In this document: piece after piece, positions 1 through 64,000 of the stretch
Numbering within the stretch: the first letter of the stretch is position 1
How the letters are laid out: every line of letters starts with the position of its first letter
Assembly (NCBI GenBank): GCA_963693055.1
Contig: OY843751.1
Location: 1,440,001-1,504,000 of the forward strand
DNA length: 64,000 nt
Direction of reading: 5' to 3'
Source: a bacterium
GTDB lineage: Bacteria > Zhuqueibacterota > Zhuqueibacteria > Residuimicrobiales > Krinioviventaceae
The notes under the pieces: generated by a model
Database searches by the model: none
What the model saw: only the letters and a program-made list of their open reading frames with translations
Told to the model about the DNA's origin: nothing
Translations under genes and position numbers: made by a program

Positions 1-1
1 G

Positions 2-328
2 AGTATTGTTGACTTGGATCAAACAAATGGTTCGAATGCTACCATTAAGCAGAACTCTCTCAAAATGGACAAGAATTATCAAAATGTTGTAAAGTTGAAC
101 CAAACCAATAGTTCTTTTGCTACTATTAACCAAGGTGGTAGTAATGGCGGTGGTTATAATGTAGTTAAAGGATTGGGCACTGCAGAATTTGGACAATCGT
201 TAAATGGAAGTATTTTGGACATTGATCAAATTGGCAATCATAATGTTGTAAGCTTGTATCAGGATGATGGTATTGCTACTGTAAGTCAAACTGGTAATAG
301 TAATGATGTAATTATACATCAATATTGA
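2..328 (+). CDS. Curlin-repeat protein (CsgA-like amyloid subunit), 5'-truncated by window edge
   Basis: Repeated Q-x-G-x-x-N-x(5)-Q motifs (DQIGNHNVVSLYQ, SQTGNSNDVIIHQY); the frame is open back to base 2. Confidence 0.75.
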   Translation, partial: SIVDLDQTNGSNATIKQNSLKMDKNYQNVVKLNQTNSSFATINQGGSNGGGYNVVKGLGTAEFGQSLNGSILDIDQIGNHNVVSLYQDDGIATVSQTGNSNDVIIHQY

Positions 329-415
329 TTGCAAATTAATCAAGATTTCTTTTTTAAAGATTGTTTACCATGTGAAATTGGATTATTCTTGGCAAGTAAA
401 ACCGTAAGGGTAAAA

Positions 416-949
416 ATGAAATTGCCAAAATTTATAATTATTCTGGTTTTTGCATTATCGTTTCATCTTTATGCACAATATGATGTTAAAGTTGAACAGG
501 ATGGAAATAATAATGAAATCCTAGTTAACCAGTCCGGATTGTTCAACAAGATCAATGTTTTACAACGAGCTGACAATTCCCGTTCCGTAATCAACCAAGA
601 CGGAACGGGTAATGTCATTACTCAAATCAATGAGAATTCTGATTCGGGTGCAATAACCAAGCAAAAAGTTGTTCAGGATGGTGATTATAATTATTCAAGA
701 ATCGATATTGATGGAGCTCAAACGCTTTCAGATTATAATACTACTATTTCTCAGGAATATGGTAATGGCAATGAAGCACAAATTACATCAATTGGGATGA
801 AAAATGGTAGTAATTCAGAAAACGATTTACTGATTCAACAACATGGATCAAATAATTATGGTGATTTACAGGTTTATGGTATGGGGTTGGGAGGTAGTAT
901 TATACAAACAGGTGATAATATGTCCGTAACAGTTATTCGTACAAATTAA
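416..949 (+). CDS. Curlin-repeat protein (CsgB/CsgA-like) with signal peptide
   Basis: ATG at 416 gives the signal peptide MKLPKFIIILVFALSFHLYA, followed by ~7 QxGxxN repeats (EQDGNNN, NQSGLFN, NQDGTGN, VQDGDYN, QQHGSNN). The ORF track starts at 329. Confidence 0.75.
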   Translation: MKLPKFIIILVFALSFHLYAQYDVKVEQDGNNNEILVNQSGLFNKINVLQRADNSRSVINQDGTGNVITQINENSDSGAITKQKVVQDGDYNYSRIDIDGAQTLSDYNTTISQEYGNGNEAQITSIGMKNGSNSENDLLIQQHGSNNYGDLQVYGMGLGGSIIQTGDNMSVTVIRTN

Positions 950-1084
950 AATAGAATAATTCCAGCATATTTCTCAATATTATTGCCTGATAGCTTAATC
1001 CATGTCATTCACACACTATTATCTTGCCAAAATAAAAGAGTATGACAGAGTTTATGAACAGGTTTTACTAACTCTAATGAATAG

Positions 1085-2185
1085 ATGAGAAATACAATTG
1101 GTAAATACATATATTATTTCATGCTTTTATCTTTTCCCTTTTCTTCAACAACTGCGCAGGAAATTTTAACTGTAATTCCCAATACAATTCAATTGGATCT
1201 GGTACCCGGCTATTTAGAAGTGGTTGATGTTAAAGTAATGAATACCTTTGACAAGGATTTGCAAATAAAAGTTGATTATGACACTACCTGGGTAGATGTT
1301 TCTCCATTCGAGTTCAGTCTTTTACCTGGTAATATGACCCAATTGCTGGTCTTTTTTTTCATTCCAACAGGTCAAACACCGGTTTCGAATGGTTCAATTA
1401 TTTTTAAAAATAAAAACAATAGCCAGGTTTTAAACAAAATTGATCTAATTCTAAACTCAACATCAACTAAATCTCAAAATATTGATAACCAAAATAATTA
1501 CGAACCGCCGAACACAAATAATGATAATTATATTAATCCCCAAATACTTGAGCTGCAGCAACAGATCCAGAAAGATCAGCTTGTGATTTCTGATCTGGAA
1601 AGCCAATTGAACAAAAAAGATTTAGAAATTGCCAAGTTGTTAGATGCAAATGAATCAAACTCGGATGAATTTGTACTTGCTTCATTTCCCAAGGTTGATG
1701 AAAATCAATCAGTGGGCTTTGATGCACTCAATTCTTTATACAATGTATTGCTTCGTGAGATGAATTCTGATCTAAAAAATAATAAAGCAGTACTTGACTT
1801 TTCCCAAAATAAAATATATTTTTCTATCTCAGGAGAGATCGCATTTATTTCTGGTGGAAATTATTTGAGATTGGAAGGGGAAAGGGTGTTGAATCGATTT
1901 TCAAACGTGTTGAAAAATTTTTCTTATAAAGATTTCAAGATTATGGTTGTTGGGCATACGGATTCGGTACAATATAAAGACGGTATGCGGCAGGAAACAT
2001 TTGGCAACTGGGAGCTATCTGCGCTTAGATCTGTCAAAGTAATCAAGCATTTACAGAAAATGTCCGATTATTCTGGTACTCATTTACTTGCATCCTGCCA
2101 GGCATCATATTCACCCATTGCTCCCAATAATACCAAAAATGGAAGGATTGCAAATCGGAGAATTGAAATTATTATTTCCTATTAA
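1085..2185 (+). CDS. OmpA/MotB-family peptidoglycan-binding protein with N-terminal Ig-like and coiled-coil regions
   Basis: C-terminal GHTDS...NWELSALRS...NRRIEI MotB/OmpA motifs; signal peptide; Q/L-rich coiled coil. Confidence 0.85.
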   Translation: MRNTIGKYIYYFMLLSFPFSSTTAQEILTVIPNTIQLDLVPGYLEVVDVKVMNTFDKDLQIKVDYDTTWVDVSPFEFSLLPGNMTQLLVFFFIPTGQTPVSNGSIIFKNKNNSQVLNKIDLILNSTSTKSQNIDNQNNYEPPNTNNDNYINPQILELQQQIQKDQLVISDLESQLNKKDLEIAKLLDANESNSDEFVLASFPKVDENQSVGFDALNSLYNVLLREMNSDLKNNKAVLDFSQNKIYFSISGEIAFISGGNYLRLEGERVLNRFSNVLKNFSYKDFKIMVVGHTDSVQYKDGMRQETFGNWELSALRSVKVIKHLQKMSDYSGTHLLASCQASYSPIAPNNTKNGRIANRRIEIIISY

Positions 2186-2216
2186 ATATATTGTGACTAT
2201 CAAACTCTGCCATTAA

Positions 2217-3719
2217 ATGAGGTACGAAATGAAACTGAATGCAATGAAATGGATAATGCCTGTTGTGATAGCTCTGCTGGTTTTGATCAGTTGTACAGAA
2301 GATCCTATTGATCCTGTAACTACCGGAAATATAAGTGGGCAGGTAATACATTCTGAAACATTAGAACCCATATCCGGGGCAAATATTACTACAACACCTG
2401 CATCTATAGCAGTAAATACAGATATTTCTGGTAATTATCAAATTGAAGGTGTGGAACAAGGAACGATAACTGTCAAGGCTACCAAAACCGGATATAAATC
2501 TTCATCCATTAGTATACTGGTTGAACCCAGTCAGAATACAATAGCCAATATACAAATGTCTGAATCCACACAGACAAATGATGCACCAAATTCACCTTCT
2601 AGTCCGGTACCTGACAATGGTGCAAGTGATCAATCAACAAGCATTACTTTGACATGGCGTGCGAGTGATCCCAATTCTGATGATACGTTGTATTACGATG
2701 TATATCTGGGCAATTCAGGCCCTATGCATTTAATCTCAGAAAATCAAACAGATACAACCCTGGGATTAACAGATTTGAGTTATGGACACACATACCACTG
2801 GCAGGTTGTAGCAAGAGACCAGGAGGGATTAGAGACAAACAGCCCGGCATGGAGTTTTACTACGTCTGATTTCCCCCGGTATTCCATTGTTTTTGCATCA
2901 AACGTTGATGGTAACTATAATATTTTTACCGGTTCTGGTGATGGTGCGGATTCAATACGACTCACGATTGATCCCGGTAGAGATTGGTATCCCCGTTTTA
3001 GCCCGAATCGTGAAAAAATAGCGTTTACTTCGAATCGGAATGTTGAATCTCAGTTGTTTATTATGAATTATGATGGAAGCGATCTTGAACAAATCTCGAG
3101 TATACCTGTTGTGGGGTATAATAATTATGGAACAGGATTTTGTTGGAACCCAACTGGGCATAAGCTGTTATATGCCAACTATGAAAAATTATACAGGATT
3201 GATTCCGATGGAGATCAGTTAACACAAATTGCTACAGCACCCGAAAATCGTAATTTTTACGAAATGGATTGGTCGCCCGTTGGTGGAAAAATAGCGGCAA
3301 TTACTATGGGAAGTAATGTATATGATACTGAATTGTATATAATGAATGAAAATGGATCCAATATGACCTTGTTGCTTGATAATGTAACCGGTCGTATGGG
3401 GCATCCAACATTTTCGCCCGGTGGTGATCGGATTGCATATTATTATGATATCTCTGGTTACGAATCTGGGAATAACAGAATGCTTGACGCATGTATCCAT
3501 ATTATTGACATAGCAATGACTGATACCACAAACTTGTCAACTAATAAACCTGTTGGAACGAATGATATTGATCCTGTATGGACTCCTGATGGTGCACATA
3601 TCATTTTTACTAATGTTCCCAATGATAATTCTGGAAATCCATCGGTATGGATTATGAATACCAGCGGAGAGTCTCGTGAAAAATTGTTTGATAACGCACA
3701 AATGCCGGATTGGAGATAA
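2217..3719 (+). CDS. Lipoprotein: carboxypeptidase-regulatory-like domain + FN3-like domain + TolB-like (PD40) beta-propeller
   Basis: Lipobox LISC; GNISGQV...PISGANIT; YHWQVVARD; repeated PRFSPNREKIAF, WSPVGGKIA and PVWTPDGAHIIF. Confidence 0.8.
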   Translation: MRYEMKLNAMKWIMPVVIALLVLISCTEDPIDPVTTGNISGQVIHSETLEPISGANITTTPASIAVNTDISGNYQIEGVEQGTITVKATKTGYKSSSISILVEPSQNTIANIQMSESTQTNDAPNSPSSPVPDNGASDQSTSITLTWRASDPNSDDTLYYDVYLGNSGPMHLISENQTDTTLGLTDLSYGHTYHWQVVARDQEGLETNSPAWSFTTSDFPRYSIVFASNVDGNYNIFTGSGDGADSIRLTIDPGRDWYPRFSPNREKIAFTSNRNVESQLFIMNYDGSDLEQISSIPVVGYNNYGTGFCWNPTGHKLLYANYEKLYRIDSDGDQLTQIATAPENRNFYEMDWSPVGGKIAAITMGSNVYDTELYIMNENGSNMTLLLDNVTGRMGHPTFSPGGDRIAYYYDISGYESGNNRMLDACIHIIDIAMTDTTNLSTNKPVGTNDIDPVWTPDGAHIIFTNVPNDNSGNPSVWIMNTSGESREKLFDNAQMPDWR

Positions 3720-3748
3720 TCTCAGGTAATACTGATATGAAAATTAAG

Positions 3749-3778
3749 AAAAGGCCTCTTTAAAAAAGAGGCCTTTTT
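3749..3778. terminator. Intrinsic terminator (probably bidirectional)
   Basis: AAAAGGCCTCTTT-aaa-AAAGAGGCCTTTT perfect hairpin after the stop at 3719. Confidence 0.85.
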
Positions 3779-3929
3779 AGTACTGTAAGCAGTTAATACG
3801 GATTATATTAAAATTTGAATTGTTCTTAATGATTTTTAATGTTATTTTGAATTTTACAAACTCCCCATATTTACTATTAATTAGCCAATTCAGTTTTTTT
3901 TAATGAGTGTTTAAAATTAAGGTGTTATT

Positions 3930-4442
3930 ATGGCAAAAAAAACTAAAATCAGTTTCAGAGTTTTTCATCGGTATCTGGGTTTCTTTTTGGTAGGAATCTG
4001 GATTGTGTATGCTATTAGTGGAACCATATTGATCTTTCGTGATACAGATTATTTTAAACAGGAAAAATTGATTACCAAAGAAATTAAACCCAATGCTGAA
4101 TCAAGTGAATTGGGGCAATTGTTGGGAATCAGTCAGTTAAAAGTTGAAAAGGAAGAAGGAGATGTGATATATTTCAATACGGGTAGTTATAATAAAATAA
4201 CGGGCAAAGCAGAATATACTGTTTTAAAACTTCCCTATGTATTGGAACGTATGACCAATCTCCATAAGGTTAGGTCTGCTAATCCTTTATTCTTTATTAA
4301 TATTATTTTTGCTGCGTCATTATTGTTTTTTGTGATATCAGCATTCCGCATGTATCCTGCCAAATCTGCCATTTTCAAAAAAGGATTAATATTTACTTGT
4401 TGTGGTGTTGTGTTCACTTTGCTTCTTTTGTTTGTTGGGTAA
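3930..4442 (+). CDS. PepSY-associated TM helix membrane protein
   Basis: FRVFHRYLGFF N-terminal motif, NLHK motif, three hydrophobic helices. Confidence 0.75.
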   Translation: MAKKTKISFRVFHRYLGFFLVGIWIVYAISGTILIFRDTDYFKQEKLITKEIKPNAESSELGQLLGISQLKVEKEEGDVIYFNTGSYNKITGKAEYTVLKLPYVLERMTNLHKVRSANPLFFINIIFAASLLFFVISAFRMYPAKSAIFKKGLIFTCCGVVFTLLLLFVG

Positions 4443-4479
4443 TTAATTATAAATAGTGAAAATGTAATTTATTTGTTTG

Positions 4480-4506
4480 AGCCCCATTTTTTGGGGCTTT
4501 TTTTTT
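4480..4506 (+). terminator. Intrinsic terminator
   Basis: AGCCCCA-ttttt-TGGGGCT followed by a T-run. Confidence 0.8.
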
Positions 4507-4889
4507 ATTCGTGATGAAATTTATTTTTGCTTATCAGGGCATTATTAACCTGTCTGCAAGAATCTGTTCTGACTTTTTGATTTTGTCTTGTCAAGTTTCT
4601 GATAAATGTTTAGAATTATTTATCACGAGATCTTTTGGTTATTATTTTTTTCTCTATATTTTTGTAATTTATTAAATGAATAATTATGCTTGCTTGAGGA
4701 GTAAGAGTAATATTATATATTACCAAATTTGCACCAGCAAACTGATTAGAAAAAGAACTACAAGTGATCAGGGAGTATATGTTATAACTGATGAGCCCAG
4801 TTTTAATATCTGAATACAACTTGGTAAGTTTGTTGAAAAGAAACACAACCTGATAATATATAATAAATAAATATAATTTCAAGAGCCGG

Positions 4890-5697
4890 GAGTTATATTC
4901 AAATGTTGTGGATGACTTGAAAAGATAAATAAAAAAAGCGAATCCTATAGTTTTGTTTTTATTTTTTCCACCAAAAAAAACAAAAGGACACGCTATGAAA
5001 AGAAATACATTAACAAAGTTAAAAGTCCAAGAAGAAACCACAACATTTAAAGAAAATTTGGATGGAATCATTCGCAACGGTGCGTAACAATTATTAGCAA
5101 CAGCAATTGAGGCAAAAGTGTAAGAGTATATTGAGTGTTATTAAATATAAAGAGATGAGAAGGGGCACCGTCTGGCAGTTCGCAACGGTTTCATGCCGGA
5201 ACGGACAATCATGTCAAGTTCAGGTCCCATAACAATTCGGCAGCCGCGAGTGGATGATCGGAAACTTTGGACACCGCTTGATGTTGAAGGTTTTACAAGA
5301 GAGATATTGTCCAAGTATCTAAGACGGACACCCAGCCTGGATAATTTGATACCTGCCTTTTATTTACATGGCATTTCAACGCAGGATTTCCCGGCAGCAT
5401 TGTTAGCATATTAGAACTACCAATCCCGTTGAATCGACTTTTGCAACTGTGAGGTTGCGTACCAGACGGACAAAAGGTTGTGGTTCAAGTCAGGCGACTT
5501 TGACGATGGTTTATAAATTGGCTAAAGAAGCGGAAAAAGATGGCGGCGCTTGAGAGGTTACAAGTGGATCCCGTTTGTTGTTAAAGACGAAAAGTTTGTA
5601 GATGGAGTGCCTGAAAATGAGGATTTGTTTAAGTTGGCAGCTTGAGTTTTTGTTAAATAGATACGCTTTTTTGATCTACAACTATTGACAATAACTC
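4890..5697 (+). mobile_element. IS256-family remnant, internally deleted; transposase pseudogene 4995-5645
   Basis: Imperfect terminal IRs GAGTTATATTCAAATGTTGTGGAT (4890) and rc GAGTTATTGTCAATAGTTGTAGAT (to 5697). IS256 motifs VRNG.MPERTI..GPI.IRQPRV, LYLHGIST-like and RTTNPVESTFATVRLRT are interrupted by stops; only 808 bp long. Confidence 0.8.
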
Positions 5698-5724
5698 TTT
5701 TCATTGCTGTAAATGGTTAAAAAA

Positions 5725-7335
5725 TCACTTTAAGAGTATCATTTTTTTTACAATAATCGTTTTTTCTGTTTTCATTTTGTAGTAATAGATTCCGCTTACC
5801 AAATCAGAAGCGTTAAATTCAACTTTATTCAAACCAGCCGATTGATTTCCATTTACTAGCGTTGTTATTTTGCGACCCAACATGTTATAAACTGTGATGG
5901 TTACATGTCCGGATTCAGGCACTTCATAGCGAATGGTAGTAGTGGGATTAAAGGGGTTTGGATAGTTTTGAAACAACTCGTATTGAGTAGGAAGGATCTG
6001 TTCGGATTTGATATCTGTTGTATTCAAGTTACCTGAATATAAATAAATCTTACCGATTCTTGTATCTCCGGTGTGGTCAATTGAACTGACAAGTATATCC
6101 TTATAGCCATCGTAATTTACATCACCCGCGAGAGATATGGATTGGATGCCGTCAAAATAATCGCTGATATGCAGAGTATAGTCCGGCTCAGTATCCATTT
6201 CTGTTCCACCGAAAAAGAAATATATATTATTTTCATCACTAACCATAATGTCATCATAATCATCATGATTCATATTACCTGCACAGGCAGCGCTTTTCCC
6301 GAAATTAAATAGCGTATTTTCAATAATAACATCGGGAGTTGCATCCATATCGGTTCCACCATAGTAAATACAAACATAGCTGGAGGGTCCTACTGCTGAT
6401 CCCATATAAGGTGCTCCAACAATGATATCATCAAATCCATCATTGTTGATATCACCTGCAGATGCAATTGTATGTCCAATTCTTTGATCTCCCGACCCGG
6501 TAATGATAACGTCAGGATTTGAGTCCAGCGTATTGTTTCCAAAATAAATATAGATACGTCCTACATTCACGGTTTCGCCAGCTATTTCATAACCCGGGGC
6601 ACCAATGGCTATATCCGAGAAACCGTCGTTATTGACATCCCCGACAAAAGCGAGGCTTGTTCCAAAGTTGTTAAACTCGGCTTCACCTGTAAACATGAGT
6701 TCAGGTATTGTACCCATTGTTGGGCCACCAAAATAAAGATATACCCGACCTGTATGGGTGCCCTTTTTATCGTCACAATATGCACTGATAACAAAATCAT
6801 CATAACCGTCATTATTAAAGTCACCTGCATTTTTAACACAATTCCCAAAACCGCTTCCTGGTTTTCCATCGCTAAATGTTAATTTTGGTGTAAAAGTATC
6901 AACCAAAAACGGCAGATTACCAAAATAAAGTGCTGCTTTACCGGTAAAATAGAACCCTGTCTCACTGGTGTCATACGCGCAAACAATGATATCTGAAAAT
7001 CCATCATTATTCACATCTCCGGCAAAAGATACACTTTTACCCAAAAGTCCCTCATGATTTTGTCCGGTTATCGTATAATCAGCGTCTAAATCCATTTGTC
7101 TATTTCCCAAGTAAAGATATGCGTTACCTCGACCGTTGCATGGATCACTAATGATAATATCGTCATATCCATCCATATCAAAATCACCAGCATGTGAAGC
7201 ACAATATCCGAATGCATCATATTCGTTCATGCTTTTATTTAATTCAAGCAATAACTCTGATGGTTCCTGGGCGAATGAAAAATTGACAAGAACCAGCAAA
7301 ATTACTATATATAGCGATTTCATATCATTCTCCAT
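5725..7335 (-). CDS. Secreted FG-GAP (integrin-alpha-like) repeat protein with C-terminal sorting domain
   Basis: About seven AGDxNxDGxxDxxxGA repeats; signal peptide; C-terminal QNYPNPFNPTT...KKMILLK. Confidence 0.9.
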   Translation of the reverse strand: MENDMKSLYIVILLVLVNFSFAQEPSELLLELNKSMNEYDAFGYCASHAGDFDMDGYDDIIISDPCNGRGNAYLYLGNRQMDLDADYTITGQNHEGLLGKSVSFAGDVNNDGFSDIIVCAYDTSETGFYFTGKAALYFGNLPFLVDTFTPKLTFSDGKPGSGFGNCVKNAGDFNNDGYDDFVISAYCDDKKGTHTGRVYLYFGGPTMGTIPELMFTGEAEFNNFGTSLAFVGDVNNDGFSDIAIGAPGYEIAGETVNVGRIYIYFGNNTLDSNPDVIITGSGDQRIGHTIASAGDINNDGFDDIIVGAPYMGSAVGPSSYVCIYYGGTDMDATPDVIIENTLFNFGKSAACAGNMNHDDYDDIMVSDENNIYFFFGGTEMDTEPDYTLHISDYFDGIQSISLAGDVNYDGYKDILVSSIDHTGDTRIGKIYLYSGNLNTTDIKSEQILPTQYELFQNYPNPFNPTTTIRYEVPESGHVTITVYNMLGRKITTLVNGNQSAGLNKVEFNASDLVSGIYYYKMKTEKTIIVKKMILLK

Positions 7336-7393
7336 TTAAAAAATCTTGCAATGCACTATTCTTGATACTTGAATGTCCATGTTGCAAGCCTTT

Positions 7394-9379
7394 CTATTTG
7401 AGTAACAGCATTTGACGTGATTGACTGACAATATCATTGCCTGTTTGTAATTCCATTCTGTATATATAAATACCAGTTGATACACGTATGTTTTTATCAT
7501 TACGCCCATCCCATTTTATTTCAAATGTACCTGCTGATTGGTGTTGGTCAATGAGCGAACGTACCATTTCTCCTTTTAGATTATAAATGTCCAACCTGAT
7601 ATCGGCAGAAACCGATAGCGAGTAGTTAATGGTAGTTGATGGATTAAAAGGATTCGGGTAATTTGAATTCAGTATAAATGTATTTGGAATATTGTCAGTA
7701 CCGGAGTCTATTCCTGTTGGTGTATTGTTTACTATTTGAATCAGTTCAATACCTTCACCGGTTCCCAGATTACGGCTGTATTGTTTGTCTGTTGAATTGT
7801 TCCAGTGCTCATGCACACCCAAACTTGTAAGGGGAACGCCGTCATTTTCCGGATCATATACTGTGCCCGAAGGTGGATTGTCTGCCTGTGCCGCTTCGTG
7901 GAGATAATTGTCTGCTGTGCCGGCAGAAACGGCCCCTTCTGATCGTAAAAAGTCCAGCAAGACTGACTCTATGGCAATACCATCCTGGCTCATAAACAAG
8001 CTCGAGGCGGGGCCACCATTGAATGGTGGCGCAGACCAGTAACGATAGCGGATGCATTCAGCCATAAACAAGAGTACCTTGCCTCCCAGATCTTTATGCC
8101 CCAATAGATCGACCAAGGGATTGTAAGAGCCCATGGGGCGCATGGGAATATCATCAGAGAAATTGAGTGCGGCGACAGATTTGTGCATAAATTCCGGATG
8201 CCAGCCGTGATAGTATTGGTATACGGTAGGATGCCAGACGGATCCAAAGAAATTTTTGGCGCAGAATGTAACCCCTGCCAGGTCATGAGGACGAGGCAAG
8301 GCAACGTTGATGAGATATTTGGCTTCAGAGACTACTGTAGGCAGACAAACTGTTCCACTTCCGGGAACAATGTCCGGATCCCCATAATAGACCACACAAT
8401 TGGTATCGGGTACTACTTTTTCGCGGGTGCCGGCATCGTTACCGGGACCGGATTCATAATTACTGCGATCGGTGGCATCACCTTCGGCCCAGCGCACACC
8501 GGGAAAGTCAGCATGGCAGTATTTATAGACAGGATCGCCATGATAAAAGATACAATCATAAAGGCTTATGTCTTCTTCCGGTACGCCGGCCATATTCACC
8601 AGTTGCCAGAGCAGAGCATGTAACATTTGCGGACAGGGGCGGTTATCCTGGCTGTTTGTCCATTCATATGAACGGGAGAATATGTTGTTGACCTTGATGG
8701 CGATTTTGTCACCTGCCTGGTAGCCCACATCCTGTTGATTGTGATGTGTTTGATTAAAGTTTCTAAAAATGGCCTCCCAGGATGCAACGGGATCATCAAG
8801 GCCGGTGAGGTTGAGTAACGCATCGGTCATCATTTGCTGAGCTATCTTTGGATTGGTTCGTTCGTCTTCCCACCACCAACCGCTTGTTTCGCCCTGATCG
8901 CAGAGCAGACTGTCGTATACCCACACAACACGTCCGGGATAAATTCCTCTGCCAATCCCCATAGGGCTGTTGGCTGGCTCGGTGGGCACAAAGGTTCCGG
9001 CTGATTTGGCTGTATTGGGGGTAATATTTAAAGTTATAAAGACAAGTAGTGCCGCAGCGGTAAAACAAATTGCACCTACAATATACCGTTGTCTTTGTAA
9101 CAGATGTCTGGCTCGTTGTATTATCAATGTAGAACCGGCTAGCCCGGTTAACCAGACAACAAAGCTGGCTGCTATCGGTTGAGCTACCTTTTGGCAGGGA
9201 TAGGTTGCACGGCTGGGTTTAGGTACAACTCTTAGGAGAACCCAAATAAGAGAAGCCAGTCCCAAAAGGATCCAAAGCAAAAAGGACTTTTTATTAATAA
9301 TAACTAGTCCGATAATTTTGCCAGTACGAGGGCACACTGTGAACGGTTTCATTATCAATCGTTTAATTTTGGTTAACAT
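7394..9379 (-). CDS. DUF362-domain protein with C-terminal FlgD-Ig/T9SS-A-like sorting domain
   Basis: RVVPKPSRATYPCQ, PMGIGRGIYPGRVVW, KIAIKVN, H.LAGVTFCAKNFFG and SLGVHEHWNN motifs; NYPNPFNPSTTI tail. Confidence 0.8.
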   Translation of the reverse strand: MLTKIKRLIMKPFTVCPRTGKIIGLVIINKKSFLLWILLGLASLIWVLLRVVPKPSRATYPCQKVAQPIAASFVVWLTGLAGSTLIIQRARHLLQRQRYIVGAICFTAAALLVFITLNITPNTAKSAGTFVPTEPANSPMGIGRGIYPGRVVWVYDSLLCDQGETSGWWWEDERTNPKIAQQMMTDALLNLTGLDDPVASWEAIFRNFNQTHHNQQDVGYQAGDKIAIKVNNIFSRSYEWTNSQDNRPCPQMLHALLWQLVNMAGVPEEDISLYDCIFYHGDPVYKYCHADFPGVRWAEGDATDRSNYESGPGNDAGTREKVVPDTNCVVYYGDPDIVPGSGTVCLPTVVSEAKYLINVALPRPHDLAGVTFCAKNFFGSVWHPTVYQYYHGWHPEFMHKSVAALNFSDDIPMRPMGSYNPLVDLLGHKDLGGKVLLFMAECIRYRYWSAPPFNGGPASSLFMSQDGIAIESVLLDFLRSEGAVSAGTADNYLHEAAQADNPPSGTVYDPENDGVPLTSLGVHEHWNNSTDKQYSRNLGTGEGIELIQIVNNTPTGIDSGTDNIPNTFILNSNYPNPFNPSTTINYSLSVSADIRLDIYNLKGEMVRSLIDQHQSAGTFEIKWDGRNDKNIRVSTGIYIYRMELQTGNDIVSQSRQMLLLK

Positions 9380-9591
9380 GGATAACTCCCATATAAAGCT
9401 TTTGATTGCAATGTAACATTGGTATTTAGGCGCTCAACAGAATAACTGTCTGTGTTATGCTTGAGAAATTGTTAGTACGGGTAATTAGAATTGTCTGATT
9501 AAAGAAAAGCGTTTCCCGTTGTTTTGAACCTTTTTGAAATAAATTATATCCCCTAAAAAGTTCGAATGACATATATTTAATTATATTAACT

Positions 9592-10923
9592 CACTACTGT
9601 CCCAATATTAGTTGAATAAATTCAATTGGTTATCATTTTGTAAGCCATGAGTAAGATTATCATTGTTGCTAAGTAACTGTAAAATAGGAGTTCTTTGAAA
9701 CATATTAACGCTTAATATTTGCAAAAAAGTGTAGAGCGGAATCGCAATATTCAAACGTTTCTTTATTATCGCTATAAGCACGTATATACATATTGCAATC
9801 CATATTTGCGATTTAACGGCATTGACTGAAGTGCCATAAAAGGACTTAATTTTTAGGTTTTGTTTTATCCATTTAAAAAACAATTCAATTTGCCAGCGGC
9901 ATCTATATAGTTCAGGAATAGTTAATGCCGGCAAGTTAAAAATATTTGTCAACAAAACGAGCGTTCGTTTTTGATCAGTTATGTATATTTTAACGCGTCT
10001 GAGTCTTTCAGGATAATCTCGTGATGCATAGTAATTCACTAAAGAAACTGTTTGATCACATCGAAGACCTGTACTTTTATTAACCGGATGTGAATAGACC
10101 CTTTTAGCTTTAAGGTTCGACTTTGCCGGAATGACAAAAAAGGCTCCAGCTTGATGGAATCTATACAGACGCTCAAAATCTATGTAACCCTTGTCTAGCA
10201 AATATATGGCGCCAGGCTCAGGAATCAACATATCAAGAATGTTAACATCGTGGATTTTCCCTTCAGTTATCTCTATAAAAGTTGGTATGTTACCACGAAG
10301 GTCCATTTGAGTATGCACTTTTATAGCACCTTTTGATTTTCTAAATCTGGCCCATGGAAATAAAGAAAGGCACAAGTCAATTGTTGTTGAATCTAATGCG
10401 TAAACCATTTCTTTTAATTCAAGGCCGAATTTTTCATCACGATATAACTTGCGGGCCTGATTAATAAGTATTTGAGCAAATTCAGCATAGATGCGCCAGT
10501 CTCGATGTTCATTTGCATTAGCCAAAGTATTTCGAGCAACTATGCTGCGAAAACCCATGTGGTAAAGTAGTTTTCGTTGTGATCTTAAACAAGCTTCTAT
10601 ATCTCTCAAACTATCTCGGAAAGTGAGTTGGGCAAAAGCCATGCAATAAAATTGATCAAGACACGAGAAGGATTTAACTTTATACTCTCCTCTGTATTTG
10701 TGGACGCAACGATGGAATGCCTTTAAAGGCAGGAATTCCATTATTTGAGAAAAAACAGTTTTCCCTTCGTGCATTTCGCCATTCCTCCGCCATTGTTTTG
10801 TTGTGATAGAATGGTGAAATGTAATAATTTAATTCAAATCGTTCCCGTTAAAAATGATAGCGTAAAGATATAATTAACAATTAAATACAATCACTACTTT
10901 CCCCTAACGTTGGGACAGTAGTG
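9592..10923 (-). mobile_element. Intact IS4-family insertion sequence
   Basis: 20-bp IRs CACTACTGTCCCAA(TA/CG)TTAG at 9592 and 10923; 9-bp direct repeat ATATTAACT at 9583-9591 and 10924-10932. Confidence 0.95.
9608..10774 (-). CDS. IS4-family DDE transposase (DUF4372 + DDE_Tnp_1)
   Basis: LDSTTIDL, DKGYIDF and YRCRWQIELFFKWIKQ (YREK) motifs. Confidence 0.95.
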   Translation of the reverse strand: MHEGKTVFSQIMEFLPLKAFHRCVHKYRGEYKVKSFSCLDQFYCMAFAQLTFRDSLRDIEACLRSQRKLLYHMGFRSIVARNTLANANEHRDWRIYAEFAQILINQARKLYRDEKFGLELKEMVYALDSTTIDLCLSLFPWARFRKSKGAIKVHTQMDLRGNIPTFIEITEGKIHDVNILDMLIPEPGAIYLLDKGYIDFERLYRFHQAGAFFVIPAKSNLKAKRVYSHPVNKSTGLRCDQTVSLVNYYASRDYPERLRRVKIYITDQKRTLVLLTNIFNLPALTIPELYRCRWQIELFFKWIKQNLKIKSFYGTSVNAVKSQIWIAICIYVLIAIIKKRLNIAIPLYTFLQILSVNMFQRTPILQLLSNNDNLTHGLQNDNQLNLFN

Positions 10924-11309
10924 ATATTAACTGATAATTATATTGTCAAGTTAAATACAAAATAATATTAAAAAACTGTAACCAGAAAAAAATACCACGG
11001 TGAAGAATAGAGTAATGTGCACAATTTTTGTGGATTAAAACAATAGAGCAAAGATTACAAATGTATATAGCGATGAAAAATGCTATAAAATGGAGGCAAA
11101 CCCAAAGAATTTATGAAAATGTTCAAATTAAATCGTTGTTCTTTATAAATATAACTCTTATTATATGAGATTATTATTTCAACATCAAAAGGTGTAAATT
11201 ATACATCCTGGAAACACCATCTGACCATTAAAAAATATATCGTTAGTTAGTGGAAATGGATGTGTGTTAATTTGCAAAATTTTAGAAATGTGAATATTCT
11301 TTAATTTAA

Positions 11310-15398
<4,089 letters not shown>

Positions 15399-15462
15399 TT
15401 GCCCGAGATTGAATGTTATAAAATCTCAAGTATCGAGAAAATTATAATTATTGGAGGCCCAG

Positions 15463-16935
15463 ATGTCTACTCCACAAAAGCTTTTTTTATTGAGTATATT
15501 CTTATTCTTTTCTTGTACCAATAACAATACTGAAAAGCTGGCACAAAAGACACAACCCTTGGAAAATGTGAAAAATGATTTGTTAGCGTGTAACAACAAG
15601 GGTAAGCTCGTTTTTACATTTTCAGTGTTGGCATACACAGTAGACTCTGATTGGGGGAAGGGCGTTCCTAAAATTGGTATGGAACGGTTGGCAATGTTGG
15701 CTCATAAATATGATATCCCGATAACATGGCTCATTGATCCCGGTTCAGGGCTTGCCATGAAACAAAAAATTGACAAATGGCACAAAGAATTTGGTGATGA
15801 TATTGGTCTGGTATGGGGGCATTCTCACGCAACACCCACAGCATATCGAAATCCGCAGCAGGCACTTGATTCTTTAAAAGTGCTCTTTCCATGGTCAAAA
15901 GTTGAGTTGGCTGCTTCGGGAACACGTTCTAACCAATTGCTAAATAAAGTAAAACAGGCAGGAATGTCTGCAATTTGGGGTTCTTGCTGGGAACAGGTTG
16001 GAATTGATAGAATTACAGACCGGGGCGCACCCTGGGGGTATTTTTATGCAGCCGACGATTGTTTTAAAATTCCTTCAAGAGATGCCGGGGGATTGGTCTC
16101 TGTTGAATGGACGACTCGTGATCTGTTAAAATCCATTCATTCTCATGCTCCAACGATTTATTCAAGCGATCCGGATGATGTTGGCAGAACAGATATCTGC
16201 ACCGGTGACAATATTGACTATTGGCGAGGCTTTTTTAACAACTATATCCGTAATATTGCTCATAATAAAGTTGTGTTTTTTCCTCAGCATCAGGAAGCAC
16301 ATGAAATGGAATATAGCGATGCATGCCGGGAATTTACACCTGAAGAAATTGAAAAATCTGAAAAAATGTTGGATGCTTTTTTTGACCATGTCAAGTCTTT
16401 TAATGATATGATTGATTTTATGACTGTACCCGAGGCGGTAAATTTCTATCGGGATAATTTTAAAGAAACTGAACCCTCTGTAATGATTTTTGATGATGTC
16501 CCGGCTCCCAAGCCGCCATTCTGGTATGCGGCCAAAAGTAACCGTGCAACAGGACCTTGGCCACAAACACTTTTCTATTATGATAAGGATTGTCAGGTTG
16601 TATTTATTAAAGATCAATTTAACCCAATTTTGTTGCGGGACTATGTACATAACAGGCAAGTTGATGATCCTGATTATTTTGCAGTACACAGAATTCCTCA
16701 AGTCAAAGTTAACACGCCTTGGGAGAGACGAGAATTTACAGATATCCCCCTGGAGATTAGTACTGAAAAAGAAATGCCCTATGCTGCAGCATTGTGGTAT
16801 GATTTTACGCGTTTCAAAGTGGAAAAAGTAGAGGGTGCCGATATTATTGGTCCTATTGAGGACCAGGTTTTAATTCTACGACTGAATTTAAAAAAAGGTG
16901 TGAATAAAATTGATATAAAGTTGAGCAAGATTTAA
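15463..16935 (+). CDS. Uncharacterised lipoprotein, possibly DUF3863-like carbohydrate-active protein
   Basis: Lipobox FFSC; W/D/E-rich motifs (PITWLID, WGSCWEQ..ID...DRGAPW, FYYD); lies between GH2 and GH3 genes. The family call is tentative. Confidence 0.55.
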   Translation: MSTPQKLFLLSIFLFFSCTNNNTEKLAQKTQPLENVKNDLLACNNKGKLVFTFSVLAYTVDSDWGKGVPKIGMERLAMLAHKYDIPITWLIDPGSGLAMKQKIDKWHKEFGDDIGLVWGHSHATPTAYRNPQQALDSLKVLFPWSKVELAASGTRSNQLLNKVKQAGMSAIWGSCWEQVGIDRITDRGAPWGYFYAADDCFKIPSRDAGGLVSVEWTTRDLLKSIHSHAPTIYSSDPDDVGRTDICTGDNIDYWRGFFNNYIRNIAHNKVVFFPQHQEAHEMEYSDACREFTPEEIEKSEKMLDAFFDHVKSFNDMIDFMTVPEAVNFYRDNFKETEPSVMIFDDVPAPKPPFWYAAKSNRATGPWPQTLFYYDKDCQVVFIKDQFNPILLRDYVHNRQVDDPDYFAVHRIPQVKVNTPWERREFTDIPLEISTEKEMPYAAALWYDFTRFKVEKVEGADIIGPIEDQVLILRLNLKKGVNKIDIKLSKI

Positions 16936-17077
16936 ATTATACACTTGAGAAGGATAAGGTATTGATTCATCGGTATTCGCAATGGAGATTGAAAGGTGTC
17001 AATAGTTCTCATTTGGGATTTTCATCGAAACAATAATTTGAAAACATTTGCTTTAATAATATCAAAGGAAAAGTGAT

Positions 17078-19657
17078 ATGGTGAAATTAAAAACAATACT
17101 CTCAAGGCGTTGTTCTTTTCTAATTGATCTGATTTTTGTTCATTTATTGTTATCGCTTTTCTTTATACATAATACTCTGGCCGAAAATCAAGAATTTGAG
17201 AGTAATATAGATATACCTGGCTATCGTAATCCGGCATTACCCGTTGAAAAACGAGTCAATGATTTAATGAATCGTATGACATTTGCCGAAAAAATAGATA
17301 TGGTAAGTGGTGCAGGATTTACTACAAAATCGAATATTCGTTTGGGTATCCCTGAAATTGTTATGACCGATGGCCCACTGGGACCCAATACAAAAGGACG
17401 CGCAACAAATTATTCTGCCTGTATCAACATGGCATCTACCTGGGATGATTCATTAATTAAACGGGTTGGTGTTTCCATTGGCGAAGAAACGCGTGTTTTA
17501 GGCCGCAACATGCTGCTGGGTCCTTGTTTGAATATAGCTCGGGTACCTCAACATGGCAGAACATTTGAAAGTTTTGGTGAAGATCCATTCCTGACTTCTC
17601 GAATGGCTGTTGCTTACATTAAAGGTGTACAGAGTCAGCGTGTGATTACCAGTACTAAACATTTCGCGGTAAATAATCAGGAATGGAATCGGGGTGTTGT
17701 GGATGTGAATGTTGACGAACGAGCGCTACGCGAAATTTATTTACCCGCATTTAAAGCTGCTGTTCAGAAAGCTGACACATGGTCGATTATGGCAGCGTAT
17801 AATAAATTCCGGGGTGCGTATTGTTGCTCTAATCATTATTTATTGACAGAGATTCTAAAAAATGAATGGGGTTTTGATGGTTTTGTTGTATCGGATTGGG
17901 GTGGGGTGCACAATACGGTGCAGACAGCGAATTCAGGACTCGATTTGGAAATGCCTGATGGTGCATTCTTGGGTGATGAATTGATTACAGCAATTGAGCA
18001 GGGTGAGGTAGCAAAAGATGTTGTTAATGAAAAAGTACGACGAATATTGCGGGTCATGTTCAAATCTGGACTTTTTGACGAGTCGGTAAAAGATTATGGT
18101 GGATTGGCAAATACAGAAGATCGTCGTGCACTGGCATTGGAAGTGGCTCGTAAAAGTATTGTTATGCTTAAAAATGAAAATAAAATATTACCCCTGGATC
18201 GAGGCAAAATAAAATCCATTGCTGTGATTGGTCCTAATGCTGATGAAGCTCGCATGTATGGTGGAGGCAGCGGATATTTACCCGCACACTATGCAATATC
18301 ACCACTTCAAGGATTGCGTGACAAAGTTGGTGAGGATGTTAAAATTCGATTTGTTAAAAGCGGTCGTTTAAAACGCCAAACATTGCCTGCAATAGAATCC
18401 CAATTATTAACTCCTCCCGGAGCCGATCCGGGTGAACATGGCCTTTTGGGAGAATATTTTAACAATAAAGAGCTTGAGGGAGAGCCTGCTCTACGTAGAA
18501 TTGATGATCAGGTCGATTTTAGCTGGGACACTGATTCACCCGCTCCTGGTGTTGTGAATAAAGATTTGTTTTCAGCAAGATGGACGGGTACATTCACATC
18601 TCCTGGTTCTGGTATGTTTGAATTGGGTATTATGAGTGATAATGGCTGTAGGCTCTATCTGGATGATAAACTTGTCATCGATTCATGGATAGTCGATATG
18701 GCCAGCTCGCTACGCTCCATTTATATAAGCCTTGAAAAGGATCGTAAATACAATATCCGTATGGAGTTTTTTGAAAATATTGGAACGAGTGAAGCGCATC
18801 TGGGAATTGCCTATTATGGCAAAGGTGATGATATTAATCAGGCTGCTATTGCTGCCAAAGAGTCAGACGTTGCTATTGTCTGTGCCGGACTGCGAGAAAC
18901 GCTCGAGGGTGAAGGTAATGATCGAGAACAGCTTTCCCTGCCTAAAGATCAGGTGAAACTGATTAATGCAGTTGTTAAAGCAAATAAAAATACTATTGTT
19001 GTTTTATATAATGCAACACCCGTATTGATGAATGAATGGATAGAGGATGTTCCGGCAATAATTGAAGCTTTTTACCCCGGGCAGGAAGGGGGGCATGCAC
19101 TGGCTGATATTCTTTTCGGTGATGTTAATCCTTCTGGTAAACTCCCATTGACTTTTGTGAAATCGTGGAAGGATTCCCCGGTCTATAAAACGTATCCCGG
19201 TCCAAAAGATTCGGTAACGTATTCCGAGGACCTGTTTGTTGGTTATCGTCATTTTGATAAATATAATGTAGAACCGTTATTCCCGTTTGGACATGGATTG
19301 TCATATACCACATTCAAATATAGTAACCTGGATATTATTAAACAGAATCATAAATTTATTGTCAAGGCTGATATCCAAAATACAGGTAATGTGGCCGGTG
19401 AAGAGATTGTTCAACTATACATCCAGGATGTTGAATCAAGTGTTGAGCGAGAAGTTAAAGTATTAAAGGGATTTATAAGAGTCAATTTAGAACCCGAAGA
19501 AAGTAAAACAGTAACATTTCAACTTGATAAAAGTGCATTGGCTTTTTATGATGTGAAAACAAAAGAATGGATTACTGAACCCGGAGAATTCAGGATATTG
19601 ATAGCAAGTTCTTCCAGAGATATACGATTAACGGGTAGTTTTGAATTGGGAAACTAG
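17078..19657 (+). CDS. GH3 beta-glucosidase with PA14 insertion and Fn3-like C-terminus
   Basis: GRTFESFGEDP, KHFAVNNQE, VVSDWG (nucleophile), GLDLEMP and PFGHGLSYT motifs. Confidence 0.93.
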   Translation: MVKLKTILSRRCSFLIDLIFVHLLLSLFFIHNTLAENQEFESNIDIPGYRNPALPVEKRVNDLMNRMTFAEKIDMVSGAGFTTKSNIRLGIPEIVMTDGPLGPNTKGRATNYSACINMASTWDDSLIKRVGVSIGEETRVLGRNMLLGPCLNIARVPQHGRTFESFGEDPFLTSRMAVAYIKGVQSQRVITSTKHFAVNNQEWNRGVVDVNVDERALREIYLPAFKAAVQKADTWSIMAAYNKFRGAYCCSNHYLLTEILKNEWGFDGFVVSDWGGVHNTVQTANSGLDLEMPDGAFLGDELITAIEQGEVAKDVVNEKVRRILRVMFKSGLFDESVKDYGGLANTEDRRALALEVARKSIVMLKNENKILPLDRGKIKSIAVIGPNADEARMYGGGSGYLPAHYAISPLQGLRDKVGEDVKIRFVKSGRLKRQTLPAIESQLLTPPGADPGEHGLLGEYFNNKELEGEPALRRIDDQVDFSWDTDSPAPGVVNKDLFSARWTGTFTSPGSGMFELGIMSDNGCRLYLDDKLVIDSWIVDMASSLRSIYISLEKDRKYNIRMEFFENIGTSEAHLGIAYYGKGDDINQAAIAAKESDVAIVCAGLRETLEGEGNDREQLSLPKDQVKLINAVVKANKNTIVVLYNATPVLMNEWIEDVPAIIEAFYPGQEGGHALADILFGDVNPSGKLPLTFVKSWKDSPVYKTYPGPKDSVTYSEDLFVGYRHFDKYNVEPLFPFGHGLSYTTFKYSNLDIIKQNHKFIVKADIQNTGNVAGEEIVQLYIQDVESSVEREVKVLKGFIRVNLEPEESKTVTFQLDKSALAFYDVKTKEWITEPGEFRILIASSSRDIRLTGSFELGN

Positions 19658-19737
19658 AACATGTTGTATCAGATTAATTAAATGCAGAAAAGTAATGTGA
19701 AAACATAAGAATTTCTGGTTACATTTTTTCTCAAAAT

Positions 19738-19779
19738 CACGCCCAGAAGGATTCGAACCTTGGACCTACGGATTAGAAG
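19738..19779 (-). repeat. Displaced 3' half of tRNA-Arg (att site of integrated island)
   Basis: CACGCCCAGAAGGATTCGAACCTTGGACCTACGGATTAGAAG matches 43411-43452 at 41/42 nt and ends at the anticodon loop. Confidence 0.92.
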
Positions 19780-19884
19780 GAACAGGGGGTGTTTGCATGT
19801 TTGCTGTCCAAGTTGCTGATTTTAATGGAATTGTCGTCTCTGCAAACATCCCTTGTTAGTCAATCCCTGACGTATACGTGATAG

Positions 19885-20902
19885 TTATTTTCGCGCAATA
19901 TCAATGTCCATAGGACCAATATCCGAATGTTTTGTAAAGCTTTGCACGGATTTGAAGCCGACATTGAGCATGGTTTGGGCGATTTCACCCTGTTCAATAC
20001 CAAAGTCCATTTCCATCAATTCAGCGGACAAGAATTCTGTAACATGATAGACGGGTTTTGTGCGTTCATCGGTCAATCCGTCCTGGTGTGTCATAAACGC
20101 ACCACCAGGTTTTAATGTTTTGTATATTTTTTCAAACAAAGGTTTGAAATTTTTATTACAAAAATTTAGTGTGGAACCAGCAAAGATCAGTTCATAAGAA
20201 TCGCCAAGGTCATTGGTCAAATAGTTGACGCTGAATACGGTTACCCGGTCGCTTGTTTCATATTCATGTACAAATTCTTGCGCCACCGCAGCAACAGCGG
20301 GTTGTTCCAGGATAAATGCGTGCATGAGAGGATGTGCGTTTGCAATAGCCATCGCGTAAAAACCGGCGTCACCACCTAAATCAAGCATTTTTATCATTCC
20401 GGGGAATTTTGGTAATTTTGGAACAATACGGGCAATGTTCTGGGCTTCTCCGGTGTATTGATAAACTGCGGAAAGTCTGGCAGAATTTGCCCACATTTCA
20501 TCATTACTCATATCGGTATTGTTTTGGGCTGGTGGACCTATCTTTGACCAGTTGTTTCATTTTGGGCAAAAACATTTCATTCCATGAATTCATGTGTTTA
20601 AAAAAGATACCCAGATAGGCAGGATTTTTAGAAACCAGGAATTCCGAGCCTTTGTCCGTATTGCTGTAAAGCCCCTCTTTTTTATTTATGGTCCCCATAC
20701 CGGCATGTGCGTTCAAGAACAGTTCTGTGTTCACTGGATGAGAATTCATTTTTTCAGCAAGTGTCGTAGCCAGAGATGGGGTTACCAGCAGATCAAAAAT
20801 TTTCCATTCTATTGCTTTGATAAAAATGGTATGCTGTGTACCGCTTCTTACCAAGGCGTAATACTCGCCCCAGGAAGATTTTGTTTCGAGTAATTTTTTC
20901 AT
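19885..20902 (-). pseudogene. Frameshifted O-methyltransferase (dimerisation domain + Methyltransf_2)
   Basis: N-half 20504-20902 (winged-helix dimerisation domain, YSNT...FLVS) and C-half 19885-20511 (MLDLGGDAG, LKPGG) overlap in different frames. Confidence 0.7.
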
Positions 20903-23265
20903 TTTGTTTCCTCCCCAAAAGGTTTGGTTAACAGTATCAATCCTGGGGTCATCAAATAGTCGATGATCAGTGCAGCTGTCAGGCCCATTGACGCCAGCAA
21001 ACCAATCCTCACCATATTGGATATGGGAGAAAACATGTACATGGCAAAGGTTGCGGCAAGAATGATGGTGGTCATGGTCAGGGTTTTACCAACGGTAGTA
21101 AATGCCTGAAGAATGGCCTGTTTATAAACTCCGCATTTTTCAAATTCGTATTTAATGTGGTTGATAAAGTGGATGGTATCATCCACGGCAATACCCAATA
21201 GCATGGGCATGATGGTCATGGTCATCATGTCCAGGGGCGAGTTGAAATAGCCCATAAATCCACCCAGAACGATCAATGGGGTAACATTGGGTATCATACC
21301 GATAATCCCGGTTTTTAGGCTGCCGAAAACCACAACCAGCAATACTCCAATGGTGAGTAGTGCCACAGATAGTGATTTCAGTTCTCCACTAACGATTTTT
21401 TTGTTCAGCTCGGCAAACTGGGCCGCGCTGCCCACAATGCTGACGGTTGCGCCAGGGAACATTTCCGCACCCATACTTTTTATGGTATTCAGGTCATTCA
21501 CCATTTTATTGGCGTCAAATTTTATCAACCTAACCTGGCCCCGCAGCATGGCATAATCTTCATCAATCCAGTTAAATGTTTTGGTACCGCCGGATATTTC
21601 GTAAAGAAACAAGAGCTGGGCGATCAATTCACGGCTCTCTGGTACCCGGTAATACGCCGCACTGTCGCTATGAAAAGTCTGGTTCATGTCTTTAAGAATA
21701 TCCAGAATGGAAAATACGGCGGAAGCGGTTTCGTTCTTTTTAGTTAGTTCAAACTCTGAAACCGTGTTGAGCAATGTTTCAAAATTTTTCATGACGGTCG
21801 GGTCTTTGATCTTGTCTGGCTCATCATAATCAATGGTGATATTGTATGTGAGATAGGAACCAAGTTTGGAATTTGCCACGTCGTGCAGTCTTTTTACATA
21901 GGGTATTTTCAGGCCCATGAATCGGAACATGTCCATATTGACAGCCATTTTTAGGATGCCGGGAGCAATAGCTAAAAGACACAGAGTACAAATAGTCAGC
22001 ACCGAGGTTTTTCGTTTAATGACAATTTGCCCCAAGCTTTTCATCCAATTATCAAAAAATGATGGGGTTAAAACTTTATCTTGAACGGGTTTGTTTTTTC
22101 CAAAACTGAACAGAACGGGAATCAGAATGATTACGAACAAATAATCTGCCAACACTACTGCCGCACAGGTAAAGCCCAGCCATTGGATTGTCATAATGCC
22201 AGCGGTTGCAAATGACATAACAGAACCCATGGTTGTGGCAGCGGTGAAAAAGATGGGCCAGCCGGTCTCTTCTACTGCCGAGATCATAGATTCTTTGCGG
22301 TTGCCGGTTTTACGGTAGAAACTTTTGAAAGCATTGACCAGGTGGATGGAATAACCAACCGATAGCGCCATCCCCAGCAAGATGGGCAGGGTCATCATGT
22401 TGGAATCGACACCAATACCCAGCCAACCCATGACGCCAAATACAACAATGATTCCCATAATGGTGGTGAAAACCGGTACGAATACACCGCGAAAGGAGCG
22501 CAGAAAAATGGCAAGCAAAATGATCATAACCACAAAACCGGACAATACGCGGGTAACGGTTTCTTTGCCGAAAAAGTCGCGCTCTTCGGTTTCCGAATAA
22601 GGCATGCCCGCAGCTTTGAATGTATAAAGATCAGTGTTCCATTTGGGGTTGGTCACAATGGGTATTGCCGCTTCTCCCACCTGGAACAAGGGGTCTGTTG
22701 AGGTTTCTTTTGACCATTCAATTTCAGGGGGGAATTCATATAATGATAATGAAATCCAGGTCTCTTTGCTGTCCGTTGAAACCAGTTTGTTTGCCAGCGA
22801 AGTGCGTGACAAGACCAGTTTACGGATTTCTTCAATTTTTTCCGGATCCTGGGGGATACCGTCTTTAAAGGGATTGATGACCTCAATACCTTCTTCCGTT
22901 CCCACAGAGATTTCCATATCAGTCAGTGAAGTTATTTCATCGGCATAGGGTACATTGTCCAGTAGTTCATTTCCCAAATCCAGAATGGCTTGCAGTACCT
23001 CGGGATGAAATACATCATCCGCCTGGACCAGAATGCCAATGTTGTCATTATTGCCAAATTGTTCTTCAAATTTAGTTGTGGCAATTTCAATGGCTTCTTT
23101 ATCATCAAACCAGTGTTCCCTGGAATTAGTCATTGAAACTTTATCAAGGCCGGTAATACCAAAGGCTGTTAACGCCAGGGCCAGAACAATAAATACCCAA
23201 CGGTACTTTAGCTGAAAGGTGCCCATTTTTTTGAAAAACGTGTTGATTTGTTGTATTTTCATCAT
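20899..23265 (-). CDS. MMPL/RND-family transporter
   Basis: Two repeats of TM bundles with GMALSVGYSIH and GIAVDDTIHF motifs and large periplasmic loops; likely start 23265. Confidence 0.88.
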   Translation of the reverse strand: MMKIQQINTFFKKMGTFQLKYRWVFIVLALALTAFGITGLDKVSMTNSREHWFDDKEAIEIATTKFEEQFGNNDNIGILVQADDVFHPEVLQAILDLGNELLDNVPYADEITSLTDMEISVGTEEGIEVINPFKDGIPQDPEKIEEIRKLVLSRTSLANKLVSTDSKETWISLSLYEFPPEIEWSKETSTDPLFQVGEAAIPIVTNPKWNTDLYTFKAAGMPYSETEERDFFGKETVTRVLSGFVVMIILLAIFLRSFRGVFVPVFTTIMGIIVVFGVMGWLGIGVDSNMMTLPILLGMALSVGYSIHLVNAFKSFYRKTGNRKESMISAVEETGWPIFFTAATTMGSVMSFATAGIMTIQWLGFTCAAVVLADYLFVIILIPVLFSFGKNKPVQDKVLTPSFFDNWMKSLGQIVIKRKTSVLTICTLCLLAIAPGILKMAVNMDMFRFMGLKIPYVKRLHDVANSKLGSYLTYNITIDYDEPDKIKDPTVMKNFETLLNTVSEFELTKKNETASAVFSILDILKDMNQTFHSDSAAYYRVPESRELIAQLLFLYEISGGTKTFNWIDEDYAMLRGQVRLIKFDANKMVNDLNTIKSMGAEMFPGATVSIVGSAAQFAELNKKIVSGELKSLSVALLTIGVLLVVVFGSLKTGIIGMIPNVTPLIVLGGFMGYFNSPLDMMTMTIMPMLLGIAVDDTIHFINHIKYEFEKCGVYKQAILQAFTTVGKTLTMTTIILAATFAMYMFSPISNMVRIGLLASMGLTAALIIDYLMTPGLILLTKPFGEETK

Positions 23266-24160
23266 GTTGTCCTTTAATTTGTAACACAAGAGTTATTAGT
23301 AATTGTTTAAAAATGGTTTTTACGATTTTATAGTCTACTATTTTATAGCACAGCATACAGCTTGCGTAGCGAATGGTCGGCACCCAGTTGGTAACCGCAT
23401 AATTAAACCAACCGGTCCTGCGCCAATCGTCAAATTCGTTGAATCTTTTGGCAATCAATAATTTTAATTTTGGGCTCCACGATTTCATTTCCTTATCATC
23501 ATCACAGGCAAACCGGAACCTGGTTTTTGTCAATTTCACCGTATCGTGACGGTGAAAGTTTTTGCATAACCAACCGTTGATCACATCAAATACAAGCGTG
23601 CTACAAGGAAAGCGTTCCACCAGGTTCAAGAGTACTTTATTAACGTCAGTATTTTCAAAACACATCAGCACGCCTTCTATGACAAAGATGAATGAAGCGC
23701 TTTTGTGCTTTTCAGCCAGCTCGTCCATCCAGTCCGTATCAAAAATTGAAGCAGAAAAATAGACATCCTTTTCTGGTTCAGGCAAGAGCGTTTTGCGCAT
23801 TTCCATCACTTTAGGCAAATCCATTTCGTACACCTGTGCCTTGTTTGTTACTACTTTGCCCAAGCGGTGGTAGCGGGTATCCAGGCTGCAGCCCATATGC
23901 ACTATTACCGGATTGTCATGGGTTTTGATGAATTCACGCGTCATTTCATCATAGTAATTTGCCCGGATGCACACACCCACTGAACTGCGGATGGCCTTTT
24001 CGTATTTTGAAAAGTCATAGTCGATTTTGTTCTGCATTTCGCTTGAAACCGGGGCTGCGAAAAAAGGGTCTTTTTTTCGGGTTTCCTTGCATTACATGGC
24101 AAGGGTGATGTATAGCGTATCTGCCACATTGTCTTTGAGTGTGTTTTCAATTTTCTTAAA
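23144..24160 (-). pseudogene. LCM/TcmP-like class I SAM methyltransferase, probably inactivated
   Basis: The upstream in-frame segment NVADTLYITLAM*CKETRK has a TAA at 24092-24094 and no clear start codon. Core motifs MGCSLDTR, YEMDLP and IEGVLM are present; the 3' end runs into the MMPL gene. Confidence 0.7.
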
Positions 24161-24200
24161 AATACCCCAATTAATTTCTGGTTTTCGATTGATTTCTTGT

Positions 24201-24779
24201 TTATAGATATCGCCGCACTTTGATGGTAAAAGTATACCAGTCGGCGCCAAATTTTTTCTCTAAGAAATGTTCTTCTTTTAATACGATTAGGTGATGTACA
24301 AAACAGGCATATATTGATAAAATCCAGATGACGGGATTGAGCACATAAAAGCATGTACTTAACAAGAGCATAAAAAATCCAACATACATTGGGTTCCTGC
24401 TGAACCTGTACAGGCCTGTAGTTTTCAAAGTAGTCTCATTCTCTTCATCCCGGGTGGGAATACCAAATTTTAAATTATGACCCAGTTGAAAGTATGCGGC
24501 AAGCTGCAGGACCGCTCCGGCGAGTAAAAAAATAAGAGCCGGTATTGTGGTTGGCAGTGTTCTGTCATAAAACGTTAAACGCACCAATCCCGTGCTTTCA
24601 ACAAACAGGGCACACCACACAAGCATCATGCTTGCTTTTCCGGTCTTGAAAAGTAGTTTGTTGATAGGGGGAGTGCCTGCCATAGACCATTTATTTTTTT
24701 TAAAATAGATACCAAATCCGATCATTTGAATGAACATGAGCCCAAAAGAGGCAATAATAATTATTTGGTCTGGTTTCAA
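24201..24779 (-). CDS. Isoprenylcysteine carboxyl methyltransferase (ICMT/PEMT)-family membrane protein
   Basis: LKTTGLYRFSRNPMYVG...EEHFLEKKFG..W..F...VRRYL. Confidence 0.88.
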   Translation of the reverse strand: MKPDQIIIIASFGLMFIQMIGFGIYFKKNKWSMAGTPPINKLLFKTGKASMMLVWCALFVESTGLVRLTFYDRTLPTTIPALIFLLAGAVLQLAAYFQLGHNLKFGIPTRDEENETTLKTTGLYRFSRNPMYVGFFMLLLSTCFYVLNPVIWILSIYACFVHHLIVLKEEHFLEKKFGADWYTFTIKVRRYL

Positions 24780-24820
24780 TGGGTTTTCTCTCCTCGCTAT
24801 TTAATTATAAACAGGTCTGG

Positions 24821-25477
24821 TTATGATGGATTTTCATTTTTTACCAGATAGGCCCTGAAATGTGTTTCCCGGTTTACATGCATGCCCAGGAACCCAACGT
24901 CTTTGATATGTTGAAAACCAAACTTTTCGAGAATAAGTCGGATTTTGTTTTCGCTATGGCAAAAAATGGATAAGGATTTACCGGGAATTGATTGGTCTTG
25001 TACGGTTATTTTTTGATAATTTTTATCCTGATGGTCAATGAGAGAAAAGGTAAAGTACCCCTCTTTTTTTAAAATTCTACTTGTCTCCTCAAAGATGGGG
25101 GAAAGGTCCTCGAATAAATGAAATACTCCCGCGCATGTTATATGGTCCATGGAATTGTTGGCGTAGGGATAGGGTGTGTTGAGCATATCGTGATTTTTAT
25201 AGTTTTGGATGGTCCCTTTTTCTGCACAAATGTCGAGCATATTGGTCGAGTAATCCATACCATGAATAACAAGCCCGGCTTTTTGAAATAGAACGGATGA
25301 GAGCCCCGTACCAATGCCCAGATCTAAAAGCGTTTCTCCCGGATTGGTAAACGCATAAGAGAGTCCGAATAAAATTTCCGGCACTACCCATTTCGATTTT
25401 TGGGCTTTTTTATCATAATTTTGAGCATGGTTCTTTGAGTCAAATACGTGTTTTATTTTTTCATTATTGTTAAGCAT
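24821..25477 (-). CDS. Class I SAM-dependent methyltransferase
   Basis: LLDLGIGTG, GMDYSTNML and RILKKEG motifs. Confidence 0.88.
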   Translation of the reverse strand: MLNNNEKIKHVFDSKNHAQNYDKKAQKSKWVVPEILFGLSYAFTNPGETLLDLGIGTGLSSVLFQKAGLVIHGMDYSTNMLDICAEKGTIQNYKNHDMLNTPYPYANNSMDHITCAGVFHLFEDLSPIFEETSRILKKEGYFTFSLIDHQDKNYQKITVQDQSIPGKSLSIFCHSENKIRLILEKFGFQHIKDVGFLGMHVNRETHFRAYLVKNENPS

Positions 25478-25535
25478 TCTTTTGTCCCGATTTTGCGAAT
25501 TGCTATTAATCTCTTTTATTAGGATATATTAATGC

Positions 25536-25560
25536 AAAACCGGCTGATACAGCCGGTTTT
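25536..25560. terminator. Intrinsic terminator/hairpin after lipoprotein gene
   Basis: AAAACCGGCTG-ata-CAGCCGGTTTT. Confidence 0.7.
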
Positions 25561-25573
25561 CACATTTTTACAG

Positions 25574-26797
25574 TTATTTGAATTCAACAAAGGAAAATGG
25601 ATAGCCTTCAGTTGTTACCGTTGCTGAAGAACTAGCCTCGCCTTTTGAGGGATTAAATGTATAAAATCCGTTAGAAGATGTTGTCGCTAATCCCAAAACA
25701 ATTTGATCTTTAAACGTTCCAACGGCTGTACCGTAAATGTTGCTATTGGCGAAATTCAGTTTTGTTATTGTTTGTGCCTCAAGGTCAATTTCAACCGGAA
25801 CAACGGTTCGGTCTTCAATATAATTAACCGGATTACTATAATATGCCGGAATATTGGCCGTACCGTAAAGTTTGCCATTGCCATAGTATCTGACTGCATG
25901 TATATAATCCAACGTATTTTCTTCACCGTTGATTGCTGTAGTGTTAAAGATAAACTTGTAGTTGTCGTCAAATTCAGTTTCACCAGACTTGATTCTGAGT
26001 ATGCCTGATTTGTGTCCCGATACTGCACCAAATCCACCGATGCAAACAATATAAATGTCATTGTTTTCATCCATAAAAATTGAATACGGATCAATAGGTC
26101 TTGTAGGTGTTGAAATTCCGGAAGCACTTTCGGTGATCATTTTTACAACTTTATTGGTATCAATATTAATGATTATCACATCGGAATAGGGGCGGTCAGG
26201 TGCAGGGTAATATCCGCCCACCATTTGCGACAGTGCAACGAACAAATAGTTATCACGAATTAACATTGATGAAGGGTCCGGATTTTGATCACCTGCTCCA
26301 AAAGAGCTTAAATCAATTTCAGTGACCATTTCCATCTTTTCATGGTTAACGACCAGTATTTTCCCTAAAGCAGAACAAGATACAAAAGCTAAATCTCCAT
26401 GGGTTACAACGTTGGTTGCGCCTGATGAAGCCGGCAGGGTCAACTTGCCTTGTTTTGCCAGTTTTCCGCCCGACCTTGAATATTTTGTCATATCATCGGT
26501 TTCGCCACCCCAGCCGGGAAGTATGAATATATTGTTACCACACACAACGGGTGCGCTGCTAAAGGAGATGGGTATTGCCGTTTCGTTTGTTAATGCTTTG
26601 ACTTCCAAATTGTCAATAAGCTGCATATATGCAGAGCCAGACATACCATCAGGATTTGGAAGCATTGTGCTTATTAGTATATTTCCTTCACTACCGGAGA
26701 CAATAGGATTAGTAACTTTATCATCGCTGCAAGAAGTGAATATTAACATAGCTATAATAGAAATGATTAAAACAAGAGTATTGAGTTTGGTCCGCAT
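25574..26797 (-). CDS. Surface lipoprotein, beta-propeller type (partner of TonB receptor; DUF4374-like)
   Basis: Lipobox FTSC; lies directly downstream of a TonB receptor; ILRIKSGETEFD motif. Confidence 0.65.
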   Translation of the reverse strand: MRTKLNTLVLIISIIAMLIFTSCSDDKVTNPIVSGSEGNILISTMLPNPDGMSGSAYMQLIDNLEVKALTNETAIPISFSSAPVVCGNNIFILPGWGGETDDMTKYSRSGGKLAKQGKLTLPASSGATNVVTHGDLAFVSCSALGKILVVNHEKMEMVTEIDLSSFGAGDQNPDPSSMLIRDNYLFVALSQMVGGYYPAPDRPYSDVIIINIDTNKVVKMITESASGISTPTRPIDPYSIFMDENNDIYIVCIGGFGAVSGHKSGILRIKSGETEFDDNYKFIFNTTAINGEENTLDYIHAVRYYGNGKLYGTANIPAYYSNPVNYIEDRTVVPVEIDLEAQTITKLNFANSNIYGTAVGTFKDQIVLGLATTSSNGFYTFNPSKGEASSSATVTTEGYPFSFVEFK

Positions 26798-26821
26798 TAT
26801 ATGCTCCTTTTGGGTTTTGTT

Positions 26822-29197
26822 CTAGTTCCATATATATCGTAATTTCATTCCAATGTTTTTACCGGGCATAGGACGATTGAATTCAGACAGCACCTTGGCA
26901 TCGGTGATATTGTTTGCCTGGATGCTAATAAATATGTGTTGATTTTTTAAACTGTGTTCCAGACCCAGGTTAAAAGTCAATGAACTGGGGATTTTTCTCT
27001 CCTGGTATATGCTTTGCTCAAAATCATAAAAATATTCTTCAATAAATGAACAGTCCGCAAACAAGCGTGTGTTCTGACCGCTGCCCCCGAAAAAGTTTTC
27101 TTTATGGAATTCAAACCCGGTATTGGTGTAAAAGTATGGAATGTTGGGTATTCTGTCATTTTGGGTTGGGTTTGGGACCGTTGAGCCCGGTTCAAATTCA
27201 CGAGTATCTCTTAAATCCTGATAAGTGATATTACCCCACAAGTACAGGAATGAAGTTGCATCCCATTTTATCTCTGTCTCCACACCTATTGTCCGCATTT
27301 TACCAAAGTTTTGATACATGTTTTGCAGAGGTCCCCCGGTAAAACGTATCATATTTTCAAGCTGCATGTAAAAGCTGTTAATTTCAAATTGCAATCTGTT
27401 TTTTTGATAAGTAACATCGTACATGAATCCCACGTTAAAGCTGGTATTACGTTCCGGTTCGAGGTTTACTGCGGGGGCAATTATAAAGCCGTCGCCTAAT
27501 AATTCATTTTCAGCCGGTAAACGAACATCATAAGCGGCGGAGCCTTTTATTAAAAATTCTGGTGTAAATCTGTATCGCGATGCATTGCTTATACCATAAT
27601 TTTGCTTGTTCAGGTCTATATTTAGGGGGGTATCGTCATAGCCGTATAGATCAACATACTTGGTTTTCATCGTATATATGTAATATTTTACAGTTATAAC
27701 GTTAGTGGATTTTTTATTGGGCGAACTAAATTCATGGGCAAGGCCAGTAATCCAACTGTTCATTGAACTGTTAAAATTGGATTTGTATCCAACCACTTTG
27801 TCCTTTAGGGTATCACTGGGAATGCCTTTGGCATAGTTGAATTGTGAATTCAAGTTTATGGAATTCTGCCCATTGATTATATAATTCAAGTTTATTTTTT
27901 GAAGGAACGTATATTTTTTATTGTTTACATCATTGGGTTGAACACCAATTTCGCCGCCATATCTTGTTACAGGGGGCCTCATATTTCCATCCCAGTCATA
28001 GCGATGCATTGCTTTATCTTCAAAACGATAAATTGTATAAGCATAAGCATTGTCAAAATTCAAATCCAAGCCTTCAATTAGAAAATTTGTTTTTTCATTA
28101 TGGTTTGCAAGCATGTATGCATCGGCATAACTTTTAGCTTCCTGAATATTATATTCTATTCCCTGAATTTCTTTTTCTGTAAAAATCATTGCTGGTTCAA
28201 ATTCCAGTTCATCGAAATACCATATTTTTGACGAAAGGCCTGCGGCAACTGTTATTTTTTTAAATTTGTCATGATCGCGCGTAATGTGTTTACCCGTTTG
28301 TAATGGTAATTCCATTTCATAGTTGTTATCCGAATAGGTAATAAAGCCGCCTATGCCTGCTTCTATTCCACCCTTGTTTCGTTTAAGCACTGTACTTGCC
28401 TTATGGGTATTAAATGATTGAATAGAGTAGCTGGCATCAACATATTTGGGAGGATATTCTTTTATAACAATATTTACAGCGCCTCCTACTGCCGAACCCC
28501 CGAATTTAGCAGGTACTATACCCTTGTAAATTTCAACCCTTTCTATCATGTCAATGGGAATATCATTAACGTCTATAAAATCAGTATTGTCGCTCAAGGG
28601 GGTTTCATCTATGAAAAATCCGATTCGTTTTCCTTCCAGGCCTCGCACGGATATACGCGTTGAACTGCCAACACCGCCCGATGATCGTATTTTTACACCT
28701 GAAGCTTTTGTAAGCACATCACATACATCACTTACCGTCCCTTGAAGTTCTCTCATTGTTATTACGGCAATGGGCATGGCTTGTTCTTGTATCTTTCTCT
28801 CTTCAGATTTAGCAGTGACTTCAACCGCTGAAAATTGTAAAACTTTTTCCTCTAGGTAAAAATTTGTTTTTTTATTACCAATCAGGTTTATTTCTTTCTT
28901 GATTGTTGTGTAACCCATCATTGATATTTTTAAAGTGTATTTGCCTGGTTTCAAGTTATTGAGCTGGAAATATCCATCAGAGTTTGTTGAAACACCTTTA
29001 TTGTTTTCAACGATTACGATATTCGCCCCACTAAGGGGATTTTTGTTTTTATCTTCAAATATGTACCCCGATAATTTCATCATGTGTTGCGATGATACAA
29101 TTTGGGGAAAGATTATTAACAGTATTACCATTATATTTAAATGTCTTTTTTGCATTAAATACCTCATTGTATGTTTAGTAGTCTGTATGTTATTCAA
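26822..29197 (-). CDS. TonB-dependent receptor
   Basis: N-terminal carboxypeptidase-like domain; plug motifs SGGVGS.TRISVRGLEG and IERVEIYKG...GGAVNIV; LEPE motif; C-terminal beta strand. Confidence 0.92.
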   Translation of the reverse strand: MNNIQTTKHTMRYLMQKRHLNIMVILLIIFPQIVSSQHMMKLSGYIFEDKNKNPLSGANIVIVENNKGVSTNSDGYFQLNNLKPGKYTLKISMMGYTTIKKEINLIGNKKTNFYLEEKVLQFSAVEVTAKSEERKIQEQAMPIAVITMRELQGTVSDVCDVLTKASGVKIRSSGGVGSSTRISVRGLEGKRIGFFIDETPLSDNTDFIDVNDIPIDMIERVEIYKGIVPAKFGGSAVGGAVNIVIKEYPPKYVDASYSIQSFNTHKASTVLKRNKGGIEAGIGGFITYSDNNYEMELPLQTGKHITRDHDKFKKITVAAGLSSKIWYFDELEFEPAMIFTEKEIQGIEYNIQEAKSYADAYMLANHNEKTNFLIEGLDLNFDNAYAYTIYRFEDKAMHRYDWDGNMRPPVTRYGGEIGVQPNDVNNKKYTFLQKINLNYIINGQNSINLNSQFNYAKGIPSDTLKDKVVGYKSNFNSSMNSWITGLAHEFSSPNKKSTNVITVKYYIYTMKTKYVDLYGYDDTPLNIDLNKQNYGISNASRYRFTPEFLIKGSAAYDVRLPAENELLGDGFIIAPAVNLEPERNTSFNVGFMYDVTYQKNRLQFEINSFYMQLENMIRFTGGPLQNMYQNFGKMRTIGVETEIKWDATSFLYLWGNITYQDLRDTREFEPGSTVPNPTQNDRIPNIPYFYTNTGFEFHKENFFGGSGQNTRLFADCSFIEEYFYDFEQSIYQERKIPSSLTFNLGLEHSLKNQHIFISIQANNITDAKVLSEFNRPMPGKNIGMKLRYIWN

Positions 29198-30005
29198 TTC
29201 TAATATAAATCATGTGGCATACGCCCAATATATCAGGAATGGCCAGACCAATCTTTTGAGACAGGGGCAATCCTTTTTTCATCCCTTTATACATGGGAAA
29301 TGCGTCAACCACTCTTAATCTGTTGTCCCATTTTTCAAGGGATTTTATGGGTTTCAGTCCCCATCCGCCATCCATTGACATACCCATACCGCCTTTTTTC
29401 AATACTTGTTTTTCAGCAATTTTCATTGCCATGGGAGACAGGGAGTCAAAGAAGAAATCACACTCTTTAAAATAGTCTGCTGCTTTAACGAAAAACGTTT
29501 TGATCTGTTTTTCATTGAAATACATAAACACACCCCCGGCCAGAAACAGTAAACCGTTCTTTGCGTTGATTTTTTCAAACCATTCAGTATCTAAAAATGA
29601 AGAAGCAATGCTTTTATGTCTATCGCTGTCTTTATAAAAATTTGCCCGGAGCGCAATAACGTCTGGCAGGTCAAGCTCATAAAACATGATTTTGCCATTA
29701 TCAATACGACTAAATGTAGTGTCCAGCCCGCAGCCTATATTGACAATCGTAGCGTTGGGATGTTTTTTCATAAAGCCGCGGACTTTTCTGTCCGTGTGCA
29801 AGCTGCGCGCTATCCAGCCATGTTGCGACATGGATTGTGTTTTGGCTATGGTTGAAAAATCATAATCTAACCTTTCAATGATTTCAACCGCCTTTTTATC
29901 CATAAGGCGGGGCCTGTTTTTTAGGGTTTCAGTTGCCCTGCCCCATAAAGGGAGCAACAGGGTTTCTTGCACGTTGCCTTTTGGGATTTGTATTTTGGGT
30001 TCCAT
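29190..30005 (-). CDS. LCM/TcmP-like class I SAM methyltransferase
   Basis: VQETLLLPLWGRA, VNIGCGLDT, YELDLPDVI and AGGVFMY motifs. Confidence 0.88.
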   Translation of the reverse strand: MEPKIQIPKGNVQETLLLPLWGRATETLKNRPRLMDKKAVEIIERLDYDFSTIAKTQSMSQHGWIARSLHTDRKVRGFMKKHPNATIVNIGCGLDTTFSRIDNGKIMFYELDLPDVIALRANFYKDSDRHKSIASSFLDTEWFEKINAKNGLLFLAGGVFMYFNEKQIKTFFVKAADYFKECDFFFDSLSPMAMKIAEKQVLKKGGMGMSMDGGWGLKPIKSLEKWDNRLRVVDAFPMYKGMKKGLPLSQKIGLAIPDILGVCHMIYIRIE

Positions 30006-30017
30006 ATTTTTTTCCTT

Positions 30018-30566
30018 TTAAAAGAACAATAAATACCTTGGGACTTTATGTTTAAATTCCCTGTAACTATTACCATATTTTTCCATGCAAAACTTTTCTT
30101 CTTCAAGAATAATAAAGTGCTGCAATATCAGGTTCATTATCAGGAATATTGTTATTAGTGCAGAATGGCACATTAATGCCATACCAAATCCCATGAGTGA
30201 AATTGAAACGTATATGGGATTGCGAGAAATTTTATACATCCCTTTGCAAATTGTCTGGTCAAGGGGTGCTGAGAAATAATTGATAAAACTGGTAATGGCT
30301 AAAATTCCTGACAAAATAAAGAGTACCAAGCCTGTATAGAAAAAAAATGTACCTGTCTGGATTTTTAGAAATATGGGATAGACAAGCATCAGGATGAAAA
30401 GGAGCATAATGAAAAATGAATTGATTTTTCCCATAGTGCTTGCGAAGGTAAAGTCTACCAGACGCTTTGCAGCCTTGCCGCCAAAAAGCATTGGCGCGTA
30501 TGATACAGCCAAATAAATTAAACTTTGAATCCAACCGTTACCGATTTCAATTCCAAACATATTCAT
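30018..30566 (-). CDS. ICMT/PEMT-family membrane methyltransferase
   Basis: KGMYKISRNPIY...EEKFC..KYG..Y..F...VPRY. Confidence 0.85.
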   Translation of the reverse strand: MNMFGIEIGNGWIQSLIYLAVSYAPMLFGGKAAKRLVDFTFASTMGKINSFFIMLLFILMLVYPIFLKIQTGTFFFYTGLVLFILSGILAITSFINYFSAPLDQTICKGMYKISRNPIYVSISLMGFGMALMCHSALITIFLIMNLILQHFIILEEEKFCMEKYGNSYREFKHKVPRYLLFF

Positions 30567-30608
30567 TTTACTCCTATTTTTTAAGTATTGGTTATTTTTG
30601 GTGAAAAA

Positions 30609-32348
30609 TTAATCAAGCACCGGCTGCATCTGTCGTTCCAACATTTTTGCAAAAATACCATTTTGAACTTTTAATTCGTGTGGTGGCCCGCTTTCAGCTA
30701 CACGACCGTTTTCAAGCACCACAACCTTGTCGGCATTGGCTACGGTGCGCATACGGTGAGCAATGATGAGTACGGTTTTGTCTCTAATTAATTCAGAAAT
30801 ACCGGCTTGAATTTTGGTTTCGTTTTCCACATCGAGCGAGGCTGTGGCTTCGTCAAGCAAAACAATAGGCGCGTCTTTGAGCAACGCGCGGGCGATGGAG
30901 ATGCGCTGACGTTCTCCTCCCGAAAGGGTTTCCCCGTTTTCACCAATGATTGTGTTGTAACCATTGGGCATTTTACTCACAAATTCATCGCACTGTGCCA
31001 GTTTGGCCACACGCACCACTTCTTCATCGGCCGCATCGCGCTTGCCGATGCGAATATTATCCATTACAGAGGCGTTAAACAAGACAACATCCTGGAATAC
31101 AACCGAATAGTTTTTAAGCAGGGTTTCCGGTTCAATTTTGCTAATGTCTTGACCGCCTAATGTAATATACCCTTTGTCTATATCCCAGAAACGGGCACAC
31201 AGCTTTGCCGATGTACTTTTACCACCACCTGAGGGGCCTACCAATGCGGTAATTTCTCCCTGTTTTGCAGTGAAAGAAATATCTTGCAAAACTTGTTTCC
31301 CTTCTTCGTAAGCAAAATCTACATTTTTGAATTGGATGTCATAATGCTCCGGCTTGAATATAGTGCTGCCCTTTTGAACGGGCAGATCCTGCATCTCGTT
31401 CATGCGGTTAATCCGAATGTCAAGATAAAACAATGCGGCAAGATTATTAAAGACCTCACTAATGGGGCTATAAACCCTGGTTGAAATCAAAAGGAATATC
31501 AGGTACATAAACAAATCAATAGTACCCGATGCCAACAGTGTTGCTCCTGTGATGACCACAGTTGCTAACCCCAGTTTGAGAAAACTTTGGGCTGAGTTAA
31601 CCAGACCACCTGCCAGTAATTCACCTCGTATTAGCTGTTTTTCATAATTGTACAGTTTTTTGTTCAATTCGGCGAGGTAGGGTTCTTCCTGGTTATAAGA
31701 CTTGATTTCTTGTATGGTATCGAGTCCTTCTTGGATATGTTCGGTCACATCACGTTTTTTGTTGTAATGGATTTGGTTTTCTTTGTGTAAAATTTTCTTT
31801 GCGATAATTATGATTGCCGCCGCCAGCGGGGCCACCCAGAACAGGGCAAGTGACAACTGCCAGTTGTAGAAAAACATACCAATGGCTATTAAAATAATAC
31901 TAAGAATAGAAGCCGCAAGCTGCGGTACCGCGTGAGAAAAAGTATGTTCCAGCTCGGTATTGTCTTCCATGATTGTAGCAGTAAGATCAGACAGGTTTTT
32001 TTCACCAAAGAATGCCAGAGGCAGGATGCGCAGTTTTTCCGCCAGTGAAATACGACGGTTCGCGCTTTCATTGTATATGGTTGTAAACGTGCTTTTATAT
32101 TGCAGTATTGCAATAATATACATAACCAGCATAAAACCAATACCAAGTAAAAAATAGTACCATAAACCATGCGCAACTGTGGATGATGGAATAAGCACAG
32201 GACGCAAATAGTCGTCAAGAAACAGGAAAAAAAGAATAGCCGGCAGCATGAGTGCTATATCCAGGAGAGTGGTGAAAAACACTCCTTTCAAAAAGTCTTT
32301 TGCCCCTTTTTCTGAAAGGGCCAATCGTTTTTGTATAATTTTAAGCAT
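30609..32348 (-). CDS. ABC transporter fused permease/ATPase (YbtQ/IrtB-like)
   Basis: TM domain + GPSGGGKS, LSGGERQRI and LLDEATASLD motifs; likely start 32348. Confidence 0.9.
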   Translation of the reverse strand: MLKIIQKRLALSEKGAKDFLKGVFFTTLLDIALMLPAILFFLFLDDYLRPVLIPSSTVAHGLWYYFLLGIGFMLVMYIIAILQYKSTFTTIYNESANRRISLAEKLRILPLAFFGEKNLSDLTATIMEDNTELEHTFSHAVPQLAASILSIILIAIGMFFYNWQLSLALFWVAPLAAAIIIIAKKILHKENQIHYNKKRDVTEHIQEGLDTIQEIKSYNQEEPYLAELNKKLYNYEKQLIRGELLAGGLVNSAQSFLKLGLATVVITGATLLASGTIDLFMYLIFLLISTRVYSPISEVFNNLAALFYLDIRINRMNEMQDLPVQKGSTIFKPEHYDIQFKNVDFAYEEGKQVLQDISFTAKQGEITALVGPSGGGKSTSAKLCARFWDIDKGYITLGGQDISKIEPETLLKNYSVVFQDVVLFNASVMDNIRIGKRDAADEEVVRVAKLAQCDEFVSKMPNGYNTIIGENGETLSGGERQRISIARALLKDAPIVLLDEATASLDVENETKIQAGISELIRDKTVLIIAHRMRTVANADKVVVLENGRVAESGPPHELKVQNGIFAKMLERQMQPVLD

Positions 32349-34113
32349 ATTGTGTTTCCTTCCCAATAGTCCAATGCACGGATTGTTGATATTCATTCCA
32401 CATGTTTGTATAGAGGCCCTCTTTTTTCAGTAGTTCCTGATGGCTCCCTTGTTCAACGATCTGCCCCTTTTTAATGACCAGTATATTATCAGCATTCTGT
32501 ACGCTGGTAAGCCGGTGGGCAATCATGAGTACGGTTTTGTTTTTTGTCAATTTTTGTAGTGCCATTTGAATGAGATGTTCGTTTTCAGGATCTGTAAAGG
32601 CTGTTGCTTCATCCAAAACAACGATTGGGGCGTTTTTCAGAATGGCCCGCGCCAATACAATACGCTGCTGCTCACCACCCGACAGATAGGTGCCCTCGGT
32701 ACCAATCCGGGTATTCAATCCGTCAGGCAATTTGTTGATGATTTCACGACATTGGGCCCAATCAACAGCCTTTTCCACATCATTTAACGGGGCATTCGGA
32801 TTTCCATATTTGATATTTTCCAGCAAGCTGGTTTTAAACAAACGCGTATTTTGGAATACAAATGAGATGTGCTCCATCAGTTCTTTGGGGGCAATATCCT
32901 TAACATTCACACCACCGATGCAAACTTGCCCTGCATCAGCATCACGGAAGCGGGGTAGCAGGCGAGCTATGGTTGTTTTGCCTCCACCGGAAGGCCCTAC
33001 CAGTGCTACAGTTTTCCCTTCAGGAATGTTGAAATGTGCATTGTCTACTGCCTTTTGGTTTGCACCGGGGTAACTGAACGAGACATTTGTAAAGCTGATC
33101 TCGTGGCCGGTAATGTTTTGGGGGGTATCGGAAACGGATAGAGGTTTGGTATTGGTCAGGTTTTCCACACGAGTCACAGCTTCTCTTGCCTGGCCCAGGG
33201 CCTGGTTCAGGTACATGCTGCGCATAATGCTTTGTGAAAAAACAGGAGTGATCAATATATAAAGAAACAGGTTTAACAGGTTGCTTGTGTAATTACCCGA
33301 ATGGTTTATGAGCAGGATGGCCGCCGGTACCAGAAAGAAAATAAAACCATTTATTATAACCGTATAGGCAGACATGGGTTTTTCCCACATATAAGTATAG
33401 CCGGATACCATTTCCTTGTAATTGACAATGCTGTTGTAAAAGTTTTTGAAAGAAAATACGGTTTGTTGAAATACCTTAACAACAGGAATACCGCGTACGT
33501 ATTCTACGGCCTCTGTATTCATTTCTTCAAGAGAATCCATATATTTTTGCATAAAATGTTGTCCTCGTTTGCCCATCATAAATCCCATTATTGCCATAGA
33601 GAGTATAACGGGCACAAGACAGGCTAAACCGAGCCGCCAGTCGAACACAAAGATTAGAGCAAGGGCTGTGAAGGGCATCAGGATTGTACCGATAAGGTCT
33701 GGCATTTGGTGGGCCAGAAAGGAGTGGGTGATGCCGGCATTCTCATCAATGATTTTTCGGATACGTCCGCTTGTATTACTGTCAAAAAATCCCAGGGGCA
33801 TATGTATAATTTTATGCATGGCATATTTACGCATGTTGGTTTCTACCCTGAACGCTGCCAGATGCGAGAGCGTCAATGCGCAAAAATACATTATGATACT
33901 GGCAATTGCCGTAACCACTGCCCACCACGCTAAAGTACTGACAAGGGCAGCCGAATATGTTGTTCTGCCGGATAATAATTCACGGACAATAAACCATATT
34001 AGAATGTATGGCGCCATTCCCGTTAGCGTACTGATTGCGGATGCAACCAGTGCCCCGGGCAGCAGGGCTTTTCTGCCCGTCATAAAAGTTTGTAGTTTTA
34101 ATAGTGTATTCAT
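32341..34113 (-). CDS. ABC transporter fused permease/ATPase (YbtP/IrtA-like)
   Basis: LSHLAAF, LAHQMPD, EYVRGIPVVK, GPSGGGKT and LSGGEQQR motifs; likely start 34113. Confidence 0.9.
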   Translation of the reverse strand: MNTLLKLQTFMTGRKALLPGALVASAISTLTGMAPYILIWFIVRELLSGRTTYSAALVSTLAWWAVVTAIASIIMYFCALTLSHLAAFRVETNMRKYAMHKIIHMPLGFFDSNTSGRIRKIIDENAGITHSFLAHQMPDLIGTILMPFTALALIFVFDWRLGLACLVPVILSMAIMGFMMGKRGQHFMQKYMDSLEEMNTEAVEYVRGIPVVKVFQQTVFSFKNFYNSIVNYKEMVSGYTYMWEKPMSAYTVIINGFIFFLVPAAILLINHSGNYTSNLLNLFLYILITPVFSQSIMRSMYLNQALGQAREAVTRVENLTNTKPLSVSDTPQNITGHEISFTNVSFSYPGANQKAVDNAHFNIPEGKTVALVGPSGGGKTTIARLLPRFRDADAGQVCIGGVNVKDIAPKELMEHISFVFQNTRLFKTSLLENIKYGNPNAPLNDVEKAVDWAQCREIINKLPDGLNTRIGTEGTYLSGGEQQRIVLARAILKNAPIVVLDEATAFTDPENEHLIQMALQKLTKNKTVLMIAHRLTSVQNADNILVIKKGQIVEQGSHQELLKKEGLYTNMWNEYQQSVHWTIGKETQYA

Positions 34114-34331
34114 ACATTTCCCTTTTTCTAATAATATCAATCTGTTTCCATGTTTGTCATCATTTGTTATTTTTGTATGTATTGGGATAGCTATGCCTTG
34201 CAACCGGTTTCGTAGCCAATCGTAATACCTGGTGTTTTAATGTGTCAAAGGTCGGCATTCTACACAGATTTTTTTGTGTTTATACTATCGCTATTGTTTT
34301 TGTATTATTTCTTATGATTTTGATTGATAAA

Positions 34332-35543
34332 TCAAAAGCTGTATTTGGCCTTTATCCATATTTCTGAATTATCATTATATTGCCCAAACATACCTGTTTC
34401 ACCTGAAAAAACATCAATCCCCAGCAACAGGTGCATTTCATCTGTCAATGCATAATCAGCACTGTTTCGATTGAAAAAGTTGTTTCCATCAAGACCTATG
34501 TACGAAAATGTAGAAAGTTTTAATGTGCTTCTAAATAGCAATTTTGATATATTTAAGGTGGAAAGCCAGGTGTGTTCCTGTGCCTCAAGATCTGCATGAT
34601 GGTCAAGCACCATTTCGTCTGTTAACTGCGTGCTGATTGTCCATTCATTACCCGGATACCAATCCAGGCCTGCCAGGGCTGAAACGGAATTTCTTTGTGA
34701 CAGAGTCAGCAAGTCTTTATGCTGATATTTTTTATCAATGTAATAAGCAGCTTCTCCGCGCAGAACAAAAGCGCCCATTGAACAAGACATGTCTGCACCT
34801 ACAAATCCGTATCGATAGTATTCTTGTGAAATATGAGCAGTTTTACCGTTTGGCGTAATTTGCAATACCGGGAAATCACTCCAGGTGTATAGTGATGAAA
34901 TAGAGATATCCAAGCCGTGCAGATAAAATGACACCCTGGCGCCGATTTCGCTATTGTCAATAGTCTGTTCCGGTTCGTCAACCTCCAGCATATTGACCGT
35001 ATCATATTCTGAAAAATCCGGCCCTTCCTTTGCCCAGGGATTGTCCTCGCCGGGCATGATGCCCTTTTGAAAGATCGGCAGCCAAATCAGTTCCGCGTCC
35101 ATGCTTTCACCTAAATATCGAAATTTGAAAGCGTCCACCGGCATGCGAACATCGTCATAATCGCGTGCCAGGAATTCTGTTAGATCGTATGGTGAGATAT
35201 AATCAGTAATTCTCATACCGTCAGCCTTTCCCCAAATGATGATCTGGCGGCCAACTCGAAGATCGAAATTATCGCCCACATAGTCAAAATAGGCTTCCCG
35301 AAGTTCAATGCCGGTCTGGTCTGGCAAAACATAGTTGTGCATGGCATTGAGAGATACAAACAGGCTGGTAGTATTAAAATTGTTTGTTGCTTCAATGCGC
35401 AGTCTGTTGCGGGACGCAAGGTAATCGTTGGGCGCTTTGATGCGCACCGCGTGATAGCTGTCCGAAAAACCGTTTACTTCCATTTGCGCAAAAAGCGTTG
35501 CGGCATAGAGTAAGCAAAACATGATTGTGGCGAGTATTTTCAT
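34332..35543 (-). CDS. Outer-membrane beta-barrel protein (DUF1302-like)
   Basis: Signal peptide; LREAYFD..LRVGRQIIIWGKADG; C-terminal KYSF. Confidence 0.75.
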   Translation of the reverse strand: MKILATIMFCLLYAATLFAQMEVNGFSDSYHAVRIKAPNDYLASRNRLRIEATNNFNTTSLFVSLNAMHNYVLPDQTGIELREAYFDYVGDNFDLRVGRQIIIWGKADGMRITDYISPYDLTEFLARDYDDVRMPVDAFKFRYLGESMDAELIWLPIFQKGIMPGEDNPWAKEGPDFSEYDTVNMLEVDEPEQTIDNSEIGARVSFYLHGLDISISSLYTWSDFPVLQITPNGKTAHISQEYYRYGFVGADMSCSMGAFVLRGEAAYYIDKKYQHKDLLTLSQRNSVSALAGLDWYPGNEWTISTQLTDEMVLDHHADLEAQEHTWLSTLNISKLLFRSTLKLSTFSYIGLDGNNFFNRNSADYALTDEMHLLLGIDVFSGETGMFGQYNDNSEIWIKAKYSF

Positions 35544-36328
35544 CGTAAACGTCCCCGTTCAAGTGTGGAAACCGTCAACAAATTGTCTTTGACGCCAATG
35601 TTGTACTCTATTTCCTGCATCTCCAAAATGGTTTTATGTTTTTCTTTGTGATTGTCCATATACCATTTGAAAATGGTCCATATACCATCCTTTTGACGGA
35701 TGTCCGGCAAAGTAAGGGTTTTCATCAGTTTTCCTTGTCTGTCATAGTATTCCACTTTGATGGCGACCACGGCGTCTTTTCTGATCCAGCGGAGCACTTT
35801 GGAATACATGTATGATTTGTCTTTGGGGGTAGATTCAACAAGCCAGCAGTCTTGCTCATCAATAGTTTCTTCTTTGAGCAGTATGTGATTGTCTTCATCA
35901 ACCGCACGGTCGCCCATATCGTCATAGGTAAAGTCGCTGCCCATAAAGTAATCGTTTTTGGACGATCCGGAAATACGGCGCACTTTTTTTAACGCAGGCA
36001 AATAGAGCCAGCGGTCATCATCTTTGGATGGATCATTGTATTCCCAGGACAAAAATCCACTGCCTTTGACGTCCGCAGGTTTTTGAAAATACATGATGCT
36101 TTTGGTGTCTTTACCGTAATCCTTGGAATATGACAGGATGGTCCGTTCGCGGGTTTTGCCGCGCTTGTTTTCCAGAATCATGTGCATGGTGGATTTGCGG
36201 TCGTCACCATTTGGCCGGTCATCAACCATTTGCATGATTTGTTGCCCGTTCAATCCAGTTTCTTGCGCCAAACCAAGGCATGTTGAGAATAATACCAGTA
36301 AAAACGATGTGAGTACTAGTCGTTTCAT
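35540..36328 (-). CDS. Outer-membrane lipoprotein-sorting (LolA-like) protein
   Basis: PADVKGSGFL...DDRWLYLPALKKVRRIS...FMGSDFTYDD signature. Confidence 0.88.
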   Translation of the reverse strand: MKRLVLTSFLLVLFSTCLGLAQETGLNGQQIMQMVDDRPNGDDRKSTMHMILENKRGKTRERTILSYSKDYGKDTKSIMYFQKPADVKGSGFLSWEYNDPSKDDDRWLYLPALKKVRRISGSSKNDYFMGSDFTYDDMGDRAVDEDNHILLKEETIDEQDCWLVESTPKDKSYMYSKVLRWIRKDAVVAIKVEYYDRQGKLMKTLTLPDIRQKDGIWTIFKWYMDNHKEKHKTILEMQEIEYNIGVKDNLLTVSTLERGRLR

Positions 36329-36342
36329 TTTTTTCTCCTTTT

Positions 36343-37272
36343 TTATACGTTAAAGCTGCCCATGAAAAAGGCAATGCCAAATAAAACCAAAAATAATGCG
36401 CCAATGGCAGACACCCATTGATAGATCTTGGTGTAACTTTTTGAGTCTATGGAGGTGATTTTTAGCACCAGCTGTTTTGAGAAAATGGCTATCAGGCCAA
36501 TGATGAAAATGGTGATGCCCATTCCCAGGATGATGAAAAAGACCGAGGCCAGCCCCACGTTGAACAGATTCATGGACGCCAGGTAGGTCACAATGATAAT
36601 GGTACCCGGACAGGGCACAATCCCGGTGCTTAGCACAAAGGGCAATGTCTGTTTCCATGAATTTTGCGGAATATCGTGTGAATGGGAATGAGAATGCTGC
36701 TTGCCGGCAAGAATTCTGTAAAATAGCCATGCGCCAATAAAAATCATGATCAGATAGCTGATTTGGGTCATGAGTACTGAAATGTTTGAATTTTCCCAGT
36801 ACATGGATGTAAACTTTTCAAGCACAAACAGAATGATTACCGCAACCAGCAAACCTGACATAGCGTGTACGGTTGCAATGGCATAGCTGATGAATACTGC
36901 CCTTTTGATGTTTGGCCGTTCGGTGAGGATGTATGAAAAGATAAAAATCTTGCCGTGTCCCGGTCCCATTGAATGGAGGATGCCGTAAATGAACGCCAGA
37001 AAGAAAAGAACCATTATGGCTTTGACGGATTCGGTACTTTTGTAATCTCTTGCCAGGCTGCTCAATTTGTGCTTGATGATGCGCTGGAATTCCGCGTTTT
37101 TCTTTATAAATTGGTTCAATAACGGAATCTGAAGACCAGAGTTTCTCTTTTTAACGGTTTGTTGAACCGTCACAGTATCCGCATTGTCATCCGGCGTTAA
37201 AAATGGATTGGTTTGAGCGGATACGGATTGAATAAATACAACAAAAAGAATATATAATAGGTAACGTTTCAT
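36343..37272 (-). CDS. Nickel/cobalt transporter (NicO/RcnA-like)
   Basis: YGILHSMGPGHGK, HSHSHSH loop and GIVPCPG motifs. Confidence 0.88.
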   Translation of the reverse strand: MKRYLLYILFVVFIQSVSAQTNPFLTPDDNADTVTVQQTVKKRNSGLQIPLLNQFIKKNAEFQRIIKHKLSSLARDYKSTESVKAIMVLFFLAFIYGILHSMGPGHGKIFIFSYILTERPNIKRAVFISYAIATVHAMSGLLVAVIILFVLEKFTSMYWENSNISVLMTQISYLIMIFIGAWLFYRILAGKQHSHSHSHDIPQNSWKQTLPFVLSTGIVPCPGTIIIVTYLASMNLFNVGLASVFFIILGMGITIFIIGLIAIFSKQLVLKITSIDSKSYTKIYQWVSAIGALFLVLFGIAFFMGSFNV

Positions 37273-37866
37273 CTACCTGCCTTTAATGTGTGCTACAAGT
37301 GCTTCGGGATGGATTTGACCCTGGTAAAATGTCTGGCTTTTGTCTTCACCAACAAGATGATTGATTGACCAGTTTTTTGCAGAGATAAATTCCACCGTCT
37401 CTTTGTTAATTGTAGTGGATAAAAAATAGTTGGGATCATAAGCTGATACTTTGATGAAATTGTCAACTTTGTTCAATTTGATCTTGGTATTGAGTGAAAA
37501 AGAGTAAACCAGTTGACCATCAACGACACTCGCTTTGAAATCTGACACTGAACCATGTTCAATATTTTTGTCTTCAAGTTGGACGAAAATGAAGTAACTA
37601 AATCTACGCAGGTTGACAAAGGCTTTGGTGTATAGCACAGATGATTCCTGTTCATCAAATATTTTGTTTTGATCAGTGTCAAATTCACTAATAAGACCCT
37701 GGCTGTACATTGGATCTAGCGTGTATTTTATCTTGAATCCATCTATGCCCTGCTCACAAAAAACCACACCAATGTCTACATTCATAAAGACATGGGGGTG
37801 ACTGTGACCCAAGGGCGCGGTGAACAGAACTGTTGAAATAGAGAGAAATAATATTTTTTTTAACAT
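37273..37866 (-). CDS. DUF1007-family periplasmic protein
   Basis: Signal peptide followed by HPHVF; YDPNYF; adjacent to the NicO-like gene as is usual for this family. Confidence 0.85.
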   Translation of the reverse strand: MLKKILFLSISTVLFTAPLGHSHPHVFMNVDIGVVFCEQGIDGFKIKYTLDPMYSQGLISEFDTDQNKIFDEQESSVLYTKAFVNLRRFSYFIFVQLEDKNIEHGSVSDFKASVVDGQLVYSFSLNTKIKLNKVDNFIKVSAYDPNYFLSTTINKETVEFISAKNWSINHLVGEDKSQTFYQGQIHPEALVAHIKGR

Positions 37867-37899
37867 GAGTGCAACCAGAATAATATCCTTTTATTCTAA

Positions 37900-40227
37900 T
37901 TAAATGTCGAATGATAATACTGTTTTGACATTCCTACCCATGGCTGGTATATAAGAGCCGTAGGGCAAATAGTCCAAATCAAAGATGTTTTTTACAACAA
38001 TACGTAATTTGGGACAGCCGGGTAATGAGTTTGAGTTCAAGGCCAGCATACAGTTGAACAGCAGGTGTTCGTCCGATGGCTCATAGCCCCAGGGACCACC
38101 GTCGCTGCCTTTCGGAATATCGGCAATACGGTCCTGTTTCGCGGCATATTCGGCTTGCAGTTTTATGGTGTAACCGGTCATCCAGTTGCAGTTTAACAGA
38201 CCGTGATATTTCAATTCACCGGTTAATTTGAGCGGCGGAATACCGAACAAGGGTGCGTCATCCTTTTCCGCTGCTTTATCAATACCGTAAACGTAAGCAC
38301 CGCCTAACCCAATGTAAAGATCACTCAGGGGGGTGTACACATGTTCAAAACGGTATGCCAGGGAAAACTCGCCACCGTAAATAGTAGCATCAGTGTTTTT
38401 ATAGGTAAAATCAACATCCGGAATATCATCCGCGGGCATTTCATTGATGTAATCATCCATGTCATTGTAAAACAGGGCAAAATCGTAACGCAGTTTTTCC
38501 CGGTTGGCCATACCGCGTAGACCAACATCCAGGTTCCAACTGTATTCGGGTTGCAGATCGGGATTCCCCAGTTTAGTGCCTTTGCAGCTTATCACCTCGG
38601 TAAACATTTCTTCGGCTGTGGGCATGCGGAATGCACGGCCCAGGTTAACTGACCAGTGCATATTTGCTGTCTGCGAATAGACGAAACCTGCGTTACCGCT
38701 GACTGCGTTACGTTCTTCCTTGCGTTCTGTTTTGTCAATGTACTCGCCTTCGTTAACTGTTGCCGCATCGTACCTTACGCCAGAGATCAGGCGAAAGCGG
38801 GGGCCAAGCTGCCATTCATCGCTCACAAACGCGCCAATGTTCATTTGGCCCGCGTCAATATAGCCGGGCAAATCTCCCGTTGTATTGTAATAGTAATCAA
38901 TCATTTCCGAGGGATTGTCCAGTTGAAAGGCATATCCGTCGATACCCGCGGTCAATTTGTTTGCCTGGTACAAGTTAAAGATGGTAAACAGTTGACCACC
39001 CCCATACTTGTCATCATAATGAACCAGTTCCAATGATGACAAGTTATTTGAAACCGTGCTGTACTTGTATTTGTAATAATCCCTGGTTCCCTGATCGTAA
39101 TAGAGGTTGAATTGTACAGTTTGTACAAAGCCGTCAAGAGTCCACGCATAGTTGATAGCGCTGTGCAGACGCTCTTCTTCATTGCGTATTTCGGTATACG
39201 CTTTGCTGGGTCCGTTGAATCCGCGCGGTTTACCCCAGTCGCCTTGGTGGCCATTAACTTCCAGCGTCACCTTTTGTTTTTCAGAAAAGCTGTAACCAGT
39301 TGTTAAAGACATGTCCTTGTCTTCAACATCGCTGTTTTCAGCATCCTCACCATTGCCATATACCAAGTCTCCTGTTTTTCTGTATTTACCGTTCAGAGAG
39401 ATTCCAAATTTGGGGTTTTGTTGACAAACGCGCACCACCTGTAAAAATTCATTGTTGTTGCTGCCGTAACCGGAAAGTGACTTTGCGGTTGTTCTTTTGG
39501 GTCCGAGTGGCGGTTTGTTGATGACGTTAATAATGCCCGAGATTGCGCCGCTGCCGTAAATGACCGATCCCGGGCCTTTGATGATCTCTACTTTTTGGGC
39601 GTCGTAAATGTTCATGTCTTGCGCAAAATATCCGCCGGGAAAAGTGCCAATACGACGGTTACCGTTTTGCATGACCACCAGGCGTTTGGAATTCATACCG
39701 CGCAGCAACAGGGGCGAGTGATACTCCCAAACCTGGGTGAATCCCGGGGTTGCGGCCAGCATGTCCGTCATGTTGGATTGCATCTGGTCAGAAATTTGCC
39801 GCCGTGTGATGACCGTTGCCGGTTTTGACAATTTATTAAGAGGCTGCTCATAAAGTGCGGCAGAAACAACAACATTGTGCATTTTTATGACTTTGGAGGT
39901 CATGAAAATGTTTAACGGTTTTTGGGACAGGGACTGGTCAACAACAATCTCTTTTTTGACATAACCGATATGCGAAAAAATGATTCGCGGTTTATGTGAG
40001 GTGGGGAACTCTAATCTAAAGTTTCCATCCTGGTCTGTTGTGGTTCCATGGGGACTGTTTTGGATAGAGATGTTTACTCTGCTAATGGATGTTTTGTTTT
40101 CGACATCCATAACCGTGCCCGTAACAGTAAATGTTTCCCGGGCAACACAAGGATTGTTTATAAGAACTGTGCAGAGTAGAACAGTTAGTGTCGATAATAG
40201 TTTTATCATTTTAATATTGTGTTTCAT
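37900..40227 (-). CDS. TonB-dependent receptor
   Basis: VEIIKGPGSVIYGSGAISGIINVI plug motif; GNPDLQPEYS; likely start 40227 (ORF track 40290). Confidence 0.92.
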   Translation of the reverse strand: MKHNIKMIKLLSTLTVLLCTVLINNPCVARETFTVTGTVMDVENKTSISRVNISIQNSPHGTTTDQDGNFRLEFPTSHKPRIIFSHIGYVKKEIVVDQSLSQKPLNIFMTSKVIKMHNVVVSAALYEQPLNKLSKPATVITRRQISDQMQSNMTDMLAATPGFTQVWEYHSPLLLRGMNSKRLVVMQNGNRRIGTFPGGYFAQDMNIYDAQKVEIIKGPGSVIYGSGAISGIINVINKPPLGPKRTTAKSLSGYGSNNNEFLQVVRVCQQNPKFGISLNGKYRKTGDLVYGNGEDAENSDVEDKDMSLTTGYSFSEKQKVTLEVNGHQGDWGKPRGFNGPSKAYTEIRNEEERLHSAINYAWTLDGFVQTVQFNLYYDQGTRDYYKYKYSTVSNNLSSLELVHYDDKYGGGQLFTIFNLYQANKLTAGIDGYAFQLDNPSEMIDYYYNTTGDLPGYIDAGQMNIGAFVSDEWQLGPRFRLISGVRYDAATVNEGEYIDKTERKEERNAVSGNAGFVYSQTANMHWSVNLGRAFRMPTAEEMFTEVISCKGTKLGNPDLQPEYSWNLDVGLRGMANREKLRYDFALFYNDMDDYINEMPADDIPDVDFTYKNTDATIYGGEFSLAYRFEHVYTPLSDLYIGLGGAYVYGIDKAAEKDDAPLFGIPPLKLTGELKYHGLLNCNWMTGYTIKLQAEYAAKQDRIADIPKGSDGGPWGYEPSDEHLLFNCMLALNSNSLPGCPKLRIVVKNIFDLDYLPYGSYIPAMGRNVKTVLSFDI

Positions 40228-40336
40228 TACCTGGCCTTTATTTATGTTGTAAATCTGCTCACATCTTGAAATTTGCATATTAAACCGCAACCACCGCCCG
40301 AAAATCAGGACTAAATGGTTGCGATTTCAGGAAGGA

Positions 40337-41029
40337 TTAGTCAAGAAAATCCCATTCAACTGCAATATATCCGGTTGAGGTTGGAGCAGGGTCAGCCGGA
40401 AAATCGGTAACAATCATTTTTATTTGACGGCCTTCACTGGTTTTGATGACCCAAACCAGTTCGTCACCTTCCACGTTATTGTTTGCTGTAGATTTGAATC
40501 GCAAACCAATAACCAGTTTTTTGTATTCGTTTTCCAAATCGCTTTTATAATGTTTGCCAGTGTTGCCGGTGGGCAGTGCATCCAGATCAAAACCGACGTC
40601 ATCAGATTGATATGTAAAAGATTGCAGGTTTGCTTCTGTGAGGTTTTGGAAAGCGGTATAACCAACGCAGTTGGTATCTATGCTGCTATAATTGATTGCC
40701 TGAACGTTATCTGCAAGTTTGAAAAAAGGCATACCAGCCAAAGTACCATCCGGCTTTTCACCTTTGATGGTGCGAATGATTGCATCTGCAGTAAAATCAA
40801 TGACACTCAAAGAGTCCATAAAGTTTGCGCCGCCTCTGTTACTATCATATTCAAAATCAAAACCAACACCGCCGGGATTTCTGTTGGCGCAGATCAGGTA
40901 GGGTGAACTTTTTGCTTCAAAGATTTCAGTATCAGTTCCTACGACGTTGTTGTCAGCATCATCCGAACAAGCAGAGAAGATGACAAGTAAGCCAATTAAC
41001 GCGATAGAGATCAGATGTTTCAGTTTCAT
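40337..41029 (-). CDS. Lipoprotein, HmuY-like metal/ligand-binding candidate
   Basis: Lipobox SAC; C-terminal VWVIKTSEGRQIKMIV resembles the HmuY-type end; lies upstream of a TonB receptor. Confidence 0.5.
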   Translation of the reverse strand: MKLKHLISIALIGLLVIFSACSDDADNNVVGTDTEIFEAKSSPYLICANRNPGGVGFDFEYDSNRGGANFMDSLSVIDFTADAIIRTIKGEKPDGTLAGMPFFKLADNVQAINYSSIDTNCVGYTAFQNLTEANLQSFTYQSDDVGFDLDALPTGNTGKHYKSDLENEYKKLVIGLRFKSTANNNVEGDELVWVIKTSEGRQIKMIVTDFPADPAPTSTGYIAVEWDFLD

Positions 41030-41050
41030 TTTTTAACTCCTGATTTTAGG

Positions 41051-41605
41051 TTAGTTTATTATTAAAAATAGTATTGGTATTAACACGCCTATACCTGTTA
41101 GCACAGCGCCCCTTCCTGTAATACTATTTTTCCCTTGATTTATAAAAAGACCGGTAAAGGCTATCAATATCAATGAAATACAAAACAGGTCAGAAAACCA
41201 TGTCCATACTTTGCCCGGATTGTAATGCAGAAAATTCACCTGGTGGAATATGGGGCGCCTTTTAATTTTTTCAAGCACACCCTGGCCCGTGACCAAATTC
41301 AGATCAATATTTCCGTTTTTAATAAAAATCTTTAATTGATCACCTTGCGGTTTATAAAATTTTTTGTAATTTTTCTTTTCACCATACAGGTCTAGAAATT
41401 CCAAAACCTGACCCTCTGTGATTGGATTGTCGTTTTGCAAGTATGGCCAAATCACATCCCGCGTTGTTATGTTGTAACTGGGATTCCAATCGTTTATGTG
41501 ATTGAGGGCAATCCCGGACAAGGCGTAAATTATGGTTAGACCGAAAAAAAAGTAGCCAAGATCACGATGCAGTACGCGGTTCCATTTTCTCCAATTTATT
41601 GTCAT
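41051..41605 (-). CDS. PepSY-associated TM helix protein
   Basis: WRKWNRVLHRDLGYFF..SGIALNH, NFLHYNPG..WTWFSD. Confidence 0.85.
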   Translation of the reverse strand: MTINWRKWNRVLHRDLGYFFFGLTIIYALSGIALNHINDWNPSYNITTRDVIWPYLQNDNPITEGQVLEFLDLYGEKKNYKKFYKPQGDQLKIFIKNGNIDLNLVTGQGVLEKIKRRPIFHQVNFLHYNPGKVWTWFSDLFCISLILIAFTGLFINQGKNSITGRGAVLTGIGVLIPILFLIIN

Positions 41606-41617
41606 AATAGTATACCG

Positions 41618-42175
41618 CTAGTTTAATTCTTCAAATGTTTCACATTCCATACTGTAAAATGAAATAAAGTCTTTATCGCTTTTTGCAAGCCGTTCACGAA
41701 ACATTTTAATTTGGTTAGAGGCGTTTTCGTGATGATCGTCAACCTCTCCTGCTGTCTGAGCATGGTCGTGCTCGTGACCTTCATGTGCCACCTCTGGTTC
41801 GTGCTCATTTTCAAGTTCACTTTCCCAGTTATCCAGGAATGCCTGATCCACTTTTTGTTCCTGGATTACGCCTGTGACTTGCACGTTGCTGCCTTCCAGT
41901 TCAATATCGAATGAACCGATTTTTTTTCCTGCGGTTATTTTAAACCGGGATTCCGGTTCATTACCAATGATAAACATCCGCTTGCCGCCATGTTTGCACA
42001 CATGAACAACAGTCCCCTTGACGGTTACGTTGGTCCCAACAAATTCTGCTGCATTGGTTACCAGGTTGTGTACAGTTTGCAGGGCAGCAGATTGCACTTT
42101 TTTTTCTTTTTGGGTACATGAAATAAAACTTGAAATCAGCATTAATCCGAGCACCATTCTTGAAATGTTTTTCAT
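41618..42175 (-). CDS. His-rich lipoprotein with OB-fold-like domain
   Basis: Lipobox FISC; VKGTVVHVCKHGGKRMF; HEGHEHDH tract. Confidence 0.7.
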   Translation of the reverse strand: MKNISRMVLGLMLISSFISCTQKEKKVQSAALQTVHNLVTNAAEFVGTNVTVKGTVVHVCKHGGKRMFIIGNEPESRFKITAGKKIGSFDIELEGSNVQVTGVIQEQKVDQAFLDNWESELENEHEPEVAHEGHEHDHAQTAGEVDDHHENASNQIKMFRERLAKSDKDFISFYSMECETFEELN

Positions 42176-42498
42176 TTTGCCTCTCTAGTTTTGTAAAGTT
42201 TATTTATTTGTAACTCTTTGTTGGTTGCGGTTTGAATCACCTGGAAAAAACAGGTGAAATCCTCGTTGGAGACATGCAGGTCAACTGCGCTAATAGATAT
42301 TTTCAAGATGTTTTTGGATTTATATTGATCTTCCATTGCCTCAAAATCATAAGCATGGCTTGCTATATCAAAAAGTGTGACTCTGCTCCCGTGCAGGGAG
42401 ACATTTTGATATAGCAAATGGAAATTGTTGCAACAATTATATTTCGTAACAGCGCAATTGTTTTTTTGAGCTAATATGACTTGGTCATGACTGGCCAT
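42172..42498 (-). CDS. Hypothetical protein
   Basis: GGAG RBS before the ATG; stop overlaps the next start; no recognisable motif. Confidence 0.35.
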   Translation of the reverse strand: MASHDQVILAQKNNCAVTKYNCCNNFHLLYQNVSLHGSRVTLFDIASHAYDFEAMEDQYKSKNILKISISAVDLHVSNEDFTCFFQVIQTATNKELQINKLYKTREAK

Positions 42499-42740
42499 GT
42501 ATACATCTCCATTATTATAGAATTTTACACAAATCTGTATTGGTGCCCAATCTCAATAATTAAGCGCAAGCAAAACCAGGTTCGCTAAACATGGATGAAA
42601 TGAACCAATAGAACCTGGTACAATGATAATTGCTGAACATGAATGCGTATTGCATTTTTGGGTATTCAGTTGGTTTTTGCAATAAATGCAAAACACCATA
42701 AATCATCACTTGCCAGTTTAACCAGAGATTGATTTTTAGA

Positions 42741-43127
42741 TTATGAAAATGTAAAAAATGGAGGGGCCCTTAAAGAGAAAAGGCCATTGATGTATTGATT
42801 GAAGAATTTGTTAAAATATAAAGGGGCATAATTTTTAAATTGCAAAATAATGCCAATTAAAAGGAGGATTAATACTGAAAAAGATAAAACGGAAGAGATG
42901 AAAAGAAACAAGAGTTCAAACTCTGAATGCGAATGGTTCAGTTTACCGGAATTTGCAGAATCCCCACCCGAATTCACCAGATGACTGTGGCAAATGAGTT
43001 GTCCATCGGGTAATACATGAATATGTATGAATGCAGAATTGAATCCTAAATGCAAAACAAAAGAAACAATAAAGATGAGAAACAGAAAGTTACTTTTGTT
43101 TCTTGTTTTTATATCTTGTTTTTTCAG
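42741..43127 (-). CDS. His-rich membrane leader peptide ending in LRAPP (DUF2946/CruR-like arrest-peptide candidate)
   Basis: TM - HIHVLPDGQLICHSH...HSHS - TM - LRAPPFFTFS*. The frame is open upstream of the TTG at 43055 to a possible CTG at 43127. Confidence 0.65.
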   Translation of the reverse strand: MKKQDIKTRNKSNFLFLIFIVSFVLHLGFNSAFIHIHVLPDGQLICHSHLVNSGGDSANSGKLNHSHSEFELLFLFISSVLSFSVLILLLIGIILQFKNYAPLYFNKFFNQYINGLFSLRAPPFFTFS

Positions 43128-43181
43128 TTTTTTAATACTCTTGTTTATTAATTAATATAGATTTTATGTATTTTATTTTGC

Positions 43182-43208
43182 ACATATAATTATTGTTTTA
43201 TATGTCAA
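43182..43208 (-). promoter_or_regulatory. Possible operator palindrome overlapping a -35 box
   Basis: ACATATAA-N8-TTATATGT dyad overlapping minus-strand TTGACA (43203-43208); no clear -10. Confidence 0.3.
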
Positions 43209-43366
43209 ACAATTTATTAATTTTTTCAATTTTATGCAAATACTTTTTTATAATAAATCATAAAAAAATGGCAGTTTGAAAATCGGTCAAAATTTTAAAA
43301 ATAGTTATTTACTGAAATGGCTTTTATGTTTTCTGAATTTCTTGTCACGTGTCCCCATAAAACAAC

Positions 43367-43391
43367 AAAAGCCCCTTAATAAAGGGGCTTT
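43367..43391 (-). terminator. Terminator downstream of tRNA-Arg
   Basis: AAAGCCCCTT / AAGGGGCTTT hairpin with flanking A/T tracts, ~16 nt past the CCA. Confidence 0.7.
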
Positions 43392-43407
43392 CAGTTATTG
43401 TTTTTAC

Positions 43408-43484
<77 letters not shown>

Positions 43485-43516
43485 AAGTTGTTTATTTTTT
43501 TGTGTTTATGCAATGC

Positions 43517-44563
43517 TTAATTTTCTTCATTTTTGTCGACTGCATCACCTTTTGCATCACCTTGTAATCTTTCACTTAATATTGATACAACTCTCGTTTT
43601 GTATTTACTGCTAACATGAGCATATCTTTCTACTAGCTTTAAATCACTCCATCGTCCTAACTCTTTTACAGTTAATAAATCAACTCCATTTCTGACCAAG
43701 ATAGTGGCAAAAGTATGCCGAAGGATGTGAGGCGTGCAATTTTTAATTGCAGCTTTTTTAATGATTCTGTTCCAAGCTTTTCTAATATCTTTATAAGGAT
43801 TTCCATCTGGTTTACTAATTACATATTCTGAAATTTGACTAAGACTTGACAGATGATTTGAAATAAACTCATTCATTGGGACGAGATCATCGCCTCCTTT
43901 TTTCGTGTCTCTTAATCTAATAAACGAGTCTTCAAAATTGACATCGTTCCATTTTAATGTTAACATTTCATGAGTTCGCAAACCAGCGTTTATTCCAAGT
44001 ATGACAAAGGTTTTAATTGCATTAGTGTCACAAGCATTTAATAATTTTATTGCTTCTTCTTCTGTTAAATAGAATAAAGCTTTTTGGGGCTCTTTATAAA
44101 ATTTAATTTTTTTAACAGGATTTTCTTCACAGTATCCATCTGTAATGGCATGATTAAATAAACTTTTTAAACATGCCATATCTCTATTAATTGTTGTTTT
44201 TGATACAACTTTGTTTCGTTGTCCACGATAATTTTCTATCTTTTTCCTGTCGATATCGCGAAGCTTGAAATTTCCAAAGAACGGTATCAGTTGATTTAAT
44301 GAGACCTGATATCTTCTGACACTTTTTTCTTTAAGATTATTATTTGCCCATTTTATAAAGAGCTTTGAATAATCTTTCATTAGAATTTGCTCATCTTTTT
44401 TAACTTGTTTATAAGTGCCTTCGTTGATTTGGGCCTTTATATTTTCAAGTTTTTTCTGAGCAACTCTCTTGTTCAAAGTTTTTGCGGACTTTGTATGAAT
44501 TTCACCATTATAAAAGAATCGCATCTGCCAATACTTTGAACCTGGGCGCTTAAAAACTCCCAT
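43517..44563 (-). CDS. int: Tyrosine recombinase / phage integrase
   Basis: N-terminal arm-binding domain; GLRTHE, TK, PHILRHTFAT, LGRW and ERYAH catalytic motifs. Confidence 0.93.
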   Translation of the reverse strand: MGVFKRPGSKYWQMRFFYNGEIHTKSAKTLNKRVAQKKLENIKAQINEGTYKQVKKDEQILMKDYSKLFIKWANNNLKEKSVRRYQVSLNQLIPFFGNFKLRDIDRKKIENYRGQRNKVVSKTTINRDMACLKSLFNHAITDGYCEENPVKKIKFYKEPQKALFYLTEEEAIKLLNACDTNAIKTFVILGINAGLRTHEMLTLKWNDVNFEDSFIRLRDTKKGGDDLVPMNEFISNHLSSLSQISEYVISKPDGNPYKDIRKAWNRIIKKAAIKNCTPHILRHTFATILVRNGVDLLTVKELGRWSDLKLVERYAHVSSKYKTRVVSILSERLQGDAKGDAVDKNEEN

Positions 44564-44640
44564 GTTTAGCCTCCTAAAATAATAAACTTTTAAATTTTAT
44601 TCAAGCATTTATTTTCTTATACCAAAATTATATTTAATAA

Positions 44641-45291
44641 CTAAAGTTTGTCTGGATCAAATCCTTTTGATATTAACCATTCATCGATTTGACTTTTATT
44701 AAATTTAAGCCCCGCCTCATTTGTATGCGGAATTTTTCCTTTTGAAGTATAATTGTAGATGGTTCCTATTGATAGATTGGTATATTGAGCGACTTCTTTA
44801 ACAGTCATCCAGGTTTTGTTGTCGAGCGAGTGATTGTCTCTAATTTTTTTATTCATATACGTTTGAATAATTTTATCCATATTATCATGATTGGGATGCA
44901 ATATTTCCTCAATCCACATCGCATAGGGGTACCAAAAGAAATCATAATCTTTGTTGCCAATGATTTTCATTTTTTCATTATTGTCTAACTGCCAGAAGCA
45001 TTGGGACCAAAACAAAGAATCTACATCGATGAAGGATGAATTAATTTTTTGTATTTTTTTATAAATCAAAGATTTTTGTGCTTTCTGTCTAATAAAGGAT
45101 TTCAACAAGTGAAAAAATATCAAATCTATAAAGAGGTTGTAAGAAGATAGTTGATAACTGGCTTTGTTTTGAAAGATTTGTTTTAAAAAAATTTCTGTTT
45201 TTGTGATATCATTTACTATGGCATCTGCAGATACTGATCCCCCTAGATTCAGTACTTTTATTCTGTTCATAAGATATTTTTCTTCAAACAT
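44641..45291 (-). CDS. Excisionase-like HTH_17 protein with long unknown N-terminal domain
   Basis: C-terminal WMTVKEVAQYTNLSIGTIYNYTSKGKIPH...LKFNKSQIDEWL. Confidence 0.75.
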   Translation of the reverse strand: MFEEKYLMNRIKVLNLGGSVSADAIVNDITKTEIFLKQIFQNKASYQLSSYNLFIDLIFFHLLKSFIRQKAQKSLIYKKIQKINSSFIDVDSLFWSQCFWQLDNNEKMKIIGNKDYDFFWYPYAMWIEEILHPNHDNMDKIIQTYMNKKIRDNHSLDNKTWMTVKEVAQYTNLSIGTIYNYTSKGKIPHTNEAGLKFNKSQIDEWLISKGFDPDKL

Positions 45292-45306
45292 AGATATCCT
45301 TTCATT

Positions 45307-45338
45307 AAAAACAAAGCCCGATAGAAACTACCGGGCTT
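45307..45338 (-). terminator. Terminator after the SDH-like gene pair
   Basis: AAGCCCG...CGGGCTT hairpin followed by TGTTTTT on the minus strand. Confidence 0.65.
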
Positions 45339-45344
45339 GAATTA

Positions 45345-46130
45345 TTATTGAATTATCTGAATCCGATTTGACATTAACTGAGACACGACTACACCAAGAT
45401 AGTTAAATGCTTCATTTTCATTTTGTTTATAAAAACGTGCATTCAGACCCATCTTTTTTAAGGTTTTCAAATTAAACGCCTGCAATGCATCGATGCCTTT
45501 TACATAAATCAAGTGGTTTATAATTTTATCACTTTCACCATTGAAAATCTTTGTATTTTCGTCAAGAACTGTTTTCGCTGATTCTTTGGCATTAATATAT
45601 ATTTCTTTATAAATATCTTCGTTATACATTGGGGGAAATTCACCAGTTTGCTCAAGATATGTAAAAATTGCTATGTGCATAGTGGGGATATCTAGCGGAC
45701 CAAAGGATGTTGTTTCTCCACCGATGATTTCATCCATTCCCAGGCCAAGAATACAACCAGGACCTGTAACTACAGCAGGTACAATCCCAGTTAGTTTACT
45801 GTTTACTTTTGAACGAATTAAACTAACCATCTCTGCTGCTATCTCTAAGTCTCCAGCAACAACCTGGATTAAACAATCGAGGTCCTCAAATGACTGATCT
45901 GATAACAACGATTCTAAATCATCGAGGTGTTTCTCTGACAGCACTGAGGAACCCAGGACCATCGTTAACATCGGTCTTTTTCTGACCTTTACCCAGATAC
46001 TGGAACAATCTTCAAGTAATGAAGCTTCATCTGGTATATTCAGCCCATTTTCAATTGCGAATTGAAGCATCTCCTGCCCTTGTTCAGAATCAACTTTTAT
46101 TATTTTATTTATGTCTTTTTTTATTTTCAA
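45345..46130 (-). CDS. ClpP/crotonase-fold SDH (PF01972-like) homologue B, catalytic Ser and His absent
   Basis: DLDCLIQ..VPAVVTGPGCILGLGMDEII..FGPLDIP..LKKMGLNA aligns by eye with LDLILH..VPxxAMSGGTLIAL..DEIVM..LGPVDPQ..AKELGL; AGGAG RBS before the TTG at 46130. Confidence 0.65.
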   Translation of the reverse strand: MKIKKDINKIIKVDSEQGQEMLQFAIENGLNIPDEASLLEDCSSIWVKVRKRPMLTMVLGSSVLSEKHLDDLESLLSDQSFEDLDCLIQVVAGDLEIAAEMVSLIRSKVNSKLTGIVPAVVTGPGCILGLGMDEIIGGETTSFGPLDIPTMHIAIFTYLEQTGEFPPMYNEDIYKEIYINAKESAKTVLDENTKIFNGESDKIINHLIYVKGIDALQAFNLKTLKKMGLNARFYKQNENEAFNYLGVVVSQLMSNRIQIIQ

Positions 46131-46178
46131 CTCTTTACTCCTAGCCCAGATCAAATGACCTGGGCTTTGTTAGTTAAA

Positions 46179-47030
46179 TTAATTTTTATCATCCATACTA
46201 ATAAACCGTACATCCGGACTTTGAATAGAGTCCGGTTGTGCTGATAACTCGTATAAAGTGAAATCAAGATCTTCATCAGCACGATTCACATTAAAACCCA
46301 TCGCCTTTAACTCATCGAATCTAATGAATTGGTTCGGATTCGAAAACCCGGTGACCAGTTTCTTTGCGATTTCATCATTCTCCCCTGATACACAGTTCCC
46401 TATGTCCAGTGCTCTTTTTACAGCATCGATGGTCGCGTTAACAGAATCATAATTATTAGCGGTTTTCTCATCAATGACCTCGCTGGTTTCAGATACGAAA
46501 CTGGCAGCGATGTCCCAGGCATCCTTTACAGATACATTATCACCGCTGGCATCGATGATTCTACACTGTAACGTTTCGATGGCGTCAAATTGCAATTTGT
46601 TCACAACATTGAAACCATTTACAGAAAAGTGAGATATCGTTTTTTCACTATTCTCAGGAGTATTTGGATCATAGCCAGGTGTAATTGGAGTAATTGACCC
46701 AAATGTTCCGAGGGTAATAGAGCTTGATGATAATGCGATTAAGCCAGACAATCTCACAAGAGGTGCTGGTATAATTACATGTAATTCATCCACTGATTTC
46801 TTCAGAATTTCAAGTGTCTGCGAAATTACATCGTAATCCGAGTCATTTGCCTGGATTAAAAGATCAAGTTTCGCTAGTTCGATGCCATGTAAACTGTTAT
46901 ACATCGAATCTACTGTACGCCAATTGATGCCGGACTTTCCGCACATGATTGAGAGTAAGGGGGTTTGTCTTGCATCAGCTATGCTGCGCAAGCCTAATTG
47001 AACTGAGTCTGGTTGTAACATGTTTTTCAT
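46179..47030 (-). CDS. ClpP/crotonase-fold SDH (PF01972-like) homologue A, catalytic residues absent
   Basis: KLDLLIQ..LHVIIPAPLVRLSGLIALSSSSITLG..ITPITP..IAKKLVTGFSNPNQFIRFDELKAMGFNV; AAGGAG RBS. Confidence 0.65.
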   Translation of the reverse strand: MKNMLQPDSVQLGLRSIADARQTPLLSIMCGKSGINWRTVDSMYNSLHGIELAKLDLLIQANDSDYDVISQTLEILKKSVDELHVIIPAPLVRLSGLIALSSSSITLGTFGSITPITPGYDPNTPENSEKTISHFSVNGFNVVNKLQFDAIETLQCRIIDASGDNVSVKDAWDIAASFVSETSEVIDEKTANNYDSVNATIDAVKRALDIGNCVSGENDEIAKKLVTGFSNPNQFIRFDELKAMGFNVNRADEDLDFTLYELSAQPDSIQSPDVRFISMDDKN

Positions 47031-47079
47031 GTTAACTCCTTGAGTTTTATAAATATTTATGAACCTTATTGGCTCTCAT

Positions 47080-47110
47080 TTATAAATACAAGGAGAGTTC
47101 ATTTTTTTGG
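47080..47110 (-). promoter_or_regulatory. Putative alternative-sigma promoter, copy 1 (upstream of SDH pair)
   Basis: Minus strand CCAAAAAA-N12-TGTATTTATAA; same boxes and spacing as 47902-47932. Confidence 0.55.
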
Positions 47111-47131
47111 TATTTTTTTTTGGGTTTTTAC

Positions 47132-47160
47132 AAAAAAAATGCCCGATATGTATCGGGCAT
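47132..47160 (-). terminator. Intrinsic terminator after sigma-factor gene
   Basis: ATGCCCGAT-atgt-ATCGGGCAT followed by a T-run on the minus strand. Confidence 0.8.
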
Positions 47161-47171
47161 ATAAAAGGGGG

Positions 47172-47888
47172 TTATTTGATGATTTTGGAGAGGGTTGCAA
47201 TCATTTCCGGACTTAGTTGGTTCATAACATTCTGAGTGATGCGTTTGCTGGCATCACTAGATTGAATTTCAGCTTTAAACATATCAGTGAATAATGAAAA
47301 TAATCCAAAGCCGAACATCGGTACAGTTGCAGAAACATCTTTGAGATATGGTTTCTTTTTAATCATTTTTTTATATTTTCTCTGAACCCTTCGTTTGATG
47401 TCATATATTTTTAAATTAGTAATCTTCATCCTTTTTGCCATTTCAGAAAATATTTTTTTAGATTCCTCTTCAGCAACTTGTAAATAGATTTCAATGAATT
47501 TTTTCTCTTCTTCATTTAATTCTTTTTTTAGTTCATTTAAGATCAAGTTGTTTGATTCTTTTGATTCATCAAAAATTATCATATCATCATCCTTAATTGA
47601 TTCAAGTTCTTTTTTATTTTTATCATCCTCTTTGGGTTTTTTACCATGATATGTATTTATTTTATTGTATAGTGACCTAAATAAATAGTTCTCAAAGTAA
47701 CCCTCGGTATTTTGGAATTTTTTTACAAGTTCTTTGTCTTCATTAATTTTCTTTAATACACTAAACATTACATTTTGGACAACATCTTCAGCATCTTGTT
47801 TGTTTTTAATACTGAAATTTGCCCTGGCCAGCATCTTTTCATTAATTTTTAGTAAACGTTCTTCCAAAGTAAGAGATTCATGCGCCAA
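47172..47888 (-). CDS. ECF-like sigma-70 factor with C-terminal extension
   Basis: Sigma2 motif KNKQDAEDVVQNV...FENYLFRSLYNK; sigma4 LNEEEKKF...SEMAKRMKIT..KIYDIKRRVQRK; AAGGAGG RBS before the TTG. Confidence 0.75.
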   Translation of the reverse strand: MAHESLTLEERLLKINEKMLARANFSIKNKQDAEDVVQNVMFSVLKKINEDKELVKKFQNTEGYFENYLFRSLYNKINTYHGKKPKEDDKNKKELESIKDDDMIIFDESKESNNLILNELKKELNEEEKKFIEIYLQVAEEESKKIFSEMAKRMKITNLKIYDIKRRVQRKYKKMIKKKPYLKDVSATVPMFGFGLFSLFTDMFKAEIQSSDASKRITQNVMNQLSPEMIATLSKIIK

Positions 47889-47901
47889 ATTGGCCTCCTT
47901 A

Positions 47902-47932
47902 TTATAAATACACTGATATTGTTGTTTTTTGG
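47902..47932 (-). promoter_or_regulatory. Putative alternative-sigma promoter, copy 2 (upstream of sigma gene)
   Basis: Minus strand CCAAAAAA-N12-TGTATTTATAA immediately before the RBS. Confidence 0.55.
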
Positions 47933-47942
47933 CAAAAAAGTT

Positions 47943-49106
47943 TTATTTACAGTTAAAAATTTGGACAGTTGCTTGACCAAGTCTATTATATATACTAGTA
48001 CTATTTGGTGATGATTTTTCTGTGTATTCAATCGAATCTTTTATTTTCGGAATTTTATCCAAAAACCGTAACAAGATATGTTTTTTAATTGCATAGTTTA
48101 CATTTTGAGATTTCGACATTATTGAGAATATAACACCTAGTAGTCCCCCGGTTTCTTTATCAACCAATGGTCCACCGGAATTCCCCGGTTGAATAGCTGC
48201 ATCAAATTGAAAACTTCTTATATCATCCTGATAACCTGAATTGGAACTGACGATGCCTTGTGTTACTTTGGGAGCAAATCCTTGTGAATCAGGCTGTGGA
48301 TACCCGTATGTTATAACTTCCATACCCAGTTCAGTGTCATCAGTACTAAAATGTAAGCCAATAGATTTTCGATCAATTTGTAACAAGCACAGGTCATAAG
48401 ATTGGTCGCTATAAATTACAGTTGCATTGTAAAAGTGGTTTTGACTCAGAACAATAATTTTATTACTATTTTTTATTACATGGTGATTTGTAATTATGAA
48501 ACCTTCGTTGTTAATGAAAAATCCAGTGCCAAAACTATTTAATTTATTTTCATCTAACATTTCTTCAATTATGAATTTGATATATATTACATTAAAAGTA
48601 TCCGGTGGGAGCTTAAGAGTAGTGATTGCATCTTTGATTGCATCTTTTTCGATTTCACAAAAATTTCCATCTATATGAGCTAATGACAGTAGAAACATTA
48701 TGAAGTTTCTGCTATAATCAACATTATAGTCTATTAAATTTCCATATATTGTAACATAGTCGATAAAAGTTGCATTGTCGTTTATAACATTTTCATAATG
48801 ACTACAAAAATAATTCATTGCCTCGTCATTAAGTTCCAAGCCATCACGTAGGAACTCAACAATTATTTTTATTTCTGAATCACTGACATCACCATCTATG
48901 TTGTTTAATTTTGCCATGCAAGCAATCAGGCATAGAATTGAAGCTTGGTTTTCCCCCAAGTCCTCGAGTTCTTTTTTCTTACTTGATTTTAATACTGATA
49001 AAAGTGCAACAGTAATAATTGTGCCGATTGGACCAATCAATGCACCACCTGTGAAACCTACTGCTCCAGATAAAATCAATCTTTGCCATGATTTCATTTC
49101 ATACAC
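47943..49106 (-). CDS. Membrane-anchored TerB (DjlA-like) domain fused to trypsin-like S1C serine protease
   Basis: Gly-rich TM GAVGFTGGALIGPIG; TerB repeats AK..NIDGDVSDSE and LAHIDGNFCEIEK; protease GTGFFI..IITNHHVI..YDLCLL..IQPGNSGGPL with intact triad. Confidence 0.85.
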   Translation of the reverse strand: MYEMKSWQRLILSGAVGFTGGALIGPIGTIITVALLSVLKSSKKKELEDLGENQASILCLIACMAKLNNIDGDVSDSEIKIIVEFLRDGLELNDEAMNYFCSHYENVINDNATFIDYVTIYGNLIDYNVDYSRNFIMFLLSLAHIDGNFCEIEKDAIKDAITTLKLPPDTFNVIYIKFIIEEMLDENKLNSFGTGFFINNEGFIITNHHVIKNSNKIIVLSQNHFYNATVIYSDQSYDLCLLQIDRKSIGLHFSTDDTELGMEVITYGYPQPDSQGFAPKVTQGIVSSNSGYQDDIRSFQFDAAIQPGNSGGPLVDKETGGLLGVIFSIMSKSQNVNYAIKKHILLRFLDKIPKIKDSIEYTEKSSPNSTSIYNRLGQATVQIFNCK

Positions 49107-49161
49107 CTGTTAGTTTGAATTTATTTATGTAGTGAAGGATTATATAGAAAAGGAACGTTTA

Positions 49162-50623
49162 CCAGTTGCCTCATAATAAAATGTAACCGTAGTTATTAGA
49201 GAGGAAAAAGGAATAATGAACAAGACTATCATAAGACTCTGTCCTTTCAAAAGCGTCTCCGCCCGTTTCTATCTGTCAGTGCGAAGATATCTAATAACTA
49301 CAGACCATTTTAATTAGGTAGCCCAAGGCCACCTTGCATAAAATATGAAGAATGTAAAATAAAACAAACGATATAAATTATTTTTGTAAAGCTGTTCTTT
49401 GAATACGATTAATTTTTTCAACCATAGTTTTTTGCAAAAAGAATGGATCAAGTGCGTGAAACTGTTTGGTTAATTTTGATTTGGTACTCTGATCAATAAA
49501 GTCAGATTCAACAAGCCGCTGGTAAGGAGTTTTGGGCTTGTCATATTTTTTGATAATTTTTGATCCGACGCGTTTTTTTTCGAGCAGCTTAACAGATGGT
49601 ATAAAAAAGTTAAAATACAAACGCCATTCCGTGGTGTAGAGTTGGTTCATCATATCAACAAGCTCGATTTCATCAAAACGCACATAGCCTAAATACTGCC
49701 GAACATGTGTCCAGTTTTTTTCTTCAATATGAGCATTGTCATTTTTCTGGTAAGCACGGGACCTTGTAAAGCGGATTGGTTTATCTCTATTTACAAAGTG
49801 CCCGTATAGATGCCAGTTTAAGAATTCGGAGCCATTGTCGCAATCAAAGCCGAGAAGTTTAAATGGCAGGGTATGCTCAATATTATCAATTGCTTGCAAT
49901 GTGCCTCGCTCACCTTTTCCCCAGATGGCGCGCTGTTCGGTCCAGCCGGTTGCGATATCAACAGTGTTGACAGTATAAACAAACTGTCCTTCAACTGAGG
50001 TGCCGCAATGGGCAACAGTATCCGCTTCGAGATAACCGGGCGTTGTCTCATCCCATTGATTGGTTTTTACAGGGATGTGCTTTTTGAGGATTGAACCTGG
50101 TTTGGTGGTGGCCAGTCCCCGTTTGGTAAATTTTGCACGGTTTGGCTTCATAAGTCGATCAATGGTTGCCGGTGATATTTGTAACAAATCGATTTTAACA
50201 CTATCGGATAGAGGGAATGGATAATGAGGCAACCAAATCGGTATAATGGCTTTTAAATTTTTAGAACAGGGAAGGTTGGTCTTTTTCCACAAGTAGACTA
50301 GTGTTTTAAGGATTTCTGGATCAGAGTATTTGACTTTACGCCCTCGTTTTTTATACGTGATATTGATTGTTGATTGCTCCCTGGCATTGAGGAGTCGAAT
50401 AGCATATTTTCGATTGTATTTGCATACAGCACAAAACTCGTCCAGTATTTTTTGTTTCTCTGTTTTGCTTGCTTTTTGATAGCGCATTTTGATTGAGGCT
50501 GCATATTCTTTTTTTGATTTGGGTCCCATAATTTATGTCTCCAAATAACTCTATAGTTACATAAATTATGAGGCAACGTCTATATTCCCATTTTCTCATG
50601 GTTACTTTTTTTATGAGTCAATG
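49162..50623 (-). mobile_element. Insertion sequence with rve-type DDE transposase (ISNCY/IS481-like)
   Basis: Inverted end motifs GTTGCCTCATAATAAAATGTAACC (49165) versus GTTACATAAATTATGAGGCAAC (50556) and GGTTACTTTTTTTATGAGTCAAT (50600); flanking CGTTTA direct repeat at 49156 and 50624. Confidence 0.8.
49378..50529 (-). CDS. Integrase-core (rve) DDE transposase
   Basis: LEADTVAHCG, DIATGWTE, DCDNGSEF and KNDNAHIEEKN motifs. Confidence 0.9.
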   Translation of the reverse strand: MGPKSKKEYAASIKMRYQKASKTEKQKILDEFCAVCKYNRKYAIRLLNAREQSTINITYKKRGRKVKYSDPEILKTLVYLWKKTNLPCSKNLKAIIPIWLPHYPFPLSDSVKIDLLQISPATIDRLMKPNRAKFTKRGLATTKPGSILKKHIPVKTNQWDETTPGYLEADTVAHCGTSVEGQFVYTVNTVDIATGWTEQRAIWGKGERGTLQAIDNIEHTLPFKLLGFDCDNGSEFLNWHLYGHFVNRDKPIRFTRSRAYQKNDNAHIEEKNWTHVRQYLGYVRFDEIELVDMMNQLYTTEWRLYFNFFIPSVKLLEKKRVGSKIIKKYDKPKTPYQRLVESDFIDQSTKSKLTKQFHALDPFFLQKTMVEKINRIQRTALQK

Positions 50624-50733
50624 CGTTTATTCCATTTTTAATAGAAAAATGTTGTTTTTAAAATATATTATTATTATCTTCATAATCAATAAAAATTATC
50701 AAACCTCAAACCGAAATCCCCTAATAAAAAAAC

Positions 50734-50762
50734 TTGACAAACCCCTGATGATAGGTTATAAT
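50734..50762 (+). promoter_or_regulatory. Consensus sigma70 promoter for replication operon
   Basis: TTGACA-17 nt-TATAAT exactly. Confidence 0.85.
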
Positions 50763-50807
50763 TATATAGATAACCAATATCATTTATTTAACCGATTTAT
50801 TAACAAC

Positions 50808-51098
50808 ATGAACAAAACAATCAAAATCGATGATTTTTATCTGGCGTCATACCTGATGACCTACGATGTATCATTAGTAGGGCATCGTCGCAGTGAAAAT
50901 CGCTCTACGTTTGAATTCAACGGTGATGACCTCGATGAACTCATCGACGCTTACTATGATGGTGATACGATGGTATCACCGATGCGCTACGCGAAAGCAA
51001 TAAGGAGCTTGAAAAATGTAATGTACAACTCTAACAACTATAACATCAAATCAACTTACAATAATGACAGCATCAGTGACAGAAAGGACAGCAAATGA
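50808..51098 (+). CDS. DUF5659-like small protein
   Basis: DDFYLASYL...STFEF...Y...VSPMRYAKAIRSLK; the ATG at 50808 is downstream of the promoter. Confidence 0.65.
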   Translation: MNKTIKIDDFYLASYLMTYDVSLVGHRRSENRSTFEFNGDDLDELIDAYYDGDTMVSPMRYAKAIRSLKNVMYNSNNYNIKSTYNNDSISDRKDSK

Positions 51099-53211
51099 TA
51101 TTTGCTACCTATATGTAGCAAAATCCAACAATGTTTATTCAAAACCTTCAGAAATAACATTTATTAAAACACGATGCGATGATGCATCGGCAATTTTTAA
51201 TAATACCTACAATGTAGTAGAAGACAACCAGTTTACTACTGTATTACCCTACGTAGAAGAAAACCCTCCCAAAAGATCTACAGAATACCTATCCTTCGAT
51301 GGTTGTATACAACCAGTGATACTAGAATTCGACAAATGTTCAATGGAACTGCAACAAGAACGGGCAGAGTTTCTAGCCGATGAGCTGAACACCCCGATGT
51401 TCCTGGTTCACTCGGGAAACAAGTCTTACCACCACTATATTTACTTTAAAAACTTTGCTGATAACAACGATGAATACAAGTTGCGTTGTAAACAATTCGT
51501 TGCATACCTGGCTAAAGAATATCCGGAATACTATGTAACAGAGCAGGATGCGAACAAAAATGTTGAATTGGTACCAGATTATTCAATGTTTACCGGAAAT
51601 CGTTACACCCGCCAAGCCGATGGAAAACGTGATAATGGCGTGAAGCAGGAAGCCTGGATATTGCATGATGTCGATGATTGCGATGCATTGAGCATTGATA
51701 TTTTCCTGAGTGATAACAATAGTTATAGTGGAGCTGAAACGGGCGATTCTGGTTTGGGATTGCCGATTGAGAAAAAGAAACCACGGAGATCAACATATGA
51801 ATTCCTAGCCATCGGTGCATCTGAGGGAGAAAGAGACAACCGATGCTACCAAGCTGCCTGCAACCTGCGAGAATGCGGATACTCGATGGAAGATGCGACG
51901 ATGATGCTTATAGAAGGTGGTAAAAGATGCACACCGGTTTTTCCTGAATCAGAAGTGAAAAATAAAGTCAAGTCCGCCTGGAGTAATACCAGGAATGGTG
52001 GGTATAATCCCATCGACAAGTCCAGACCGTTTCCGTTCATCGAGAGATCTACCAGTGACTACTTTTATGTGTTAGAGGATAGATTATATCAGGCAAAAAA
52101 AAGTGTGCTAAAGGATATTCTAAAATCTCACCACGTAGAGATGCCGGATCCATTGCCGGTATTTGAATTTAAATTTGATGTCAATGATGATACTCAGATT
52201 GACTTCTCGAACCGGACTTTTAATCTTTTTACACCTACGATGTACCACCTGATGAATCCCGATGGACAGCAACTTGATGGCAATAGGGACTTTCCTACGA
52301 TTAATAAATTACTTACAAATCTAATCCCGGTAGATAGCGAGAGGAACCATTTTCTCAACTGGCTTGCCTGTGCATTGCGGACCAGGAAAAAACTGATGAC
52401 GGCCTACGTTTTAAAAGGCGCCCAGGGTGCAGGCAAGGGATTGTTATTCGGGCGCGTATTTAAACCGATGTTTGGAGAAACCCAGACGATGCAGATTGAA
52501 GATGAGCAGCTTAAACAACCGTTCAACGGGTATCTGAAAAATGTATGTTTTATCGCATTTAACGAGGTGGCCCATGATAACAATGGCAGAAACTCGTTGA
52601 ACAGTAAGATTAAATCAATGATTACAGATCCTACGATTACAATCAATGAGAAATTTGTAAGACCTTTTGTGATTAATAACAACGCCAATTGTATCTTTTT
52701 CTCAAATGAGAGTGTGCCTCTGCTAATTGAACAAAGTGACAGAAGGTTCAATGTCGTTGAGACTGGAGATGCATTGACAAAAAACAATTGGTTTAATGCT
52801 GAAAAGACGATACCGATGCTAACGGCTGAGTTGAAGAATTTCGCTCAGTATCTATGGAACCTTGACATCAACATCGGGTTGGCTAACACTGCTCTTGCTA
52901 ACGATGTCAAGAATTCTTTGATCTCAGCATCGACGAACAGATTTCAAGAGTTTGCGATGAAGTTAAAGGAGGCTGACATTGAGTGGTTTATAGATAACTA
53001 TGAAGGCTATTCAACTATTGATGAGTGGACTCTGGACCAATTGAAAGATAAGAAAATAAGCAAGAATAAAGCTTTAGATTTATTTAAAGGGATATATCCG
53101 GATCAGAGGATTACGCAGACAAATCTCACTAAAAAACTAAGGTTATTTAATATCCTGGATGGGAGGGATAAGACTTTTAATAGAGAGAGGATATATTTCT
53201 GGTCAACTTAA
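51064..53211 (+). CDS. AEP-type primase + PriCT + SF3 (DUF5906-like) helicase replication protein
   Basis: ILEFD and HSGNKSYH primase motifs; GASEGERDN..AACNL PriCT; GAQGAGKG Walker A, AFNEV Walker B, FFSN sensor, DRRF. Confidence 0.88.
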   Translation: MTASVTERTANDICYLYVAKSNNVYSKPSEITFIKTRCDDASAIFNNTYNVVEDNQFTTVLPYVEENPPKRSTEYLSFDGCIQPVILEFDKCSMELQQERAEFLADELNTPMFLVHSGNKSYHHYIYFKNFADNNDEYKLRCKQFVAYLAKEYPEYYVTEQDANKNVELVPDYSMFTGNRYTRQADGKRDNGVKQEAWILHDVDDCDALSIDIFLSDNNSYSGAETGDSGLGLPIEKKKPRRSTYEFLAIGASEGERDNRCYQAACNLRECGYSMEDATMMLIEGGKRCTPVFPESEVKNKVKSAWSNTRNGGYNPIDKSRPFPFIERSTSDYFYVLEDRLYQAKKSVLKDILKSHHVEMPDPLPVFEFKFDVNDDTQIDFSNRTFNLFTPTMYHLMNPDGQQLDGNRDFPTINKLLTNLIPVDSERNHFLNWLACALRTRKKLMTAYVLKGAQGAGKGLLFGRVFKPMFGETQTMQIEDEQLKQPFNGYLKNVCFIAFNEVAHDNNGRNSLNSKIKSMITDPTITINEKFVRPFVINNNANCIFFSNESVPLLIEQSDRRFNVVETGDALTKNNWFNAEKTIPMLTAELKNFAQYLWNLDINIGLANTALANDVKNSLISASTNRFQEFAMKLKEADIEWFIDNYEGYSTIDEWTLDQLKDKKISKNKALDLFKGIYPDQRITQTNLTKKLRLFNILDGRDKTFNRERIYFWST

Positions 53212-53465
53212 GTAACATAAAAACAAAAGGTTGACCGATTTTGAAAAAGTTTGGTCAACTTTTTGGTTGGGTTAAGTCGTTGTTTTATATGGAATTGGTC
53301 AACTTGACCGGGTTTTTTAGAATTCTATAGTATATATATAACTCTATTTACCAAAACTTATTTAAAAAAAGTCAACCAAATTGACCAAGTGTATGTTTTT
53401 ATTATATATAAGTTGACCAACAAGTCGACTAAAAGTCAACCAGAAATTTAAAAGTCGACCAAGTT
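53200..53465. repeat. Iteron-rich putative replication origin
   Basis: About ten GGTCAAC/GTTGACC/GTCAACC/GTCGAC heptamers in both orientations around an AT-rich core, right after the primase gene. Confidence 0.7.
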
Positions 53466-53597
53466 TATGTTTTTAATGAAGATAAGTTGTAATTTGGTTA
53501 ATTAAACGGAGAACAAGCAATATGATAATTAACAATCCAGGTAACACACAAATAAACAAAAATTCAAAAACTTTAAACTACATAGGAGGCATTTAAT

Positions 53598-54143
53598 ATG
53601 GATAGAAGAGTAAGTTTAATTTGGTATACACCAACAAAAGAAAAACTAATCAAAGCATTAAATGTGATACAGAATTTAACTGACGATGAAAAGCTATTAT
53701 TTGAAAAGTTCTATGAAAGAATACTACTTAATAGGTATCGGAAAAGTTTTTATGAAGATCATTGGATCCAAGACTGGCGAACGCATACCGAGTATCCCTG
53801 GAAAGGATATATCACAATGAAACCTTTTGCTAAAAGATTGGGTTTGACTGAATCTGAGTTACATTTTTTAATTTATAGAATAGGGAGACCAAGCTTGAAT
53901 GCTGAATCCTTAAACTTATTACAAAATAAACTTCAGATTAAAGAAAATCGCAACAAAGTGAAATCAACGGTAAAATGGGCGTTGGAAAAAATGCTTGATG
54001 ACTACGAATTCATCGATTTAATGGGAAAATATAATATACTTGAATGTGAGGACTATAACTATGACTATGAAAGTGAAAAGGGATTATCCCAAGGAGAGAA
54101 AAACAAGAGATACATCATACTCGATGACTCAACAACTCATTAA
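53598..54143 (+). CDS. Hypothetical protein
   Basis: Strong AGGAGG RBS; 181 aa; no motif recognised. Confidence 0.65.
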   Translation: MDRRVSLIWYTPTKEKLIKALNVIQNLTDDEKLLFEKFYERILLNRYRKSFYEDHWIQDWRTHTEYPWKGYITMKPFAKRLGLTESELHFLIYRIGRPSLNAESLNLLQNKLQIKENRNKVKSTVKWALEKMLDDYEFIDLMGKYNILECEDYNYDYESEKGLSQGEKNKRYIILDDSTTH

Positions 54144-54411
54144 ACACTACGGCGAACCACGTCTTTATGAAATTTGGTGTGAACAAAATGGCATGTATGG
54201 AGCAGCATCGTGGCTCAGTCGTGACTTTGGTTACTGGGTAACACCCGATGTCGTCCGGTATCTATCTTATAAATTCAATTGGAAGCGTGTGATAACGGAC
54301 TTGTCACTCCCGGTTGCTCAGGGAATTATCCAGGGTACAGTTGATCCGAGTTATTATAAACATATCACTATAAGCGGCCTCAACGAACCCGCAATGGAGG
54401 TAATACCATGA
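54124..54411 (+). CDS. Hypothetical protein
   Basis: Likely start ATG 54124 overlapping the previous gene; stop overlaps the next start (ATGA). Confidence 0.55.
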   Translation: MTQQLIKHYGEPRLYEIWCEQNGMYGAASWLSRDFGYWVTPDVVRYLSYKFNWKRVITDLSLPVAQGIIQGTVDPSYYKHITISGLNEPAMEVIP

Positions 54412-54602
54412 GCAAACTCAAAGACAATGGTCCAACTCAAGACAAGACTCAGGTTATCATGACAAAACTCAAAAAAATGCAAGCCAGACTCGGTGAGTCT
54501 AACGATGAACCTGACTTTGTACGGATGCGACAGGATGCGATGAAAGCCGTGCATTTATTTACTGATGTCGAGAGGACGGATGAAGGGTATCAGGTGATGT
54601 AA
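54408..54602 (+). CDS. Small hypothetical protein
   Basis: GGAGG RBS; translationally coupled to the upstream ORF. Confidence 0.5.
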   Translation: MSKLKDNGPTQDKTQVIMTKLKKMQARLGESNDEPDFVRMRQDAMKAVHLFTDVERTDEGYQVM

Positions 54603-54813
54603 AAAAGATCCCCGCTCATTTCCGTAGGGGAAGACGGAAGCTGCTTGCGCATGAGGGATTGAGCGGGGTATATTCTTTAGAATTTAGGTTCCATACTACG
54701 CCCCCCATCGATGCCAGGTGACAAGCAAGGGGTGCCCTTTTTTCAGAGGGGCCCCCTGGTGGGTTGGGGCGAGTTTTTTTTATTTGTAAAATTTTGTGAT
54801 TACATAACAAACG

Positions 54814-56677
54814 GTTTCAATTCCATATTGGTTCGATTAAGACTCAATCCTTTTTCTTTTTTTGCCCCTATATTGCAAATTTCAATTCCATATTGGTTCG
54901 ATTAAGACGTGATCTGGTACCGTATCAGGCCGATAGTGATACTTATTTCAATTCCATATTGGTTCGATTAAGACCATCAAGCGCCTGAAAAGAAATTGTT
55001 CGCCCAGAGACATTTCAATTCCATATTGGTTCGATTAAGACCGTCAGGAGCTGGAAAGATTCAAAGAGCTTGTAAAATTTCAATTCCATATTGGTTCGAT
55101 TAAGACAAATACAAAAAATTGCTTATTTTCCGACATAACAATATTTCAATTCCATATTGGTTCGATTAAGACGTTCAGGAAACCGCGGTGCAGTTGGGCA
55201 AGGCGTATTTCAATTCCATATTGGTTCGATTAAGACTGGGCTGGAAAACCAAAGACTTGCGTGGATTTTTATTTCAATTCCATATTGGTTCGATTAAGAC
55301 TGATGCAGGTAATGATTATACCTTGATACAAAATAAATTTCAATTCCATATTGGTTCGATTAAGACCGGTTCATGCTCGAAGTGAATCCAACATCATTTA
55401 GATTTCAATTCCATATTGGTTCGATTAAGACCCACCCAGTCTGGATGCCCATTGCGAATCCATTTTTTATTTCAATTCCATATTGGTTCGATTAAGACTT
55501 GATGCAGAGCTCGAACCCCTTGTTAAGGACACATTTCAATTCCATATTGGTTCGATTAAGACCCCGCATTCTGGGCAATTAAAATCTTTTAATCTCAATT
55601 TCAATTCCATATTGGTTCGATTAAGACCCGGATTACCCTCAAACCATCAGTCAAGTAAAAGCATTTCAATTCCATATTGGTTCGATTAAGACGAGTTTGG
55701 TGTAGGTGTTGCTGATTTGGCAATGAAATTTCAATTCCATATTGGTTCGATTAAGACGAAACAAACTGCTTTCCGGTCTCCGCCGAGGCTGTATTTCAAT
55801 TCCATATTGGTTCGATTAAGACGAAACGGTCAAACTTGCCCGTGTGGCAAATTCAATATTTCAATTCCATATTGGTTCGATTAAGACTTGACATTCTTGC
55901 ATAACAGATGTATTTTAGCCATATTTCAATTCCATATTGGTTCGATTAAGACCATTGCCTGGTTCGCACTGTCACGTTGGGTTTTTTATTTCAATTCCAT
56001 ATTGGTTCGATTAAGACACAATTGGCGGTCCATATACAAAAACTACAACCGTATTTCAATTCCATATTGGTTCGATTAAGACTTTTCAAGTTCACTGATC
56101 TTTTCTTCAACCTCCTGTATTTCAATTCCATATTGGTTCGATTAAGACAGATCGTGTAATTATGTAAAAGCGACATATTCTATATTTCAATTCCATATTG
56201 GTTCGATTAAGACCAACAATTAAAAGCAAAGAGCATATAAAAGATATATTTCAATTCCATATTGGTTCGATTAAGACTGGGAGATAACTCAAAGGCAGCA
56301 AATTACTATAACTATAAAATTTCAATTCCATATTGGTTCGATTAAGACGGTATGGGTATCGTCATAACGGTAATGCTGGAATACAAATTTCAATTCCATA
56401 TTGGTTCGATTAAGACTGGTACAAGAACTCCATCCACGCGTAGGTATTGTTATTTCAATTCCATATTGGTTCGATTAAGACCAATCGGCCCACACTCCGC
56501 CAGGTTCGATATGCGTTATTTCAATTCCATATTGGTTCGATTAAGACTTATCATTTTTTATAAACTGGTATTTCACACATTTATTTCAATTCCATATTGG
56601 TTCGATTAAGACAAACGTCCGGCGCTCAAATTCAAATGCGAAAAAATATTTCAATTCCATATTGGTTCGATTAAGAC
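54814..56677 (-). CRISPR. CRISPR array: 29 repeats, 28 spacers (34-41 nt); repeat GTCTTAATCGAACCAATATGGAATTGAAAT
   Basis: Counted directly. The repeat ends in ATTGAAAT on the minus strand; the trailer repeat at 54814 has one terminal substitution; the leader is next to cas2. Confidence 0.98.
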
Positions 56678-56777
56678 AACCCCTGAAATCGCTTAAAAAA
56701 CAGGGGCTTTGGGCCTCTGGTTTTGTCATTTCTATCGTCACTTTGCGGTACTGTAAAATCCCTGGGGGTGCGACGAT
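56678..56777 (-). promoter_or_regulatory. CRISPR leader (100 bp)
   Basis: Between the cas2 stop and the first repeat; contains a TCGTCAC...AAAATCCCTGGGGGTGCGACG motif like other I-B leaders. Confidence 0.7.
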
Positions 56778-57041
56778 TTATATAAATGTGTCTGTTGACG
56801 CCTTTTCCAAGCCCACAACCTGCTTTTCAAAGGCTTTTTCATTGCTCATTTTATATATCAGTACCGAATCTTTGTCCTTTTTCATAATGCCTTTTAATTT
56901 TTTGAGCAATTCCTTAAATTTTCCGTCTGTAAGCTCGCCTTCAAAGACGCTGTTTTGTACCCAATGTAAATAGGCGCGACAGATTTTAAGGGCCTTGGCC
57001 ACTCTTTTTTCTTCAATGTCGTACACTAATAGAATATACAT
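56778..57041 (-). CDS. cas2: CRISPR-associated endoribonuclease Cas2
   Basis: MYILLVYDI...YLHWVQNSVFEGE. Confidence 0.95.
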   Translation of the reverse strand: MYILLVYDIEEKRVAKALKICRAYLHWVQNSVFEGELTDGKFKELLKKLKGIMKKDKDSVLIYKMSNEKAFEKQVVGLEKASTDTFI

Positions 57042-57043
57042 AT

Positions 57044-58129
57044 TTACCACCACATTCGAAAGGCTTTATAGGGTTTAATGTTGGTAACGTGTTTGATGAG
57101 GCGATAGGCTTCGAGCCGGATGAGCCGGCGGTATGAGACATTACGTCCTAACGATCTGTGCTTAATGGTTGTTTTCATGCGCTCGTCATAGGCCTGCACA
57201 AAGATTTTTCGGCCTTCTTCATTCAGGTAACAAAAGTTGAGTTTTTCGTCAAAGTGTTTCTTTTTAAGGCTGCCCTGGTTAAGCAGTTTAAAGATGATCC
57301 GATCTACAATAAAGGGCTTAAAGACTTCGGCAACATCAAGGCTTAGGGAAAATCTACGCGCGCCGGGCTCGTGCAAAAAGCTAATAGCGGGATGGAGTTG
57401 TGTGTGATAGATTTCACCCAATGTGGTTGTGTAGAGCATAGAGTTGCCGAATGATATCAGCGCGTTTAGGGCGTTTTCGGGAGGTCTGCGGGTGCGGCGC
57501 TCAAAGGTGAATTCGGTTTCAATAATGTCATCCCAGCATTGAAAATAGATGGCCCGGATGCGTCCCTCAGCAGTCATGAGGTCGGTAATAGATTGGGTAT
57601 TTTTAACAACACCCAGTTCTTTGTGGATGTTGTCGATCCCGGCTTGCAGATTGCGTCCCCGGTTTTGGTAATACCGCAGGTTGTTGAGAATATTTTCGGC
57701 GGCGGCTGTTACAAACTCGCGCGCGATGTTCAGGCGTTTTGTTGTATCTATATAATGCTGCACCTGGTCAACAATCACTTGTCCGCTGATGAGATATTCG
57801 CGCGGAATCAGGCTTGAAGAGTAGAACCCGTAATAGTTGAAAAAGTGTGCTACGATGTGCTGCTGTGCCAGCATGTGGACGAGTTTGCTGTTAAATGTGG
57901 ATTCGCCGAAAAAGTAGATGGAATCTACATCTTCTATGGGGACAACGCGTTTGAGGACGCGGTCATGGTCGTCTTTATCGGCTTCGAATTCTGTGCTGTC
58001 TACGACGAGTTCTTCGTCAGCGTCAATGTCTGCCAGGGAGACGTCGTCGTTTTCTGCGCGTTCAAAAAAGAGGGTGTTTTGCTGCCGGCGGATACGTCCC
58101 GCGCTGAATATGTAATAGGGTCTTTTCAT
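57044..58129 (-). CDS. cas1: Type I-B Cas1 with acidic N-terminal insertion
   Basis: HFFNYYGFY, EGRIR..YF, RTRRPPENALNALISFGNS, SFLHEP and SLSLDVAEVFKP motifs. Confidence 0.96.
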   Translation of the reverse strand: MKRPYYIFSAGRIRRQQNTLFFERAENDDVSLADIDADEELVVDSTEFEADKDDHDRVLKRVVPIEDVDSIYFFGESTFNSKLVHMLAQQHIVAHFFNYYGFYSSSLIPREYLISGQVIVDQVQHYIDTTKRLNIAREFVTAAAENILNNLRYYQNRGRNLQAGIDNIHKELGVVKNTQSITDLMTAEGRIRAIYFQCWDDIIETEFTFERRTRRPPENALNALISFGNSMLYTTTLGEIYHTQLHPAISFLHEPGARRFSLSLDVAEVFKPFIVDRIIFKLLNQGSLKKKHFDEKLNFCYLNEEGRKIFVQAYDERMKTTIKHRSLGRNVSYRRLIRLEAYRLIKHVTNIKPYKAFRMWW

Positions 58130-58136
58130 GGTATAC

Positions 58137-58637
58137 CTATATATGACATAGTTCGTAATAGCTGCATTTACGGCATACTGTTATTTTCACAGTTATTGCA
58201 GGCGGTTTTGGTTTTTCTAAAATGTTGTTAATGTTTTGTATTGCAGTTTCGAGTTGTTTTTCTTTTTCCGCTGTCAGTTCAATATCTACGGTCCTTTTCA
58301 ATACCGGGTAATTGATTTGTCCTTTTAAGGGGTGAATGCCTTTATTTTTCAAAAGATATAGATAATAAAGCACCTGCCATTGGTGTGCGTGTTCAAAGGA
58401 TTTTGATTTTTTCACTTCATGCAGAATACCGTTACGAATATCAAAAAAATCGATTTTTATGTTATCTATTTCTATTTCTTTTTTCTCCCGATCATAGGAA
58501 TCATTGTGGATGAGTTTACCCTGATAGACGACATCGGATTCGTGCTCCATGGTAATATCCCGACCAAAGAGCCAAACCTGCCGATGGCAGTGAAAGTAGT
58601 AATTGATTAGTGTGCCTGTAATTTGCATGTAATTCAT
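58137..58637 (-). CDS. cas4: Cas4 exonuclease
   Basis: ITGTLINYYFHCHRQVWL, IKIDF..HEVKKS, QVLYY and CRKCSYYELC motifs. Confidence 0.96.
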   Translation of the reverse strand: MNYMQITGTLINYYFHCHRQVWLFGRDITMEHESDVVYQGKLIHNDSYDREKKEIEIDNIKIDFFDIRNGILHEVKKSKSFEHAHQWQVLYYLYLLKNKGIHPLKGQINYPVLKRTVDIELTAEKEKQLETAIQNINNILEKPKPPAITVKITVCRKCSYYELCHI

Positions 58638-58639
58638 TA

Positions 58640-60994
58640 TTAGAGAAAAGGATTATCTAATATCTCCTGGTATTCGTCAGTCATTCCTATTTCTTTATTA
58701 TATTTGCATTTAGCAACAACAACATAATTCCTTTTTATTGAATTATCTTTGTTAAAAATATCAATTGTTTTTATTTCAATTTGAGAACCTTGCGGATTAT
58801 TTTTCAATTTGAAATACATGCCTTTATGTATTGTTACTAATAATTCTTCTGCTCTGATATAGTCAAATTGTTCCAGGCATTGTTTGTAATCATTAAAAAA
58901 AAATGCTGGTAATACTTGTATACCTGTGAACTTTTCATAAAATTCATTTTCATTTTCTTTGTTTGCTGTGTATGGTTGTAAAGATTGTAAAGATGCCTGA
59001 AATGTTTTTAAGGTTAAATGAAACTCTTGTTTTTGTTCTGGTTCCCAATCTGGGTATACAGTATCTAACATATTTTGAACTTGAGATTCATAGATAAATT
59101 CAATTTTTTCGAGGACACTGATAGTGCGATTTACAACACTTTGAGGATAGATATATGAATCGTAGGGGCCCCCATTTCTACAGATGTAAACAGGGCAGGG
59201 GGGATTCAATCCCTTTCTATTTATTCTACCGAAACGTTGTAATAAAGCATCCAATGGTGCCGGTTCTGTAAACATAATATCATAATCAATATCCAGGCTG
59301 ACTTCAATCGCCTGTGTGCCTATCAAAATTTTTGTTTTTTTATCAAAGGCCTTTTTTTCATTATGAAAACGATCTTTAGCAATATAACGACTATGAATCA
59401 TATTAATTTCATCTTTATCAATTGAGCATTGTTGTAATATGGATTCATAAATTTTTTGGGCTCGTTGAACTGTATTGCAAACAATTATTATTCTTTTGTT
59501 TTGTAATATAATGTTATCAATTTCATTGAGAATGCTATAAATTTCGCCATCAATAATTTTAACATAATGCCTTGGATTTTTGTTTAAAAAATCAAGTTCT
59601 GGCTGAACAGGTGTAACTACATCTAATACTTTTTGCAATTTACGTAACATGAAATAAGGCAATGTGGCTGTCATTACCATTACGTTACAATGAAGATGAC
59701 TAATTAAAAATTTTAACATGACTAAAATTTGAGCAAAGGTTGAAGGATCGTAAGCATGTATTTCATCAAAGATTAGTTTTGCACCGGCTAATTGAGTTAT
59801 TCCAAGTTCAAATCCCTTAACACCATAGCAATACTTTAATATTTGAAAAGGTGTGATGACTTTTAGCGGATGGGCCAAACGTTTATATTGTTCCCGTAAC
59901 TTTTTAATTTCAATATTTCTTTTTAGTATAGGAGTATTTTCATAATACGTCGCAAGGTATTGTGAAAGTTTGCCATGTTGAATTCCGATAAAATCAGATA
60001 ATCCATTTTTTGTTAGCGGATCCATATTTTCAATCAGCCTTTTATGCATTGCATTTATTGATGCAGTAAAAGGCAGAATATAAAAAGCATGCCCTTGGTT
60101 TAGAGTTAATTGATTTTGTAGCCAACCAATTGCAGCCTCCGTTTTCCCGGAACCGGTAGGGGCAATTAGTAAACAATTTTTATTTTGTTTCATACAAACT
60201 TTTTGATGGTAAAATAAATCTTTACCTTTTGTTTGTAGCTTTTGTCTCATTTTGTAAATAAATTCAAAGTGTTTTTGACTCAGAGCTGGTATTTGAGTAA
60301 TTCCAGCTGAGCCATAATGGTCACATATTTTGAGACCTCCCCATAATAGCAAATTTTGCCAATAATCAATTGTATCAATTGGATATTGTTTAATCCGTTT
60401 AATAATAGTTTCATAAGGATGTTGTTGATTTGATAAAACAACTTTATTGTTCATATTGATATTTTGGAAACCATATTTTTTAGAAAGAATATCAAATTCA
60501 TCAATGAGGATTTTTAGACTTTTTATATCCAGAGATGATTGCAAATTATAAAGAAATTCCTCCGGATGATGTTGAAAACCCCTATCTTTGAATTTATATT
60601 CAAATTCAAACTCTAATAAATTTTTATCTTTATAATATTTACTTTGTAATATTTCATAATCTTTATGATGTCCGATAATTGTACGTTTTACGAGTAATCG
60701 TTGTTGTTCTTGTATATTTAATTTATCTACAAAGGGGATAGAATAAAGCTCATGTCTTTGTCCAAACCAATTATTGTTTTCTCCGGCAAGGTACTTTTGA
60801 AATTCTTTGTGCCCTTTACCAAAATCATGAAGATAAACTGAAATAAATAAAAGCAGCCAGAAATCATTATCTCCAAAAATATTTGTTAATTTTGGAATGG
60901 AATTTTGTAATTGTTTCCAGATAATGAGACAATCATTTATGTGCTGCTTTAGTGTAGTCCCATCAGATTTTGCATAAATCATTTTCGAGACCAT
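58640..60994 (-). CDS. cas3: Cas3 HD nuclease/helicase
   Basis: TLKQH, LHDFGK, HH, APTGSGKT, DEIH, MTAT, IHSR and QRFGRINR motifs. Confidence 0.96.
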   Translation of the reverse strand: MVSKMIYAKSDGTTLKQHINDCLIIWKQLQNSIPKLTNIFGDNDFWLLLFISVYLHDFGKGHKEFQKYLAGENNNWFGQRHELYSIPFVDKLNIQEQQRLLVKRTIIGHHKDYEILQSKYYKDKNLLEFEFEYKFKDRGFQHHPEEFLYNLQSSLDIKSLKILIDEFDILSKKYGFQNINMNNKVVLSNQQHPYETIIKRIKQYPIDTIDYWQNLLLWGGLKICDHYGSAGITQIPALSQKHFEFIYKMRQKLQTKGKDLFYHQKVCMKQNKNCLLIAPTGSGKTEAAIGWLQNQLTLNQGHAFYILPFTASINAMHKRLIENMDPLTKNGLSDFIGIQHGKLSQYLATYYENTPILKRNIEIKKLREQYKRLAHPLKVITPFQILKYCYGVKGFELGITQLAGAKLIFDEIHAYDPSTFAQILVMLKFLISHLHCNVMVMTATLPYFMLRKLQKVLDVVTPVQPELDFLNKNPRHYVKIIDGEIYSILNEIDNIILQNKRIIIVCNTVQRAQKIYESILQQCSIDKDEINMIHSRYIAKDRFHNEKKAFDKKTKILIGTQAIEVSLDIDYDIMFTEPAPLDALLQRFGRINRKGLNPPCPVYICRNGGPYDSYIYPQSVVNRTISVLEKIEFIYESQVQNMLDTVYPDWEPEQKQEFHLTLKTFQASLQSLQPYTANKENENEFYEKFTGIQVLPAFFFNDYKQCLEQFDYIRAEELLVTIHKGMYFKLKNNPQGSQIEIKTIDIFNKDNSIKRNYVVVAKCKYNKEIGMTDEYQEILDNPFL

Positions 60995-60996
60995 AA

Positions 60997-61662
60997 TTAA
61001 TCATAAATTTCCTGCCAATAAACATCCCATTCAAATTCTTTATTATCTAATATGAACTTGTCTTTTATACCCTTTGCTTTAACTTTGGTGTTATTTTGAT
61101 AATTAAAAGGTAATAAACAATATGGTTTTGTTCCTCTGTTCTGACGCGGAAAGGAATTGGTGAAATATATTGGAAGCGCTTGAATTTGTGATGGTAACGG
61201 ATATTTGACAAAAGGTATAATAGTTCCTTTAATTTTTTGTAATGTATCCATTTCCTTAACAAGCAATTCTGATATATTCCTAACAGTTGCAAGGTCGCTT
61301 GAACGGCCTAGCAATAAAGGGAAAAATGGGTTTTCAAATGCATTTTTAATTTCAATGCTGTCTGTATAAAGAATCAGATCAACATCATACAAGAATTCTC
61401 TTTTGACCACATTTGATTTTATTCCCGTAATAGCATTACCCATTTGATAGATGGTTTCAAGATCTGTCTGTTTTCCTTTTGAAGAAAAAACAAAACCCAG
61501 TTTTTCTTTTGTTACAATGAAATAATTTCCCATAGCGGCAGAAATTAATCCATTGATTGTCGACATTGGAGGAACAGGCAATGTCGGTTGAAATCCACTT
61601 ATCATATTCGGATATCGAAAGGAGGCAGTCCAACTTGTAATATGTATTCGATATATTATCAT
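60997..61662 (-). CDS. cas5: Type I-B Cas5
   Basis: WTASFRYP...PTLPVPPMSTINGLI; LLLGRSSDLA; likely start 61662. Confidence 0.92.
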   Translation of the reverse strand: MIIYRIHITSWTASFRYPNMISGFQPTLPVPPMSTINGLISAAMGNYFIVTKEKLGFVFSSKGKQTDLETIYQMGNAITGIKSNVVKREFLYDVDLILYTDSIEIKNAFENPFFPLLLGRSSDLATVRNISELLVKEMDTLQKIKGTIIPFVKYPLPSQIQALPIYFTNSFPRQNRGTKPYCLLPFNYQNNTKVKAKGIKDKFILDNKEFEWDVYWQEIYD

Positions 61663-61666
61663 GATC

Positions 61667-62710
61667 TTATTCCAATTTAATACTATTAACAAATTGATCA
61701 ATTGCTTCATTAATTGGAGCAATACTTATAATACTAAATTTTTCTTTTAAATTTTGAAATTGTTCATCCAATTCATCCATAAAACCTTTACGTTTTCCAA
61801 TTACTACTGAACCTTTAAATTGATTTTGATAATCGTTGAGTACCTCTTTTAAAGCCTCAATAGAAAAAATCGGTAATCCCAGCTCTTCTTTAGCTAAATG
61901 TGAAAAAGGATGGTTACCACTTTCAAAATGTGTGAGGATAATCAATTTGGGTGTAACATCAGCCATGTTTGTTGCTTGTTTTGCTCCTCCTGATAAATAC
62001 TTTAAGGCACGAATTGTATCCTTGACTCGTTTTAATCTTATATCAGAATTCAAACGGACAAGCTTGACCGTTTTTCCATCCTTGGCATTTAAAATTGGGT
62101 CGTCAATTTCATTCCCATTCTGTAACGCTTCTTTTCTTAATTTGTCATTCAGATTCATAAAACCGGAACGATTCTGCATTGAAAATGTACCTGAACTATC
62201 CAAATCTAATGAGAACATTCCTTTCATGATTGATGAATATTCATCTTTACCATATGGTACAGCATCACCTTCCTGACGAGTCATTGATGACCAATTTTGT
62301 ACAATTGGATTATATGCTACAGCAATAAGTGCAGAATTTTTTAAGGGGGAGACTCTTGTTAGTGTAATGTTTTCCTTTTTATCTTTGCCTTTTTCATCTT
62401 TTACAATTATTTTAGCAGCTCTCATATATCCAAAGATATCATCGTCAGGATATTTTATTGGATTGGCTTCGGTATAAGCTATTTTCTTTTCCCTGATTAT
62501 AGGAGACATTTCCCAATTCATATTTTGTGCAAGTGACTCACGCCACCAGTATCTCCATGCCTGCCCTGAAACGTACGGATACTCTTTGCCGTTTTTCCTG
62601 ATTTTTTTAGTCATAACCGCGTTGTCAACTGTGGTTGAATTGTCTTTTCCTGCATTATTTAAAGCGGCAACATCTACATCAATTAACATAAATCCTTGGA
62701 TTGTACTCAT
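61667..62710 (-). CDS. cas7: Type I-B Cas7 (Cst2/DevR)
   Basis: ALNNAG, YPYVSGQAWRYWWR, DDDIFGYM, RVSPLK and GGAKQ..DVTPK motifs. Confidence 0.93.
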   Translation of the reverse strand: MSTIQGFMLIDVDVAALNNAGKDNSTTVDNAVMTKKIRKNGKEYPYVSGQAWRYWWRESLAQNMNWEMSPIIREKKIAYTEANPIKYPDDDIFGYMRAAKIIVKDEKGKDKKENITLTRVSPLKNSALIAVAYNPIVQNWSSMTRQEGDAVPYGKDEYSSIMKGMFSLDLDSSGTFSMQNRSGFMNLNDKLRKEALQNGNEIDDPILNAKDGKTVKLVRLNSDIRLKRVKDTIRALKYLSGGAKQATNMADVTPKLIILTHFESGNHPFSHLAKEELGLPIFSIEALKEVLNDYQNQFKGSVVIGKRKGFMDELDEQFQNLKEKFSIISIAPINEAIDQFVNSIKLE

Positions 62711-62719
62711 GATTCCTCC

Positions 62720-64000
62720 CTATAATTCATTAATTAGTTCTTCATCGGTTGCATGGATGTCCAGATCAGGAATTTCTTTAACGTCAATTTTTTCATCATG
62801 CATTTTTTCATACAAGTAAATTAGCATTAAATCACGTACTTCTCCCCAAAATTGTCCATCAGGAAACAAATAATTAACGTATTCATCTAACCGAATTACT
62901 GGTTGCTCACCTCCTGCAAGATAATTATCTTTAATGATTTTAATCAATGCCAATCGCAACTGATAAGCTTTTCCAGCTCCTTCAATCATGTAAAGGTATT
63001 TACTCAGATTCTGTTTTTTCTGCCCAATATTGAAAATAACCTGAGCAATTTTTTTGATCAGATCAACCTGTTCTTTCTTCATTTTTAAAACCTCCCAAAC
63101 ATAGAGTGTCGCCATTAATGAATCTACATTTTTTTTGTTTAATATTTTTTTTAGATAATAGTATTTTAAATTTTTCAATATAGATTTTGACTCTAACAAC
63201 TTTTGAAAAATACTATTATAATTATTAATATAATTTTCTTCTTTTATATTTTCATTAGTCTTTGAATTATGCCAATTGTCTGCCTGAATGTCCCATGTGG
63301 CGTTTTTTAAATAATAATTCTGTTTGATAAACAAGGCCCATTCTTTTTTGCATAATTTGTATGCTTTTGACAGGAAAGAAAAAACAGGATTGGAAATTAT
63401 AAAAAAATCACATTCGGGTGTTGCTCCAAAATTAGTAAAATGATACAGTTGGATAGTATCGGAAATATCAGTATTATTGATTTTTTCAATTATGCGATTA
63501 GCATAATAAAAAATTGCGTTGCGTGGATTTTTATAATTGCTTTTAAGAACACCATTGGAACTATTTACACCAATTTTATCAATATTTTGTTGAACAGTTT
63601 CTTCTATCCAAAAATTTTTCCCTTCTTGAGTAGTAGTTTGAATCAGTGCTAACTTACCTCCAACGGATATTACTGTTATTGGAAGAAAAAAAAGTTTGAT
63701 TGAACAGTCTTTACAAATTTTAATTCCTTCTTCATGAGCATGATGATAATTTACAAAGTGACCTGATCCCGACAAACAAAACTGATCTCGTCCTGTTGTA
63801 AATAATAATCCTTTACAACCACATATCCTGCAATGACCATTTTCTCCGTTTTTCAAAGTAATTATATTATGATAGTATTCGACTGTTTCTTTTAATTTTG
63901 CTTGGTCCTTTCGTGAAGGATGAGTTATTTTTGAATTTAAAAAAACTGCATTGATTTTACTCTCCCAAGGCTTAATATATATTTCTGTTATTTCTTCAAT
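62720..64000 (-). CDS. cas8b1: Type I-B Cas8b1/Cst1 (CXXC-CXXC) large subunit, truncated by window edge
   Basis: CRICG and ICKDC zinc motifs; HFTNFG; the frame is open to base 64000. Confidence 0.85.
   Translation of the reverse strand: MEEITEIYIKPWESKINAVFLNSKITHPSRKDQAKLKETVEYYHNIITLKNGENGHCRICGCKGLLFTTGRDQFCLSGSGHFVNYHHAHEEGIKICKDCSIKLFFLPITVISVGGKLALIQTTTQEGKNFWIEETVQQNIDKIGVNSSNGVLKSNYKNPRNAIFYYANRIIEKINNTDISDTIQLYHFTNFGATPECDFFIISNPVFSFLSKAYKLCKKEWALFIKQNYYLKNATWDIQADNWHNSKTNENIKEENYINNYNSIFQKLLESKSILKNLKYYYLKKILNKKNVDSLMATLYVWEVLKMKKEQVDLIKKIAQVIFNIGQKKQNLSKYLYMIEGAGKAYQLRLALIKIIKDNYLAGGEQPVIRLDEYVNYLFPDGQFWGEVRDLMLIYLYEKMHDEKIDVKEIPDLDIHATDEELINEL

What the first reader, a model, noticed from the sequence alone, without database searches (positions are those of the whole stretch)
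42640..43127. His-rich RAPP leader peptide: candidate metal-sensing ribosome-arrest regulator of the whole island
Seen: the first ORF of the island encodes TM1, HIH..CHSH..HSHS, TM2, a linker of about 20 residues and then LRAPP five codons before the stop. Its N-terminus is reachable only from a non-ATG start (CTG 43127, or a nearby ATT/ATA). Downstream are overlapping alternative hairpins (42671-42698 versus pairing with 42650-42657). Known: RAPP motifs cause ribosome stalling (ApdA/ApdP), and Bordetella CruR (DUF2946; CxxC plus RAPP) controls a TonB receptor in response to copper. Inference: this is a histidine-based counterpart sensing Ni, Co or Zn.
Basis: partly seen in the sequence, partly recalled or inferred. 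Interest (0 to 1): 0.7.

Follow-up and report, generated by a model that had tools for sequence, protein, structure and literature searches.

The report
Six-histidine RAPP leader lacking ATG
A small membrane-protein gene with six conserved histidines and the ribosome-stalling ending Arg-Ala-Pro-Pro heads a metal-transport island; its family likely acts as a metal-sensing translation switch, but this copy has no normal start codon and may be weakly made or dead.

Summary
The ORF is real (42741-43151, minus strand) and is the first ORF of a 23.7-kb island bounded by 42-bp tRNA-Arg repeats. It belongs to a large family with no Pfam model: TM1, HxH..HxH..HxH, TM2, R(A/G)PP. 62 of 64 genomic relatives keep R(A/G)PP. 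In 137 database relatives the last His lies 50-58 residues before the Arg (53 here). The next non-leader gene is a TonB receptor for 41 of 64 and an unknown 440-aa protein heading ZnuA/ABC-3 operons for 15 of 64. Likely mechanism: default arrest keeps uptake on; periplasmic metal bound by the His cluster helps pull TM2 into the membrane and releases it. Stalling and the metal (Zn best guess) are untested. Corrections: the cited alternative hairpin has about zero probability. This copy alone of 65 has no ATG/GTG/TTG; ATA 43112 aligns with the best homologue's Met, so start loss is plausible. Control of the whole island is unsupported. Not new in kind: CruR and CutF work this way, His-only CutF-like clusters were already proposed to sense Ni/Co, and look-alike proteins sit untested in Fujiwara 2025 source data. 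This scan found the family before on other DNA.

The parts
42741..43127 (-). His6/RAPP leader ORF (128 aa from CTG 43127; 123 aa from ATA 43112); no ATG or GTG in frame
43110..43112 (-). ATA codon at the position of the initiator Met of the best database homologue (P0009) and of P0012, 29 codons before His35; candidate former ATG or non-canonical start
   Evidence: ungapped register; start-context percentile 0.88, SD energy +0.4 kcal/mol
43125..43127 (-). CTG candidate start, 34 codons before His35, within the family mode of 32-34
   Evidence: (percentile 0.94, SD -2.4)
43029..43088 (-). TM1 / signal anchor after a Lys/Arg-rich N-terminus (predicted N-in)
42927..43025 (-). His cluster H35-H37, H47-H49 (predicted beta-hairpin) and H65-H67; predicted periplasmic
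42837..42920 (-). TM2, about 25-52 residues upstream of the P-site Pro when RAP is at the peptidyl transferase centre
42759..42770 (-). RAPP codons AGG GCC CCT CCA; CCTCCA is also complementary to the downstream Shine-Dalgarno
42671..42698 (-). stable hairpin inside the 242-nt intergenic region; predicted not to switch
42496..42511 (-). SD (TGGAG) and ATG of the first downstream gene; predicted paired to the RAPP-coding region in free mRNA (P 0.82-0.87) and to a local hairpin when that region is blocked
19885..42498 (-). 22 co-oriented listed ORFs: PepSY_TM-like, weak HmuY-like lipoprotein, two TonB-dependent receptors, DUF1007 + NicO/RcnA-like, LolA-like + DUF1302, two ABC half-transporters, MMPL, several methyltransferases
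43366..43393 (-). terminator-like hairpin after tRNA-Arg, predicted to insulate the leader from the tRNA promoter
43408..43484 (-). tRNA-Arg(TCT); its 3' half (43411-43452) is the island's left repeat
19738..19779 (-). 42-bp copy of the tRNA 3' half (41 of 42 identical), the island's right repeat

Best explanation
This ORF is a member of a large, unnamed family of two-helix, six-histidine leaders ending in R(A/G)PP that likely act as metal-sensing ribosome-arrest switches for uptake operons, and this copy lacks a canonical start codon, so it is likely either weakly initiated at ATA/CTG or recently inactivated. Shown: the motifs, their fixed spacing, the gene context and the missing ATG. Inferred working of an intact member: TM1 targets the ribosome to the translocon with the N-terminus inside, and the HxH/HxH hairpin is exported. 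[quoted passage not shown] At that moment TM2 has just entered the zone where membrane insertion pulls on the chain (its N-end about 46-51 and C-end about 28 residues from the catalytic centre), and the third HxH is reaching the periplasmic face. Without metal the pull is too weak, the stall persists and the uptake genes stay on, by hiding a C-rich Rho-loading stretch and/or freeing the downstream SD from the CCUCC of the Pro-Pro codons. With metal, binding likely joins the third HxH to the hairpin, adds pull, releases the ribosome and turns uptake off. Metal, my odds: Zn 0.4, Ni/Co 0.3, Mn/Fe 0.2, other 0.1. Odds that this copy is still translated enough to regulate: about 0.45.
For: 62 of 64 non-redundant genomic homologues have R(A/G)PP in the last 25 residues; a profile built without the tail region finds 51 hits outside its seed loci, 49 with R(A/G)PP. 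In 148 short database homologues, 147 have three HxH, 138 have RxPP in the tail, 1 has CxxC; last His to Arg is 50-58 residues in 137, mostly 52-55. In the 128-row alignment H35, H37, H49, H65, H67 and P123 are invariant and H47, R120, P122 at least 90% conserved, against 20% mean column identity. N-terminal net charge is positive in 98% and TM2 ends a median 28 residues before the P-site Pro (n=134). TM helices pull from when their N-end to when their C-end is about 45 residues from the PTC (PMC7886326, passages). First non-leader downstream gene: TonB receptor 41 of 64, unknown 440-aa protein 15 of 64 (ZnuA follows in 13 of those 15), other 6, none on contig 2. RAPP arrests with RAP in the P site (PMC10951233, passages), and RAPP/RGPP arrest in many contexts (PMC12992588 sections 13, 15). 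First Pro codon is CCT in 29 of 63 against 72 of 263 other Pro codons of the same leaders (Fisher p=0.006, kin not independent). The last about 45 codons have C/(C+G) 0.74 here against a genome 99th percentile of 0.63; Rho is present.
Against: No experiment on any member was found. RAPP alone is not sufficient for arrest (PMC12992588 Discussion). This copy has no canonical start while 64 of 64 relatives do; the island has no integrase of its own among its annotated ORFs, and its last gene is split into two frames, consistent with decay. The predicted SD switch is weak here: blocking the footprint eases SD opening by only 1.2 kcal/mol, and a control footprint 33 nt upstream gives 1.4. Across 59 loci, own-SD pairing beats cross-locus pairing (p=0.0007), but so does the control segment (p=0.00015), so this is compositional. 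Most of the C-over-G bias comes from the amino acids (family mean 0.636 vs 0.607 for synonymous resampling). Some look-alikes in the Fujiwara list precede RND efflux adaptors, so the direction may differ among members. 2 of 64 relatives lack R(A/G)PP in the last 25 residues (L070 has RGPP further from the stop; L090 has RAPP only in another frame).
Confidence: 0.65

Rival explanations
1. This copy is a dead leader: an ancestral ATG became ATA (or CTG), no ribosome enters, and the island is silent by default or driven by another promoter.
For: Only one of 65 members without ATG/GTG/TTG. ATA 43112 is in ungapped register with the Met of P0009 and P0012 and is one transition from ATG, with no SD (+0.4 kcal/mol) in a genome where 70% of 181 unambiguous starts have SD energy of -3.4 or lower. 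No integrase inside the island; a split O-methyltransferase at its far end. Leader detached from the family's usual receptor.
Against: All motifs, spacing (53) and both TM segments are intact, with no stop or frameshift. CTG 43127 scores at the 94th percentile of this genome's start contexts, though AT-richness inflates that score. A long-lived stall could tolerate rare initiation (inference).
Confidence: 0.45
2. The leader is an arrest peptide that monitors membrane insertion or Sec capacity (SecM/MifM/ApdP-like), and the histidines are structural or secondary.
For: TM2 sits where insertion force acts; known RAPP peptides monitor protein localisation (PMC10951233); downstream genes are envelope proteins.
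Against: Six His are the most conserved residues besides RAPP; neighbours are metal-uptake genes, not sec/yidC; the nearest subfamily follows a DtxR/MntR-type gene.
Confidence: 0.15
3. Metal strengthens the stall (CutF-like) and switches on export or detoxification, with the island's NicO/RcnA-like protein and ABC half-transporters acting as exporters.
For: CutF works this way (bioRxiv 10.1101/2025.02.05.636593, abstract and passages). Weak NF007454 nickel/cobalt efflux hit, 49 bits against a cut-off of 195. Some listed look-alikes precede RND adaptors.
Against: 56 of 64 relatives precede TonB receptors or ZnuA/ABC-3-type import operons; the island itself carries two TonB receptors.
Confidence: 0.12
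4. It is an ordinary small metal-binding membrane protein of the uptake system, and RAPP has no regulatory role.
For: A confident helix-hairpin-helix model (mean pLDDT 82, pTM 0.55) is compatible with a stable protein.
Against: RAPP/RGPP are strongly avoided in proteomes and enriched in leaders; position first in the operon with 20-500 nt spacers; fixed His-to-RAPP distance.
Confidence: 0.08

Closest known systems
CruR (Bp2923, DUF2946/PF11162), Bordetella pertussis; PMC9426467 (passages and section 9 read)
   Same: Small exported leader ORF; C-terminal RAPP a few codons before the stop; metal-ligand motif at a fixed distance; long spacer; TonB receptor and PepSY_TM gene downstream; C-rich region suited to Rho.
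   Different: No CxxC (1 of 148 homologues); six His in three HxH; spacing 52-55 from the last ligand versus 45 intervening residues; a second TM helix between ligand and RAPP; no PF11162 match for the query and 1 weak match (E=0.0019) among 128 members. CruR's signal peptide is dispensable, whereas TM1 is kept in 97% here.
CutF (DUF2946-like), Rhodobacter capsulatus, and His-only CutF-like SSN clusters 14 and 17; bioRxiv 10.1101/2022.11.11.516240 (passages) and 10.1101/2025.02.05.636593 (abstract, passages)
   Same: Co-translationally exported nascent sensor with a periplasmic metal site and a Pro-rich stall; output through an SD-hiding stem; His-only variants already proposed to sense Ni or Co.
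   Different: CutF uses CxxxC and an EF-P-sensitive PPP, and Cu induces the stall. The His-only clusters are described next to HupE/UreJ, not TonB/ZnuABC. Whether another of the 29 clusters is this family could not be seen (bioRxiv supplements closed).
TonB-related RAPP/RGPP uORFs of Fujiwara et al. 2025 (PMC12992588; sections 13 and 15 read, source-data file 8 searched)
   Same: The source list holds many 'hypothetical' proteins with HxH..VHSHP..HxH..RAPP before TonB receptors ('IVHSHP' 92, 'VVHSHP' 15, 'IVHAHP' 10 occurrences in the stored, cut file). By inspection they have the same layout.
   Different: In the two sections read the paper does not single out this His6/two-TM family or test it; its His/Cys metal-sensor suggestion concerns two Streptomyces peptides. 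Membership of the listed proteins was judged by eye, not by alignment.
ApdA / ApdP / SecM arrest peptides (PMC10951233, passages)
   Same: RAP/P core near the C-terminus of a membrane-targeted leader.
   Different: They head sec/yidC genes and sense translocation; no conserved metal site.

Membership tests
DUF2946 / CruR | CxxC copper motif | tested here: not met
   Absent in the query; 0 of 64 genomic and 1 of 148 database homologues
DUF2946 / CruR | Match to PF11162 above threshold | tested here: not met
   No Pfam hit for the query; 1 of 128 members at E=0.0019. An Atlas feature score of 0.92 to a cluster with 40% DUF2946 is a lead only.
DUF2946 / CruR | C-terminal RAPP at a conserved distance from the metal motif | tested here: met
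   Last His to Arg 50-58 in 137 homologues, 53 here; the value differs from CruR's 45
DUF2946 / CruR | First gene before metal-homeostasis genes, with a long spacer | tested here: met
   242-nt spacer; TonB receptor or ZnuA/ABC-3-type operon for 56 of 64 relatives
DUF2946 / CruR | Rho-dependent termination controlled by ribosome occupancy | tested here: inconclusive
   Rho present; C/(C+G) 0.74, z=2.1 over synonymous null here, family mean z 0.75
RAPP-type arrest peptides (ApdA/ApdP class) | R-A/G-P-P near the C-terminus of a small membrane or secreted leader | tested here: met
   62 of 64; TM1 above KD 1.6 in 97%
RAPP-type arrest peptides (ApdA/ApdP class) | Arg-dependent stall with RAP in the P site | not testable with these tools
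   Needs toeprinting or profiling; no RNA holder was listed
RAPP-type arrest peptides (ApdA/ApdP class) | The ORF is translated | tested here: inconclusive
   No ATG/GTG/TTG before TM1; CTG and ATA candidates
CutF type | Stem hiding the downstream SD, melted by the stalled ribosome | tested here: inconclusive
   SD pairs with the RAPP-coding region (P 0.82-0.87) but re-pairs locally; change -1.2 vs control -1.4 kcal/mol; family mean -1.4 vs -0.3, 23 vs 15 of 59 below -1
Unnamed His6/two-TM RAPP leader family | TM1-HxH-x9-HxH-loop-HxH-TM2-R(A/G)PP | tested here: met
   Query scores E=2.4e-29 on the A1 profile (which includes it); 281 representatives at E<=0.001 from the single sequence

The most novel reading that the evidence does not exclude
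A widespread class of nascent-chain sensors in which a periplasmic six-histidine site, completed only while the ribosome is stalled, ratchets a second transmembrane helix into the membrane and releases RAPP arrest. This would give zinc (or nickel/manganese) uptake control without a cytoplasmic regulator, sometimes through tandem RGPP-then-RAPP leaders, and in this island tuned down by a non-AUG start.
Probability: 0.3. Interest if true: 0.75.

Novelty: new variant of a known kind. Interest (0 to 1): 0.45.

Why it matters
Metal-controlled ribosome arrest is shown, in the papers found here, only for copper with cysteine ligands (CruR, CutF), and the source of the force that releases such arrests is named as an open question (PMC12992588 Discussion). 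This family offers a sharply constrained test case: six nearly invariant His, a TM helix parked at the insertion-force window, and a spacing fixed to about two residues. Look-alikes occur in cultured Bacteroidales, so it is directly testable. This particular copy is a poor model because its start codon is abnormal.

Tried and rejected
Single-sequence word-index search found nothing; the profile search found 7. The first genome-contig scan with alignment A1 had no conserved stretch; A2 gave 10 loci. A metagenome scan with the 185-aa island protein gave no confirmed relative, so no close copy of this island was available to date the start-codon change. No RNA holder listed. Foldseek against PDB gave no match at E<=0.001. 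Upstream dyad ACATATAA-N8-TTATATGT (43182-43205): unique in the genome, and no shared dyad among 64 upstream regions, so rejected as a family operator. A dyad GTGTTA-N15-TAACAC lies before the genome's nikR; calling it a NikR box rests on recall. There is none within 2 mismatches in the island, at the four other RAPP leaders, or before 64 leaders. Cross-locus SD pairing test was confounded by base composition. The promoter scan was not above chance (4 found, 6.3 expected). The idea that DUF1007 + NicO equals ZevAB zinc uptake is recalled: the review read (PMC3417392, passages) gives no domain names and NCBIfam gave no hit for the DUF1007 protein. Ismail 2012 was not held. Paper searches; none returned a study naming or testing this family. 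Most subscription papers, four large files plus file 10 of the Fujiwara supplement, and bioRxiv supplements were not searched and could hold one.

Full report
Observation. The minus strand carries an open frame 42741-43151 whose product from CTG 43127 is 128 aa: a basic N-terminus, TM1, HIH (H35, H37), CHSH (H47, H49), HSHS (H65, H67), TM2, a 22-residue linker, RAPP (codons 42770-42759) and five more codons. The frame has no ATG or GTG, and the first TTG (43055) is inside TM1. Contigs from three short-read runs of one sample match 42300-43464 without a difference, so the missing ATG is not a long-read error; that sample may be the assembly's own source. The ORF follows tRNA-Arg(TCT) and its terminator. 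A 41-of-42 copy of the tRNA's 3' half at 19738-19779 closes a 23.7-kb island, so 'first ORF of the island' is right. The integrase at 43517-44563 lies outside this island and likely belongs to a second element of about 60 kb that repeats the tRNA's 5' half. Named relatives are labelled candidate division KSB1, so the host is likely KSB1 (two other relatives there are labelled Cytophagia).

Family. No Pfam family matches and the one NCBIfam hit is below cut-off. Homologues appeared in related genomes. A 19-row profile then matched 46 of 167 genomes of the phylum, and a narrower profile reached Calditrichaceae, Zixiibacteriota, Ignavibacteriales and Bacteroidota records. A single-sequence HMMER search found 281 representatives at E<=0.001. 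Among 64 non-redundant genomic homologues, 62 have R(A/G)PP in the last 25 residues and 62 have three HxH; a profile without the tail found 51 hits outside its seed loci, 49 with the motif. Among 148 short database homologues (3 long hits dropped), 147 have three HxH, 138 have RxPP (109 RAPP, 18 RGPP, 6 RSPP, 5 RPPP) and 1 has CxxC; the last His lies 50-58 residues before the Arg in 137, mostly 52-55, and 53 here. In a 128-row alignment with 20% mean column identity, five His and the last Pro are invariant and H47, G42, R120 and P122 are at least 90% conserved. AlphaFold2 gives helix, beta-hairpin carrying H35/H37 and H47/H49, loop, helix (pLDDT 82, pTM 0.55), with no PDB fold match.

Context. 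The first non-leader gene downstream is a TonB-dependent receptor for 41 of 64 relatives (tandem leaders counted each), an unknown 430-490-aa protein for 15 of 64 (ZnuA follows in 13 of these, then ABC-3 permeases), something else for 6 and nothing on the contig for 2. The subfamily closest to this ORF sits directly behind a DtxR/MntR-type gene. The genome has a paralogue of that kind with ATG starts, plus three other His-rich RAPP ORFs. The island encodes two TonB receptors, a PepSY_TM-like protein, a weak HmuY-like lipoprotein, DUF1007 with a NicO/RcnA-like protein, two ABC half-transporters, an MMPL module and methyltransferases. Its first receptor is at most 28% identical to the family's usual partners, which in most loci share 40-72% with one reference member. 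Its first genes occur in 10 relative loci without this leader in the stretches fetched, several of them short contigs. So the leader-island link is not conserved, and control of the whole island is unproven, although 22 ORFs are co-oriented with mostly short gaps.

Start codon. All 64 relatives have ATG (60) or GTG/TTG (4) 24-37 codons before the first His; this copy has none. CTG 43127 (34 before) lies at the family mode and has a start-like context, percentile 0.94 with a weak SD of -2.4 kcal/mol; ATA 43112 (29 before) has percentile 0.88 and no SD. The best database homologue and P0012 have their Met exactly at the ATA position in an ungapped register, so a single ATG-to-ATA change is the simplest history. 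The island shows one other break: an O-methyltransferase split into a dimerisation frame and a catalytic frame, identical in short-read contigs. I put the chance that this copy still regulates at about 0.45.

Mechanism. [quoted passage not shown] Measured here: the N-terminus is net positive in 98% and TM2 ends a median 28 residues (10-90%: 20-32) before the P-site Pro in 134 homologues, with the hydrophobic stretch starting about 46-51 before it. Inferred: the His loop is periplasmic, TM2 is poised at the start of its pull, and metal that bridges the exported hairpin and the third HxH would add force and release the stall, switching uptake off. Direction is inferred from the import-type neighbours, as for CruR. 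The metal is open: ZnuA/ABC-3 suggests Zn or Mn, DtxR/MntR suggests Mn or Fe, NicO suggests Ni or Co, and no NikR-like dyad lies near any of 64 leaders.

mRNA output. A better candidate is pairing of the RAPP-coding region (CCUCCA) with the downstream SD (P 0.82-0.87), and CCT is enriched at the first Pro (29 of 63 vs 72 of 263, p=0.006, kin not independent). But here the SD re-pairs locally when freed (gain 1.2 kcal/mol, control 1.4). Over 59 loci the mean gain is 1.4 against 0.3 for the control, with automatically chosen starts, and the cross-locus test is confounded by composition. A Rho route is equally open: Rho is encoded and the last about 45 codons are C-rich (0.74; genome 99th percentile 0.63), mostly but not wholly because of the amino acids.

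Comparison and novelty. It likely works like CruR (PMC9426467; passages and section 9) and CutF but is not DUF2946 by CxxC or by profile. His-only CutF-like clusters next to HupE/UreJ were already proposed to sense Ni or Co. Proteins with this very layout are listed as hypothetical RAPP uORFs before TonB receptors in the Fujiwara 2025 source data. Eight paper searches found no study naming or testing the family; unseen supplements could hold one. Earlier notes of this scan describe the same family in other genomes (33 findings hold the search words); their nickel/NikR lead was checked here and not met for these loci.

Verdict. A real member of an unnamed His6/two-TM variant of metal-responsive RAPP leaders. 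Interest 0.45.

Noticed in passing
L020, L022, L061, L062, L065, L071: Two leaders of this family in tandem before one TonB receptor, always an RGPP copy first and a RAPP copy second; possibly a two-step or two-metal switch.
   Followed up: no
G000 C1:552226-553207 (L028); also L013, L014, L016, L024, L096: The closest subfamily of leaders starts at or near the stop of a DtxR/MntR-type regulator gene with a Cys/His-rich tail (Pfam checked for L028 only).
   Followed up: partly
G000 C1:2105178-2105516, 4987367-4987663, 2397332-2397757; L110:16198-16518: Other His-rich RAPP leaders of a different layout (HNH..HH(E/D)DCP; or a His-rich soluble loop) before receptor-sized operons and a likely RND efflux operon.
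   Followed up: no
window 19885-20902 (-): O-methyltransferase split into a 132-aa dimerisation frame and a 208-aa catalytic frame; same in short-read contigs.
   Followed up: yes
window 43485-64000 and beyond, to G000 C1:1543248: A second element of about 60 kb repeats the 5' half of the same tRNA-Arg; integrase at 43517-44563, HTH protein, two weakly ClpP-like SDH proteases, a TerB-trypsin protein.
   Followed up: no
L018, L019, L023, L026, L072-L077, L079, L081, L084, L087, L088: A conserved 430-490-aa protein without a Pfam hit (the L019 copy ends in HKHEAY) heads ZnuA plus two ABC-3 permease genes behind the leader.
   Followed up: partly
G000 C1:3121156-3121620: nikR with a perfect GTGTTA-N15-TAACAC dyad upstream, followed by a TonB-receptor-like ORF; one other perfect dyad at C1:2322478.
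   Followed up: partly
window 43182-43205: Dyad ACATATAA-N8-TTATATGT overlapping a TTGACA hexamer upstream of the leader; unique in the genome and not shared by relatives.
   Followed up: yes
window 9608-10774 (-): IS4-family transposase above the NCBIfam cut-off.
   Followed up: no

What the first reader, a model, noticed from the sequence alone, without database searches (positions are those of the whole stretch)
45345..49106. Candidate new system: TerB-trypsin protease + ECF sigma + two dead ClpP/SDH paralogues as satellite cargo
Seen: four co-oriented genes between int/xis and the primase operon. They encode an intact membrane-anchored TerB-S1C protease, a sigma factor with an extra C-terminal tail and its own terminator, and a separately promoted and terminated pair of SDH-fold proteins lacking catalytic residues. 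The sigma gene and the pair share one promoter motif. Known: satellites carry anti-phage cargo near int; protease-released sigma factors act in antiviral signalling (CalpL/T/S; Csx29/Csx30/RpoE); TerB domains and trypsins occur in conflict systems. Inference: a sensor protease activates the sigma, which amplifies itself and induces pseudoproteases as effectors, for example decoys or poisons of host ClpP or of phage prohead proteases. I know of no described system with this composition.
Basis: partly seen in the sequence, partly recalled or inferred. Interest (0 to 1): 0.85.

Follow-up and report, generated by a model that had tools for sequence, protein, structure and literature searches.

The report
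Island-borne protease and tailed sigma switch
A rare mobile DNA island in uncultured bacteria carries a protease gene next to a sigma factor with an extra tail, and a private promoter-like DNA motif precedes the sigma gene and a changing set of downstream genes, including two dead protease look-alikes, so it is likely a self-contained alarm switch whose trigger and purpose (phage defence, stress response or island mobility) are untested.

Summary
The four genes are real. The core, TerB-trypsin protease followed by an ECF sigma with a ~55-residue conserved tail, recurs in 3 of 167 genomes of the phylum; a fourth genome has the sigma at a contig end. The sigma lies near a tRNA-targeted integrase in those three. 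The exact quartet was seen only here. The shared motif, CAAA-N15/16-GT(A/C)T, is conserved across these islands. A matrix trained on other genomes scores 20 or more upstream of only 4 of 5,074 ORFs in this genome: sigma, sdhA, a second sdhA copy and a radical-SAM gene at the island's far end. Downstream genes vary: dead SDH, intact SDH, ClpP, radical SAM, unknown ORFs. SdhB is a small family lacking the catalytic Ser and His in 7 of 7 members, under purifying selection. The element is a ~60 kb island, not a shown satellite; the membrane anchor is not general. Most likely the protease clips the tail and the sigma drives itself and swappable, Clp-fold-rich cassettes (inferred). Anti-phage function has only neighbourhood support. 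New variant of protease-controlled ECF signalling.

The parts
43408..43484 (-). tRNA-Arg(TCT), integration target; its 5' 41 bases are repeated ~60 kb away (genome 1543205-1543245)
   Evidence: ARAGORN; BLAST
43517..44563 (-). tyrosine integrase, 53% identical to the G124 integrase
44641..45291 (-). excisionase-like HTH_17 protein with a 160-residue unknown N-terminal part
45314..45338 (-). terminator-like hairpin after sdhB
45345..46130 (-). sdhB: SDH/ClpP-fold pseudoprotease, 261 aa; member of a small family lacking catalytic Ser and His
46143..46166 (-). hairpin without U-tract between sdhA and sdhB, just before the sdhB ribosome-binding site
46179..47030 (-). sdhA: SDH/ClpP-fold pseudoprotease, 283 aa (R/T/P at triad positions); 95% identical truncated copy at genome 2234627
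47082..47114 (-). bipartite promoter-like motif before sdhA (score 23.9)
47139..47160 (-). terminator-like hairpin after the sigma gene; similar hairpins follow the sigma gene in G124, G101 and G113
47172..47888 (-). ECF-type sigma factor, 238 aa, with conserved ~55-residue C-terminal tail
47904..47936 (-). bipartite promoter-like motif before the sigma gene (best score in the genome, 25.4)
47943..49106 (-). TerB + HtrA-type (S1C) serine protease with intact triad and a DjlA-like N-terminus; likely start ATG 49097
49162..50625 (-). IS481-like insertion sequence (3 copies in the genome) inserted ~60 bases upstream of the protease gene; not part of the module
51064..53211 (+). primase-helicase (PriCT_1, DUF5906) of the divergent operon, preceded by a DUF5659 gene; island gene, not tied to the module in other genomes

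Best explanation
The locus is likely a two-gene signalling switch on tRNA-integrated islands, in which the TerB-trypsin protease is predicted to clip the tail off the adjacent ECF sigma, which would then transcribe its own gene and swappable downstream cassettes from a private promoter motif. Shown: the protease-sigma adjacency, the conserved tail, the intact triad, the motif and its restriction to island genes, the terminator layout and the variable cassettes. Inferred: that the motif is this sigma's promoter (about 0.8); that the protease activates the sigma by cutting the tail (about 0.55); that TerB is the sensor. The output is rich in Clp-fold proteins (dead SdhA/SdhB here, intact SDH plus ClpP in G113) and includes a photoproduct-lyase-like radical SAM enzyme. 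I read it as an infection- or stress-induced protective programme of the island, in which the pseudoproteases would act by binding Clp-fold proteases or their substrates rather than by cutting.
For: Protease directly upstream of the tailed sigma in 3 of 3 genomes that have it, out of 167, beside two integrase types only 29% identical. Tail conserved in 4 of 4 at 26-36% overall identity, absent from 22 ordinary ECFs; no separate anti-sigma gene was seen in these loci. Motif matrix trained on 8 sites from other loci: the top four genome-wide hits lie before sigma, sdhA, sdhA copy 2 and the radical SAM gene; 4 of 5,074 ORF upstream windows score 20 or more. Controls score low: 21 ordinary ECF upstream regions at most 12.9, 9 unrelated SDH genes at most 9.3. 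An untrained site scores 23.3 in L052. The radical SAM gene occurs in 2 of 167 genomes, both with the sigma. SdhB pN/pS 0.14. The G124 module abuts DrmD- and ZacC-like defence genes; this island holds CRISPR-Cas.
Against: Only four genomes plus four short loci, two of them (L050, L052) near-identical. Training sites were picked after seeing this genome's repeat. The number of hits scoring 21 or more (4) is not clearly above shuffles (3 and 0); only their position is informative. Three of the four sites share ancestry. The reverse matrix missed both G101 sites. L051 has sdhB with no motif and no tailed sigma in its 19 kb. G101 has protease and sigma but no SdhA- or SdhB-like gene. No PADLOC match for sigma or SDH proteins. 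Nothing here shows cleavage, transcription or defence. An IS sits just upstream of the protease gene and may have cut it from its promoter.
Confidence: 0.45

Rival explanations
1. Mobility switch: the protease-sigma pair is the island's induction circuit, working like ImmA/ImmR of ICEBs1 (recalled) but with an activator. The sigma would drive the excisionase-like gene and integrase, and the SDH genes would be passengers in the same transcript.
For: The module sits a few genes upstream of an HTH_17 gene and integrase in G000, G124 and G101. In G124 no terminator-like site lies between the motif and the end of the integrase; in G101 none lies between the motif and the end of the HTH_17 gene.
Against: Here a terminator-like hairpin separates sdhB from the HTH gene and a sigma-70-like site precedes the integrase. 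G101 has a terminator before its integrase. No strong motif precedes the primase operon or other replication-type genes. G113 shows no integrase in the 24 kb downstream that was read.
Confidence: 0.2
2. Feedback loop: the Clp-fold proteins are regulators of the sigma rather than effectors. Intact SDH or ClpP would degrade it and dead ones would sequester it, as sigmaR induces the ClpP1/P2 that removes it, or as proposed for ECF115.
For: A Clp-fold gene is the first cassette after the sigma in 3 of 4 genomes. ECF115 pairs a ~70-residue tail with a Clp protease (PMC7826278 supplement passage); sigmaR feedback is described in the same paper.
Against: G101 has no neighbouring Clp-fold gene; L051 has sdhB without the sigma or motif; a second sdhA persists 0.75 Mb away in another island.
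Confidence: 0.2
3. Looser cargo: the motif is read by another island or host factor, or the protease has a different substrate, and the genes are neighbours by shared descent in a few related islands.
For: Small sample; no functional data; the looser pattern has several background matches per genome (7 in G085, which lacks the tailed sigma).
Against: The motif is non-palindromic, bipartite, with a 15-16 base spacer, and lies before the sigma gene itself in the 3 genomes where that DNA is assembled. It is not a housekeeping promoter (4 of 5,074). Adjacency has survived 60-70% protein divergence and a change of integrase.
Confidence: 0.15

Closest known systems
ECF115 group (Bacillales; PMC7826278 supplement and PMC8999054, passages read)
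   Same: ECF sigma with a ~70-residue C-terminal extension, no anti-sigma, and a Clp protease gene nearby; proteolytic control proposed but untested.
   Different: ECF115 is 100% Firmicutes with predicted ATC/CGT promoters. Here the motif is CAAA/GT(A/C)T, the conserved partner is a TerB-S1C protease, the Clp-fold genes sit behind the motif and are often dead, and the module is on integrative islands.
CalpL-CalpT-CalpS of type III CRISPR (10.1101/2024.05.08.593097, abstract and outline read); Csx29/Csx30/RpoE (recalled)
   Same: A protease releases an ECF-like sigma in an antiviral setting.
   Different: Those need a cyclic-oligonucleotide or RNA trigger and a separate anti-sigma. Here there is no SAVED/Lon or CHAT domain and no separate anti-sigma; the linked CRISPR genes look type I, not type III.
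Trypsin-like protease-effector defence modules: MBL, Pepco, EACC1 (10.1101/2025.11.14.688446, passages read)
   Same: A sensor-fused trypsin-like protease lies next to its presumed substrate.
   Different: Their substrates are toxic effectors; here the presumed substrate is a transcription factor with its own regulon. The TerB sensor did not appear in the passages returned.
SDH family Clp-fold serine proteinases (PF01972, NF047768)
   Same: Fold family by Pfam, ESM Atlas and alignment.
   Different: SdhA and SdhB score below the cut-offs and lack the Ser and His; the ClpP-like inactive subunits ClpR (recalled) are an analogy only.
PICI satellites (PMC10085698, passages read)
   Same: Integrase, HTH regulator and primase-helicase at a tRNA, with cargo between them.
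   Different: About 60 kb against a median of 9.5 kb; no terminase or capsid gene among the ORFs scanned; carries CRISPR-Cas, type II secretion/pilin and RHS genes.

Membership tests
ECF sigma factor | regions 2 and 4 without region 3 | tested here: met
   TIGR02937 covers residues 11-175; alignment with 22 ECFs; SigR region-2 hit E=0.0014; helical model. Structure search could not be run.
ECF sigma factor | bipartite promoter before its own gene | tested here: met
   Motif upstream of the sigma gene in G000, G124, G101; recognition itself not testable
ECF115 | C-terminal extension about 70 aa, no anti-sigma | tested here: met
   Tail about 55 aa; no anti-sigma seen in loci
ECF115 | Bacillales host and ATC/CGT promoter | tested here: not met
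   Motif CAAA/GT(A/C)T; host labelled KSB1 by earlier notes (not re-tested)
ECF115 | sequence match to the group HMM | not testable with these tools
   ECF group models are not in the libraries
CalpL/T/S or Csx29/30/RpoE | SAVED-Lon or CHAT protease plus separate anti-sigma in a type III CRISPR locus | tested here: not met
   Protease is TerB-trypsin; no such PADLOC hits. The G101 sigma has only a sub-threshold hit to the type III-E sigma model (28.5 vs 100 bits).
S1C (HtrA-type) serine protease | His-Asp-Ser triad with GNSGG | tested here: met
   H209, D238, S310 invariant in 13 of 13; no PDZ domain hit
Active SDH protease (PF01972) | Ser-Asp-His catalytic residues | tested here: not met
   R/T/P in SdhA, G/D/A in SdhB; S/D/H in 35 of 40 others
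PICI satellite | integrase, regulator, primase-replicase | tested here: met
PICI satellite | small terminase or capsid-morphogenesis gene; size under about 28 kb | tested here: not met
   att repeat 60 kb away; no such hit among the window ORFs, 22 island ORFs against Pfam and 11 against PHROGs, of 43 listed with some duplicates
Known anti-phage system (PADLOC) | component models match in a cluster | tested here: not met
   Only generic trypsin-domain and HTH hits
Anti-phage system (functional) | protection in phage challenge | not testable with these tools
   needs bench work

The most novel reading that the evidence does not exclude
A one-step antiviral alarm not tied to CRISPR: a TerB-sensing protease frees a sigma from its own fused anti-sigma tail, and the sigma switches on plug-in cassettes spread over several islands of the genome, among them a conserved family of dead Clp-fold proteins that jam phage prohead or host Clp proteases.
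Probability: 0.2. Interest if true: 0.87.

Novelty: new variant of a known kind. Interest (0 to 1): 0.66.

Why it matters
It gives a compact, directly testable case of a sigma factor likely controlled by cleavage of its own tail by a dedicated cytoplasmic protease, with the promoter already defined; by the review passages read (PMC8999054) that mode has been shown experimentally for very few ECFs. It also defines a conserved pseudoprotease branch of the little-studied SDH family (6 papers held any of five family names, none about it by title). If the output is anti-phage, it would extend protease-sigma immune signalling beyond type III CRISPR. The sigma-promoter pair could also serve as an orthogonal, protease-gated switch.

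Tried and rejected
Complex prediction of sigma with SdhB gave no answer (score 0.00). The single-sequence SdhA model was unusable (pLDDT 34.8). Structure searches with the sigma model could not be run because the machine was busy, so the tail's fold is uncompared. Word-index protein searches with SdhA and sigma found only this genome's proteins; a profile search with the sigma alignment in that database could not be made, so the sigma family may be wider than four. No sigma or SdhB relative in viral contigs, no sigma in phage records, no SdhB in plasmids. The 41 and 80 viral loci with trypsin domains had no sigma or SdhB hit. The G020 sigma hit fell inside an unrelated 1,152-aa protein and was dropped. 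No Rfam match in 9 loci. No RNA holder listed. Contigs from one study cover the genes and show no convincing excision joint. No PDB sequence hit for the SdhB profile. The SDH tree is a quick tree; SdhA and SdhB group at only 84 support. One search compared overlapping alignments and is uninformative. A housekeeping-promoter reading of the motif was rejected. Paper searches listed nothing describing this module; the library lacks most subscription papers, bioRxiv supplements were not seen, and the ECF supplement was cut when stored.
Full report
Observation. The four minus-strand ORFs exist as described. The first is a TerB domain fused to an HtrA-type protease, with a weak DjlA-like N-terminal match (E=1.7e-4). 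Ten further full-length clusters exist, and the triad is invariant in 13 of 13 aligned. A strongly hydrophobic N-terminal segment is present here and in one other (mean hydropathy 2.12 and 2.04), moderate in two (about 1.75) and weak in the rest, including G124; 'membrane-anchored' is not a family property. The second is an ECF-type sigma: it aligns with 22 ordinary ECFs over regions 2 and 4 and then runs on about 55 residues; the model has pLDDT 80.9, with 93-95 in the last 28 residues. The last two are SDH/ClpP-fold proteins, 23% identical over 98 residues. In an alignment of 49 SDHs, 35 of the 40 outside these two groups keep Ser-Asp-His; SdhA reads R/T/P, and all 7 SdhB-family members have Gly for Ser and no His. 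SdhB shows pN/pS 0.14 in one pair; SdhA against its copy 0.46.

The element. The integrase abuts tRNA-Arg(TCT), whose 5' 41 bases recur at genome 1543205-245, about 60 kb away; no such repeat was found near the end of the primase operon. Between lie the module, an IS with three genomic copies, the primase operon, a CRISPR array with cas genes, type II secretion/pilin genes, RHS genes and a radical SAM gene. No terminase or capsid hit came from the ORFs scanned (22 and 11 of 43 listed). By the PICI criteria in PMC10085698 (passages) this has three core genes and six times the median size: an integrative island, not a shown satellite. The primase has one close homologue in 167 genomes (G121), which sits at a tRNA-Phe with no module beside it.

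Conservation. Among 167 genomes of the phylum, the tailed sigma was found in four (35 other genomes gave only weak ordinary-ECF hits). G124: TerB-trypsin, sigma, sdhB, two unknown ORFs, HTH_17 fusion, integrase, then a fragment I read as the 3' half of tRNA-Arg; upstream lie DrmD- and ZacC-like genes. G101: TerB-trypsin (N-terminus short or broken), sigma, a 150-aa ORF, HTH_17, integrase, tRNA fragment; no SDH. G113: contig end, sigma, intact SDH, ClpP, radical SAM. The protease family was found in exactly G000, G124 and G101, always directly before the sigma. The radical SAM gene was found in G000 and G113 only. Other loci: L049 has the end of a G113-type SDH, an ORF, then sdhB; L050 and L052 (near-identical) have two ORFs, sdhB, radical SAM; L051 has HTH_17, sdhB, integrase near a NACHT gene, without sigma. 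So the quartet is unique to this genome in what I could search; the protease-sigma pair is the constant. The G101 integrase is only 29% identical to this one, against 53% for G124.

The motif. A terminator-like hairpin follows the sigma gene in all four. A matrix from the 8 non-G000 sites ranks four G000 sites first: sigma 25.4; sdhA, sdhA copy 2 and radical SAM 23.9; next 20.8. Of 5,074 ORF upstream windows only these four reach 20. Controls: 21 ordinary ECF genes at most 12.9 (one of 22 too short); 9 unrelated SDH genes at most 9.3; L051 sdhB 6.3. An untrained site in L052 scores 23.3. Against: the sites were chosen after seeing this genome's repeat; shuffles gave 3 and 0 hits at 21 or more against 4 real; the DNA before radical SAM and before sdhA copy 2 is homologous (85% over 745 bases), so G000 has two or three independent sites; a matrix from G000 sites ranked the known sites first in five loci but missed both in G101; the loose pattern also matches 7 places in G085, which lacks this sigma.

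Mechanism. Shown: adjacency, tail, triad, motif, layout, variable cassettes. Inferred: a non-palindromic two-block motif with a 15-16 base spacer before a sigma's own gene is the usual form of an ECF promoter (established knowledge), so the sigma likely drives itself and the cassettes (about 0.8). With no separate anti-sigma seen, the tail is the likely brake and the constant neighbour the likely release (about 0.55). Basic residues after the hydrophobic segment suggest a cytoplasmic protease (inference). What TerB senses is unknown. The output is rich in Clp-fold proteins, live or dead, with a photoproduct-lyase-like enzyme. I favour a protective programme induced by infection or stress (0.45). 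Rivals: a mobility switch (0.2; the motif-led unit runs into HTH_17 in G124 and G101 but is terminated here), feedback on the sigma by the Clp-fold proteins (0.2), looser linkage (0.15). The IS upstream of the protease may have altered its expression in this strain.

Comparison. ECF115 has a ~70-residue tail and a Clp protease neighbour but is Bacillales-only with a different promoter (PMC7826278 main-text and supplement passages; PMC8999054 passages). CalpL/T/S uses a separate anti-sigma and a cyclic-nucleotide trigger (abstract). Trypsin-effector modules cut toxic effectors (passages). PADLOC gave only generic trypsin and HTH hits for the module. It works like protease-released ECF signalling but meets the membership tests of none. 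Ten paper searches (listings and abstract starts) showed no description of this module, within the library's limits.

Verdict. Real, conserved at its core, apparently undescribed and easy to test; rare, and without direct evidence for defence. New variant of a known kind; interest 0.66.

Noticed in passing
genome G000:C1:2170000-2236000 (L001, L008): A second island with a paralogous type II secretion/pilin cluster, RHS genes, about 20 tandem genes for related secreted proteins, an integrase remnant and a truncated sdhA copy with its motif, ending at an IS end.
   Followed up: partly
genome G000:C1:1519441-1539973 (L002-L004): Type II secretion/pilin operon with sigma-54 activator directly followed by a 1,619-aa RHS protein and likely immunity genes inside the 60 kb island; pairing seen twice in the genome.
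   Followed up: no
window 54814-63999 and beyond: CRISPR array (30-bp repeat) with cas2, cas1, cas4, cas3-like and further cas genes inside the island; subtype not tested.
   Followed up: no
window 19738-43452: A second tRNA-Arg repeat (3' half, 42 bases at 19738-19779) bounds a ~24 kb island of TonB-receptor, ABC and methyltransferase-like genes on the other side of the same tRNA: tandem islands.
   Followed up: partly
window 53200-53490: Cluster of short inverted and direct repeats after the primase gene, origin-like.
   Followed up: no
window 50734-50762: Perfect TTGACA-17-TATAAT site before the DUF5659-primase operon.
   Followed up: no
L018:40-125 (G101): About four 21-base direct repeats upstream of the TerB-trypsin gene, iteron-like.
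   Followed up: no
L052:1127-2384, L050:276-1323, L049:340-834: Unannotated ~162-aa ORFs, a tandem pair behind the motif in L052; no Pfam, PADLOC or PHROG hit for those scanned.
   Followed up: partly
L218 and L053:1-7146 (G124): Defence-like cluster (AAA, UvrD, DrmD-like, ZacC-like, DUF697 and a HExxH protein) directly upstream of the module.
   Followed up: partly
L057:1480-2625, P0035, P0038: Other SDH proteins with Gly at the catalytic Ser, outside the SdhB family: inactivation recurs in this family.
   Followed up: no
genome G000:C1:5147000-5159200: Third cluster of RHS fragments sharing DNA with the island's right end.
   Followed up: no
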